In this document: in pieces, positions 1-64,000 of the stretch
Numbering within the stretch: position 1 is the first letter of the stretch
How the letters are laid out: every line of letters starts with the position of its first letter
Origin: Podarcis muralis
Taxonomy: Eukaryota
Assembly: GCF_964188315.1 (NCBI RefSeq)
Contig: NC_135656.1
Location: forward strand, 122,016,001-122,080,000
Length of the DNA: 64,000 nucleotides
Reading direction: 5' to 3'
Program-made: the position numbers and the translations under genes
The notes under the pieces: generated by a model
The model's input: only the letters and a program-made list of their open reading frames with translations
The model's database searches: none
Told to the model about the DNA's origin: nothing

Positions 1-792
1 TAAGCATTGCACAGAAAAGTGAAGCAACAACAGACACCTTAAATAAAATAATCCAAAAAGGCCCCGTTACTTTAAAAAATATTACACGCACCCAACACAT
101 TTAGAGCATGTCAAAGGCTCTTGGTCTCCCACAAAGAATCATGACAGCTGTAGTTTGTTGGGAATTATAGCTCTTTGAAGGGTAAACTACAGTTGCCAGG
201 ATTCTTGTATTGAGTGCTTTACATTTATGGTGTACACAACAGCATCAGCAAAGGCACAATATGGAAACGAAAAGGCCCTAGACCTACCCAGGAAGCTCAG
301 CTTTTTGAGGAAACGGGACTTGGACAATAATTCATGCATAACCACACACTCGTTTGCTAGAACATTGCTAGATTTAGACCCTAGATCTTATCTGCTGTCC
401 TTTTAAAGTTGCACAGTTAGAACAGCAACAACCCACATTCATAAGAACAAGTAATGAAAAACAGCAGAATTTGTTTTAAGAGAGATGGCTTCTGTTGGGG
501 ATGTTCTGGGATTAACAAGTTTTAGGGTAGTACTCAACCAGTGACTAGTGGTGCGGGAATCTGTCCCATTTTTCCTATACTGTTTTCCAGATTTAAAATT
601 CCCACCCATTTCACAAAGCTGTTTGCTCTTTGAGAGGAAACATTCATTTACCATATAGGCCAGGGGTTCCCAAAGTGATGCCCTCCAGATGATATTCACC
701 TCCAACTCCCATGAGCCAATATTCACCCCTTAGACTGCTCTGATGGTGACTCTCTTTGTGAAACCCTTCTTCAGCCAGCAGGACAAATCCTT

Positions 793-1125
793 CAACATAA
801 GAAGAGGCTCCTGGATCAGGCCAACGGCTCATCTAGCCCAGCATCTTGTTCACACAGTGGCCAGCCAGGTGATTGTAGGAAACCAGCAAGCACAGCATGA
901 GCACAAATGCACTCTGCCCTCATGTGACTCCCAGCAACTCAGCACCCAGAAGCATTGGTGCCTCCAACTAGGGACGTAGATCACTGTCATTATGCCTAGC
1001 AGCCATTAATAGCCCTTGCCTTCATGAATTGGTTTAATCCTCTCTTAGAAGCTTCACTGCCTCCTCTGGGAGTGAGCTTCATAGTTTACTTCCTATTCAG
1101 AGAGGTTGCTGTTCTCTGTATGTTG
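793..1125 (-). mobile_element. CR1 LINE 3' fragment in intron 2 of gene A
   Basis: AACATAAGAAGAG..CTGGATCAGGCC..CATCTAGTCCAGCATC, the reverse of a reptile CR1 3' end. Paralogous copies lie in B and C. Confidence 0.65.
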
Positions 1126-1146
1126 CCCATGCTAGTGTGTTCATAC

Positions 1147-2531
1147 CTGGGGGATTTTGTAGGTTCCCAGCATACTTGAAATCTGGAGTGAGGTGTCAGA
1201 GTTGACCCCTTCAATGAAAACCAAGGGCTTCTTCTCTCTTCCACAGTGGTAGTTTGGGACATTGGCCCTCCCAGGAGAGAGCAGATCTAGCGTGGCGTCA
1301 TAGGTCATTCTTGCATTGAAAAAATTCTCATAGATGTCATAGCCCAGGGTGATGTTGGGTAAGATCCCAGGGTCCTGATTAATCTCATGGATGGCGATCA
1401 TGAAGGATAGGCGATACCAGTATGGTACCATATCTGATGCCCTGCAACAAAGCATGAAGCCTAATGTCAGTCTCCGTTCAGTGAATACTGTCAAGTCCCT
1501 GCTTTCTTAACCCTATAAGAAATTGCAGCCACGAGAATGAAGCAAAACAGAACATCCACATCACATAATCAGCCATATGTGAGTTTGTTGGAAGCTGAAC
1601 GGCTGCTTGCCAGTTAAGGAGAGATAGAAGCATATTTGAGCACTTGAGTGCTGGAAGCAAGGAGTGAATACCACCCACAAATATATTGAGAAAAAGTTTG
1701 TAAAAGGACAGGGCACTAGTTTGTTTCTTTATTTTTTAAAAAAGGAAGAGGAGATGTAAAATAGAAATCTTTACCAGTCATATAATTCCTGCTTCTAATT
1801 GTTATTGCTGTTGTTATCCTATTTAGTAGCTACGTTTCACCCTAAGGTCCCAGGGCAGGTGAACTGTACTGGCTGCCAGTTGATTTCTAGACTCAATTCA
1901 ACGTGATTGTATGTTAACTTGATAGATAGATTGTGACCATTTAATAGTTATAGTCCTGCTCCTGTCAGAGGAGTACAGATCAGGCCATCTTTACATGTCC
2001 CAAGTTAAGAAGTTGGGATGCAGATGATCTCTGGATCTTCTTGATTCACCATCAATTTGTTTCTTTTTTCCAGTGGAAAAAAGTAAGGAGGGAAGTAATG
2101 CACATACATTTTGTGTCTTCAATGGGCAAACTCTAGAAAGCAGGACTTGTCCCTGGCATGTAAGCATTAGAGGCTTGGGCAGTCACAGCTAAGCACAACC
2201 GTATTAAAGAATATGCTATGTATATATGCCTACCCATCAATCACAGTTTTGTCTGCTGTGCAGAAATTGCATGGGGAAATGCAGCGTACCTTCTACTGTA
2301 AATAAAAGGGGTGGCAAGGAAATGGTGTCCAATATGCAGAATTCGTAATGTAGATATGACCCCGCTTATGAGGTGGTCTCCTGGCTCGTAATAATTCATT
2401 GCATCTGGACTGTCCCTTCTCAAGTTCAATGGGCATTTTGCTTTCCGCAACCTAGAAGCTGCACAGGGAAGCAGCAGCAGCAGCAACAACAACATCAATA
2501 AGAGCCTCACTCTGGGTCTGGCTCCTGTCAT
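1147..2531 (-). CDS. V2R gene A (vomeronasal type-2 receptor), exons 1-2 only; continues beyond left edge
   Basis: Exon 1 is 2531-2290 (ATG, poly-Leu signal peptide, C-P-L-N...[14 protein letters not shown], donor AG|GTACGC, phase 2). Exon 2 is 1441-1147 (295 nt, TGCAG| acceptor, [19 protein letters not shown]...YKIPQ|GTATGA). The ORF-track start at 2555 is TTG, not ATG. Confidence 0.9.
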
Positions 2532-2699
2532 TACATCTGTTTTCACTGCTCTCAACTTAGCAAGAAACTAACTAGATGAAGCCCAAAGTCTCAAACAAGA
2601 CCGAAGCCCCAGAGAAAAGGTGAGGAAAGGGAGGATACGAAGCTTTCACACTGGCAGAATCCCTGCCTGCCTGGAAGATAAGTCAAAGCCCTCGATGGC

Positions 2700-2895
2700 A
2701 CAAGAGGTCTTTAAATATGCAGCAGGCATTTCAAGCTCTCATTTCTGAAATATCTGTTCTTTGTGTCAAAAGTGGGTACATTGCTTGAGTTTTGCCAAGG
2801 AATAAATCACTATGATTATGATAGGTATGTGGGGAATAATCCTCTCTGGAATCACTGTGGAGCTTGGGCAGCAGCTGCAGAGCTGGAAGAAAATA
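2700..2895 (-). promoter_or_regulatory. Putative core promoter of V2R A
   Basis: TATTTAAA (2717-2710) ~180 nt upstream of the ATG; AAATCACTATG block (2804-2814) and CAGCTGCAGAGCTGGAAGAAAA block (from 2872) are shared with the paralogs. Confidence 0.5.
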
Positions 2896-2904
2896 TCACA
2901 ATCT

Positions 2905-3185
2905 GATTTCTCTTTGCTCTAGAGGGTAGGACTCGAACCAATGGCTTCAAATTAAAGTAATGGAGACTGCAACTAAAAATCAGGAAAACTTTCTGACAGT
3001 AAGAGCTGCTTGAAAGTGGAATGGTCCCCCTTGGGAGGTTGTGGGCTTTCCTTCCTTGGGGGTTTTTAAGCAGAGTTTGAATGGCCATCTGTCATGAATG
3101 TGTTAGTTGATATTCCTGCATTGCAGGGGGTTGGACTGGATGCCCCTTGGAGTCCCTGCCAACTCTGCGCTTCCATAATGCTATG
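2905..3185 (+). mobile_element. CR1 LINE 3' fragment
   Basis: AGGAAAACTTTCTGACAGTAAGAGCTG...CCTGCATTGCAGGGGGTTGGACTGGATG tail; paralogous copies at ~14800-15065 and ~25425-25686. Confidence 0.7.
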
Positions 3186-3552
3186 ATTATGTGTTCACAA
3201 TATCTAACTGATGTGGTGAAATGTGATCCTAGAATGACAATCATTTAAAATACATCACCAGATAAGCCGGGCTGAAACTATTCTTTCAGGACATGTTGGG
3301 GAACTTCTGTTGCCTGGCGGACAACATATGAAAAAACAACCATAGAAGCCCCCTGTGCCGGTCAAATATTTTATTTCAAAGTATTTGTAACTCTCCCCAT
3401 CACCTCAAATCCTCTCCTGAGTCATATGTTGGGCCTAGTCACTCCACAGCTTTTTGACATTTGAATATTTCATTTTATATCTGCAAGTTGCAGGGTTTTT
3501 TTATTGCCTTTCTGTTCACAGATCCCTACAATGGAAAGGAATGTACAAAGAA

Positions 3553-3988
3553 TCAGATGGCATCTTTACTTTTTGTCGTCAGGTGCTCCTTTGTATTCAG
3601 ATCAGGCCTGAGTAAAATAATGTAGCACTTGGGCATGAAGATGCAGCCCAGAAGCCCAGCACTGGAGGCCAACATAGAGAAGACCTGCACGGCTACCATG
3701 TATTTCCCCTTGGTGCTCAGGTAGGTGGGCACAAAGGACACCCAAACACTGCAGAAGACCAGCATGCTTAAAGTGATCAGCTTGGCTTCATTGAAGGCCC
3801 CAGGCAGCTTCCTGGCTAGGAAAGCCACCGTGAAGCAGATGGCAGCCAGGAAGCCCATGTAGCCCAGGGCACCATAAAACATGGCAGCAGACCCTACATT
3901 ACATTGCAGGATAATCTCTGCAGGTTGGGAGTGCAAGTCTGAGTCTGGGAATGGGGGAGAGGCCCCCAGCCAGGTGGTGCAGATGAGA
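3553..3988 (-). pseudogene. Truncated V2R exon 6 (C-terminal part of the 7TM domain)
   Basis: Encodes ...[25 protein letters not shown]...[14 protein letters not shown]...KSKDAI*. Homology to exon 6 of B/C/D stops abruptly at 3988; there is no acceptor and no 5' half. Confidence 0.9.
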
Positions 3989-4047
3989 TTAATGTGATTT
4001 GAAATAATGTGATATGATTGGCCTGTTAATAAAAATTATGTTTTTTT

Positions 4048-4371
4048 AAAAAGAGATCAAAACATGATGGTAATCTGCCAGTTTCCTACGCCCATAGTGA
4101 TTTCGATCCGTCTTGGCCTGAAGGCTATCATTGCTTATATTCAACGCACGTCTTTTCTGTGAAAGACCAGAAGCGATGTAAAGTGAAGGAGAACCTTTCA
4201 GGTTTCCCTCAGGACGTCCTTGAAAGGAGCCTGTTTCAGGACACTTACAGCATTTACAACACGGTCCGAGCTCTGGCCCATGCCTTAAATGCTGCGTATT
4301 TCTCTAGATCCAAGAGGGTGGTGATGATGGGTCAGAACAGGTTGGAAGATGAAAAAGTCCAGCCATCATAG
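4048..4371 (+). pseudogene. Inverted fragment of V2R exon 3 (3' end)
   Basis: Reads [12 protein letters not shown]...CLY...[43 protein letters not shown]...KVQPS* on the strand opposite to the cluster. The last codon CAG is TAG here, followed by the normal GTATTC donor. Confidence 0.9.
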
Positions 4372-4542
4372 GTATTCATTTTCCTTCTCTAATGATCTGG
4401 ATGGATTTTGTTCCATTTTAAATAACGATTTGTTCATTGACAGATTTGTAGGTCCATTTCCTTTAATTAACAGAAATTAACCAAGCATTTAAAAAGGAGA
4501 TAAATGAGGTTATAAAATACTGTTCATCAAAATGATTAAAGC

Positions 4543-4660
4543 AGACAAAGCTCATACCAAGAAAAACTTAGTTGGTCTCTAAGGTGCTACTGGACATTAT
4601 TTTTATTTTTAAAATATATTTCTACTGTGTCAGAAAAGCACGGCTACGTACCTGAGTCAA
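4543..4660 (+). mobile_element. Penelope-like element fragment
   Basis: AAAGCTCATACCAAG...TTAGTTGGTCTCTAAGGTGCTACTGG...CACGGCTAC, the same motif as 39622-39720. Confidence 0.6.
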
Positions 4661-5065
4661 TATGATTCGGTACAGAATTAATAGACCCTTCAATAGTTAC
4701 CTTGATCTGCAAGACTATGGACTGCTAGCAATGATCATGTGACCCTTTCAAAGAGAAGACCAAAGATTCTTTAAAAGGAAATGACATTCATATTACATCT
4801 CCATTCATATACATTCCTAGGTATGCCATCATAATAGCAAGATAGAATTATACTGCAAGTCAGAAGTTCAATAAAGTGTATTTCCAAAGTTTCTCCACAA
4901 ACCCATTCCAAGACCAAATGGTTCCCTGGTCTAGGAGATGGTGTCTCTATAGAGAAGAGCAACACACCAGCCTTCACCCCCTAGTCTAGCCTGGTGCAGG
5001 ATCATAAACTCAGGTGGGCAGAGCTAGGTAAGGTCAGACACACCCAGTTTGTTCACCCAAATTAT

Positions 5066-5262
5066 GGAATCAAGGAATTGTAGAATTAGAAGGAACCCTG
5101 AAAGTCATCTAGTCCCACATACTGCAATGCAGGAATCTCGAGTAAATCATTCTTGACAGATGGCTATCCAACCTCTGTTGACAAACCTCCAATGAAGGAG
5201 AGTCCACAACCTCCGAGGGAGACTGTTCCTCTGTCAAACAGCTCTTAGCGTCAGAAAGTTCT
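5066..5262 (-). mobile_element. CR1 LINE 3' fragment
   Basis: TCATCTAGTCC...TGCAATGCAGGAAT...CAAACAGCTCTTA.CGTCAGAAAGTT, the reverse of the CR1 tail. Confidence 0.65.
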
Positions 5263-7257
5263 TGGCAATGCAAGACAAATCAGTCCACTCATGTGCAATC
5301 AAATCATGAAACAGCATGTTTTTAACGTGGACTGATCTCACATTCAGCAGTAGCAGCACCAGACCAGATGTCTTTGTAGATCTGCTACTAGTAACCTCTG
5401 GTGGTGTGAGAGGGCTGGAACAAGGAAGAGAGACCAAACACCTAGGCCTCCACCCCTGATGGTGGCCAGCCCCCTCCCCACTCCAACCAGGCTTTCCCCT
5501 GCCCACCACCACTGGAATTAGGGCAGCATCTTGACCACGCCCTGCTACCTGCCCACCTGGAAGCATTAAATCATTTCCATTCACCCCGTTTACAGTTGGG
5601 GGATTAGGCCACAGAATACTAATCTAAGGCACATTATTAGACATGCCCCACACTGTCGGAAGAAGATGTTAGTCCTCTAGCTGCTTTCCTCCCACTGACT
5701 CTCATTCAGAGGGGGAACTCCACCAAACCTAATTTCCCTTTCAACCAGCCGCTCACCCTGGTTGAGGGTCACAAGCCTGCCTCATGCAGTTCCAGGCCTG
5801 CAAGTCTGCAGCCTGTCTGGTAGCTGCCACAACCACATCCACAGCTATAGCTTGGAGCAAGACTCAGAGAGGAGGTGGAATTCCCTCCCCAACCCCAACA
5901 CAGAGGCTCTTGGGTGGAACCTATTTCTCAGGCTGCTTAGCTGATGGAAGAGCCCATTCTGAAAGACCTCAAGTATACTGGGGAAATGATATACCAATGG
6001 TCCTTAACTCCAGTAAAATTGGGGTAAAATTGGCAAAAGATAAAGATGACCTATCAAGATATTGGGGGCCCAAGTTGTTTCAGGGTTTTAAGCACTAACG
6101 TGAACAATGAAATCTGAGCTTCCAGTGACAATGTTGCTGGACTCCAAGGCTGTGGACCTCGTCCACCCAGAGGAGCGCAGCCCCTTTTAGCTCAGACCAT
6201 CTTCCCACTCAAGAACATGGAAGATAGAACATCTCTAAGTTTTCAGAATTCGTCTTCAATTTCCTTTAGGAGCAGATTATTTTGCGGACCTATAAGAAAC
6301 GGTTGGAAGCAATACACTGGGCATTTGTGTCGAGTTTAAGGTTTAAAATGGTGAATTGCAAAGCCTCCTGTGGAACTTCCCTATATACCAGGGGTCCAGG
6401 TTCTCACCTTGATAATGCGGTACGCGAAGATAATTAAAAAGAGGATTTATTGCAAAAAAAACAACAACAACAGATAACTCCGGTGGCTGTAACGTACCAC
6501 TGTCATTAATCATGATGACCCTTCCTGAACTCTCCTTTCTTTTTCTACAGAATATACTGAACCGGCGCTGTTTGTGCCCTTTGTTTTTCTTCCTGTCTAA
6601 CAGACCTCCCATACAGCGATGGCACAAACTAATTGGCTCAGCTCCGACTTCCTCTTTTCCTGTCTATTCTCCCGCCTGTTCACTCTTTCGAAGAGTGTTG
6701 GCTCTGTTTCCCCCCTGTCGCGCTATCAGTCGTCCCCTTGGCAACCTGCATTCCTAGGGCTGGAGGAGATGAAGCGAGCTGATGGTCTGCCTGATTAACT
6801 CCTAAGCTTCTCTGCTCCTGGCTGCTTTCTGCATTTCACTGGATATTCCAGTTGTGCAGCCTTGTGCCAAATCCACTTCCTTCTGCACAAAAGGAAGAAA
6901 ATGTCAGACTCTGTGTGCGGCACATAAGTTACAGGTACAAATTTATTTGTGGAAAATAAGATCATGCAACACCGGTCAGGGTGACAGAGATATAAAGATC
7001 ACCTGGGCATATTAAGAGGATTTATTTGAAACATGTTCTGAAAAGGGGTTCCTATTTAGTGAGACATTAAATCAAAAGGGCCTCTGACAGTCCTGGGATG
7101 ACTGTGCTTTCACTTTGGAAATGACATGTTAGGTTTTGGATAGATTAAAAAATAGTTACAAGAGCAGCTCATAATAAACACCTGAAAGGGAAATAGCTTC
7201 TTTCCATAAGTATTGTGCTGCACGCAGATTCCCTTGGTGGGAAAAGCGCATTAAGAA

Positions 7258-10200
7258 TCAAATTCCATCTTTTGTTTTTGTTGTCAGGTGCTCCTTTGTG
7301 TTCAGATCAGGCCTCAGTACAATAATGTAGCACTTGGGGATGAAGATGCAGCCCAGGAGCCCAGCACTGGAGGCCAACATAGAGAAGACCTGCACGGCTA
7401 CCATGTACTTCCCCTTGGTGCTCAGGTAGGTGGGAACAAAGGACACCCAAACACTGCAGAAGACCAGCATGCTGAAGGTGATCAGCTTGGCCTCATTGAA
7501 GGCCCCAGGCAGCTTCCTGGCTAGGAAAGCCACCGTGAAGCAGATGGCAGCCAGGAAGCCCATGTAGCCAAGGGCACCATAAAACATGGCAGAAGACCCT
7601 ACATTACATTGCAGGATAATCTCTGTAGGCTGCGAGTGCATGTCTGAGTCTGGGAATGGAGGAGATATTCCCAGCCAGGTGGTGCAGATGACAACTTGGA
7701 CACTGGAGCAGGAAAGGACAACAGCATTGGCCAGAGTCTTCCCCAGCCATTTCTTCACCCTGTTCCCTGGCTTTGTGGCCAGGAAAGCCAGCACAACGGT
7801 AATGGTTTTGGCCAGCAAAGAAGAGACAGCAACTGAAAAGATGAGGACAAATGCAATTTGTTGGAGAAGACAGGTGGCTTTTCCTGGCTGGCCAATGAAG
7901 AGCAAGGACGACAAAAAGCAGAAGAAGAGGGATACAAGGAGGGTGTAGGAAAGGTCTCTGTTGTTGGCTTTGACTATGGGAGTTCCTGAGTATTTAATGA
8001 AAATTCCTAACACCAAGCCTGTGATTAAGGAGAATAACAAGGTAAAGAAAGACAAGAGTATCCCCAAATAGTCTTCATAGGACAGGAAAGTGATAATCTT
8101 GGGAACACATTGATCTCGGTCCTTGTTTGAGTGCTGATCTTCTAGACATTTGGTGCAATGGTTTGCATCTGAAAGGAAGATGAGTGACTTCAGTACCCAG
8201 GGTCTCAAGCAAGGGACATTCCCAGCCCCAGCGGGAGATACTATGACTTGAATCGGCAATCTGTTGCGTGAAAAGCAGATACCCCAACCTTGGGTAAAGG
8301 TTTTATGGGGGGGGGGAAATAAAATAAAGAAATAATACTGTGTTGGACAGGACTACAAAAGTTGCCCTATTCCTTCTCTCACTTGCCTTCCACAGTGGAG
8401 ACGGTCCCTTTCACACAGGGAGCACAATCATAGCAGCAAAGTGGCTCTCCTTCCCGGATGACCTTGACATCCCCAATATGACAGCTCTCAGAACACCTGG
8501 AATGAGGGATGGTCTGCCCATAAAGAAAGATGGTCAGGAATTAGTGGTATGTCTATCTATGCCAAAATACTGGAGCCAATAGGAATCTTTCACTCGTGGC
8601 AAGGAGTAGGTCTGGTGGAGTGGTTTTTGGTGGAGTGGACAGTTCTCCAAATGCAGAGAAGCAGAAAATGGATTCCCATTACCCAAGGATTGATCCTTGG
8701 ACCTGTGGTTTTTACCTTCTTCATAGCTGTCTACAGATAGGGGTGAGCATTCAGGCAGCCATATTTGATGATGATAATAAATTGTAGGTGGCGCTGTGGT
8801 CTAAACCACTGAGCCTCTTGGGCTTGCCAATGGGAAGGTGGGCAGTCTGAATCCACACCATGGGGTAAGCGCTAGCTGCTCTGTCCTAGTTCCTGCCAAC
8901 CTAGCAGATAAAAAGCACACCTCTGCAGTAGATAAATAGGTACCGTTGCTATGGGAAGGTAAATAGCATTTTTGTGTGCTCTGGCATGTGTACCAGTGTC
9001 CCGTTGCACCAAAGTGGTTTAGTCATTCTGGCCACATGACCTGGAAAAGCTGTCTACAGACAATGCCGGCTTCCTCAGCCTGAAAGCAGAGCTGATCACC
9101 ACAACCCCTAGTTGGATTCGACTGAATTAGACTGGGTCTAACCTTACCTTTACTAAAATTTTAAGGGAATTTTACACAAAAATAGATTGTGAAGACCTCC
9201 AAAAGAACCTCTCCAAACTTGAGTGGTTGAGCAATAAATTGGCAAATGTAATTCAAGGCAAACAAGTGTGAAGTGATGGAAGTTGAGGCAAAACATATTA
9301 CTTTCATAAACATGCTCCTGGGAGTTGAAGTAGGGATGACTCTTCCTACAAAACTAAAATCCCTTTCAACCCAATATGCTCTGTTGTCTTTTTCCTTTTT
9401 GGATCATAGTCAAATGTATCTGAATGATTTAACCCACCTTATTAAACCAAAGGGGCCACACGATGGCATCCTGATCAATGGTGAATTTTACACCTGCGGA
9501 TCCCTCTCTCTCCAGACTCCCAACTTTCCCTACGTGAAGGGAGTCGTTGGGAAGCATCACAATGTTCACCAGGTCAAAATCAGCTGTCAGGTCCCCATTC
9601 TCATCTAAATATATTCCACCCATAGAAGCATTGTAGAACTGAAAATCACTCAGGAAACGGTGAAACTAGAATGACAGAGAAGATGGCAGCAGTTAAGAAA
9701 GGTGGCTATTTCCACCCAGGTGGTTCACATATTATCTAGGCACATAGTAGCCATGGAGCTCTTTTCTATTTCCAGTACAGTGGTACCTCAGGTTATATAC
9801 GCTTCGGGTTACATTCGCTTCAGGGTACAGACTCCGCTAATCCAGAAATAGTGCTTCTGGTTAAGAACTTTGCTTCAGGATGAGAACAGAAATCGTGCTT
9901 GGGCGGCGCAGCGGCAGCAGGAGGCCCCATTAGCTAAAGTGGTGCTTCAGGTTAAGAACAGTTTCAGGTTAAGAACAGACCTCCAGAACGAATTAAGTAC
10001 TTAACCCGAGGTACCACTGTATATCTGCAGGAGTATCTCCACCCCCATCGTTCTGGCCGGACACTGAGGTCTAGTGCTATGGGCCTTCTGGCTGTTTCCT
10101 CACTGTGAGAAGCCAAGTTACAGGGAACCAGGCAGAGGGCCTTCTCGGTAGTGGCACTTGCCCTGTGGAACGCCTTCCCACCAGAGAAGAACAACTACCA

Positions 10201-10331
10201 GAATTTTAGAAGACATCTGAAGGCAGCCCTCTTTAGGGAAGTTTTAAATGTTTAACATACTTTATTTTAATAATTTGTTGGAAGCCGCCCAGAGTGGCTG
10301 GAGAAACCCAGCCAGATGGGCGGAGTATAAA

Positions 10332-10363
<32 letters not shown>

Positions 10364-13300
10364 ATAATAATAATAGTTCCCAATATACCTGAGGTCTTTC
10401 AGAATAGATTTTTCCTTCAGCTGAGCAGCCTGAGAAATAGGTTGCGTCCAAGAGCCTCTGTGTTGGGGTTGGGAAGGGAATTCCACCTCCTCTCAGAGTC
10501 CTGCTCCAAGCTATGGCTGCGGCTGCGGTTGTGGCAGCTACCCGACAGGCTGCAGACTTGCAGGCCTGGAACTGCATGAGGCAGGCTTGTGACCCTCAAA
10601 CAGGGTGAGAAAGGAAAGTTTGGTTTGGCGGAGTTCCCCCTCTGAATGAGAGTCAGTGGGAGGAAAGTAGCTAGGGGATCTAACATCTTCTTCCGACAGT
10701 GTGGGGCATGTCTAATAATGTGCCTTAGATTAGTATTCTGTGGCCTAATCCCCCAAGTGTAAACGGGGTGAATGGAAATGATTTAATACTTTCAGGTGGG
10801 CAGGTAGCAGGGCGTGGTCAATATGCTGCCCCAATTCTTGTGGTGGTGGGCAGGGGAAAGCATAGCTGGAGTGGGGAGGGGGTTGGCCACCATCAGGGGT
10901 GGAGGCCTAGGTGTTTGGTCTCTGTTCCTTGTTCCACCCCTCTCACACCACCAGAGCAGTCCATGTTAAAACCATGCTCTTTCAAGATTTGACCGTACAT
11001 GAGAGGACTGATCTGACTTGCGTTACTAAGAACTTTCTGGCCCTAAGAGCTGTTCAACAGTGGAACAGTCTCCACCATCTCCTTGACCAGGGAGCCTCTT
11101 CACCTTGTAATGGATTTGTGAAGAAACTTTGGAACTTCTTACATGGCGTAGAATTCTATCTTGCTATAACTTTGGAATGCTTTCTTGTCTTTGATATTAG
11201 GAAAGTGAGATATGATGATTATGATGGAAATAATTATGATTGTATACCTAGGAATGTATATGAATGGAGATTTAATATGAATGTCATTTCTTTTTGAGGA
11301 ATCTTTAGTCTTCTCTTTGAAAGGGTGACATGATTATTGCTAGCAGTCCATAGTCCAGCAGATCAAGGTAACTATTGAAAGGTCTATCAATTCTGTATCA
11401 TTCATTTTGACCTACAGTATTTTATAACCTTATTTATCTCCTCTTTTTTAATGCTTGGTAAATTTCTGTTAATTAAAGGAAATGGATCTATGAATCTGTC
11501 ATTGAACTGATTTTCATTTAAAATGGAACAATATCTCTCCAGATCATTAGAGAATAAAAATGAATACCTGTGATTTTTGGACCTTTTCATCTTCCAACCT
11601 GTTCTGTCCCACCATCACCACCCTCTTGGACCTAGAGGAGTACGCAGCATTTAAGGCATGGGCCAGAGCTCGGACCGTGTTGTAAATGCTGTAAGTGTCC
11701 TGAAACACGCTCCTTTCAAGGACATCCTGAGGGAAACCTGAAAAGTTCTCCTTCACTTTGCATCGCTTCTGGCCTTTCACAGAAAACACATGCTTTAAAT
11801 ATAAGCAATGATAGCGTTGAAACCAAGATTTATTGAAATCACTAATGATGCTGTAAACCGGCAGAATACCCTCGTGTTTTGATCTCTTTTTCGTCTGGAT
11901 AAACAAAGAAAAATATCCATTAATGCATTTGTACTGAAGGAATTTGGGAAGCATGTTGGAGCTAGCATATGAGAAAGCTATTGTGATCCAAACTTTCCCA
12001 GTAATGGGTTCCAGGGTTCCACCCACTGTGTGAAGTACCATTCCAGCTTCAGTGCTGGACTGAGATTCCCCATAGTAAAGAAACACATGGATTCTCCTGT
12101 CCGTGGAAAGTGAAATCTTCTTCATGAGCTTTGTGTACTCATCTGGTTTAAACACATTTTCTCGTGAAATGGTTTGTGAGAAAGCAAGGCAGACACCATC
12201 CTTAGCAAGCGTAGATGCCAGGGTGCTCAGAAACCTTTCTCCATTGTCAGAGTCAGGAGCTAGGAGCCCGATCCAAGTCCACCTGAAATGCAGGAGTAGT
12301 TTGATAATCCCTGAGCCTGGGGGTTCTTCATTTGGGGTCATTCGGTAGAGCAAAGGAGATTGTGTTTTGTCAAGGGCATGATGGACAGGAGCATAACTGA
12401 CCTAGGAAGAAAAGGAAGATATAGAGAGTTTTCTACTGTTATTATTTTGTTCAGGGGAGGGTTCAATTTTTAGATCACCTGCGTGTTAGTTTCACATGAG
12501 TTTCGTTCCTTAGATTTGTTTTTCTGCCAGATATTTATTTATTCTCCATCACAGCAGGTTACCAAAATAGGCTTGTGTGAAGCCATCCCTGAGGTGTCTT
12601 CTGGAGGCTGCATTTCTGTCCCACCCCGTGATGTATGATTCATGCCCCGTGTAAACGGCTATTTTCCTATACAAAGAGGTGCCAGAACTCACCATAAACA
12701 CCTCCTTTGTCTACTTATAAAGTGCCGCATGGAGAGAGAGAAAAGCCCCTTCTCCCTTTGTAAGTCTAAAGCAGCTCACAGTACTGAACTTCTTATTGCA
12801 GCTTCTGAGAGGCATCTGTCCTTGCAAAAGGCTTAATCCCACTTTAGACTACTACTCTGATGGTGACTTTCTTTGTGAAACCCTTCTTCACCCAGCAGGA
12901 CAAATCCTTCAACATAAGGAGAACCTCCTGGATCAGGCCAATGGCCCATCTAGTCCAACATCCTCTTCTCACAGTGGCCAACCAGCTGCTTGTAGGAAAC
13001 CAGCAAGCACAGCATGAGCACAAATGCACTCTGCCCTCATCTGATTCCCAGCAACTCAGCACCCAGAAGCATTGGTGCCTCCAACTAGGGATGTAGATCA
13101 CAGTCATCATGCCTAGCATCCATTGATAGCCCTTGCCTTCATGAATTGGTTTAATTCACTCTTTGAACCTTCACTGCCTCCTCTGGGATTGAGTTTCATA
13201 GGTTGCTTCCTATTCAAAGAAGTGGCTGTTCTCTCCAATGCTAGTGTATTCATACCTGGGGGATTTTGTAGGTTCCCAGCATAGTTGAAATCTGGAGTGA

Positions 13301-14420
13301 GGTGTCAGAGTTGACCCCTTCAATGAAAACCAAGGGCTTCTTCTCTCTTCCGCAGTGGTAGTTTGGGACATTGGCCCTCCCAGGAGAGAGAAGATCTAGC
13401 GTGGCATCATAGGTCATACTTGCATCAAAATAATTCTCATAGATGTCATAGCCCAGGGTGATGTTGGGTGAGATCCCGGGATCCTGATTAATCTCATGGA
13501 TGGCGATCATGAAGGACAGGAGATTCCAGTATGCTACCATACCTGCTACCCTGCAACAAAGCATGAAGCCTCCAGTCAGTCTCCATTCAGTGAAAAGTGT
13601 CAAGTCCCTGCTTTCTTAATCCTGTAAGAAATTTCAGCCACTAGAATGAAGCAAAATAGAGCGTCCTCATCACATAATCAGTCATCTGTGGGTTTGTTGG
13701 AAGGTGAATGGCTGCTTGCCAGTCAAAGGGAGATAGAAGCAGGGCAGGTGAACTATACTGGCTGCCAGTTGATTTCTAGACCCAATTCTACGTGATTACA
13801 TGGTAACTTAATAAATAGATTGCTACAAGTTAATAGCTATAGTCCTGATCCTTTCAGGGGGAGTGGAAATCATGGCATTTTCACATCTCCGGTGTCAAGA
13901 ATTTGGGACACAGATAATCTCTGACTTTTCATGATTCACCTTCAAGTTGTTTTTTTCCAGTGGAAAAAAGAAAGGAGGGAAGCAATGCACATATATTTTG
14001 TGTCTTCAGTGTGCAAGTTCTAGAAAGCAGGACTTCTCCCTGGCAAATAAGTATGACAGGCTTGGACAATCACACTTGAGCATCATAGTATTAAGCAAGA
14101 TGCTACGCATATGCCGACCCATTAATCACAATTTTTGTCTGCTATGCAGAAATTGCATGGGGAAAGTACAGCTTACACATGAAAGAAAATGTAGGGGCTG
14201 TGAGGAAATTGTGTTCAGGATGAAATATTTGTAATGTAGATATGACCCCGCTTATCAGGTGGTCTCCTGGCTCGTAATAATTCGTTGCCCCTGGACTATC
14301 CCTTTCCAAGTTCAATGGGCATTTTCCTTTCCATATTCCAGAGGTTGCACAGGGAAGCAGAAGCAGCAGAAGCAGCAGCAACATCAATAAGAGCATCCCT
14401 CTGGGTCTGCCTCCTGCCAT
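7258..14420 (-). CDS. V2R gene B, 6 exons, ~876-878 aa
   Basis: Exons: 14420-14177/14179, 13550/13542-13256, 12401-11568 (834 nt), 9665-9438 (228), 8513-8387 (127), 8168-7258 (911). Venus-flytrap domain, 9-Cys domain (SRC..SC..CC.DC.PC..HC.KC..QC) and 7TM with KANNRDLSY and [11 protein letters not shown]. The exon 1/2 junction needs a shifted splice site; intron 5 is GC-AG. Confidence 0.88.
8787..9153 (+). mobile_element. Sauria SINE (old, degenerate)
   Basis: GGTGGCGCTGTGG head, CTGCCAACCTAGCAG and GTAGATAAATAGGTACCG core, ACCTTT-type tail. Confidence 0.8.
9778..10019 (+). mobile_element. Tc1/mariner-superfamily (pogo/Tigger-like) MITE
   Basis: TIRs CAGTGGTACCTC(A/G)GGTTA, flanked by TA on both sides. 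Confidence 0.85.
10022..10375 (+). mobile_element. L2 LINE 3' end with (AGT)n(AAT)n tail
   Basis: CAAGTTACAGGGAACCAGGCAGAGGGCCTTCTCGGTAGTGGCA...GAAGACATCTGAAGGCAGCCC...CCCAGCCAGATGGG. Confidence 0.75.
12910..13235 (-). mobile_element. CR1 fragment in intron 2 of gene B
   Basis: Paralog of 793-1125. Confidence 0.65.
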
Positions 14421-14589
14421 TTCGTCTGTCCTCACTGCTCTCAACGTAGCAAGAAGCGAATTATATGAAGTCCAAAGCCTCCAGCAAAACTGAGACCCCA
14501 GTGACATTGCGAGGAAAGGGATGAAATGACACTTTCACACTGGCAGAATCCCTGCCTGCCTGGACGATAAGTCAAAGCCCTCCATGGCA

Positions 14590-14785
14590 CAAGAGGTCTT
14601 TAAATATGCAGCAGGCATTTCAAGCTCTCATTTCTGGAATATCTGTTCTTTGTGTCAAAAGTGGGTACATTGTGTGAGTTTTTCCAAGGAAAAAATCACT
14701 ATGATTATGATAATTATGCAGAGAATATACATCTCTGGAATCACTGTGGAGCTTGAGCAGCAGCTGCAGAGCTGGAAGAAAACAT
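14590..14785 (-). promoter_or_regulatory. Putative core promoter of V2R B
   Basis: TATTTAAA at 14606-14599; AAATCACTATG at 14693-14703; E-box CAGCTG at 14761-14766. Confidence 0.5.
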
Positions 14786-15447
14786 CACAATCTGTTTTCT
14801 GATGCTCTAGAGGGTAGGACTTGAACCAGTGGCTTCAAGTTAAGGGAAAGGAGACTCCAACTAAAAATCAGGAAAAACTTTCTGACAGTAAGACTGTTTG
14901 AGAGTGGAATGGTCCCCCTTGGGAGGTTGTGGACTTGCCTTCCTTGGAAGTTTTTAAGCAGAGTTTGGATGGGCATCTGTCTTGGGTGCGTTAGCTGAGA
15001 TTCCTGCATTGCAGGGGGTTAGACTAGATGACCCTTGGAGTCCCTTCCAACTCGATAATTCTATGTTCGCAAGATCTCACTGATGTGGCGACATGTTGTG
15101 GAAAAGGTCAGAGGGGAAAGTGATCCTTGAATGACTTTTATTTAAGATACACCACCAGATAAGCCAGGATCACGCTATATTTCAGGACATTTTTGGGCCT
15201 ATGTGCCCATCTGTAAACCCAAGAGGCAGTCCCATCGCTCACACCCCACAACCTATTCTACTAGCTACAGCATAATGCTGCTTTCACAAATAATGTCAAG
15301 GATGGGAGAAGGGATCCCTGTTGGCATCAAAGGTGTGGTTTGGGGGCACATGGGCCTATGAACTGCTTTGAAGGGATGATAATGGGCACTTGTTGTTTTC
15401 TGGTAGCTAACATGTGAGTGTTTAACCTTAGATAAGTGACAAAGGTA

Positions 15448-15770
15448 GGTAAAGGTAAAGGGACCGGACCATGAGGTCCTGTCGTGACTGACTCTGGGGT
15501 TGCAGCGCTCATCTCGCTTCCAGGTCATGTGGGCAGCATGACTAAGCCGCTTCTGACGAACGAGAGCAGCTCACGGAAACACCGTTTACCTTCCCGCCAG
15601 ATTGGTACCTATTTATCTAATTGCACTTTGAAGTGCTTTCGAACTGCTAGGTTGGCAGGAGCAGGGACCGTGCAATGGGAGCTCACCCCGTCACGGGGAT
15701 TCGAACCGCTGACCTTCTGATCAGCAAGTCCTAGGCTCTGTGGTTTAACCCACAGTGCCACCCGCATCCC
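15448..15770 (-). mobile_element. Sauria SINE
   Basis: Full head-to-(ACCTTT)n body; TSD AG(T/G)GACAAAGGTA at 15435-15447 and 15776-15788; same insertion site as 26075-26410. Confidence 0.9.
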
Positions 15771-16456
15771 TTACAAGGGACAAAGGTATTGAATTGCAAA
15801 TCACCATTTTGAAAGAGTCTTTTTTTCTCCAGGTTCTGTGAGAGTATGGGTGTAAATGAAGTTCTCCAGGTGAACAGCCTCAGGCTAAATGGAGGCTGTA
15901 AGGAAAGGAGATATTTTCTTATAGGTCTGTTTGGAATTTTATTTTCTTTCTAAGATATGGACTTGCACAATATTCCGTATTGCATGGAATTATTTGGGTG
16001 TATCTTTGATGTTTTTGTTCTGTTTTGAAGAAAGTTCTGCAAGTAATGTTTTGAACAATGGGTCCAGACAATGCCTTATTTCAAAAGGAGTCGGTTTTTT
16101 ATGCAACCCGTAACTGCAGCTGGCTCCTGCCCACCTGGCTATGCCCATGATAGGGGGATTAGTGGTAGCTTTGCTGTCTAGCAGAATATCAGAGTTTACC
16201 TGCTTTCTATTGGTCAGCCCTTTCCAGAGTTTTTTGCTTAAGAAAACTCATTTGCCCCTCGGTTCAGTTCAAAGTATAGAGTGTTTATTGTCTCGTGGAA
16301 AGCATAAACAGACTAGATGCAAATACTTTAAGAGAAGCTGGTACATCATGAACTCATCTTCTACAATACAGTTCTTCTGGTCGTAGAAGTAAACTTTGTA
16401 AAGATAGAAGTATACAGAGAGTGGCAGGGGCAACCAGATGGGTGGGATATAAATAA

Positions 16457-16513
<57 letters not shown>

Positions 16514-17232
16514 CCACTAGGACTTTCCCATGCTAGTTCACTGGGTCTTAAGCACTAACGTGAGCAGTGAAATCTGAGCTTCCACTGACAATGTTGCTGG
16601 ACCCCAAAGCTGTGGACCTCATCCACCCAGAGGAGTGCAGCCCCTTTAAGCTCAGGCCATCTTCCCACTCAAGAACATGGAAGATAGAACATCTCTAAGT
16701 TTTCAGAATTCGTCTTCAGTTTCCTAATACCTTTAGAAGCAGATTATTTTGAGTATCTGCAAAAACAAAAAAGGGGTTAGAAGCAATACATTGGGAGCTT
16801 AAGGTTTAAACCCTAACCCTAACCCATATTTACACAGAGCCAAATCCACTTACTTCTGTACAAAAGGAAGAAAATGTCAGACCCTGTGCGCAGCATATAT
16901 GTTACATATACAAATTTATTTGTGGGGGGAAAGATCATGCAACAGTGGTCAGGGTGACATAGATATAAAGATCACCCGGGCATATTAAGATGTTTTTTTT
17001 AAAAATCAAGTTCTGAAAAGGGGTTCCTATTTAGTGATACATTAAATCAAAAGGGACTCTGACAGTCCTGGGATGACTGCGCATTCACTTTGGAAATGAC
17101 ATGTTAGGTTTTGGATAGATTAAAAAATAGTTACAAGAGCAGATCATAATAAACACCTGAAAGGGAAATAGCTTCTTCTCATAAGTATTGTGCTGCGCGC
17201 AGATTCCCTTGGTGGGAAAAGTGCATTAAGAA

Positions 17233-20200
17233 TCAAATTCCATCTTTTGTTTTTGTTGTCAGGTGATCCTTTGTGTTCAGATCAGGCCTCAGTACAATAA
17301 TGTAACACTTGGGAATGAAGATGCAGCCCAGGAGCCCACCACTGGAGGCCAACATAGAGAAGACCTGCACGGCTACCATGTATTTCCCCTTGGTGCTCAG
17401 GTAGGTGGGAACAAAGGACACCCAAACACTGCAGAAGACCAGCATGCTGAAGGTGATCAGCTTGGCTTCATTGAAGGCTCCAGGCAGTTTCCTGGCTAGG
17501 AAAGCCACCGTGAAGCAGATGGCAGCCAGGAAGCCCAGGGAGCCGAGGGCACCATAAAACATGGCAGAAGACCCTACATTACATTGCAGGATAATCTCGG
17601 CAGGTTGGGAGTGCATGTCTGAGTCTGGGAATGGAGGAGAGGTACTCAGCCAGGTGGTGCAGATGAGAACTTGGACACTGGAACAGGAAAGGACAACAGC
17701 ATTGGCCAGAGTCTTCCCCAGCCATTTCTTCACCCTGTTCCCTGGCTTTGTGGCCAGGAAAGCCAGCACAACAGTAATGGTTTTGGCCAACAAAGAAGAG
17801 ACCGCAACTGAGAAGATGAGGACAAATGTCATTTGTTGGAGTAGACAGGTGGCTTTTCTTGGCTGGCCAATGAAGAGCAAGGAGGACAAAAAGGAGAGCA
17901 AGATGGATACAAGGAGGATGTAGGAAAGGTCCCTGTTGTTGGCTTTGACTATGGGAGTTTCTGAGTATTTAATGAAAATTCCTAACACCAAGCATGTGAT
18001 TAAGGCGCATAACAAGGTAAAGGAAGACAAGAGAATCCCCAAATAGTCTTCATAGGACAGGAATGTGATAATCTTGGGAACACATTGATCTCGGTCCTTG
18101 TTTGAGTGCTGATCTTCCGGACATTTGGTGCAGTGGTCTGCATCTGAAAGGAAGATGAGTGACTTCAGTACCCAGGGTCTCAACCAAGGGACATTCCCAG
18201 CCCCAGCGGGAGATACTATGACTTGAATTGGCAATCTGTCGCATGCAAAGCAGATATCCCAACCTTGGGTAAAGGTTTTATTGGGGCTGGGGAGAAATAA
18301 AATGATACTGTTTTGGACAAGATTACAAAAGTTGCCCTATTCCTTCTCTCACTTGCCTTCCACAGTGGAGATGGTCCCTTTTACACAGGGAGCACAATCA
18401 AAGCAGCAAAGTGGCTCTCCTTCCCGGATGACCTTGACATCCCCAATATGACAGCTCTCAGCACATCTGGATTGAGGGACAGTCTGCCCATAAAGAAAGA
18501 TGGTCAGGAGTTAGTAGTATTGTGGGATGTAACGGTGCAGTCAGGTGCAACATTCCGACAGAGGACTAACGGCCTCCAGGTTCTCACCGGTTGCTGTGAC
18601 AACCAGTTTGTCGGTTGCTGGTAGTTTTGCAAATAATTTTTATTAAGTTTCCATTTACCAAACCAATCATATCCTATCATATTAATTATTTCAAATTATA
18701 TCAATACATATCACAAAGTCCAAACATTAAACCAAATTAAAAAAAATTGTGAGGGGTACCCATGCTTTGAGTTCGGTAGGAGTCCAATCATCTTTGTATT
18801 TCTGCTACTTTGGTGTTCACATTCCTATCTTCTCATCTCCTTGTCATTATCCTTTTTCTTCTTAATAACCTCCGAGTTGTCTCCACAAGTGAGTTGAAAG
18901 AAACAGCCTTGTTTATATTCCTGTGTGAACTTTGTAATGCTCTCCCGTAATTCATCTCACATAGATCCAAGATTCTAAGAGTCCTGTTCAAGCGGCAGTC
19001 GCCATTTTAGCCAGTTCCGATGAAATACAGTCTCGGCGTCCGCTCTTTAATTTCCCCAGACCCTTTGCACCTTATATCAGTCTTTCCAGAAGGGTTATTG
19101 CCCTTTCAGATTTACGATCCAAATCTAAGAGCAGAACAGTGGCTCACCCCCCCTAAAACTGAAAGTCTTGCAACTGGGTCTGCCTCTTAATGGTGGATCG
19201 CTTTTATAACTACGCAACAAGAAAGCCTCCCTTCTTTCCAGATCTTTCACAGAGTAACACCTTTTATTAACATTTTTTTGTTTCCACACAGTTTGTTTTT
19301 CAATCTCACTTGCTATCAGACATTGTGACAGTTCTTCAAGGGGGGGGGGGGTTGTTAGGTAAATCATATTGAAAAAGAAGAAAGTTCCGCTCCGTTCAAC
19401 ATACTGTCATGGCTGTGCTTCCTTGATGTAATCCTTTGTTCATTCCGTACCATCGCTCAATCTTCTCAGTGGTAGATTTATTTAGCAGATAATACACTCC
19501 TGACCTTGCTCGAAGCATGTGCATTTACTTCAACAATTTTTCTCTCTCTTAAACAACGCAACTAGTTTCGCTCCTGAAAGTAGCGTCCGGGAGTTCCAGA
19601 GCTCGCACAAGGGCTTTCCACGCAGTGTCCCCACCCCCTCCATCTTTCGAACTCGAGGGTGATTTATGGACAACCGCGGGCGAGTACAGCATCTTCCCAC
19701 CCCCTGGGAAGATGAGGGAGACTGATATACTCCCCATAATCAGCCTCTAATTACCTCGTGCGAGCCGGATAGATGCTATTGTCGGCCATCTTCCAAGGCG
19801 CCCCTAGCGCCCCCCCCCCCCCGGTTGCTGGTAGTTTTCAAAGATAACTGCTGAGTTGCAGTCACCTTAGGACCAACTTCCCTCTGGTATAGTTCATTTG
19901 CCTGTTATGTAACCTAAACCTGCCTTCAGGTACACTTCTGTAAACCTGAATGAATCTGAGAGTAAAATAGTTTTATATTACAAGAATCAGATTTGTGTGT
20001 GTATTCCTATAGAGGGATTCTAAGGGATTTTTAACTCTCCTAAAGTAAACCTTCCCACAGGTATGTCTATCTATGTAATAATACTGGAGCCAATACTCCC
20101 AGCTCCTGCCACCTAGCAGTTTGAAAGCATACTAGTTCATGTAGATAAATAGATACTGCTGCTGTGGGAAGGTAAACGGCATTTCCGTACGCTCTGGTGT

Positions 20201-20437
20201 CCTGTTGCGCCAGAAGCGGTTTAGTCAGTCTGGCCAAATGAGCCAGAAAATCTGTCTACAGACAAATGCCAGCTCCCTTGGCCTGAAAGCAGAGATGAGT
20301 GCCACACCCCATAGTTGGATTTGACTGGATTGCACTTGATTGAACTTTACATTTCCTATATTGTTCAGGGAATTTTAAACAAAAATAGATTGTGAAGACC
20401 TCCAAAAGAACCTCTCTAAACTTGAGTGATTATTATT

Positions 20438-20488
<51 letters not shown>

Positions 20489-23400
20489 TCATTATTTATA
20501 CCCCACTCATCTGGCTGGGTTTCCCCAGCCACGCTGGGTGGCTGCCAATAAAATATTAAATAACAATAGTCAATCTGTAGATGGATTAAGCAATAAATTG
20601 GGAAATATAATTCAAAGCAAACAAGTGTGAAGTGATGCAGGTTGAGGCAAAAAATATTACTTTCATAAATATGCTCTGGGAGTTGAAGTGGGAGTGACTC
20701 TTCCTACAAAACTAAAAGCCCCTTTCAATCCAATATCCTCTGTTTTCTTTTTCTTTTTTGGATCATAGTCAAATGTATCTGAATGATTTAACCCACCTTA
20801 TTAAACCAAAGGGGCCACAAGATGGCATCCTGATCAATGGTGAATTTTACGTCTGCGGATCCTTCTCTCTCCATACTCCCAACTTTCCCTACGTGAAGGG
20901 AGTCATTGGCAAGCATCACAATGTTCACCACATCAAAATCAGCTGTCAGGTCCCCATTGTCATCTAAATATGCTCCACCCATAGAAGCATTGTAGAACTG
21001 AAAATCACTCAGGAAACGGTGAAACTAGAATGACAGAGAAGATCACAGCATTTAAGAAAGTTGGCTATTCCCACCCAGGTGTTTCACATATTATCAAGGC
21101 ACCTAGTGGCCATGGAGGGTTTTTCTATTTAATGTTCCCAATATACCGTATTTTTCGCCCCATAGGATGCACTTTTCCCCTCCAAAAATGAAGGGGAAAG
21201 GTGTGTGCATCCTATGGGGTGAATGCAAACGTTTGCTGATGCCTGGAGAGCGAGAGGGGTCGGTGCGCACTGACCCCTCTCGCTCTCCAGGCTTTGCGCA
21301 GCTCTCCGAAATGTCATTTCCATTTGATAAATCTTTAGTCTTCTCTTTGAAAGGATCACATTATTATTGCTACAGTCCATAGTCCAGCAGATCAAGGTAA
21401 CTATTGAAGGGCCTATCAATTCCATATCAATCATTTTTACCTACAGTATTTTATAACCTTATTTATTTCTATTTATTGATTGGTTCATTTCTGTTAAGGG
21501 ACGCGGGTGGCGCTGTGGGTAAAAGCCTCAGCGCCTAGGGCTTGCCGATCGAAAGGTTGGCGGTTCGAATCCCCGCGGCGGGGTGCGCTCCCGCTGCTCG
21601 GTCCCAGCGCCTGCCAACCTAGCAGTTCGAAAGCAGCCCTGGGTGCAAGTAGATAAATAGGGACCGCTTACTAGCGGGAAGGTAAACAGCGTTTCCGTGT
21701 GTGGCTCTGGCTCGCCAGAGCAGCGATGTCACGCTGGCCACGTGACTCGGAAGTGTCTCCGGACAGCGCTGGCCCCCGGCCTCTAGAGTGAGATGGGCGC
21801 ACAACCCTAGAGTCTGTCAAGACTGGCCCGTACGGGCAGGGGTAACTTTACCTTTACCTAATTTCTGTTAATTAAAGGAAATGGACCTACAAATCTGTCA
21901 TTGAACCGGACGTTATTTAAAATGGAACAAAATCCATCCAGATTATTAGAGAAGGAAAATGAATACCTGTGATGGTTGGACTTTTCCATCTTGCAACCTG
22001 TTCTGTCCCACCATCACCACCCTCTTGGGTCTAGAGGAGTACGCAGCATTTAAGGCATGGGCCAGAGCTCGGACCGTGTTGTAAATTCTGTAGGTGTCCT
22101 GAAACAGGCTCCTTTCAAGGACTTCTTGAGGGAAACCTGAAAGGTTCTCCTTCACTCTGCATCGCTTCTGGCCTTTCACAGAAAACAAATGCTTTGAATA
22201 TAAGCAATTATAGCATTGAAACCAAAATTTATCGAAATCACTAATGGTGTCATAAACTGGCAGATTACCATCGTGTTTTGATCTTTTTTTGCTCTGGATA
22301 AAGAAAGATAAATATCCATGAATGTGCTTGTTCTTAAGGATTTTGGGAGACATGTTGGAGCTGACATATGAGAGAGCTATTGTGATCCAAACTTTCCCAG
22401 TAATTGGTTCCAGGGTTCCGCCCACTATGTGAAGTAAAACTGCAGCTTCAATGGTGGACTGAGATTCCCCATAGGAAAGAAACACGTTGATTCGCCTGTC
22501 CATGGAAAGTGAAATCTTCTGCCAGAGCTTTCCGTTCCATTTTGCTATAAACAGATTGTCTCGTGAAAAGGTTTGTGAGAAGGCAACGCAGACACCATCC
22601 TTAGCAAGCGTAGATGCCAGGGTGCTCAGAAACCTTTCTCCATTGTCAGAGTCAGGAGCTATGAGCCCGATCCAAGTCCACCTGAAATGCAGGAGTAGCC
22701 TGACAATCCCTGAGCCTGGGGGTTCTTCATTTGGGGTCATTCGGTAGAGCAAAGGAGATTGTGTTTTGTCAAGGGCATGATGGACAGAAGCATAACTGAC
22801 CTAGGAAGAAAAGGAAGATATAGAGGGTTTATTTGGTCAACTGGAAATTGTGGTCATATTATGCTGTGCTTCTCTGTAAAGGAGATGTAGGGCACTTTGG
22901 GCAACAATACGCTCTTGTCAGTGACAGAAATAAATCAATTCATTCATTATAGACAACAATTTAATATGTCTTCAACATCGTTCTCTCCCTGAATGTTGTT
23001 ACCACACCCAATGGTACAGACTATGTAGAGTAAAGATATGTTGTATTTTCTACTGTTATTATTTTGTTCGGGGGAGGGTTCCATTTTTAGATCACCTGCG
23101 TGTTAGTTTCACATGAGTTTCGTTCCTTAGATTTGTTTTTCTGCCAAATATTTATTTATTCTCCATCACAGCAGGTTACCAAAATAGGCTTGTGTGAAGC
23201 CATCCCTGAGGTGTCTTCTGGAGGCTGCATTTCTGTCCCACCAAAGTAGGATTCATGCCCCATGTAAACTGCTATTTTCCTATAAAAAGAGGTGCCGGAA
23301 CTCACCATGAACACCTCCTTTGTCTACTTATAAAGTGCCAGATGGAGAGAGGAGAAAGCCCCTTCTCCCTTTGTAAGTCTAAAGCAGCTCACAGTACTGA

Positions 23401-25033
23401 ACTTCTTATTGCCGCTTCTGAGAGTCATCTGTCCTTGCAAAAGGCTTAATCCCACTTTAGACTACTCTGATGGTGACTTTCTTTGTGAAACCCTTCTTCA
23501 CCCAGCAGGACAAATCCTTCAACATAAGGAGAACCTCCTGGATCAGGCCAATGGCCCATCTAGTCCAACATCCTCTTCTCACAGAGGCCAACCAGCTGCT
23601 TGTAGGAAACCAGCAAGCACAGCATGAGCACAAATGCACTCTGCCCTCATCTGATTCCCAGCAACCAGCACCCTGAAGCATTGGTGCCTCCAACTAGGAA
23701 GGTAGATCACAGTCATCATGCCTAGCAGCCATTAATAGCCTTTGCCTTCATGAATTGGTTTAATCCTCTCTTAGAAGCTTCACTGCCTCCTCTGGGAGTG
23801 AGTTTCATAATTTGCTTCCTATTCAAAGAAGTGGCTGTTCTCTCCATGTTGCCCATGCTAGTGTATACATACCTGGGGGATTTTGTAGCTTTCCAGCATA
23901 TTTGAAATCTGGAGTGAGGTGTCAGAGTTGACCCCTTCAATGAAAACCAACGGCTTCTTCTCTCTACCGCAGTGGTAGTTTGGGACATTGGCCCTCCCAG
24001 GAGAGAGCAGATCTAGCATGGCATCATAGGTCGTCTTTGTATCGAAATAATTCTCATAGATGTCATAGCCCAGGGTGATGTTGAGTAAGATCCTGGGATC
24101 CTGATTAATCTCATGGATGGCGATCATGAAGGACAGGAGATTCCAGTATGCTACCATACCTGCTACCCTGCAACAAATTATAAAGCCTCCAGTCAGTCTC
24201 CATTCAGTGAAAAGTGTCAAGTCCCTGCTTTCTTAATCCTGTAAGAAATTTCAGCCACTAGAATGAAGCAAAATAGAGCGTCCTCATCACATAATCAGTC
24301 ATCTGTGGGTTTGTTGGAAGGTGAACGGCTGCTTCTCAGTTGAAGGGAGAGAGAAGCAGGGCAGGTGTACTGTACTGGCTGCCAGTTGATTTCTAGACCC
24401 AATTCTACGTGATTACTTGTTAACATAATAAATAGATTGCTACAAGTTAATAGCTATAGTCCTGATCCTTTCAGGGGAGTAGAGATGAAGCCATTTTCAC
24501 ATCTCCAGTGTCAAGAATTTGGGACACAGATAATCTCTGACTTTTCATGATTCACCTTCAAGTTGTTTTTTTCCAGTGGAAAAAAGAAAGGAGGGAAGCA
24601 ATGCACATATATTTTGTGTCTTCAGTGTGCAAGTTCTAGAAAGCAGGACTTCTCCCTGGCAAATAAGTATGACAGGCTTGGACAATCACACTTGAGCATC
24701 ATAGTATTAAACAAGATGCTACGCATATGCCGACTCATTAATCACAATTTTTGTCTGCTATGCAGAAATTGCACGGGGAAAGTACAGCTTACACATGAAA
24801 GAAAATGTAGGGGCTGTGAGAAAATTGTGTTCAGGATGAAATATTTGTAATGTAGATATGACCCCGCTTATCAGGTGGTCTCCTGGCTCGTAATAATTCG
24901 TTGCACCTGGATTATCCCTTTCCAAGTTCAATGGGCATTTTCCTTTCCATATTCCAGAGGTTGCACAGGGAAGCAGCAGCAGCAGCAGCAGCAACATCAA
25001 TAAGAGCATCCCTCTGGGTCTGCCTCCTGCCAT
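17233..25033 (-). CDS. V2R gene C, 6 exons, ~875-877 aa
   Basis: Exons: 25033-24793/24795, 24167/24159-23873, 22800-21967 (834 nt), 21024-20797 (228), 18483-18357 (127), 18143-17233 (911). Same domains and splice peculiarities as gene B. Confidence 0.88.
18521..20059. mobile_element. Solo LTR (~330 bp) interrupted by a 1.19-kb insertion
   Basis: Ends TGTGGGA...TCCCACA; 5-bp TSD (A/G)GTAT; the paralogous site in gene B (~8547) is empty. Confidence 0.75.
18629..19821 (-). mobile_element. Non-autonomous L1-like retroposon
   Basis: 17-bp TSD CGGTTGCTGGTAGTTTT (18612-18628, 19822-19838); 5' G-run then AAGATGGCCG; AATAAA at the 3' end; no long ORF. Confidence 0.65.
20095..20355 (+). mobile_element. 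Sauria SINE, 5'-deleted paralog of 8787-9153
   Basis: CTCCTGCCACCTAGCAGTTTGAAAGC...GTAGATAAATAG core at the paralogous intron 4 position. Confidence 0.75.
21146..21309 (+). mobile_element. Tc2-like MITE, left end only
   Basis: TA|CCGTATTTTTCGCCCCATAGGATGCAC; contains a 50-bp palindrome at 21242-21291; truncated by a deletion in gene C intron 3. Confidence 0.7.
21498..21860 (+). mobile_element. Sauria SINE (young subfamily)
   Basis: GGGACGCGGGTGGCGCTGTGG head, CpG-rich; 11-bp TSD ATTTCTGTTAA (21487-21497, 21861-21871); empty site in gene B at ~11462. Confidence 0.92.
23520..23845 (-). mobile_element. CR1 fragment in intron 2 of gene C
   Basis: Paralog of 793-1125 and 12910-13235; absent from gene D, whose intron 2 is 239 nt. 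Confidence 0.65.
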
Positions 25034-25204
25034 TTCGTCTGTCCTCACTGCTCTCAACGTAGCAAGAAGCGAATTACATGAAGCCCAAAATCTCCAGCAA
25101 AACTGAGACCCCAGTGACATTGCGAGGAAAGGGATGAAATGACACTTTCACACTGGCAGAATCCCTGCCTGCCTGGAATATAAGTCAAAGCCCTCGATGG
25201 CACA

Positions 25205-25405
25205 TGAGGTCTTTAAATATGCAGCAGGCATTTCAAGCTCTCATTTCTGAAATATCTGTTCTTTGTGTCAAAAGTGGGTATATTGCTTGAGTTTTGCCAA
25301 GAAGAAAAGAAATCAATCACTATGTTTATGATAATTATTGCAGGGAATAATTATCTCTGGAATCACTGTGGAGCTTGAGCAGCAGCTGCAGAGCTGGAAG
25401 AAAAC
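25205..25405 (-). promoter_or_regulatory. Putative core promoter of V2R C
   Basis: TATTTAAA at 25219-25212; CAATCACTATG at 25314-25324; E-box CAGCTG at 25383-25388. Confidence 0.5.
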
Positions 25406-26074
25406 ATCACAATTTGTTTTCTGGTGCTCTGGAGGGTAGGACTTGAACCAGTGGCTTCAAGTTAAGGGAAAGGAGACTCCAACTAAAAATCAGGAAAAAC
25501 TTTCTGAAAGTAAGAGCTGTTTGAGAGTGGAATGGTCCCCCTTGGGAGGTTGTGGACTTTCCTTCCTTGGACGTTCTTAAGCAGAGTTTGGATGGCCATC
25601 CGTCTTGGGTGCGTTAGCTGAGATTCCTGCATTGCAGGGGGTTAGACTAGATGACCCTTGGAGTCCCTTCCAACTCGATAATTCTATGTTCGCAAGATCT
25701 CACTGATGTGGCGACATGTTGTGGAAAAGGTCAGAGGGGAAAGTGATCCTTGAATGACTTTTATTTAAGATACACCACCAGATAAGCCAGGATCACGCTA
25801 TTTTTTCAGGACATTTTTTTGGGCCTATGTGCCCATTTGAAAACCCATGAGGCAGTCCCATTGCTCACACTCCACAACCTATTCTACTAGCTACAACATA
25901 GTGCTTCTTTCACAAATAATGTCAAGGATGGGAGAAGGGATCCCTGTTGGCATCAGGGATGTGGTTTGGGGGCACATGGGCCTATGAACTGCTTTGATGG
26001 GATGATAATGGACTCTTATGGTTTTCTGGTAGCTAACATGTGAGTGTTTAACCTTAGATTCAGTGACAAAGGTA

Positions 26075-26410
26075 GGTAAAGGTAAAGGTAAAGGGACCGC
26101 TGACTATTAGGTCCAGTCGTGACCAACTCTGGGGTTGCGGCGCTTTATTGGCCGAGGGAGGTGGCATACAGCTTCCGGGTCATGTGGCCAGCATGGCGAA
26201 CCAGAGCAGTGCACGAAAATGTCGTTTACCTTCCCGCTGGAGCGGTACCTATTTATCTACTTGCACATTGACGTGCTTTCGAACTGCTAGGTTGGCAGGA
26301 GCTGGGACCAAGCAACAGGAGCTCACCCCGTTGCGGGGATTCGAACCGCCGACCTTCTGATCGGCAAGTCCTAGGCTCTGTGGTTTAGACCAGAGCACCA
26401 CCCACATCCC
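26075..26410 (-). mobile_element. Sauria SINE
   Basis: TSD AGTGACAAAGGTA (26062-26074, 26416-26428); paralogous to 15448-15770. Confidence 0.9.
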
Positions 26411-27967
26411 TTACAAGTGACAAAGGTATTGAATTGCAAATCGCCATTTTGAAAGAGTCTTTTTTCCCAGGTTCTGTGAGAGTATGGATGTAAATTAAGT
26501 TCTCCAGGTGAACAACCTCAAGCAAAAATGGAGGCTGTAAGGAAAGGATATATTTTCTTATAGGTCTGTTTGGAATTTTCTTTCATTTCTAGGAAGATTT
26601 TGTTCTGTTTTGAAGAAAGTTCTGCAAGTAGAGCTTTGAACAATGGGTCCAGACAATGCCTTATTTCAAAAGGAGTTGGTTTTTTATGCAACCAGACTTT
26701 ATGCAGCTAGCCCCCACCCACCTGGCTATGCCCATGATAGGGGGATTAGTTCAGCAGAGTGGTAGCTTTGCTGTCTAGCAGAATATCAGAGTTTTCCTGC
26801 TTTCTATTGGTCAGCCTTTTCCAGAGTTTTTTTGCTTAAGAAAACTCATTTGCCACTTGGTTCAGTTCAAAGTGTAGAGTGTTTATTGTCTCGTGGAAAG
26901 CATAAATACACTATATGTAAAAACTTTAAGAGAAGCTGGTACATCATGAACTCATCTACTACAATACAGTTCTTCTGGTCATAGAAGTAAACTTTGTAAA
27001 GATAAAAGTATACAGAGAGTGGCAGGGGCAACCCAGTCAGATGGGTGGGATATAAATAATAAAATTATTATTATTATTATTATCCACTAGCACTTTCCCA
27101 TGCTAGTTCACTGGGTTTTAAGCACTAATGTGAGCAGTGAATTCTGCGCTTCCAGTGACAAGGTTGTTGGACTCCAAAGCTGTGGACCTCATCCACCCAG
27201 AGGAGTGTAGCCCCTTTTAGCTCAGGCCATCTTCCCACTCAAGAACATGGAAGATAGAACATCTCTAAGTTTTCAGAATTCGTCTTCAATTTCCTAATAC
27301 CTTTAGAAGCAGGTTATTTTGCGGATCTACAAAAACAAAAAAGGGTTAGAAGCAATACATTGGGAGTTTAAGGTTTAAAATGCTGAATTGCAAAACCTCC
27401 TGTGGAACTTCCCTATATATCAGGGAAGGGAATTGCTATGTTTTGCTCAGAGGCAGAAACAGGGAGATGAATATTTACAACAAGTGGTCACAAAAACAAA
27501 GTGAATTAAGTTGAAATATATACACCTTTCCACTGGATATTCCAGTGGTGCAACCTTGAGCATACTTACACAGAGCCAAATCCACTTACTTCTGCACAAA
27601 AGGAAGAAAATGTCAGACCCTGTGCGCAGCATATATGTTACATATACAAATTTAGTTGTGGGGAAAAAGATCATGCAACAGTGGTCAGGGTGACATAGAT
27701 ATAAAGATCACCCGGGCATATTAAGATGTTTTTTTAAAAAATCAAGTTCTGAAAAGGGGTTCCTATTTAGTGAGACATTAAATCAAAAGGGCCTCTGATC
27801 GTCCTGGGATGACTGCGCATTCACTTTGGAAATGACATGTTAGGTTTTGGATAGATTAAAAAATAGTTACAAGAGCAGCTCATAATAAACACCTGAAAGG
27901 GAAATAGCTTCTTTCATAAGTATTGTGCTGCACGCAGATTCCCTTGGTGGGAAAAGCGCATTAAGAA

Positions 27968-30900
27968 TCAAATTCCATCTTTTGTTTTTGTTGTCAGGTG
28001 CTCCTTTGTGTTCAGATCAGGCCTCAGTACAATAATGTAGCACTTGGGGAGGAAGATGCAGCCCAGAAGCCCAGCACTGGAGGCCAACATAGAGAAGATC
28101 TGCACGGCTACCATGTATTTCCCCTTGGTGCTCAGGTAGGTGGGCACAAAGGACACCCAAACACTGCAGAAGACCAGCATGCTGAAGGTGATCAGCTTGG
28201 CTTCATTGAAGGCCCCAGGCAGCTTCCTGGCTAGGAAAGCCACCGTGAAGCAGATGGCAGCCAGGAAGCCCATGTAGCCGAGGGCACCATAAAACATGGC
28301 AGAAGACCCTACATTACATTGCAGGATAATCTCTGTAGGCTGCGAGTGCATGTCTGAGTCTGGGAATGGAGGAGATATTCCCAGCCAGGTGATGCAGATG
28401 ACAACTTGGACACTGGAACAGTAAATGACAATAGAGTTGGCCAGACTCTTCCCCAGCCATTTCCTCACCCTGTTCCCTGGCTTTGTGGCCAGGAAAGCCA
28501 GCACAACAGTAATGGTTTTTGCCAAGACAGAAGACACAGCAACTGAGAAGATAATGCTGAAGGCCATTTGTCGGAGGAGGCAGGTTGTGTTCATTGGCTG
28601 ACCAATGAAGAAGAAGGAGGACAAAAAGGAGAGCAGGAGAGAGAAGAGGAGTGTGTAGGACAGGTCCCTGTTGTTGGCTTTGATGATGGGAGTTTCCTTG
28701 TATTTAATGAAGATTCCTAACACGAGGCAAGTCATGAAGGACAATAATAGTGTGAAAGAAGCCAAGATGATCCCTAAAGGTTCTCCATGGGACAGAAAAG
28801 TTATAATCTTGGGGACACATCGAACTCGCTCCTTGTTTGGATGATGATCTTCTGGACATTTGGTACAGTGGTCTGCATCTGGAAAGAAGAAGAGTGACTT
28901 TAGCATCATTCGTATATCCACAAGAGTTCTATTACATTCCACAAAATACATGTTTTGTAGTGAACATTTTCATGCAACCTACAAATGAAAAATGGAAGGG
29001 AATTATGGAAGGCCGGGCCATCAGTGGGAGAGGTCGTGCATGGCACAGGCTGAGCCTGAGGTCTCCCACAAGCCAGAAATAGAATTTCCAGCAGATGAGA
29101 GCTGGGTTGTCACCTTCCTGCATTGTGGGAGAGCCATTATACCATAGAATACAAATGTTAGGACTAGTCAGATGAATATTCTTACCCAGTAAGTGTATGA
29201 CCAATTTTTATCTTGTCTAAATGGCAAAGATCAGCATTGGTGATGATGATGATACAAATAAATAGCTTTGGGGTGGGGGTGGGGTTGCTGAATCATCCAT
29301 CACCCTAATCAGTTCCCACCACTGTCATTTCTTCCAAGTTCCAACAATGCCTATAGAACCATTGTCCCATTTAATGCCTCCCTTTCCCCCTGCAATCACT
29401 TGCCTTCCTTGGTAGAGATTGTTTCTTCCATGCAGGGAAGGCAATCATAGCAGCAAAGGGCCTCTCCTTCCCGGATCACCTTGAAGTCCCCAGGGTGACA
29501 GATCTCGGTACATCTGGAATGAGGCACGGTCTACCCATAAGGACAGAGCAGCAAGAGTTAGGGGGATTTTTTAAATAATATTTTTATTAATTTTAACATA
29601 TAAATTATAAAATGTACCACAAAACTTATCACTTATACAATCTTTTTGGACTTCCATCAGCACCTCTGATGATCCACCGTTTTAACCACTTCTTATGCAT
29701 TTCTTAACTTTATATTGCCTTTACATCTCTTAACAAATCATCCTCCCCCTTATCCATTTTTACAATACTTCTAATAATACTCCTCACAAAACTTCTTGCA
29801 ACCCTACAAACGTTTTCTGTTCTTCACAATTACTTTTCAAATAGTCCATAAATTTTCAAATAGTCCAGTCTTCCGTGAATTTCTGGTCTCGCCGGTTTCG
29901 AATCCTTCCTGTTAGTTTATCTAATTTTGCATAGTCCATTAACTTCATCCTCCATTCTTCATCGATGGTAACTCTTCTTGCTTCCATTTTTGGGCCAATA
30001 ATATTCTTGCTGCTGTTACTGCATACAAAAAGAGCTTACATTCCTTTCTATTTATATCACTCCCCACAATGCCCAATAGAAATGCTTCTGGTTTCTTTAT
30101 AAATGTATATTTCAACATTTTTTTTCAACTCATTATATATCATCTCCCAGAAGCATTTCACCTTTTTACATTCCCACCACATGTGATAAAATGTTCCCTC
30201 TTTTTCTTTACATTTCCAACATTTATTACTGACTTTATACATTTTCGCTAACTTAACAGGTGTAATATACCATCTATACATCATTTTCATCACATTTTCT
30301 TTTAGGGCATTGCATGCAGTAAATGTTAAAGAGTTAGGGGGATTTCTAGCTATGGAAAATCACTGGAGATAACAATGGATTCCCTCACAAGCCAAGTAGC
30401 AGCTCAAGTGGAGTGGTGATTGGAAATAATGTTCATGAGCGGTGTGACATGGAATGAAAAGGTTAAACTCCTTCCCCACAAACCACAGTCCCAATCATGA
30501 TCAAGCCCTCCAGGAGCTGCTATTTAAATGAAAGAAAAAGACTGCAGTAATGTTGAAGGCCAGAAGGCCTTGATTTTGGATGAACATGCATAAAAGTGCA
30601 CTTCACGATAACCTCTGCAAAGAGTTAGTTCAGCTCTTCGGTGTTGCTTCATGCTGGTTTCAGCCTCCTGGCCTCCTGTACTCAACATGAGAAGAGACTG
30701 CTTTTCCAATATCCCTTCCCTTCCCTTCTCCACCCTCTTTCATTGCTCATCGGTCGGTCATTTTATGAGGGTCACTTTGTAACCCCAAGTAAACCTTTTC
30801 TATATTTCAATAAGATTCAGAGACACTGTCTTATGGATAATACAAAAAGAATCATTAGAACCTGAGATAAGTTACAGAATGAAGTGAATGGCTTAACCCA

Positions 30901-32446
30901 CCTCGTTAAACGAAAGAGGCCACACAATGGCATTCTGATCAGTTGTGACTTTTATGTCTTGGGATCCGCACCTCTCCATGTGCCCAACTTTCCTTTCATG
31001 AAGAGAATTATTGGGAAGCATCACAAAGTTCACAATGTCAAAGTCAGCTGCCAGCTCCCCGTTCTCATCCAAATAAACTCCGCCCATAGAAGTATTCCCA
31101 AGCCTGACATTTCTCAGGAAAGGGTGAAGCTAGAATGATAAAGAAAATCCAGAAATTGGCTATTTCTAACCTGCTCTGTTAGCGACGCTGGTGGCACTGT
31201 GGGTTAAACCACAGAGCCTAGGGCTTGCTGATCAGAAGGTCGGCGGTTCGAATCCCCGCAACAGGATGAGCTCCCGTTGCTCAGTCCCTGCTTCTGCCAA
31301 CATAGCAGTTCAAAGAAGAAGAAGAGTTTGGATTTGATATCCCGCTTTATCACTACCCGAAGGAGTCTCAAAGCGGCTAACATTCTCCTTTCCCTTCCTC
31401 CCCCACAACAAACACTCTGTGAGGTGAGAGGGGCTGAGAGACTTCAGAGAAGTGTGACTGGCCCAAGGTCACCCAGCAGCTGCAAGTGGAGGAGCAGAGA
31501 CGCGAACCCGGTTCACCAGATTACGAGTCTACCGCTCTTAACCACTACACCACAAAAGCACGTCAAAGTGCAAGTAGATAAATAGGTACCGCTAGATAAA
31601 TAGGTACCGCTACGGCGGGAAGGTAAACGGCGTTTCCGTGCGCTGCTCTGGTTCACCAGAAGCAGCTTAGTCATGCTGGCCACATGACCCGGAAGCTGTA
31701 CGCTGGCTCCCTCGGCCAATAAAGCAAGATAAGTGCCACAACCCCAGAGTTGTCCACGACTGGACCTAATGGTCAGGGGTCCCTTTACCTTTACCTTTAC
31801 TAACCTACTCTGTTACACATGTCTTCTAGACACATAGCGGCCACACTTTTTTTTTTTAATGGCCGCAATGTGATTGAGGACCATAAAGATCAATATCGTT
31901 GACACTGATTAACTGTATAAAATTGCAAAAATGTATAAGAGTAAAGCAAGTACCTGTTAGTGGGTTGCCTGCAGAAAGGTGAAAGGTTATTGGGAAATGG
32001 TTCATGAGTTTTAAAAAAAAACCGTTTAATGTGATGATTCCCACGAAACCTGAGGCCTTTCTGTTAGGTATCATTGGACCACAGCTTCCGAAGGAACTGT
32101 CTGATTTGTTTATGTATACTACAACAGTGACAATAATAGCCTATGCGCAAAAACTGGAAAAAGAAGTCCCAACAAAAGAAGATTGGTTTATGAAGATGAT
32201 GGAATATGCTGAGGTGGCTAGACTATGAGAATTAAAGAACAGAATGAGGAAAAAAATTATTGAAGAATGGAAATATTATGTGGAATATTTGTAAAAATAT
32301 TGTGGCTATGTTGAAGTGTATGCAGCATTTGCAGTATACCAGCAGACGAGAATGGGTAGTTTATCAACGTATATAATGGGTAAAATATAAGTAATATAGC
32401 AGCTTTCTAAGGTAAGAAAATAACACCATAGAAGGCTGGGTGGGAA

Positions 32447-32490
<44 letters not shown>

Positions 32491-35400
32491 TTATTATTTA
32501 TACCCCACCCATCTGGCTGGGTTTCCCCAGCCACTCTGGGCAGCTTCCAACAAAGATTAAGAATACATTAAAATGTCACACATTAAAAACTTCCCTGAAC
32601 TGTCAGATGTCTTCTAAATGTCAGGTAGTTGTTTATCTCTTTGACATCTTATGGGAGGGCGTTCCACAGGGCGGGTGCCACTACCAAGAAGGCCCTCTGC
32701 CTGGTTCCCTGTAGCTTTGCTTCTTGCAGTGAGGGAACTGCCAGGAGGCCCTCGGCGCTGGACCTCAGTGTCCGGGCTGAATGATGGGGGTGGAGATGCT
32801 CCTTCAAGTATACTGGGCCGAGGCCTTTTAGGGCTTTAAAGGTCAACCAGCACCAACACTTTGAACTGTGCTCGGAAACGTACTGGGAGCCAATGTAGGT
32901 CTTTCAAGACCAGAGTTATGTGATCTCGGCGGCCGCCCCCAGTCACCTGTCTAGCTGCCGCATTCTGGATTAGTTGTACAGTGGTACCTCGGGTTAAGTA
33001 CTTAATTCGTTCCAGAGGTCCGTTCTTAACCTGAAACTGTTCTTAACCTGAAGCACCACTTTAGCTAATGGGGCCTCCTGCTGCTGCTGCTGCTGCGCCA
33101 CCGGAACACGATTTCTGTTCTCATCCTGAAGCAAAGTTCTTAACCTGAAGCACTATTTCTGGGTTAGCGGAGTCTGTAACCTGAAGCGTATGTAACCTGA
33201 AGCGTATGTAACCCGAGGTACCACTGTAAACAGATAAGAGAGATTTCTTTCAATGGTTGTTTAGAAGAATTTGTAAAATTTGAAAAAAGTAATAAAAAAA
33301 ATGTTTTGAAAAACTTTAAAGCATTTCAGATAGGGGTCTCTCACAGGTTCACCAGGAGATCCCAGATACTGAAATTGTGACCTCTACCTCTGAGTAACAG
33401 CCCCTTTCCCTGTTGGCATATTTAATTCAAGTAGCAATTGCAGTGTGGAACTTTCCAAAGGATTCATAGCACTACATATCAGCAGAGGAAGAAAAGAATA
33501 CCTGTGATGGCTGGAGTCGCCCACCATCCCACCTGTTTCCACCCAACATCACCATCTGCGTGGATCTCAATGAGTAGGCCGCATTTAAGGCATGGGCCAG
33601 AGCTCGGACAGTGTTGTAAATGCTGTCGGTGTCTTGAAACAGGCTTCTCTCGAGGACACCTTGAGGGAAGCCGTCCAGGTTCTCTCTCACTTTGCATTGG
33701 TTCTGGCCTTTCACGGATAAAACATGCTTTGAATACAAGCAATGATATCCTTTTCGCCAAACTGGATTGGCCTCTCTATGAGGTGGAACTGGTAGATTAT
33801 CATCATGTTTCATTCTTTTTTTCGTCTGGATAAATAAAGACAAATAGCCATGAATGTGTTGGTTCTGAAGTTTCTTGGGCGATGTTTTGGAGCTGATATA
33901 TGACAAAGCTATCGTGACCCAAACTTTTCCAGTAATGGGTTTCAGTGTTTCACTCACTATTTCCATCGTACGTGCGGCTTCAATGGGGGACTGAGAGTCC
34001 CCATAGTAGAGAAACACATTGATTCGCCTGTCCATGGAAAGTGAAATCTTCTGCTGGAGCTTTATGTATGCATCGGCTATAAAAAAGAAGCCTCGTGAAA
34101 TGGTTTGTGAGAAGGCAACACAGACACCGCCCTTAGCAAGCACAGGTGCCAAGGTGCTCAGAAACCTTTTTCCATTGTCAGTGTCAGCAGCTACCAGCCC
34201 GATCCAAGTCCACCTGAAATGCAGGAGTAGTCTGACAATCCCTGAGCCTGGGGGTTCTTCATTTGGGGTCACACGGTAGACGAAGGAAGGTTGCGTTTTG
34301 TCAAGAGCATGATGAACAGAAGCGTAACTGACCTGGTAGGACAGGGAAGAGATGGAGGATTTCATTTATTTTCAGGACTAAGCTCCGATATTATTTATTA
34401 ACTGAAAATTGCGGGCACAGAGAGCCATATTCTGCAGAGTTTCAAAGCATTGATTTCATTGGTTCTCTCCATCCCCATTCATTGGAATAAGGGGCTCAGC
34501 CCTTCCTTTTTTGAACAACAGCCCTTCCTTTTTTGAACAACTGTCACGTACTTGTGGTTGTGCCTTCATACCTGGGGGATTTTGTAGATTCCCGCAACGC
34601 TTGAAATCTGGATGGAAGTGTCCGAGTCAACCCCTTCAATTAAAACCAGCTGCTTGCTCTGTCTTCCACAATGGTAGTTTGGAACATTTGCCTGCCCAGG
34701 AGAGAGCAAATCCACAATGGTGTCATAGGTCACCCTTGCATCGAAATAGTTCTCATAGATGCTGTAGCCCAGGGTGATGTTGGGTAAGATCCTGGGATCC
34801 TGGTTGATCTCATGAATGGCAATCTGGAAGGACAAGAGGTACCAGTAGGCTATGAGCCTTGATTGCCTGCAACAAAGTGTGTATCATAAGGTCATTCTCT
34901 AGCCAATGAAAACCTGTCAAATCCCTGCCTTCTTAATCCTTAGTCTCTGGACACCACAGTGTTGGTACAGATTTTAGCATGAAGCATCACAGCAGATTCT
35001 CGTCACATTTTGGTTTGTGTGTGTTTGTTATAAGATAAATAGCTGCTTGCCAGTTAAGCAACAACTCCACACCCCCAGGGTTGCCATATTTCAAAAAGTG
35101 AAAATCCAGACACTTCCCACATGGGTTTCCCCAGGCATTCCCAATTTTGGGAAATTCCACCAGGATGCTATTATTGACAGACAACTCCCGGATGCATGGC
35201 AGCTCTAAACACCCTCAAAAGGAGAAGCATTTGAATACTTGAACCCTGAAAAGTTCACAATCATGAATGAAGGACGTCTTTTTCAGATCCAACCTGGCAA
35301 TTAGCAACAGCAGCCAAGAAGATGGCTGGCTTATAGGACAACCACAATTTCCCAGGTTAGAGGAAGGGATGGCACATGGCATGGTAATAACTGCTGGTGT

Positions 35401-37218
35401 CATATGCCCTTTTCCCAGCCTGCCCCACCTCCCACACCTTCCCTCCCTTCCTTGAACCACTGTGATTGACCCCCTACTTCCCTGAACTCCTCTCCTCCCA
35501 GAAATATCTCCCCTCTCTGAAACAAACAGCATGTGCTGGGCCCGGGGGTAACCTGTGAAACACGGTCCAGGACTGGACCAGAATCCGGAGGTTCCGCTAG
35601 GAGTCAGTCTGACAGGGCCAAGGCAGGAAACCAGGTAAGGACAGGTACAGGATCTCAGGCAGGATCTAGCATACAGCAATGTTGCTCCCGCAACCTGGGG
35701 CAGGGTCCAACAGCCTTTTATCTTTGTCGGGGTAGTGGCCGTTCCTGATCCCCCAGCGACTCACCTCCCAGTTTCACCCAAAGGCGAGCACTCCTCCTGC
35801 GAGTACTCAGGTCTCTCCTTCTCTCAGACCTGAGTCTCTGCAGCTTGGAACATGTCGGTGGGTTACTAGACCCAGGGGCCGCCTCAGGCTCCCCTGACCC
35901 AACTGGTAGCAGAGCAGCTGTGATGGCCCGGCTGAAGGCAACAAGGTAATCCCTGCATCTGGAGCCAGGGCAGGCTCAGTCCCCTGACTCAGACCAGCCG
36001 GTGTTTGCTGCAGGGGAACCTGTGCAGACTGGGATTCTTCAGGATCAGGCCCCAGACTTGTTTAGGTGATGCCTGAGGCAAAGGATCCGGTGCAGACTCC
36101 TCTGGGTCCAAGTCCAAGCCTGAGTCCCAGGCCATCACACAGCAACAACAAAATCCACACAAATTAAAGAGTTAAAACAATTCTAGCAGCACTGGCCTGT
36201 CTCTGTAGCTGGTGCTGCAGCTGAGGGAGCAGAGGTTTAGCGGCTTCCAACACTAACATGAATACTTTCATGGCCATAGCTAATGGGGGAGCGTCCTAGC
36301 CGGGGTTTGGGTCCTGGGTGAAGCCTCTAGGGGGGCGCCACTGAGGCTCCCAGCCTGCCTGGGTTTCCTGCCTAGACAGCTCTGATCATAGTCATGGAGT
36401 GGAGAACTGCTGCACACAGGAGGGATGCTTATTTGCAAGGGGAAGCAGGAAAACCTGGAGAGGCAAAAGTAAACAAACCTCCTTCCCCTTTCCCCGTTTT
36501 TTGGAACTGTGTGTGTGAGAGAAATTGTGGAAAAGGCACAAGCAAAGTTGAAAAGGGGAAGTTTTGTTGCTTCCTTCTGCTTTTCCTTCCCTCAGCACCT
36601 CAGAGGTCAATTAAAAGTGGTGAAGAGGTAGAACACCACCTCCTGCCCCTTTTGGGAACAGGAGCTTTTATCAGGGTTAAACAATTTAAATGTCAAGTTC
36701 ACAAGATAAGTACTTTGGAGTACTGCTTGCTTTTGTGTTCTGTGGGTGGGTGTGTTTGGATCTAGAGGACAACATACATGTTTACACAATGGGCACTGCT
36801 GCATACAATGAGCTACAAAAACCGAGTCCTCTTTGTATTGAAAATAAAATACTTGCAATGAAAGAAATGTGATGCTGACATACAAAGCGGTTTGTATTTA
36901 TCCCTTCCTGTAATTTGGAAGGAAAATGTAGCCAATCCACTTTAAATTCTTTAATTGCAATGGTTCGGCAGCCAGCAATCTTGTGGCGTATACTTTGAAT
37001 GTTTATTCTTTCATTCTTTAGAGCCTTAACGGCAAGCCTTTACTACTCACTGAACAGCAAGCCTTTACTACCCACTGAATTTGATGGAGCTTACTCCCAG
37101 GTAACTGGGTAAAGATACTGCAGTCGTATACTGCAAACTTACGCATTTTTACTCTCTGCTATATGCCAGACTTACTCTGGACTTACTCTCTGGTATGTGC
37201 CTGATCATTATCAGTTTC

Positions 37219-37277
<59 letters not shown>

Positions 37278-38085
37278 GTGTGTGTGCCAAACTAAGTCTT
37301 TGACCCGGGTGAAAGAAAGCCTAGTTTCATCCCTGACACCCTGAGTTGTGTCTGCAAACAAACTGGCATATGTTTGAACACGGGGATTATATGAATTCTA
37401 AGCGGAACCCCATCCATCAAAAAGTGCAACAGCCCACCTGTGATTCACAGCAACTGGTATTCAGGGAAATGCTGCCTTGACAGTGGAGGTAAAATATTGC
37501 CATCCTGGTAAGTAACAATGTTGGATCCAGGAGAACCAACAAGTTATGGACCTGCTCCTTGCAAAGGAGCCCAATCCCACCCACATCAGGCCACCTGCCC
37601 ACCTCCGAAATCCAGAACAGGGAACACGTAGCCCACATATTTTCAGGATTCAGCTTCAATATGTTAATGGCCCGCTGTTTTGCTTCTTGCAGGTGGAAAG
37701 ACAAAGGATGGAAGTGACATCCATTGGCTTTTTGTGTCTCCACGGACGCGTCCAGAAAAGAGGACTTGTCCCTGGCAAATGAATCCTGGAGTGGGGAAAA
37801 TCATAGCTGAGTACAATAACATGAAACCAATTGCCACAGAAATGCTTACCCAAAGAGCACTATTTGGGGTGCTTCGCGGAAACTGTTGGCTGCATGGAAA
37901 ACATGTGTTGTAGAAATGACCCCACTTACGAGGTGGTCTCCTGGCATGTAATAATTCAACGCATCTGGAACATCCCTTTCCATGTTCAAGGGGCATTTCC
38001 CCTTTGGCATCCCAGAACCTACAAATCGCAGCAGCAACAGCAACAGCAGCAGCAACAGCATCACTCTGGGTCTGCTGGCTCTCAT
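27968..38085 (-). CDS. V2R gene D, 6 exons, ~875 aa (more divergent paralog)
   Basis: Exons: 38085-37850 (GG|GTAAGC, phase 2), 34866-34572 (295 nt), 34332-33502 (831), 31129-30902 (228), 29530-29404 (127, GC donor), 28878-27968 (911). All phases join into an uninterrupted ORF. An alternative in-frame ATG lies at 38112. Confidence 0.92.
29572..30325 (-). mobile_element. L1-clade LINE, 3' end of ORF2 and 3' UTR
   Basis: KMMYRWY..P.KL..MY....KCWKCK...[10 protein letters not shown] Cys/His motif; AATAAAAATATT tail. Confidence 0.75.
31182..31800 (+). mobile_element. Sauria SINE interrupted by a second SINE
   Basis: 15-bp TSD TAACCT(G/A)CTCTGTTA (31167-31181, 31801-31815); (ACCTTT)n tail; internal 18-bp tandem duplication TAGATAAATAGGTACCGC. 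Confidence 0.88.
31316..31553 (-). mobile_element. Squam3-like (MIR/Ther1-related) SINE nested in a Sauria SINE
   Basis: GGTGTAGTGGTTAAGAGCGG head, GTGACCTTGGGCCAGTCAC core, (CTT)n tail; AAAG on both sides. Confidence 0.8.
31890..32445 (+). mobile_element. L1-clade LINE 3' fragment
   Basis: KPEAFLLGI...LFMY...[15 protein letters not shown], the same family as 55900-56790. Confidence 0.65.
32447..32976 (-). mobile_element. L2 LINE 3' fragment with (AAT)n tail
   Basis: Minus-strand TFKAL.GLGP.YLKE.L...[39 protein letters not shown]. Confidence 0.8.
32979..33226 (-). mobile_element. pogo/Tigger-like MITE (same family as 9778-10019)
   Basis: TIRs CAGTGGTACCTCGGGTTA; TA TSD. Confidence 0.85.
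35461..36139. mobile_element. Probable solo LTR (Gypsy-like) in intron 1 of gene D
   Basis: Ends TGTGAT...ATCACA; GC-rich interior unlike the flanks; no clean TSD. Confidence 0.45.
37219..37276. repeat. (ATT)n microsatellite; similar arrays near 16456, 20432, 32447, 41460, 46470, 49175 and 62208
   Basis: Pure trinucleotide runs; most of the similar arrays are L2 tails. Confidence 0.9.
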
Positions 38086-38229
38086 TGCCTCTGTTGTGGC
38101 TGCTCTCAGCATAGTAAGCAGCAAATTAGAAGCAGGACCAAGCCCCCGGTGACATTAAGAGCAGAGGGATGATACAGTCTCTTCGTACTGGCAGAGTCCG
38201 TGCCTGCCTCAAAGCGTTCGGTTTCTCAG

Positions 38230-38470
38230 GAGGTATTTAAGTAGGCATTTCTTGTTGCATTAAGTTGCCTCGTGCATCTCTCCATTCTGAGATTTCGGTT
38301 ATTTGCAGAATAACAAAAATAAGGTGATGCTTGGGGGGTCGGTCCCTTGAGTTTTGGGGCAAGAAAAAAAGAGAACTAAATCACTATGATTCCTATAATT
38401 AGGAGGTGAAGCATCGCCTCCACCCTGTACAGGGTGGCTCAAAGAGCAGGTGCAGAGCTGGAGGAAAACA
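38230..38470 (-). promoter_or_regulatory. Putative core promoter of V2R D
   Basis: CTTAAATA (38241-38234); AAATCACTATG at 38378-38388; CAGGTGCAGAGCTGGAGGAAAA from 38447. Confidence 0.45.
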
Positions 38471-38609
38471 GATCCGCAAGAGGAAAGGCCATAGCTCAGG
38501 TGTAGAGCATTTGTGAGGGGACCTCAGCAAGGGGAATTAGAGTTAAGGAGATACTGCAGCGCAGCATCGCCTTGTGCAGATGCCTGATTATCGTCTTCCA
38601 AAGCAATTA

Positions 38610-39165
38610 CCGTTTCGCACCATAGGGCGCACCGGACCATAGGGCGCACCTAGTTTTGGGAGGCGGAAAACAAGAAAAAATTATTCTGAACCCCAGAAGC
38701 CGGAACAGCAAGAGGGATCTGGCTTCTGGGATACCGTGTGGCTGTTCTGCCTTCTGGGGTAACCGCGCCAAGCCTCTTCAGGGCAGCGGGATGAAGGCTC
38801 CCCCTGCCTGAAGAGGCTGTGCACGGCTAAGGCAGAAGCCAGGACAGGTGCGTTGCTGAAGGGGCACTGCGCCTTCTCTCTCTCTGCGCAGGTGCTGCGC
38901 AGAGAGGGAGAAGGGGCAGCGCCCTTCAGCGAAGATGGAGAAGGAACAGAAGAAGACCCTTCTGTTCCTCCTCGGGCTTCGCTGGACAGGCGCGTCGCTG
39001 CAAAGCGGGAGGAGGAATAGGAGACCCTTCTGTTCCTCCTCCGGCTTCCAGGACAGGCACGTCGCGGCGAAGCCAAGGAGCCTGCATTCGCTCCATAGGA
39101 CGCACACACATTTCCCCTTCATTTTTGGAGGGGGAAAAGTGTGTCCTATAGAGCGAAAAATACGG
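38610..39165 (-). mobile_element. Tc2-like MITE with hairpin cargo
   Basis: TA|CCGT...AAAAATACGG|TA; CCATAGGGCGCAC subterminal repeats; internal near-perfect hairpin at 38855-38930. Confidence 0.8.
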
Positions 39166-39179
39166 TACTCTATTCCAAA

Positions 39180-39760
39180 CTTTAAAATGGAAAGCGTAAT
39201 GCTGGTGGTCAACAAGAGAGGTTTAAAGACTCTCTCAAGGCAAATCTTTAAAAAATGTAGTATAAACACCAGCAATTGGGAAACACTGGCTTGTGAGCGC
39301 TCCAGTTGGAGAACAGCCTTTACCAAAGGTGTCATGGACTTTGAAGACACGCAAGGGAGAAATGTGCTAAGAGGAAGGCACGCTTGGCAAATCCACACCA
39401 TGATCAACTCCCGCCCGGAAACCTATGTCCCCTCTGTGGAAGGATGTGTCGATCCAGAATCGGCCTCCACAGTCACTTACGGACTCACTATTAAAACCGT
39501 GTTTATGGAAGACAATCTTACTTGCTACGAGTCAAAACAAAAAAATTCCTTCCAGTAGCACCTTAAAGACCAACTAAGTTAGTTCTTGGTATGAGCTTTC
39601 TGAAGAAGTGTGCATGCACACGAAAGCTCATACCAAGAACTAACTTAGTTGGTCTTTAAGGTGCTACTGGAAGGAATTTTTTTGTTTTGACTATGGCAGA
39701 CCAACACGGCTACCTATCTGTAACTGTTACTTGCTACGAGTGATTGCCAAAGAGAGAAGA
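39180..39760 (+). mobile_element. RTE-clade LINE 3' end
   Basis: GGQQ.RFKDSLKANL...NWETLACERSSWRTAFTKGVMDFED and a terminal CP.CGR.C.SRIGLHSHLRTH finger. Confidence 0.75.
39533..39726. mobile_element. Penelope-like insertion with 71-bp perfect inverted repeat
   Basis: Arms 39530-39600 and 39622-39692; 15-bp TSD TTACTTGCTACGAGT (39518-39532, 39727-39741). Confidence 0.75.
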
Positions 39761-40309
39761 GAGAGATTTGCACTGCAAGCAGAAGATCTCAGGTTCGATC
39801 CCTGACTTCTGATTGGATCCCCGTGTTGGATGCGATAGTACTAGACCGCCTATAGCCATTTGGTGATGAATGCATTTCGACAGAGCAGCTGTGCTCCAGC
39901 AGCCAATAGGAGTTGCAGAGTCGCTACCTTGCAGAGCCTCCATCCCTCAGGAGCGGGGGGTCCTCTGAACTGATCCAGGTGTCCCAAGGAAGCCCAAAGA
40001 GCCTTGAGGGCATCAGATAATCCCTTCTCACACAGTAAAGAACTCGTGTATCCATAAGTTTTCCTTTATTGATTTGCTTTCAATGCTTATGCCTTTCCTT
40101 TCCATATATAGTTCAATGCTGCTAAGGAAAATGATGATGATGATAATAATAATAATAATATGCAATTAAAAGCAACAACATATGCGAGCACAAACGAGAA
40201 GTATTTCAAAAGGAAGAGAACAAAATCTACAAGCCAGAAATAGAGCGATTTGGGGGTGAGGGGAAGCAACAGTGAAAATATCCCACAAAGGTTACGTATC
40301 AGTTATAGA

Positions 40310-40457
40310 GGGAGCCTGGATAGCTCAGTTGGTTAGAGCGTGATGCTGATAATGCCAAGGTTGCAGGTTCCATCCCCGTCCGGGACAGCTGCGTATTCCT
40401 GCATTGCAGGGGGTTCGACTAGATTATCCTCAGGGTCCCTTCCAACTCTAAGATTCT
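40310..40457 (+). mobile_element. SINE with tRNA-Ile-like head and CR1-derived tail
   Basis: TAGCTCAGTTGGTTAGAGCGTGATGCTGATAATGCCAAGG...TTCCTGCATTGCAGGGGGTTCGACTAG. Confidence 0.75.
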
Positions 40458-40766
40458 TTGTGAGAGCTGAGAGGGTTCAGAACTCTTCTTTGTGTGGAAT
40501 AAGGATGAAGAAATCATTTTAAGAGAGGGCTTTATATCCCCTTTTTCTTCTTTTCCATCTTTATTGTCTTGCTTTTGTTATTCTTGCTCTTTTCCCTTTT
40601 TTATATTAGCTTCAGCCCGGACACTGAGGTCCAGTGCCAAGGGCCTTCTGGCAGTTCCCTCGCTGCGAGAAGCCAAGTTACAGGGAACCAGGCAGAGGGC
40701 CTTCCCAGTGGTGGCGCCCGCCCTGTGGAACGCCCTCCAATCAGATATCAAGAAAATAAACAACTA

Positions 40767-41322
40767 CAGTGGAACCTCGGTTTTTGAACTTAAATCTACA
40801 GTGGTTCCTCGCAAGACGAAAATAATCCGTTCCGCAAGTCTCTTCGTCTAGCGGTTTTTTCGTCTTGCGAAGCAACCCTATTAGAGGCTTAGCGGCTATT
40901 AAAGGCTTAGTGGCTAAAAGGCTATTAGCGGCTTAGCGGCTTAGAAAAAGGGGGGGAAAGCGGGGAAAAATCACAAGACTCGCAAGACGTTTTCGTCTTG
41001 TGAAGCAAGCCCATAGGGAAAATCGTCTTGCGAAGCAACTCAAAAACGGAAAACCCTTTCGTCTAGCGGGTTTTTCGTCTTGCGAGGCATTCGTCTTGCA
41101 GGGCACCACTGTATTCCGTAAGATCGTTCAACTTCCAAAAAGTTCAAAAACTGAGGATCAATGGGCTGGCTGCAAAGTCAATGGGAAAAAATGAAAAATG
41201 TGGCTTGGAAGCTGTACGGCTTCTGAAAATCATTCGAAAATGGAAGTATTCACTTCTGGATTGTCAGCGTTCAGGTTCCAAATTGTTCAGCTTTGAAGCA
41301 TTCGACAACCAAGGTTCCGCTG
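40767..41322. mobile_element. pogo/Tigger-like MITE (outer)
   Basis: TA|CAGTGGAACCTCGGTT ... AACCAAGGTTCCGCTG|TA. Confidence 0.75.
40799..41111. mobile_element. pogo/Tigger-like MITE (inner)
   Basis: TA|CAGTGGTTCCTCGCAAGACG ... CGTCTTGCAGGGCACCACTG|TA; repeated CGTCTTGCGA motif. Confidence 0.8.
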
Positions 41323-41458
41323 TATCTGACTTTTAGAAGACATCTGAAGGCAGCCCTGATTAGGAAAGCTTTTACTGATGTTTTATCATGTTTTTAAGAT
41401 TCTGTTGGGAGCCGCCCAGAGTGGCTGCGGAAACCCAGCCAGATGGGTGGCGTATAAA

Positions 41459-41504
<46 letters not shown>

Positions 41505-42147
41505 GGCTTTTATTGCAATTGATGTTGAAAACTTTCAATATAAATTGATTACACAAAAAAAGGAGAAGACAGCACCAAACAGAAAGCAGAAAGGTACAAA
41601 AACAAACTTGACAGACAAACAGCTTTCCGTTTTGCCTCCTCTCCCACCCCATCCTAAACAGAGAGATTAAAAGATGCTGCAGTGAAGATGCTTTGTGAAA
41701 ATACAAGGCGCGTAAACCAAATATGTATGTTACTTATGCAATCATGGCCATGCAATATCGAAAAGAAAAAGAAGGAAGGAACATTGAAAATATCCCACAA
41801 AGATTATATATCAATTATGGCAAACCAATCAATCAAATCCAACCTCCAAACGCTGAAGACCTCCCTAAAATAAACCGGCCTTATAAATAAGTTCACAAAA
41901 ATTACTGGCCTGCCATTATTCTTTCCTTACCCTCATGCTGGGCTGGAAATAGTGCCGGAAAACCCCATCCCTCCTCTGACAACCCACTTGCCTTTTGTGC
42001 TGAACTCAGAGTGGGTACAGAATACTGCCCCCCTCACTTGCCTGCCCACAATTCCTTGTCTCCTAAGGCTATCAGGCTAGTGCTTAAACATAAGGCTGGT
42101 CTTAACACTGCAATGAAAGGCCATGAATCAGAGAGGAGGGACAAATC

Positions 42148-42292
42148 ACCTTGGATAGCTCAGTTGGTACAGCATGAGACTCTTAATCTAAGGGTCAAGG
42201 GTTCAAGTCCCAGGTTGGGCAAAAACATTCCTGCATTGCAGGGGGTTGGACTAGGTGGTCCCCGCGGTCCCTTCAAACTCTACAGTTCTGTG
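42148..42292 (+). mobile_element. SINE with tRNA-Lys(CTT)-like head and CR1-derived tail
   Basis: TAGCTCAGTTGGTACAGCATGAGACTCTTAATCT.AGGGTC...GTTGGGC then TTCCTGCATTGCAGGGGGTTGGACTAG. Confidence 0.78.
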
Positions 42293-42496
42293 AAATCTCC
42301 ATGGGAAGGGTGTGGCGACAGAGGAAGGCCCCTCCCCAGGCGTAGGTTTGGAATTGACAAGAGGGCCTACGTAGATGACCTTGATCTCCAAGCATGCTCA
42401 TATGAGAAGCTGGTCCAACAGAAACCATGGTCCAAAACCAGTTTCACAATCTGTATCATGGTTAACTCTTGCATCTGCAAGACTTGAAGCTTTCAG

Positions 42497-42752
42497 TGTG
42501 GGGTAGTGGTTAAGAGCGGTAGTCACGTAATCTGGGGAACCGGGTTCGCGTCTCCGCTCCTCCAAATGCAGCTGCTGGGTGACCTTGGGCCAGTCACATT
42601 TCTTTGAAGTCTCTCAGCCCCACTCACCTCACAGAGTGTTTGTTGTGGGGGAGGAAGGGAAAGGTGAATGTTAGCCGCTTTGATACTCCTTAAAGGGAGT
42701 GAAAGGCGGGATATCAAATCCAAACTCTTCTTCTTCTTCTTCTTCTTCTTCT
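42497..42752 (+). mobile_element. Squam3-like SINE
   Basis: Same family as 31316-31553; (CTT)n tail. Confidence 0.8.
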
Positions 42753-43014
42753 TCATTTGTTTGTTCAGAATAGTATGAAAACTTTTTTTTTTTTTTTACA
42801 GAAATCTTAAGTGCAAAAAATGGAAGTACAAAATGAGAAGTCCACAGTAAGGCAAAACCTTTCTTTGGGCCAACTGAAATGTCACAAAACAAGTCAGCAA
42901 GCTTTTCAATTCTCCGAAAGCTTCTTTTATGCTCCCCAACACTCCCAAGTATTCATTTGGGGCAGAGGAGTTGAATTCCCTGTGTGGGTTCTCTGATGGC
43001 TAAGAAGGGCTGTG

Positions 43015-46000
43015 CTAGCAACAGGGTTCTTGCTTAATCTCAGAAGCCATACACTGGCTTTCCTCTGTGAATTCCCCTAGAGGGCATAAGATGGATACGC
43101 CATCTGAAGCCATTTCAACGCTCCAAGCAATGATGGGTCTCCCAACCCCAGCGTGAACTTTTTGGTGTCTGTTTAGATCCGCTTTTCTGTAAAACCTCTT
43201 CCCACATTCCAGACACTGGAAAGGTCTCACCCCAGTGTGGATTCTCTGGTGTGAAGTAAGGTCTGTTTGCTGCCTGAAATACTTCCCACACTCCGGGCAC
43301 TGATACGGTTTCTCTCCTGTGTGTATGCTTTGATGAGAGGTGAGGCTCTTTTTCTGACTGAAGGTCTTCCCACACTCCTGACACTCGTATCGTCTCTCTC
43401 CTGTATGGATTCTTTGGTGTGTGAGAAGGTTGGACTTGTCGTAAAAGCTCTTTCCACAGTGAGAGCACATGAAGGGTCTCTCCCCGGTGTGGATTCTCTG
43501 ATGGGAAGTGAAGCTCGTGATTTGGCTGAAGCTCTTTCCACATTCCGTGCAAGTATATGGTTTCTCCCCCGTGTGGATTCTTTGGTGTCTAGTAAGGTGT
43601 GGCTTATCGTAGAAGCTCTTCCCGCATTCCGAGCAAACGTACGGTTTCTCCCCAGTGTGGATTCTTTGGTGGGAAGTCAGGCCGAAGCTTTGATGGAAGC
43701 CTTTTCCACATACCAAGCACTGATATGGTTTCTCTCCTGTGTGGATTCTTTGGTGGATGACCAGGCTCGATTTGTCGTAAAATCCCTTTCCACACTCGGA
43801 ACACTTATACGGTCTTTCTCCCGTATGAATTCTTTGATGTGACGAGAAGCTTGCTAGCTGCCGGAAACTCTTTCCACACTCCAGACATTTGTATGGCTTC
43901 TCTCCTGTGTGGATTCTCCAATGAACGTTAAGGTCTGACTTGCGATTGAAGCTTTTCCCACATACTGGGCAGACATTTTTTCTTTGCCCTTTCTGTTTTC
44001 CCTGCTGAACTAAGATTTCGGGGAAATTGTCACCCTGCCACGTAACAGATTCATTCATCCACATCTCCGTTTGATTTCCTTCCTGCTTTTCTGGCTCAAC
44101 TTGATCTCCAATCCCCTCTTCCATTTCTAGATTCTTGTTCCTTTCCGACGACTCTCCATATGTCCCTTCATCAGTCTTACGCTCCCACTCATCACCTTCT
44201 GGAATACAGAGAGAGAAACTTGGTTAGAGGACAAAGCAGGGGAACAAGAAGGAAGTATTTTTTTAATCACCCATCATGCCAAATATACTGCTGCAGAGGA
44301 GACATCATACAGGTGTGGTTCTGCTTCCACATTCTTTCCAAAGACTTATAACTGCTCTACACATCCAACAGAAGTTCCTTCCAGATTTGATTGGGGCTGC
44401 ACTTGAAGATGACTTAGAAACATCAACTGGTCCAAACTGCAGCGGCCAAATTACTGTCTGGGGTTCCATTTAAATCTCATATAACACATGTTTTCAAACA
44501 GCTGCATTTTTTTATCCCATCTCAGCTGCATGTAAGTTGATCTACCCCTTTTGCAATGAACAGACCACACACTGCTAAGTAAGTTTAAAATGCTTTACTT
44601 ACAGTTCCAAGCTGCACTGGGTACCAGGCAACGGGGTTAATTCCCAGGCCCAATTCAAGGTACTCATGCTTGTGTTTAAAGCCATAAATCATTCAGGCCC
44701 CAAATATATGAAAAACTGCCTCCTTTCCTACAGACCTCCAAGAAGCCCACCCCCACCCCCCCGAAGCTCAGGAGAGTGATGGTGGCAGACAATAAGCTGT
44801 AGAACTCCCTCCTTACAGAAGTGTGTCTGGCAACTTCATTACAGTGGTACCTTGGTACTCAAATGGCTTGGCTCCCGAACAAATTGGCTCCCAAACACCG
44901 CAAACCCAAAGTAAGTGTTCTGGTTTGCGAACGTTTTTCGGAAGCCGAAAGTCTGACGTGGCTTCCGCTTCAGTGCAGCAAGCTCCTGCAGCCAATCGGA
45001 AGCCACGCCTTGGTTGTCAAACGGTTTTGGGGGTTGAACAGACTCCCGGAACGTATTAAGTTCGAGAACCAAGTTACCACTGTATATATGCCTTAGACAA
45101 ACCTCTTTAACCTGGCCTTTGACACCTGAGAGGAATATTTTCAAGATTCACTGTATATTTTGTGGCAGCATTTTTAAAAGTTGTATTGTATTGTAACAAA
45201 TGGATGGGACTTAACAAAGTGTGGCCCTTACCCAGAGAGGCCACGTTCCAGTAATTCTCCAGTTGCACCTCCCCGTGCAGAGCCCTTTGGCCCGGATCCA
45301 GCAGAGCCCACTCCTCCTCGGTAAAACACACAGCCACTTCCTCAAAGGCCATGGGACCCTGAATGGGGAATAAAATGCCACGTCCTTCAAGTTATATGTA
45401 TCTTACATTTATACATATATAGCTTGGGCTAGGGTATTTTTAGCGGAGAGCGGTTGTTGTGGGAATGGTTGTTGCTGTTGTCACTGTTCATTTTTTGCAC
45501 CTTTATTTTGGATATTATTATTTATGTGGAAATTGTTCAATTGGGTCGTGTGCTTTTTGATGCTTCGCTAATTGTTTGTGACCACTTTTGTTGTGCTTGT
45601 AGTTATCTAATTTTTTTATATGTTGTAAGCCGCCTTGAGCACGCTTTTAACTTTGGAAAGGCGGCATACAAACGAAAATTTGACTAACAGATTCTGCAAG
45701 ATTTCCGATTTGCAAGAAATGAGCATCCCCTTCCAAACCACCTCCACCACCCCTTTGGAGCCAAACTTTTGCCTAAGCAAAATAAGCAGAGCTCGCAGCC
45801 TCTGTTGTGTGTCGTTTGATGGGTTTAACATCTCTATCAACATATGACAGGCACCCGATATACAGTCGTACCTTGGAAGTAGAACAGAATCTGTTCCGAA
45901 AGTCCTTCGACTTTCAAAACGTTCAGAAACCAAAACACGGCTTCTGATTGGCTGCAGGAAGCCCTGTCGGACGTTCGGCTTCCAAAAATAGTTCGCAAAC

Positions 46001-46469
46001 CGAAACAGTCATTTCTGTTTGGGGGCCAAAACTAAGGTGTTTGAAAACCCAGCTACGACTGTATGCACTTAGACTAAGCATTAGGAAGAATTTTCTGACG
46101 ATAAGAGCTGCTTCACAAGTGGAACAGACCCTCTCAGAAGGTTATGGACTGCTTCATTGGAAGTCAGGTGGCCATCTGTCAGGGATTCTTCGGGTGTGAT
46201 TCCTGCATTGCAGGGGGCTGGACTAGCTAACCCTCATGTGGTCCCTTCCATCTCTACACTTCTGTGAATCTATGGAATGTGGAGGCTCCCCAACCATCCT
46301 GTGTACATGTTTTTCTGGCGGTCCTTACCCGAGTTGACTGTGCAGAAGCTGTTGCTGTTGCTCTGTCACAAGTGAGGGATGATTCGGAGAGGGTCAAGGA
46401 CAACACGCCATTGCCTGCTACAGAAGATGGCGAAAACAGATGTTGTTTTTGCTTTTAGAAAACCAGTGC

Positions 46470-46512
<43 letters not shown>

Positions 46513-49175
46513 TAATACCCCACCCATCTGGGCGGCTCCCAATCGAGTGTCAAAAACAATACAGCATTAAATATTAAAAACTTCCCTAAACAGGGCTGCC
46601 TTCAGATGTCTTTTAAAGATAAGATAGCTGTTTATTTCTTTCACATCTGATGGGAGGGCGTTCCACAGGGCGGGTGCCACTACCAAGAAGGCCCTCTGTC
46701 TGGTTCCCTGTAACCTCACTTCTCACAGACTCTGGGGTTGTGCGCCCATCTCACTCTAGAGGCCGGGAGCCAGCGCTGTCCGCAGACACTTCCGGGTCAC
46801 GTGGCCAGCGTGACAAGCTGCATCTGGCAAGCCGGCGCAGCACACGGAATGCCGTTTACCTTCCCGCTAGTAAGTGGTCCCTATTTATCTACTTGCACCC
46901 AGGGGTGCTTTCGAACTGCTAGGTTGGCAGGCGCTGGGACCGAGCGACAGGAGCACACCCCACCACGGGGATTCAAACCGCCGACCTTCTGATCGGCAAG
47001 TCCTAGGCGCTGAGGCTTTTACCCACAGCGCCACCCGCGTCCCCAACAAGATAATATAGAGGGACATAAATAATCATCAACAACAATAAAACATTATGAT
47101 CACCAAGTCATTCAATTTGCCACTTTCAGATCTCCCATAGATCAGTTTTAAAAAGAGAGAGGAGGGAGAAGAGGAGAGAAGGAGGAAAATGTTAAAATTA
47201 AAATATAAACATAACTGAAATGCGTGGTAAAACAATTACATTGAATCAATACAGTGGACGCTCAGGTTGCGAACATGATCCGTGTAGGCACGTTCGCAAC
47301 CCACAGCACCACATGATTCGGCACTTCTGCGCATGCACAAAGCGCAATTTAGTGCTTCTGCCGAAACCCGGAAGTAACCTGTTCTGGTACTTCCAGGTTC
47401 GGTGTGGTGCGCAACCCGAAAACGCGCAACCTGAAGCGTCTGTAGCCTGAGGTATGACTGTACATTAATTAAAACAGGAGACAAGATGGGATTCGACTCC
47501 ATTGTGTGTACAGAACAAGATCTACTATTGCAGTGGGATTTTTCCCTCTCCCCAAAGCCTGCTAAATCTGTTCTGGAGAGTTAAGAGAAAACTCCAAACA
47601 GATTTAATCCTGTCGTGCAAACGGAACTTGCTCCGTGCAGTCAAACCCAGCTTAGAGTTATGGTGAATTCAACCCTCAGGCTGAGAGAGGAATAAGCTCT
47701 GGGAGTTGTGGGGGTAGGACCCACACTCAGAGATGGACAGGCACCCCCCACAGGCAAGATCAGCGACTCATTAATTACAGGCTTCCACAAAAAGGAAGAA
47801 GGAGACCTAGACTTTTTCCTGGAGAACGTCATAGCACCCAGAAACTCAAGGAACGGGAAAGCCTCCCTTACCCAGCGACACGTCTTGAGTCCGAATCTCT
47901 GGCGCGATTCCCAAACAGAGTGACTTCTTGCAGGCATTAGGAACGTCCTTTTCTGACTCGAGGGAATCAGCAACCGCTTGTGGGAGGGACCGCGGCACCT
48001 GAAACAGCAACCAAGATTTTATTCAGGGAGCAGGGAAGAAAACTAGGGGACTGGGATGGATTTTCACCATCTTCTTCTTCCAGCTCTGCAAAACTCTGCA
48101 GGACTCAGTGGCGATGGAACAGGAACACAGGAAGCAGAGAATGGCCCACCTGCCACCAGGGCGGATTTGATTTAAATCAAATTGATTTAAATCACGATTT
48201 ATATCATGATTTAAATCACGATTTATATCATGATTTAAATCACAATTTATATCATGATTTAAATCACTAGTAGCTTTTACAGTTATATCAAAAATTACTG
48301 ATTTGGTTATACTATTAGAAATACTGTATTTCTAATACTATTAGAAATAATGAAATTACAGTGGTACCTTGGATTACATACGTTTCAGGATACATACGCT
48401 TCAGGTTAGAGACTCCACTAACCCAGAAATAGTGCTTCAGGTTAAGAACTTTGCTTCAGGATGAGAACAGAAATTGTGCTCTGGCGGTGTGGCGGCAGCA
48501 GGAGGCCCCATTAGCTAAAGTGGTGCTTCAGGTTAAGAACAGTTTCAGGTTAAGAACGGACCTCCAGAACAAATTACCGTATTTTTTGCACCATAACACT
48601 CACTTTTTTCCTCCTAAAAAGTAAGGGGAAATGTCTGTGCGTGTTATGGAGGGAATGCCTACGGGTGGCATGCCTACGGATTTTCCTCCTCTAAAAACTA
48701 CGTGTGTGTTATGATCGGGTGCGTGTTATAGAGCGAAAAATACGGTAAGTCTATTGTGAGGTTGGCTGTTTACATTTGGACAACTTTCCTGCTGTACTTT
48801 ATCAGAAGGAGAAAAATCATCATATCCTTAATAATAATTTAAACAGTTTATTTAACTAAAACAATAACATTATTGCATATGTATCCATGTTTGTTAACTG
48901 ATGTGATTAAATAATTTTATTTTTTTTAACGGAGTTTTAGCACACATGAAAAACTTAAAACAAATCCTTATTTCCTGATAGTCTTTCCTTACTTCCTTAT
49001 AGCCTTTGGACTGTAATGTAACTTAAATAGAAAACTGTCTTTAGGAAGATTTTCCTCCAAAAGCATCTTATTTTAAAAATCTGATTTAAATTTAAAAAAT
49101 CCAATTTAAATCCAAAAAATCTTATTTAAATGAAACAAACCAGATAGGCAGGATATAAATAATTAATTATTATAA

Positions 49176-49216
<41 letters not shown>

Positions 49217-50442
49217 CCTGGAGACCTAGAGATGTGACGATAGACTGCGCTGCCGCCTTTCTTTTAGCAAATGTTTTGTGACACTGGGGAAGGTTACTGA
49301 TTGCCAAAAATTGGAAAAGCAGCAGCGTCCCAACTAAAACAAACTGGTTATCTAAAATGATGGAATACTTCCATACTGCCGAACTAACAGGGAGGATAAG
49401 AGGAGATATGGTACAAAAAGTGAATAAGGAGTGGGCTATCTTTAAGGATGTATGGAAGTGAGAGCTGGACCATAAAGAAGGTTGATCGCCGAAGAATTGA
49501 TGCTTTTGAATTCTGATGCTGGAGGAGATGGTTGGACAGTGTTCTCGAAGCTACAAACATGAGTCTGACCAAACTGCGGGAGGCAGTGGAAGACAGGAGT
49601 GCCTGGCGTGCTCTGGTCCAGGGGGTCACGAAGAGTCGGACACGACTAAACGACTAAACAACAACAACAATCTTTAAGGAATACATCAAAATTTATGTGG
49701 AAAAAGTAGAATTTCTGACAGATACTGAGTGAATCCAGAAAATGATTAGAGCGAAAGGAGAGTAAAGTTAAGATAAAAGAAGAGATTGAAGAAGTAATGA
49801 AATGTGTCTAAGCCAGTTGGAAAAATAAAGTAGCGTAACAAGAACGGGTGGAAGTCAAGTCACTTGGTAGGTGTCCGTATGGGGTAGGTGTGTAGGTATG
49901 TTGATATGTATAGTATAGGTAGGTATTATATAGGGTAATGTAGGTATGTTTTATATTAGGAAAATTTGATAGTTTGTTGTGTTCATGTATTGTGTAAATG
50001 TATATGTATTTTGATAATAAAAAAGATGGAAATATTCTCTCACCTGTTTCTCCTCTCCCTGCTTCTTCCCCTCCACCTGGCTCAGGAGGAAGCCTTCGGC
50101 CAAGGCCACCGCCTGGGAGCTGGTCTCCGCTCCGCACTCCCTGACCCAGTTCTCCATCTCCGGGGGGAGGACAGCCAGGAACTGCTCCAGGATCACCAGG
50201 TCCAGCATCTGGGCCTTGGTGAGCCTTTCCGGCTTCAGCCACCGACGGCAGAGACTGTGGAGTCGGCTGCAAACCTCTCGGGGTCCCTTGGCCTCCTGGT
50301 AGAGTAACCCTCTGAAGCGCTGGCGTTGGTCATCAGAGCTGGCATCGTCCACCCCCGGGATCTCTGGGACAGACTTTTCCCCGTACGTCCCACGGCTCCC
50401 AATCTCAACAGCGTCAGGGCCAGCTGCGGTTCGCTCCTCCAT
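43015..50442 (-). CDS. SCAN-KRAB-C2H2 zinc finger protein (ZKSCAN-like), ~569 aa, 10 fingers
   Basis: SCAN exon 50442-50044 (gcgaagATGg; [19 protein letters not shown]...WLKPE...LVILEQFL; CAG|GTGAGA). KRAB-A exon 45358-45232 (127 nt, [25 protein letters not shown]). Finger exon 44198-43015 (10 C2H2 with TGEKP linkers). Phases 0 and 1 join in frame; extra small exons cannot be excluded. Confidence 0.85.
44842..45082. mobile_element. pogo/Tigger-like MITE
   Basis: TA|CAGTGGTACCTTGG ... CCAAGTTACCACTG|TA. Confidence 0.75.
45863..46061. mobile_element. pogo/Tigger-like MITE (degenerate)
   Basis: TA|CAGTCGTACCTTGG ... CTACGACTG|TA. Confidence 0.65.
46070..46265 (+). mobile_element. CR1 3' fragment
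   Basis: ATTAGGAAGAATTTTCTGACGATAAGAGCTG...CCTGCATTGCAGGGGGCTGGACTAG. Confidence 0.65.
46470..46725 (-). mobile_element. L2 3' fragment
   Basis: (AAT)n then AGGGCTGCCTTCAGATGTC...GGGAGGGCGTTCCACAGGGCGGGTGCCACTACC. Confidence 0.75.
46726..47043 (-). mobile_element. Sauria SINE (same subfamily as 21498-21860), tail lost
   Basis: Reverse of GGGACGCGGGTGGCGCTGTGGGTAAAAGCCTCAGCGCCTAGG. Confidence 0.85.
47252..47460. mobile_element. pogo/Tigger-like MITE
   Basis: TA|CAGTGGACGCTCAGGTTGCGAAC ... CCTGAGGTATGACTG|TA; related copy at 51002-51246. Confidence 0.7.
48359..48576 (+). mobile_element. pogo/Tigger-like MITE (9778 family), right TIR lost
   Basis: Colinear with 9778-10019 up to ...GAACAAATTA. 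Confidence 0.8.
48577..48745 (+). mobile_element. Short Tc2-like MITE nested in the previous element
   Basis: TA|CCGTATTTTTTGCACCATAACAC ... TATAGAGCGAAAAATACGG|TA. Confidence 0.8.
49449..49669 (+). mobile_element. RTE-BovB LINE 3' end, inserted in an L1 relic
   Basis: GAGAGCTGGACCATAAAGAAG...GATGCTTTTGAATT...GGGGTCACGAAGAGTCGGACACGACT..(CAA)n; 11-bp TSD ATCTTTAAGGA. Confidence 0.88.
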
Positions 50443-51001
50443 CTTCGCTCTGTACACCAAGGCGGCTTCCGAGATCGCCGTAAATATATTCTCCCGCCAA
50501 TTTCTCTCTTGTTAAAGCCAAGAGCTGTCCGGCTCGGAGGCTTGCAAAGGGATGGAGTTCTTCTGCGTGGAGCAAAGGTATTTTCGCAAGCAGGTGCGGA
50601 CGATTCCAGCTAGCTACCAACTGGCTTCTGCCTGCAGGAAAAACAGACAAATGTTAAGGCTCAGTGAGAAACCAGAGATTGAAGAGCTGTTTGGGGGGGA
50701 AAATTAAAAATACTGTTTGTAATGCTGTAACCCACCCTGGCACCTTAGCGTGAATGGCAGGGTAATAAGTAAATAAGTTATGCACCCACATGCGGTGGTT
50801 TTGCCTCTAGGTCGCTACAGTGTTGGCGATGCAATCTTTGATCGCATTTCTAAAATCAAGAACTGGGCCACCCACAAAGTAGCCCCTTCTCTTGTTTTCC
50901 CTGGCCTCAAACTCCTCCATAAATATCTTATTCATTTCCTCTTGGCTGCAGCCAGATCAACAGCTGGAGGCTGAAAAACGTCCTTTGGTTTTTTATTATT
51001 A

Positions 51002-51246
51002 CAGTGATACCTCTGGTTGCGAACAGGATCCGTTCCAGAGTCCCGTTCGCAACCTGAAAAGAACGCAACCCACGTCTGCGCAGGTCGCGATTCGCCGCTT
51101 CTGTGCATGCGTGTGACGTCATTTTGTGCATCTGCGCATGCGTGAGTGGCGAAACCCAGAAGTAACCCGTTCCATTACTTCCGAGTCACCACGGGACACA
51201 ACCTGAAACGCACAACCTGAAGCAAACGTAACATGAGGTATGACTG
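51002..51246. mobile_element. pogo/Tigger-like MITE
   Basis: TA|CAGTGATACCTC ... GAGGTATGACTG|TA. Confidence 0.7.
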
Positions 51247-51361
51247 TATTACTATTATTACCTCAGTTGTCGAACGGAATCCTGTCTGGAAGTTCGACTT
51301 CCTCAACGTTTGAGAACCAAGGCGCAATGGGCAGGCGGCAAATTCCATTGAGAAAATTGTG

Positions 51362-51660
51362 AAACATTGTTCATGTATGCAACAACGGCAGCCAGAATAT
51401 TAGTGGCAAGAAATTGGAAAAATGAAGCAATACCTACGATAGCAGAGTGGCAAGCCCTAATGATAGAATATCTCCAGCTAGCCAAGATGACAGGGAGAGT
51501 AAGAGATCAATCGAAACAGAGTGTATATAAAGAATGGAGAATATTTAAAGTATACCTAAAAAACTATTGTAAGAATAAGAATCTCCTGGCAGAACTAGAG
51601 TGATTCTTGTAAATAAAAGGTGGAAATGATATTGTGTTTGCATGTACGAAAATGATTAAG
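51362..51660 (+). mobile_element. L1-clade LINE 3' fragment
   Basis: LFMYATTAARILVARNWK...PTIAEWQ..M.EY..LAKMTGR. Confidence 0.7.
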
Positions 51661-52020
51661 TTAATTTGAGACTGTGCATTATAAAGGAAAGGAAAGATAC
51701 AGTGGTACTTCAGGTTACAGACTCTGCTAACCCAGAAATAGTGCTTCAGGTTAAGAAATTTGCTTCAGGATGAGAACAGAAATTGTGTGGCGGCAGCAGG
51801 AGGCCCCATTAGCTAAAGTGGTGCTTCAGGTTAAGAACGGACCTCCGGAACGAATTACCGTATTTTTCGCCCTATAAGACGCACTTTTTCCCCTTCAAAA
51901 ATGAAGGGGAAATGTGTGTGCGTCTTATGGGGCGAATGCAGGCTTTCGCTGAAGCCTGGAGAGCGAGAGGTGTCGGTGCGCACCGACACCTCTCACTCTC
52001 CAGGCTCCAGGAAGCTATCC

Positions 52021-52800
52021 GCAAGCCTTGCACGCCCGGGGGAACTCCCCCCGGGCGCGCAAGGCTTGCGGGCGGCAGCCTGCAGCGCGGAGCGCGGGGC
52101 GCCCTTCGGAGGACGCCCCGTGCTTCGCGCTGGTGTCCACAAGCCTTGGGCGCCTGAGGGAACTCCGCCCGGGCGCGCAAGGCTTGCGGGCGGCAGCCTG
52201 CAGCGCGGAGCGCCCTTCGGAGGACGCCCCGCGCTTCGCGCAGCTGTCCGCAAGCCTTGGGCGCCTGGGGGAACTCCGCCCGGGCGCGCAAGGCTTGCGG
52301 GCGGCAGCCTGCAGCGCGGAGCGCGGGGCGCCCTTCGGAGGATGCCCCGTGCATCGCGCAGCTGTCCGCAAGCCTTGGGCGCCTGGGGGAACTCCGCCCG
52401 GGCGCGCAAGGCTTGCGGGCGGCAGCCTGCAGCGCGGAGCGCGGGGCGCCCTTCGGAGGATGCCCCGTGCATCGCGCAGCTGTCCGCAAGCCTTGGGCGC
52501 CAGGGGGAACTCCGCCCGGGCGCGCAAGGCTTGCGGGCGGCAGCCTGCAGCGCGGAGCGCCCTTTGGAGGACGCCCCGTGCTTCGCGCAGCTGTCCGCAA
52601 GCCTTGGGGGCCTGGGGGAACTCCCCCCGGGCGCGCATGCCTTGCGGGCGGCAGCCTGCAGCGCGGAGCGCGGGGCGCCCTTCGGAGGACGCCCTGTGCT
52701 TCGTGTAGGTGTCCGCAAGCCTTGCGCGCCCGGGGGAACTCCCCCCGGGCATGCACGGCTTGCGGGCGGCAGCCGGCAGCGCGGAGCACGGGGCGCCCTC
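52021..52800. repeat. CpG-rich minisatellite, ~118/111-bp unit, about 6.5 copies
   Basis: Unit starts (GCAAGCCTTG) near 52021, 52139, 52250, 52368, 52486, 52597 and 52715. Confidence 0.92.
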
Positions 52801-52807
52801 CGTAGGA

Positions 52808-53015
52808 GGCTGCGGAGGGTGGCGCGGAGCTGCCCGCGCTCCAGGGCTTCTTGCAGCTCCACGCCACCCTCCGGATCCCAGCGCGAAGGCGCGGGGCTGC
52901 GGAGGGTGGCACGGAGCTGCCTGCGCTCCAGGGCTTCTTGCAGCTCCGCGCCACCTTCTGGATCCTGGCGCGAAGCCGCGCGGGGCTCCGGAGGGTAGCG
53001 CAGAGCTGCCTGCAT
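52808..53015. repeat. Second GC-rich tandem, 87-89-bp unit, about 2.4 copies
   Basis: GGCT.CGGAGGGT starts at 52808, 52895 and 52984; the complete units fold into a 21-bp stem. Confidence 0.85.
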
Positions 53016-53848
53016 CCCGAAGCCTGGTGCGCGCTGAAGAGCGCCCCCGGGCTTCACGCACCTCTCCGCAAGCCTGGGGAGACCAGTGTGGCTCCCTAGG
53101 CTTGCGGATATCAGGCTGTTCTGGGGGCTGGGGTCGGGGGAAGCTCGGGCTTCCCCCGCGCCTGCCCCGTGCCTGGGGAGGGGAAAAATTTTTTTTTCTT
53201 TATTCTCCCCCCCCAAAAATTAGGTGCGTCCTATGGGGCGGTGCGTCCTATGGGGCGGTGCGTCCTATGGGGCGAAAAATACGGTAAGTACTTAACCTGA
53301 GGTACCACTGCATACCTGAATGAGCGTCTCCAACCCCATTGTACAGCCCGGACACTGAGATCCAGCTCAGAAAGCCTTCTGGCAGTTCCCTCCCTGCGAG
53401 AAGCTTTAAATATACAGTGTGATGGCTTCCTCTTTTCAAATTTACACAGCAGGAAACAGAGATTTGCTCAATTAAATGCGGATTCAAGCATTCCGTTGCC
53501 TTGGGGGGGCCGGGTTTATTACATTTTTATTTTCTCCTTTTTGCAGTTTGTAACTGTCTTTGCGGGAGGAGGGTTATGGGTTATTCTCTGCCTTTTGTGT
53601 TCTCGTTTTGTATTTTTATGTTGTCAACCGCCCTGCGATTTTCAGGAAACGGGTGGTATACAAAATTCATAACTAATCATAAAAATAATAACAACGTGAG
53701 AAGGTTTGAGCTCTGCAAGCAAAACGAAGTGGGGGGAATTGCTTCAAGCACCGTGCAAGCTTTCCGCAAAGCGAAGTAAATCAGGTTTAGGGCTCAAGAA
53801 AGGAGACCTTCTGGAGAGGGTCCAAAAAGTCTGGCTTTTAATTTATAT

Positions 53849-54097
53849 CATGGGTAGGCAACCTAAGGCCCGGGGGCCGGATCCGGCCCAATCGCCTTCT
53901 AAATCCGGCCCGTGGACGGACCGGGAACCAGCGTGTTTTGACATGACTAGAATGTGTGCTTTTATTTAAAATGCACCTCTGGGTTATTTATGGGGCATAG
54001 GAATTCGTTCATTTCCCCCCCAAAATATAGTCTGCCCCCCCCCAAGGTCTGAGGGACAGTGGACCGGCCCCCTGCCGAAAGAGTTTGCTGACTCCTG
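53849..54097. mobile_element. hAT (Charlie-like) MITE
   Basis: CATGGGTAGGCAAC ... TTTGCTGACTCCTG; perfect 8-bp TSD ATTTATAT. Confidence 0.85.
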
Positions 54098-54326
54098 ATT
54101 TATATTAATAGTGGGCCTTTGGCGACAGTTGTGCAAACCTGTAGATCCCGTATGCGTTTGAATCCCTGCCCCCACCCCCAATAGTGACAGCCTGGAGGTG
54201 CCCCCCCCCCCGCGTCTCCCTTTGTAGGGACTGAAAAAAGAGGGGTGGTGCAGGAGATCCCTGTCTGCCTCCTTCTGCCTGCCTTGGGCTTCTCTCCCCA
54301 CGGGACCCGACCAAAGCCCACTCCTC

Positions 54327-54459
54327 TGCAATGCATTGCATTGCAACAATGCAACGTATTGCAACGCTGTAATGCGATGCATTGCAACAATGCAATTCAC
54401 TGCATTGCAACAATGCAATGCAATTGCAACAATGCAATGCAATTGCAACAATGCAATGC
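54327..54459. repeat. TGCAA/TTGCA-based minisatellite (19-bp unit AATTGCAACAATGCAATGC)
   Basis: Two perfect units at 54422-54459, a near-perfect one at 54403-54421 and degenerate ones upstream. Confidence 0.85.
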
Positions 54460-54528
54460 CGTCCCCTGCTCTCCTCGGAGCTATTTCCCTCCCTGGGGAA
54501 TCGCCCCTTCCCGGAGAGGCCCCTTTGC

Positions 54529-54735
54529 ACTCACCAGATGCTCTTTTGCCAGGGGAATGGTGGCAGGAGGGGTGGGGGTGGCGCAGGCAGGAAGTGGGCC
54601 TTCCTCTTTCTTCTGAGGCGCCTCTCTAGGAAGGACGACTCTCTCGCGTTAACCTTTAGACTGCTGAATTCCCCCCCACCCACACACACACCCCGCAAGT
54701 TTGCTCGTAGAGGAGCGCGTTGCCTTGCGTTGCCC
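54529..54735 (-). promoter_or_regulatory. Candidate promoter and non-coding first exon of the SCAN-KRAB gene
   Basis: GC/CpG-rich non-repeat patch with a consensus minus-strand donor G|GTGAGT (exon end 54535) and an ETS-like CAGGAAGT. A matching acceptor TTTTTCCTGCAG| opens the SCAN exon at 50631. Confidence 0.4.
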
Positions 54736-54815
54736 GTTCTTCTATTATTATTTTTTAAAGGCTTCTAGTTAATTTTACTTGCTCATGTTTTATTTTGATG
54801 TGAAGTGGCTTTGAG

Positions 54816-54816
<1 letters not shown>

Positions 54817-54850
<34 letters not shown>
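54817..54850. repeat. (GT)n microsatellite
   Basis: About 16 GT units. Confidence 0.9.
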
Positions 54851-54854
<4 letters not shown>

Positions 54855-55486
54855 GAAGCAGCCCAATGCAATATAAAAAAATAAGCAGGACGTTTGAAGC
54901 ACCAAAAAATTGTAAAATTGTAATTGTAAAATGAATGAATGTTAGAAGGTTGTTGGAAAGAAATTAATCGGCTTTAGTAGAAACGTTATTAAGAATTAAG
55001 TAAGAATAGAATGATTATAGGTAAAGGTGTAAAATTTGAAGTTAAACTGTGTTAAGAGGAATTATGGAACTAGATCAGTGAAAGAGGGAAAGAACTTTCT
55101 GACAACTAATAGAACTGGAATACAAAGAGGGAGGTGTGAGGAAGTCAAGGAAATAAGTAAATGAAAGTTAAGGTTATGAAAATAGGTGGTTTTTTTCGTT
55201 TTTTTCTTTTTTAATAATGTTTTTGTTTCTAAAATGTTTTTCTTTTTCCCCCCTTCTTTTTTCTAGTATTTTTTCTTTCTTCCTTTTTATTGTAATTTTT
55301 TATTGCTTGTTTTTCTTTTTTCTGTAGTTGTTAAACTTGAATAAATATTATAAAACAAAACAAACAAACAAAAGCACCAAAAAGGAATCCCATGAACTGT
55401 TGTTTAACCCGTACAGAACTGCAAGCCCCAGCACCCTTAGAAAACTACAGTTCCCATGATTATTTCTGGGAGGGCATGTTTTAAAC

Positions 55487-55625
55487 CGGGGTTTCCCAAA
55501 CTTGGATCTTCAGCTGCTTTTGGACTACAATTCCCATCATCCCTGACCACTGGTCCTGCTAGCTAGGAATGATGGGAGTTGTAGTCTTAAAAAAACAGCT
55601 GGCGACCCAAGTTTGGGGAACACGG
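55487..55625. mobile_element. hAT-like MITE
   Basis: GGGTTTCCCAAACTTGG ... CCAAGTTTGGGGAACAC; internal GACTACAATTCCCATCA...TGATGGGAGTTGTAGTC hairpin. Confidence 0.7.
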
Positions 55626-55899
55626 ATTTAAATGTATGGCGCACAAGAACGAGAGAGAAAAGTCGCTCAGACAAAACTTTCGAGCTTTTCTAGCCTTTCT
55701 AGATTTTATCTCTTGTCTCCTAAACTCCTTCCTGAAACTCTGGTGAGCTGCCTCATTGGCTCAACCACATTCATACTGTACAAATTTTTGTTAAAGGTCC
55801 AAAGAGTTGTTAAGAGATCCTTCCCTCGCAGAGCTATGATTGTCAGAGTTCCCAGCCAGATGGTCGGGGTATAAATAATAAATTATTGCTGTTGTTGTT

Positions 55900-56790
55900 A
55901 GGAATGGAATGTTGTCATGAAAATGATGTACAGATGGTATTTATCACCGGTTAAATTGGCAAAAATGTATAAAAACGAAAAGAAAGAGTGTTGGAGATGT
56001 GAAACAGAAGGTACGTTCTATCATATGTGGTGGGATTGTAAGAAGGTAAAATCCTACTGGGAAATGATATACAATGAATTGAAGAAAATGTTTAAAAAAT
56101 AACTTAGAAGGTACGTTCTATCATATGTGGTGGGACTGTAAGAAGGTAAAATCCTACTGGGAAATGATATACAATGAATTGAAGAAAATGTTTAAAAAAT
56201 AACTTTTGTAAAAAAAAATACAGAAGCCTTTTTATTAGGTATTTTAGGTCAAGACATACCAAAGGAAAGGAGGACGTTATTTATGTATGCCACTACAGCA
56301 GCAAGAATGTTGACTGCACAAAATTGGAAGACTGGAGAAATACCAACTAAAGAACAGTGGCAAGAAAAGTTGATGAACTATGCAGAACTGGCAAAAATGA
56401 CAGATAGATTAAGAGAAAAGGACAACAGAGACTTTGAAAAAGATTGGGAACCATTCAGATTATATTTGCAGAAACAAAGAAAGTCAATAGACTTGATGGC
56501 AGGATTAAAATAAACATTCACGTTAACAGCATCAGAAAATGTTTAGAAGATAGTGAAATAGAATGGTGTATTCACTTTTATCTTTATGTTTTTAGGTTTG
56601 ATGTTATGTCATTAATAACTTTTTCTGTTGAGAGATAGCAAAGTGGGTGAAAATAGAAACAAACCAGAAGCGGAAGTTGGGGGAAGCTTTGGAGGGGAGG
56701 GAGAGAGGAATATATAGTATATGTTAAGAATTTGAGATGTATGTAATGAATGAAAAAGAAAAATGAATTTAAGGAAAAAATATATTTTTT
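55900..56790 (+). mobile_element. L1-clade LINE 3' end (ORF2 C-terminus and UTR)
   Basis: MKMMYRWY...CWRC...[10 protein letters not shown]; TEAFLLGILG...LFMYATTAAR...; AT-rich tail; internal 100-bp tandem duplication. Confidence 0.8.
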
Positions 56791-57533
56791 TTAAAAAAAG
56801 GAATGGGATCCCAACCCTGCAAAGCAGGAAGCGATTCCCCCTCCCTCCAGCGGCCTCTGAAAAAAGGAAGCCCCCCCCCCCCCCGCCCCATCCATCCATA
56901 CAAAGTTTTTCTTCCAGTCTCCTGACAGTAGAACTCGTGGACATCCGAGGAAGCTAAAAATCGGAAGATTCCAGACAGATGAAAGAAAAAGTTTCTTCCT
57001 GCAGTGTGATGATAACCAATGGAACTCCTTGCGACAGGAGGCAGTGACGCTACCAACCTGCGTAGCTTTCAGGAGAGGTTCCCACAAATTCATGGAGGAG
57101 GAGAGGGCTATCGGTGGCTATTAGCCAAGAGGGCTCTGCTCTGCCTCTATGGCTGGAGGCACCAGTGCTTCTGAAGACGCTTCCTGCAATGCAGCGGGTT
57201 GGACTTGATGACCCTTGGTGTCCCTTCCCACGTTACAATTCTGTGGTTCTATGAATACCAGTTGCTGGAAAGCACAGGAGAGGAGAAAGCTGTTGGGCAT
57301 TGGTGGACCACTGTGAGAACATAGATGGCCCATTGCCCCGACCCAGCAGTTTTTAGATAGGTTTTTAGGGGTGGGACAGTGGCTCATGGGAGCTTCACAC
57401 CCTAAAATCCGCGGCAGAGCCCCGGAAGCCCCAGGTTTGATCTTCAGCATATCAAGGCTCCTCATCCACCGTAGAGTCATCGATAGACCCGCAGAATTGT
57501 AGAGGTGGAAGGGACACCAAGGATCGTCTAAAG

Positions 57534-57656
57534 CAGGCATAGGCAAACTCCAGCCTTCCAGATGTTTTGGTACTACAATTCCCATCATCCCTGACCACTG
57601 GTCCTATTAGGAATTGTAGTCCCAAACATCTGGAGGGCGGGAGTTTGCCTATGCCT
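57534..57656. mobile_element. hAT MITE inserted in a CR1 tail
   Basis: Perfect 18-bp TIRs CAGGCATAGGCAAACTCC. Confidence 0.8.
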
Positions 57657-58608
57657 GATCTAGTCCTCCAACCGTCTTGCAATGCAAGAATCTCAACTAT
57701 AGGGTTGTGTTGTAGTTTAACGTGGATTTGAAGCAGGCTCGCTTTTGTAGTAGTCACAGTAGTACGACTCCTGCAATACGTTGGCGACTAATATACACAC
57801 AATAATTACCAAAATAATTATACATTCTTTATCAATTTTCTGAGAGAAAAATACAAAACCTAGTACAAAGCCACAGAGACTTACAAACTATCCAACCTAA
57901 GATGAACTTATAATGTCTGGTTTCAATGCATTTTTCAAATGCCTAACTCAGTCTTTTGTTTTCTTTATCTTTTTAGGTAAGTTCATGAAGATACCAACAA
58001 AAGGTAAGTTCGGTGTTGTTCACAATACCAAGGGATGCTAGTGAAGTTGTAGATGGATGTTAATGAAGTTGTAGACGACAGGGTGCTGGCGTTTTGCAGG
58101 TAGCAGACTCCCAAGATAGGTTTCTGGGCTTCTTCAGCGGTCTAATCTCAAAGCCTTGATACGTATATTGATATTCACTAATAATAATTCAAACCAAGTC
58201 TTATTAGAAATAACTTAATGCACTTCTAGGTATTCAATTACCGGTAAATCAAAAATACATGTCCATTACACAGTACGTGAAATCAGACTTACTACAAAAA
58301 TTTATGCGGGGTGGGAGTTTGGGGTGGAAGGCAAGTCCATAAAGGTCAGGAAGTTGCAGATAAGGGGGAGGGCAGGAGACCACCCTAGACACAGCAGGGG
58401 GGGTGCAGAGGGGCGGGTGAGTAGGTAGGTCTAGGGAGAAGCCACAAAAGGGAGGGTATCTGAGCCTTTCTTCCTTAAAAAAGCTTTTATTGAAATGCTT
58501 TGAAATTGAAATACTTTATTGTACAACCTGTATACAGTGAGATTACACGAGAACCCCCCACTCAGCTCTCTTAGTCTTAATTCCCCTCGTTTACAGACGC
58601 ACACCTGC

Positions 58609-59180
58609 CATAGCTGTCAACTTACAGATTTGAAAATAAGGGACCAGCAGCCTCGAAAATAAGGGATCAGCAGCCAAAATAAGGGATTTTGCTTCGCTTA
58701 TGAGTTCCATCGGCCCTTCCCCGCCCGAGAGGGAGCTAGAGAGACTCTCGCCCACTCTGCCCACGAGCCCAGCATGACGTGGTTGTGGCGCCGCGGCGGC
58801 TGCTAAAGTACCACCCTTCTGCGTCCCTCCCCATCCCCTTCTCTTCCTCCTCCCTCAGGCCGCCTCCTCAGCCACCGCTGTCGCCTCCGGCTTCCCCTGG
58901 CAGCGCGGCAGAAGTCTCGCAAGAGAGGGGCTGCCTGCCCGCCCGCCGCCACCCATCTCCTCACGACGCGCCCTTGAGGGGGAAAAGGGAGAGATGGAGA
59001 CGCGGCAGCTCATGCGCGTGCTCTCTTGAGGCAGAGGACCCTGAGCCGCTGCTTCCCTCCTGAGACAGACAAGCATGAAACCCGGGAAATTTAAGGGACA
59101 TCATCAATCTGGGACAGCAGCGGGACACGGCGCTGGGATAAGGGAGTTTCCCGCCAAATAAGGGACAGTTGACAGCTATG
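58609..59180. mobile_element. hAT (Tip100-like) non-autonomous element with CpG-rich interior
   Basis: 14-bp TIR CATAGCTGTCAACT; 8-bp flanks ACACCTGC / ACACCCAC; repeated (AAA)TAAGGGA subterminal motifs. Confidence 0.75.
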
Positions 59181-59214
59181 ACACCCACCAAACCCAAAAG
59201 TCATTTGCCCTTTT

Positions 59215-59560
59215 GTTATATTTTCATTCAGCAGCCTAACAGCCCATGGATAGAAGCTGTTCTTTACCCTGTTGGTGCGACTAATAATGCTTCTATATCT
59301 TCTGCCCGAGGGCAGGAGATCAAGAAAGTGCTGGCCAGGGTGTGAATCATCCCTGAGAATTTTCCTCACTCTCCTGAGGCAACGTTCTTCCGCTATTTCA
59401 TCCAGCGGATTCACGGGACAGCCCATAATATCTTGTGCTGTATTCACCACCCTCCGTAGGCACTTCCTATCAGTTGATGTCAAACCAGCGTACCACACCG
59501 TGATGCAGTATGAAAGGACACTTTCTGTTGTTGACCGGTAGAAGGAGATCATCAAATTAT
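59215..59560 (-). mobile_element. Rex1/Babar-clade LINE 3' fragment
   Basis: FYRS..ESVLSYCITVWY...HPGQHFLDLLPSGRRYRSI.SRTNRVKNSFYPWAVRLLN. Confidence 0.8.
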
Positions 59561-60109
59561 TGAAGGTTTTATAAACAAATAAATGAGGAAAGGCGCCTTT
59601 CTATTCACAGAGTCTTTTTCAATGTTTATCGCAGTTTATCTTGTGGGGTTTTTTGGGGAGGAGAGAAAGAGGGGGGTGGTGTTGTTTCATTCTGTTGCAT
59701 AGTGTCATCACGGGGATTTGTATCATGTGGGCAGGTCCTTTACTTATATATTTGTCTTCATATCTGAGCACTCCTTCAAGGTAGAGGCTTATTGTTCCCT
59801 CTGAAGTCGGGGCAAAGAACACAAGAAGACAGAAGAAGAGACCTCTGGATCAGGCCCACGGCCCGTCTAGTCCAGCATGCTGTTCTCTCAGTGGTCCAAT
59901 GGAAATCAAGCAAGCAGGATTTGAGCACAAGAGCAACTCTCCCTTCCTTCTGCGGTTTCCAGCACAGCCATCGCGGCTGGTACCCATCAGTAGTCCTCTC
60001 TCTCTGCTTCGTGACCAAAGCTGAAGGACTCCCCCTCCACACACACTCCAATCTCTAATCATTTTCTTAGTCTTGACATCCGCCTGTGTTTCCTGCAGGG
60101 AGACATGTA

Positions 60110-60555
60110 AAACACACGCCAGCAGTGTTTCTAGCCAGCTTTGAAACAGTACAGTGATGGTACCCTGCCTGATATCAAGTGGCAAGGAGTTTCAAAGTGT
60201 CAGCTGGTGCCCTTTCCATGGAGGTGTAGGTTGCAGCCACAGCAAAGGTGGCATTTTCCCATCTCCGCCGTATTAAGCAGTTGGTCCCTTACCTTTCTCG
60301 CCCTGATCTGGCCACAGTGGTCCATGCGGCGGTCACCTCCAGGCTTGATTATTGTAACTCGCTCTACGCGGGGCTGCCCTTGAAGCTGACCCAGAAACTC
60401 CAGCAGCTGCAGAATGCCGCGGTGAGGCTCCTTATGGGGTCCTTCCCGCGGGATCACATTCATCCGGTGCTTTACCAACTGCACTGGCTCCCGGTGGAGT
60501 ACAGGGCCAGGTTTAAGGTGCTGGTTTTGACCTTTAAAGCCCTATGCGGCTTAGC
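60110..60555 (+). mobile_element. L2 LINE reverse-transcriptase C-terminal fragment
   Basis: VTSRLDYCNSLYAGLPL...LQ.LQNAAVRLL...HIHPVL.QLHWLPV..R.RFKVLVLTFKAL. Confidence 0.85.
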
Positions 60556-60776
60556 TCCCCACTTCTGCCACTGACTGTGCTGTTTGGGGGCTCATGGGAC
60601 TTGTAGTCCAAAACACTTGGAGGGCACCAGGTTGGGGAGGACTGCACGACATCGTTACAGCTAATCAACCATACTACTGAGTGTGTGGCCAGATTTAACT
60701 CTCCAATTCCACTTCTGTTAATTGGGTTTATTTTTTTATCTATTTCCCCATCATCAAGGTTTATTTACCAGTTCAG

Positions 60777-61700
<924 letters not shown>

Positions 61701-61737
61701 GTTTAGTCGTGTCCGACTGTTTCCGACCTGCGGAAAG

Positions 61738-61982
61738 ATGTCAAGTCCCGCAGGGCCGTAACTCTTGTGAAAGAGCATTCCACCAGATCGGGGCCACAGC
61801 CAAAAAAGCCCTGGCTCTGGTTGAGGCCAGCCTAACCTCCCTGTGGCCTGGGACCTCCAAGATGTTTTTGTTTGAAGACCGTAAGGTCCTCCGTGGGACA
61901 TACCAGGAGAGGCGGTCCCATAGGTACGAGGGTCCTAGGCCATGTAGGGCTTTAAAGGTTAAAAACAGCACCTTAAACCTGA
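61738..61982 (-). mobile_element. L2 LINE 3' fragment
   Basis: Minus-strand FKVLFLTFKALHGLGPSYLWDRLSWYVPRRTLRSS...RAFLAVAP.WWNAL. Confidence 0.75.
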
Positions 61983-62207
61983 TGTTAGCCATGTTCAAAT
62001 ATCTCAAGGGCTGTCACATGGAAGAGGAAAATATGGAGCAGGTTTGGGGTTTTTTAGGTAAAATCATATATACAGTGGAACCTCAACTTACGTACAGCTC
62101 TACTTACATACGATTCCAGTTACGACCTTCAGTAGGTGCTTCGACTTAGGAACTTTCCTCTAGATCCGAACAAAGGCATCCCTTCTTATTGTGGGAGCAA
62201 GTGCACC

Positions 62208-62257
<50 letters not shown>

Positions 62258-62597
62258 TGTACACCGCCTGTCTGGCTGGGTTGCCCCAGTACTTTATTTC
62301 CTTTATCCTCAACTTCCTCGTACTAAGCTTCATTGCATTGGCCCCAAAGGGTTCTAGAATTACTAAAGCCGGAGAAAGACTTTTCCCCATCTTCGTTCAC
62401 CACACCATGCATAATGCACACCTCTATCATGATTCTGACAGCGTAGACACAACAGGGAAACTCGGTGTGTAAATGACACATTATTAGGTGTGGTGTGCAG
62501 CAGGGCCGATGTTGTGGAAGATAGAGGAAGGAGGAATTTCACTGTTAATATTTACCATTTTCAGAGGAAGAAGAAAGGGTTGGTGAGATGGAGATCT

Positions 62598-62768
62598 AAA
62601 GGTAAAGGGACCCCTGACCATTAGGTCCAGTCGTGACCACCTCTGGGGTTGCGGCGCTCATCTTGCTTTATTGGCTGAGGGAGCCAGCGTATAGCTTCCG
62701 GGTCATGTGGCCAGCATGACTAAGTCGCTTCTGGTGAACCAGAGCAGCGCACGGAAACGCCGTTTACT
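62598..62768 (-). mobile_element. Sauria SINE 3' half
   Basis: AAAGGTAAAGGGACCCCTGACCATTAGGTCCAGTCGTG...GGTCATGTGGCCAGCATGAC. Confidence 0.85.
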
Positions 62769-63312
62769 CATTCCATTCCATACTCATTGCTCATTCCAGC
62801 AATTCCTGCCATTGGATTTCCCCCAGTCTGTTATATGTAACATACCATCAGTGTCGGGCACCTTACAGAGTTTTACACAGTATACAGGTGCCTGCCATCC
62901 AGTAGCTTACAGCTTGAAAAACAAGTTGGATAAGGGGGCTGGACAAATGCTATTGCTTTTAGAATAAATATAATGTATTTGTCTGTTAATCAAATAGCTT
63001 TTTAGGTTAATTATCAGTGAATTCAACCTTGGTATGGTTTAGAAAAGTATGGAATTTATGTTTCTCTGCTAGACCCCCAACCCACTTTCTTGAGGCACAT
63101 AGAAGTGTCTATTAGCTTTCCCAGGCCCATCCTGATTGGCTCTTCCCAGCTAAGCTGAATACCGTAGGTATGGTCCTCTGGAGAGAGGGTGGAGAACCTT
63201 TTTGGTTCAATGGACCAGATCTTTACTAGGTTTGCCTCTGGGGGGCAAAGTTGACAGGTGAGCAAGGCAAAGTTCCTAAGTAGCCCAATAAAAACCGCAC
63301 AAGGTAAAGGAG

Positions 63313-64000
63313 CAGGGGCGCCGACTTATAAAAAATATTGGGGGGGCCCATACCGGGGAGGGTGGACCCAACTAGGCTGGCGGGGGGCGGGCGCGGCTGG
63401 TGCAGAGAAAGCCGGAGTGGCGACTGCGCTTTGAACCCGCTGTCAGTCAGCCGGGGCTGAAAGGCAGACTTTCTCCCTCGGCTCATCGTTTGCCCGGCCG
63501 CCCGTGCGGGATCCCACCGGGGAGGCGGAGTGCTGAATGCCGTTACAGTTTTATTTTGGGCACCTCCGGTCTCCTCCTCCTGCTTTTCCCGTGCTCCATC
63601 CCCTCGGCGACTTCGCGCTTCCAGCAGAGAAGCTGCGCGCAGCTCCGGGCGGCGGATGGGAAGACCCCCTCGTGGGTTTTTCACGCCTGGAGAGCGCCGG
63701 TTCGGAGCGGGTCGCAGTCTCCGCTGGTGCCGGCCGAGCAGGAGCGCCGAAGAACCAAGAGTGGGCGGGGACGAAGGGAGACGAAGCCGGGAAGTGACGG
63801 AGGCGACAGAAGGTAGCGGTGCGCGTCACCTTCTATCCAAGGCGCGTGGAAGCGGAATGAAGCGGCTGGCAGAGAATCGCCGGGGGGGGGGGGGGCGTAA
63901 TGAGGCCGAACTAATAATTTTCTTAAATTATTGGGGGGGCAGAGCCCCCCCAAACGAATTTTTGAGGGGGCTCGGGCCCCCTCAGGCCCCATGGAGTCGG
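63313..64000. mobile_element. TIR element (Harbinger- or hAT-like) with CpG-rich interior, cut by the window edge
   Basis: Starts CAGGGGCGCCGAC; the window ends in ...GAGTCGG, the start of the expected inverted end; ATTGGGGGGGC occurs near both ends. Confidence 0.55.

What the first reader, a model, noticed from the sequence alone, without database searches (positions are those of the whole stretch)
51858..53284. DNA-transposon shell filled with CpG-rich tandem hairpin arrays
Between short Tc2-like ends sits cargo made almost entirely of fold-back units. It includes a loop-less 50-bp palindrome (51955-52004) and ~6.5 copies of a 118/111-bp unit with two stems each (GCAAGCCTTG.GCG...CGCAAGGCTTGC and CGGGGCG...CGCCCCG around CCTTCGGAGG). 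It also has 87-89-bp units with a 21-bp stem, and further stems near 53066-53107 and 53137-53158. CpGs are largely undecayed. Family members in this window share ends but differ in cargo: 38610-39165 has a different ~36-bp stem and 48577-48745 is nearly empty. Inference: a MITE lineage that builds palindromes and minisatellites internally and drops a ready-made CpG island or cruciform into the probable first intron of a KRAB gene.
Basis: partly seen in the sequence, partly recalled or inferred. Interest (0 to 1): 0.72.

Follow-up and report, generated by a model that had tools for sequence, protein, structure and literature searches.

The report
Hairpin-repeat Passer transposon in lizard
This is a young, non-coding copy of a cut-and-paste transposon (Passer family, pogo superfamily) whose GC-rich interior is built of palindromes and tandem repeats; it is a vertebrate example of a known kind of repeat-carrying transposon, and nothing shows that it regulates the nearby zinc-finger gene.

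Summary
Window 51858-53284 is a 1427-bp element with 27-bp terminal inverted repeats (25/27) and a TA target duplication. Uninterrupted copies of the MITE it landed in confirm the insertion site. The interior holds a 50-54-bp palindrome, 6.8 copies of a 118/111-bp two-hairpin unit, 2.3 copies of an 87/89-bp hairpin unit and two more hairpins. It is 74% G+C, with CpG observed/expected 0.9 against 0.41 for the rest of the window.

The ends belong to the Passer family of the pogo superfamily. The left repeat matches the TIR printed in the PS-TIR primers of the fish Passer paper at 24/27 positions. The right end matches the ends of squamate 'PasserC' entries. No transposase is encoded.

Three other copies in the window share the ends but carry different cargo. 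Two Podarcis muralis gene models contain the same modules in other combinations.

Unit differences are partly CpG decay, and the most amplified units have the worst stems. This points to youth, not protection or selection for pairing.

The 'first intron' placement is plausible but unproven. The gene is SCAN-KRAB-ZNF, and the element lies 1.2 kb upstream of the predicted splice acceptor of its first coding exon.

The scan found the same family before on other DNA of this genome (s1-179025, s1-152707, s1-180249).

The parts
51856..51857 (.). Left copy of the TA target-site duplication
   Evidence: Uninterrupted host MITE copies read AATTAAGT at this site.
51858..51884 (+). Left terminal inverted repeat, 27 bp, starting CCGTA
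   Evidence: It matches the TIR printed in the PS-TIR primers of the fish Passer paper with 3 mismatches, none expected by chance.
51858..51940 (+). 'Hairpin end' of the chassis: the TIR, a short inner hairpin, and an inverted copy of the 17-bp inner TIR motif
   Evidence: DNA fold -31.7 kcal/mol, z = -10.8. Conserved in the copies at 21146, 39165 (reverse) and 48577.
51953..52006 (.). Near-perfect palindrome. The core 51955-52004 is self-complementary at 48/50 positions; the one mismatched pair is a CpG to TpG change.
   Evidence: Also present in the copy at 21146 and, as translation, in P0001 and P0002.
52017..52807 (+). Tandem array of 6.8 units (118, 111, 118, 118, 111, 118, 97 bp), each with two hairpins. 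The 111-bp variant lacks one copy of a 7-bp internal repeat.
   Evidence: TRF score 1254. Unit split and 88-100% pairwise identity. Folds.
52808..53016 (+). Tandem array of 2.3 units of 87/89 bp, each with a roughly 20-bp stem
53065..53108 (.). Single hairpin whose outer stem (CCGCAAGCC / GGCTTGCGG) is the same as that of the first hairpin of the 118-bp unit
53124..53168 (.). Single GC-rich hairpin
53176..53222 (-). A/T- and G-run segment. Read on the minus strand, it follows the repeated TIR motif, like the TAGTTTT-GGAGG-AAAA stretch of squamate and turtle PasserC entries.
   Evidence: Alignment with the copy at 38610. Published ends in Table S1 of PMC9976928, compared by eye.
53223..53274 (-). 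Three perfect direct copies of the 17-bp inner TIR motif, presumed transposase binding sites
   Evidence: TRF 100% matches. Two copies in the element at 38610. Published PasserC ends also repeat this motif.
53258..53284 (-). Right terminal inverted repeat
53285..53286 (.). Right copy of the TA target-site duplication
51700..51855 (+). Left part of the host MITE (ends CAGTGGTACCTCAGGTTAAG) into which the element inserted. The right part is 53287-53310.
21146..21311 (+). Truncated copy of the same subfamily: hairpin end, palindrome and the start of the 118-bp unit. 85% identical over 167 bp, with several decayed CpGs.
38610..39165 (-). Complete copy with the same ends and TA duplication but different cargo: 30-bp arms at 90% complementarity, and a 39-bp direct repeat
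48577..48745 (+). 169-bp copy with almost no cargo, inserted at the same TA of another copy of the host MITE
50044..50631 (-). First coding exon (SCAN domain) of the neighbouring SCAN-KRAB-ZNF gene. Predicted acceptor AG at 50633-50632, ATG at 50442-50440, donor GT at 50043-50042.
   Evidence: Pfam SCAN E = 9e-35. Sequence and translation. The splice sites were read by eye.
45230..45355 (-). KRAB box exon of the same gene. Its zinc-finger exon is 43015-44124 (-).
   Evidence: Pfam KRAB E = 7.5e-20. zf-C2H2.

Best explanation
The stretch is a young, non-autonomous member of the Passer family (pogo superfamily of cut-and-paste transposons). It has no gene of its own. A Passer transposase made elsewhere in the genome would recognise the 27-bp ends and the five copies of the 17-bp inner motif, cut the element out and paste it into a TA. 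Here the TA lay inside an older MITE.

The ends form a constant chassis: a 'hairpin end' and a 'direct-repeat end'. Between them sits a cargo of GC-rich palindromic modules. The cargo was inherited from a transposing subfamily. Its modules have been multiplied head to tail by slippage or unequal exchange, which hairpin-forming DNA favours. At least one such duplication is very recent.

The high CpG content reflects youth, not function.

Shown here: the anatomy, the family of the ends, the sharing of chassis and modules with other copies, and the recent unit duplication. Inferred: mobilisation in trans, the slippage mechanism, and neutrality towards the nearby gene.
For: Ends and boundaries:
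- TA duplication and exact boundaries come from paralogous empty sites.
- The TIRs are 27 bp and agree at 25/27.
- The left TIR matches the TIR in the PS-TIR primers of the fish Passer paper (PMC9976928, Table S2) at 24/27, with none expected by chance.
- Table S1 of that paper lists the CCGTA/CCGTA end motif with TA/TA duplications; the nine-letter start CCGTATTTT occurs 129 times in that file. Its Anolis, Zootoca, Vipera and turtle entries start with the TIR, a repeat of its inner motif and a TAGTTTT-GGAGG-AAAA stretch. The right end here and the left end of the 38610 copy have the same layout.

No coding capacity:
- Pfam finds nothing credible in the long stop-free frames.
- Two whole-database protein searches with the 365-aa frame returned only two lizard gene models that had absorbed a copy.

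Shared chassis and modules:
- Four copies in 64 kb share the chassis.
- The copy at 21146 shares the palindrome and the junction to the 118-bp unit.
- P0002 (Podarcis muralis A0A670HUA6) carries chassis, palindrome, the start of hairpin A and then an 87-type unit.

Youth and lack of selection on pairing:
- Units 3 and 4 are identical, and the outer units are the most divergent.
- The three 17-bp repeats are perfect.
- Units 2-5 share three changes that break the first stem. Units 1 and 7 keep a nearly perfect stem.

CpG decay:
- At most 6 of 8 substitutions between the 87-bp units are CpG transitions: 4 read directly, 2 more if the neighbouring pair descends from CCCGG.
- The older copy at 21146 has lost about 4 of 12 CpGs.

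Precedent: tandem-repeat-carrying MITEs with palindromes at unit junctions, and flanks acting as a 'cassette', are described in PMC3879986, in the review PMC12628747 (Xenopus Xstir and miDNA4) and in PMC4079207.
Against: - No autonomous Passer copy was seen in this window, so a source of transposase in this genome is not shown here.
- In the 118-bp array, CpG transitions are only about 2.6 times as frequent per site as other transitions. That is weaker than expected for heavily methylated DNA.
- One symmetric double change keeps the 50-bp palindrome paired between two copies. This could mean correction between arms or selection for pairing.
- The element sits 1.2 kb from the first coding exon of a gene, so an effect on that gene is not excluded.
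Confidence: 0.85

Rival explanations
1. The element has been taken over as a CpG-island promoter, first exon or enhancer of the SCAN-KRAB-ZNF gene, or of a divergent transcript. Its GC boxes and unmethylated CpGs would recruit the transcription machinery.
For: - It meets the compositional criteria of a CpG island over 1.3 kb.
- It holds 13 GGGCGG/CCGCCC boxes, against 6.3 +/- 2.4 in shuffles.
- It lies 1.2 kb upstream of a splice acceptor that implies an upstream non-coding exon.
Against: - The boxes come with the repeat unit, one or two per unit. They are not independent.
- The substitution spectrum shows CpG decay.
- The same cargo occurs at other loci (scan notes).
- Another CpG-rich stretch at 58.5-59.3 kb could hold exon 1.
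- There are no expression data.
Confidence: 0.06
2. The hairpin arrays are precursors of small RNAs (a miRNA-like or piRNA/siRNA cluster) carried around by the transposon.
For: - There are many 45-65-nt stems with strongly negative z-scores.
- Rfam miRNA-precursor models give weak matches across the array.
Against: - All Rfam matches are far below the gathering scores, for example 58 bits against 268 and 38 against 75. They occur on both strands, as any palindrome would.
- The stems are 70-80% G+C.
- The amplified units have degraded stems.
- There are no RNA data.
Confidence: 0.04
3. The array is an ordinary genomic satellite that lies between two unrelated transposon ends by chance, or an assembly artefact.
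For: - Two adjacent units are identical, which assemblers can create.
- I could not lay reads on the stretch.
Against: - The two ends are a matched pair with a TA duplication and a precise paralogous empty site.
- The array begins directly after a palindrome that is joined to the same chassis in another copy and in two Podarcis gene models.
- The other units carry diagnostic differences.
- No array copy occurs elsewhere in the window.
Confidence: 0.04

Closest known systems
Passer (PS) transposons, pogo superfamily (PMC7386202; PMC9976928), including the squamate 'PasserC' entries of Table S1
   Same: - TA target duplication and short TIRs under 30 bp starting CCGTA.
- 24/27 identity to the TIR printed in the PS-TIR primers of the fish Passer paper.
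- A repeated inner TIR motif followed by a TAGTTTT-GGAGG-AAAA stretch, as in the Anolis, Zootoca, Vipera and turtle entries.
   Different: - It has no DD35D transposase gene.
- The interior of the published elements is replaced by GC-rich palindromic repeats.
- The inner motif is present three times at one end, not twice.
Tandem-repeat-containing MITEs: DTC84 and pearl-type elements of bivalves (PMC3879986)
   Same: - Constant flanks act as a cassette for a short internal array.
- The repeats contain palindromes.
- Copies differ in unit number and make-up.
   Different: - A different superfamily (an AA duplication there) and an invertebrate host.
- The units there are not double hairpins, and the cargo is not CpG-rich.
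Xenopus Tc1/mariner MITE miDNA4 and Xstir, which carry internal satellite-like repeats (as reviewed in PMC12628747)
   Same: A vertebrate cut-and-paste MITE whose interior holds one to many copies of a repeat unit, taken as a route from transposon to satellite.
   Different: - The repeat and the ends are unrelated in sequence.
- The expansion model there rests on AT-rich microhomologies. Here the units are GC-rich palindromes.
Foldback transposons such as Tetris of Drosophila virilis (PMC4079207)
   Same: The interior is dominated by repeats that fold back, and the element is a source of tandem repeats.
   Different: Foldback elements have long terminal inverted repeats made of the tandem units. 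Here the TIRs are 27 bp, and the arrays are direct repeats of units that are each palindromic.

Membership tests
Passer family (pogo superfamily), non-autonomous derivative | TA target-site duplication | tested here: met
   A TA lies on both sides. Uninterrupted paralogous host copies read AATTAAGT. The copies at 38610 and 48577 also have TA/TA.
Passer family (pogo superfamily), non-autonomous derivative | Short TIRs (under 30 bp) starting CCGTA, similar in sequence to known Passer TIRs | tested here: met
   The TIRs are 27 bp and agree at 25/27. They match the TIR in the PS-TIR primers of PMC9976928 at 24/27, with none expected by chance. The Anolis PasserC TIR matches the copy at 39165 with 3 mismatches in 29.
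Passer family (pogo superfamily), non-autonomous derivative | Subterminal sequence shared with autonomous elements | tested here: met
   The repeated inner motif plus the TAGTTTT-GGAGG-AAAA stretch is at the right end here and at the left end of the 38610 copy. I compared these by eye with the Anolis, Zootoca, Vipera and Mesoclemmys entries.
Passer family (pogo superfamily), non-autonomous derivative | DD35D transposase, in the element or supplied by an autonomous partner in the same genome | not testable with these tools
   The element encodes none. Only 64 kb of this genome can be read here. Published tables list Passer transposases in the lacertids Zootoca vivipara and Lacerta viridis.
MITE in the strict sense | Small size (usually under about 800 bp) and high copy number | tested here: inconclusive
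   This copy is 1427 bp; the others are 169 and 556 bp. There are four copies in 64 kb. The genome-wide number was not measured here. Scan notes that speak of hundreds to thousands of copies are unverified.
Tandem-repeat-containing transposon ('cassette plus internal array') | Constant ends with an internal tandem array whose content varies among copies | tested here: met
   The chassis is shared by four copies with different cargo. P0002 has the palindrome followed directly by an 87-type unit.
CpG island | Length over 200 bp, G+C over 50%, CpG o/e over 0.6 | tested here: met
   1427 bp, 71% G+C, o/e 0.91.
CpG island | Unmethylated in the germline | tested here: inconclusive
   There are no methylation data. 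Up to 6 of 8 differences between the 87-bp units are CpG transitions (4 direct, 2 inferred), and the older copy has lost CpGs. The 118-bp array shows only a 2.6-fold excess.
miRNA or other Rfam RNA family | A match reaching the family's gathering score | tested here: not met
   The best matches are 58 bits against 268 and 38 against 75, on both strands.
Foldback (FB-type) transposon | Long terminal inverted repeats composed of the tandem units | tested here: not met
   The TIRs are 27 bp. The arrays are direct repeats, and the long 'inverted' pairs at 72% only reflect palindromic units.

The most novel reading that the evidence does not exclude
The fold-back cargo may not be passive. The symmetric double change that keeps the 50-bp palindrome paired between two copies, together with a 79%-paired interior, would fit selection at the level of the element. 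Self-pairing cargo could bring the two ends together and so ease transposition. CpG-island-like cargo could keep copies open and seed new promoters near genes, such as this SCAN-KRAB-ZNF gene.
Probability: 0.07. Interest if true: 0.6.

Novelty: new member of a known kind. Interest (0 to 1): 0.22.

Why it matters
There are three modest points.
- It documents in a lizard a Passer-derived non-autonomous family whose cargo is a set of exchangeable GC-rich hairpin repeat modules. This adds a vertebrate case to the link between transposons and tandem repeats.
- Copies like this scatter 1-kb stretches that pass every compositional test for a CpG island. They are also free of stop codons on both strands, with frames of 360-407 aa. 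They can therefore mislead CpG-island calls and gene prediction. Two Podarcis muralis UniProt models (A0A670K5H4, A0A670HUA6) contain translated pieces of such elements.
- Long palindromes and minisatellites next to genes are likely sites of length polymorphism and replication trouble. This makes them useful markers and possible sources of structural variation.

Tried and rejected
I did not resend or trim the request. There are therefore no data on depth, polymorphism, array length or RNA.
- I used the 365-aa stop-free frame across the element as bait for other copies. The search for homologous proteins gave one hit and the search of protein representatives gave one hit. Both match the chassis and palindrome, and one also matches an 87-type unit. 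Neither matches the 118-bp array.
- Two metagenome scans, with a 28-nt core of the 118-bp unit and with the TIR, found nothing. This was expected for a lizard repeat.
- The search of earlier findings by sequence was blank.
- Pfam on the long frames gave nothing credible.
- Rfam gave only generic sub-threshold hairpin matches.
- A higher-order 347-bp period is reported by TRF at 92%. I did not adopt it. It rests mainly on the pattern of a 7-bp slippage-prone indel, and unit identities do not follow it.
- The cargo of the 38610 copy shares no module with this element at the sensitivity used.
- The literature search found no description of this particular interior in lacertids. Repbase and Dfam could not be consulted.
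Full report
**What is in the sequence**

Window 51858-53284 is bounded by a 27-bp inverted repeat that starts CCGTA. The two arms agree at 25 of 27 positions. A TA lies on each side.

The element sits inside an older MITE whose own ends read CAGTGGTACCTCAGGTTAAG. Two uninterrupted copies of that MITE, at 9778-10019 and 32979-33226, read AATTAAGT across the site. The boundaries and the TA duplication are therefore fixed by paralogous empty sites.

From left to right, the element contains:
- An 83-bp 'hairpin end': the TIR, a small inner hairpin and an inverted copy of the 17-bp inner TIR motif. It folds with z = -10.8.
- A palindrome at 51953-52006. Its core is self-complementary at 48/50 positions, and it folds with z = -9.2.
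- An array of 6.8 units of 118 or 111 bp at 52017-52807 (TRF score 1254; unit split).
- An array of 2.3 units of 87/89 bp at 52808-53016.
- Two single hairpins at 53065-53108 and 53124-53168.
- A short A/T- and G-run segment.
- Three perfect direct copies of the 17-bp inner TIR motif, the last of which is part of the right TIR.

The interior as a whole folds at -551 kcal/mol as single-stranded DNA. Dinucleotide shuffles give -382 +/- 7, so z = -23, and 79% of bases are paired. The element is 71% G+C with CpG observed/expected 0.91. The rest of the window has 0.41.

**Which transposon it is**

I tested that lead against the published data.
- The PS-TIR primers in Table S2 of PMC9976928 print the Passer TIR. 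Searched in the window with up to three mismatches, that TIR hits exactly one place, the left end of this element, at 24/27. None is expected by chance.
- Table S1 of the same paper lists the CCGTA/CCGTA end motif together with TA/TA duplications; its nine-letter start occurs 129 times in that file.
- The Anolis carolinensis, Zootoca vivipara, Vipera berus and turtle entries begin with the TIR, a second copy of its inner motif and then a TAGTTTT-GGAGG-AAAA stretch. Read on the minus strand, the right end of this element has that layout. So does the left end of the copy at 38610.
- The Anolis 'PasserC' TIR matches the copy ending at 39165 with three mismatches in 29.

Passer is one of six families of the pogo superfamily. 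It is characterised by a TA duplication, short TIRs and a DD35D transposase (PMC7386202, PMC9976928). I did not test that equivalence. PMC7325037 does list a 'TC2' group of pogo-like elements in fish, gecko and snake.

The element encodes no transposase. Its 360-407-aa stop-free frames on both strands have no credible Pfam match. They are a by-product of the G+C content.

**Chassis and cargo**

The window holds four copies of the family.
- The copy at 48577-48745 (169 bp) is little more than the two ends.
- The copy at 38610-39165 (556 bp) has the same two ends but different cargo: 30-bp arms at 90% complementarity and a 39-bp direct repeat.
It is 85% identical over 167 bp.

I also used the 365-aa frame as bait in two protein searches. 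Each returned one Podarcis muralis gene model.
- A0A670K5H4 starts with the translated hairpin end and palindrome (83% over 42 aa).
- A0A670HUA6 carries, at residues 130-202, the hairpin end, the palindrome and the start of the first hairpin. This is followed directly by a stretch 60% identical to the translated 87-bp unit.

Both hits being Podarcis muralis hints at a lacertid host, but the species was not established.

The palindrome and the 87-type unit are therefore modules that occur at other loci in other combinations. The cargo was mostly inherited and was not built at this site.

Within the element, the single hairpin at 53065-53108 shares its outer stem with the first hairpin of the 118-bp unit. 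This suggests that the array unit arose from a single-copy module of the same kind.

**How the arrays grew, and whether the hairpins are maintained**

- Units 3 and 4 are identical. Units 2-5 are 95-100% alike, and the outer units (1, 6, 7) are 88-93% alike to the rest. This is the usual picture of an array that grows in the middle by slippage or unequal exchange.
- The 118/111 difference is one copy of a 7-bp internal repeat.
- Units 1 and 7 keep an almost perfect 24-bp first stem. The amplified units 2-5 share three changes that break it. Pairing was therefore not preserved while the array grew.
- In the 87-bp array each unit has its own unpaired CpG decay in a different arm.
- One observation points the other way. 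Between this copy and the one at 21146, the 50-bp palindrome differs by a symmetric double change, G to T in one arm and C to A in the other. The change keeps the pair. It is a single event, and I record it as unexplained.

**CpG content: youth or protection?**

- Four of the 8 substitutions between the two full 87-bp units are CpG transitions by direct reading. A neighbouring pair (CCCAG against CCTGG) adds two more if the ancestor was CCCGG. That gives up to 6 of 8, on about 28% of the positions.
- The older copy at 21146 has lost about 4 of 12 CpGs, against 1 of 12 here.
- In the 118-bp array the excess of CpG transitions is only about 2.6-fold.

Together this suggests that the family decays as methylated DNA does and that this copy is simply young. 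The perfect 17-bp repeats, the identical units and the intact ends agree with youth. Without methylation data this remains an inference.

**Gene context**

- Bases 1-35 kb hold minus-strand vomeronasal type-2 receptor exons (7tm_3 and ANF_receptor).
- A minus-strand SCAN-KRAB-C2H2 gene has its zinc-finger exon at 43015-44124, its KRAB box at about 45230-45355 and its SCAN exon at 50044-50631.
- The SCAN exon holds the start codon (50442-50440), with an in-frame stop upstream. It is preceded by a pyrimidine tract and an AG at 50633-50632. This implies a non-coding exon 1 further upstream.
- The element begins 1.2 kb upstream of that acceptor. It is therefore in intron 1 if exon 1 lies beyond 53.3 kb, for example in the CpG-rich stretch at 58.5-59.3 kb. 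Otherwise it is in the upstream region.

I could not decide between these placements.

**What could not be done**

I did not resend it in another form, so no reads were laid.
- Metagenome scans were blank.
- Rfam gave only sub-threshold, two-stranded hairpin matches.
- Repbase and Dfam are not available here, so I cannot say whether this interior is already catalogued.

**Comparison and verdict**

Transposons whose constant ends act as a cassette for a short internal tandem array are well described. Examples are DTC84 and pearl-type elements (PMC3879986; the repeats there carry palindromes at unit junctions), Xenopus Xstir and miDNA4 (reviewed in PMC12628747) and Tetris (PMC4079207).

This element is a lizard member of that kind, built on a Passer chassis. 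Its distinctive points are that nearly all cargo is palindromic and that it is CpG-rich.

The same conclusion was reached by earlier follow-ups of this scan on other copies in the same genome (s1-179025, s1-152707, s1-180249). Their statements on copy number and polymorphism were not re-tested here.

I rate it a new member of a known kind, of low to moderate interest.

Noticed in passing
window 48340-48800 and 51690-53320; empty paralogues at 9778-10019 and 32979-33226: Two different Passer-family elements (169 bp and 1427 bp) sit at exactly the same TA (AAT-TA-AGT) of two separate copies of the same host MITE. The flanks outside the host copies are unrelated. This suggests a preferred target site, not a duplication. 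It is also noted by the scan as s1-153056.
   Followed up: partly
window 51955-52004 versus 21238-21287: The 50-bp palindrome differs between the two copies by a symmetric double change: G to T in the left arm and C to A in the right arm. The change keeps the base pair. It is a single event that could mean arm-to-arm correction or selection for pairing.
   Followed up: partly
P0001 (UniRef A0A670K5H4) and P0002 (UniRef A0A670HUA6), Podarcis muralis: Two public gene models ('ribonuclease H', 'Ig-like domain-containing protein') contain translated pieces of this transposon family: hairpin end, palindrome and an 87-type unit. These are probably annotation artefacts or exonised copies.
   Followed up: partly
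window 51872-53216, both strands: The element carries stop-free frames of 360-407 aa on both strands with no credible Pfam match. This is a trap for gene prediction.
   Followed up: yes
window 7258-8259, 17233-18234, 27968-28951 (minus strand), with 11547-12353, 21946-22752, 33472-34365: A tandem cluster of vomeronasal type-2 receptor genes (7tm_3 and ANF_receptor exons), repeating about every 10 kb.
   Followed up: no
window 60975-62149 (+): A C2H2 zinc-finger exon on the plus strand is split over two overlapping reading frames (60975-61637 and 61256-62149). No KRAB or SCAN exon was found for it in the window. It may be a frameshifted pseudogene.
   Followed up: no
window 21500-21860: A GC-rich SINE-like repeat, which looks tRNA-derived by eye, lies just downstream of the truncated Passer copy.
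   Followed up: no
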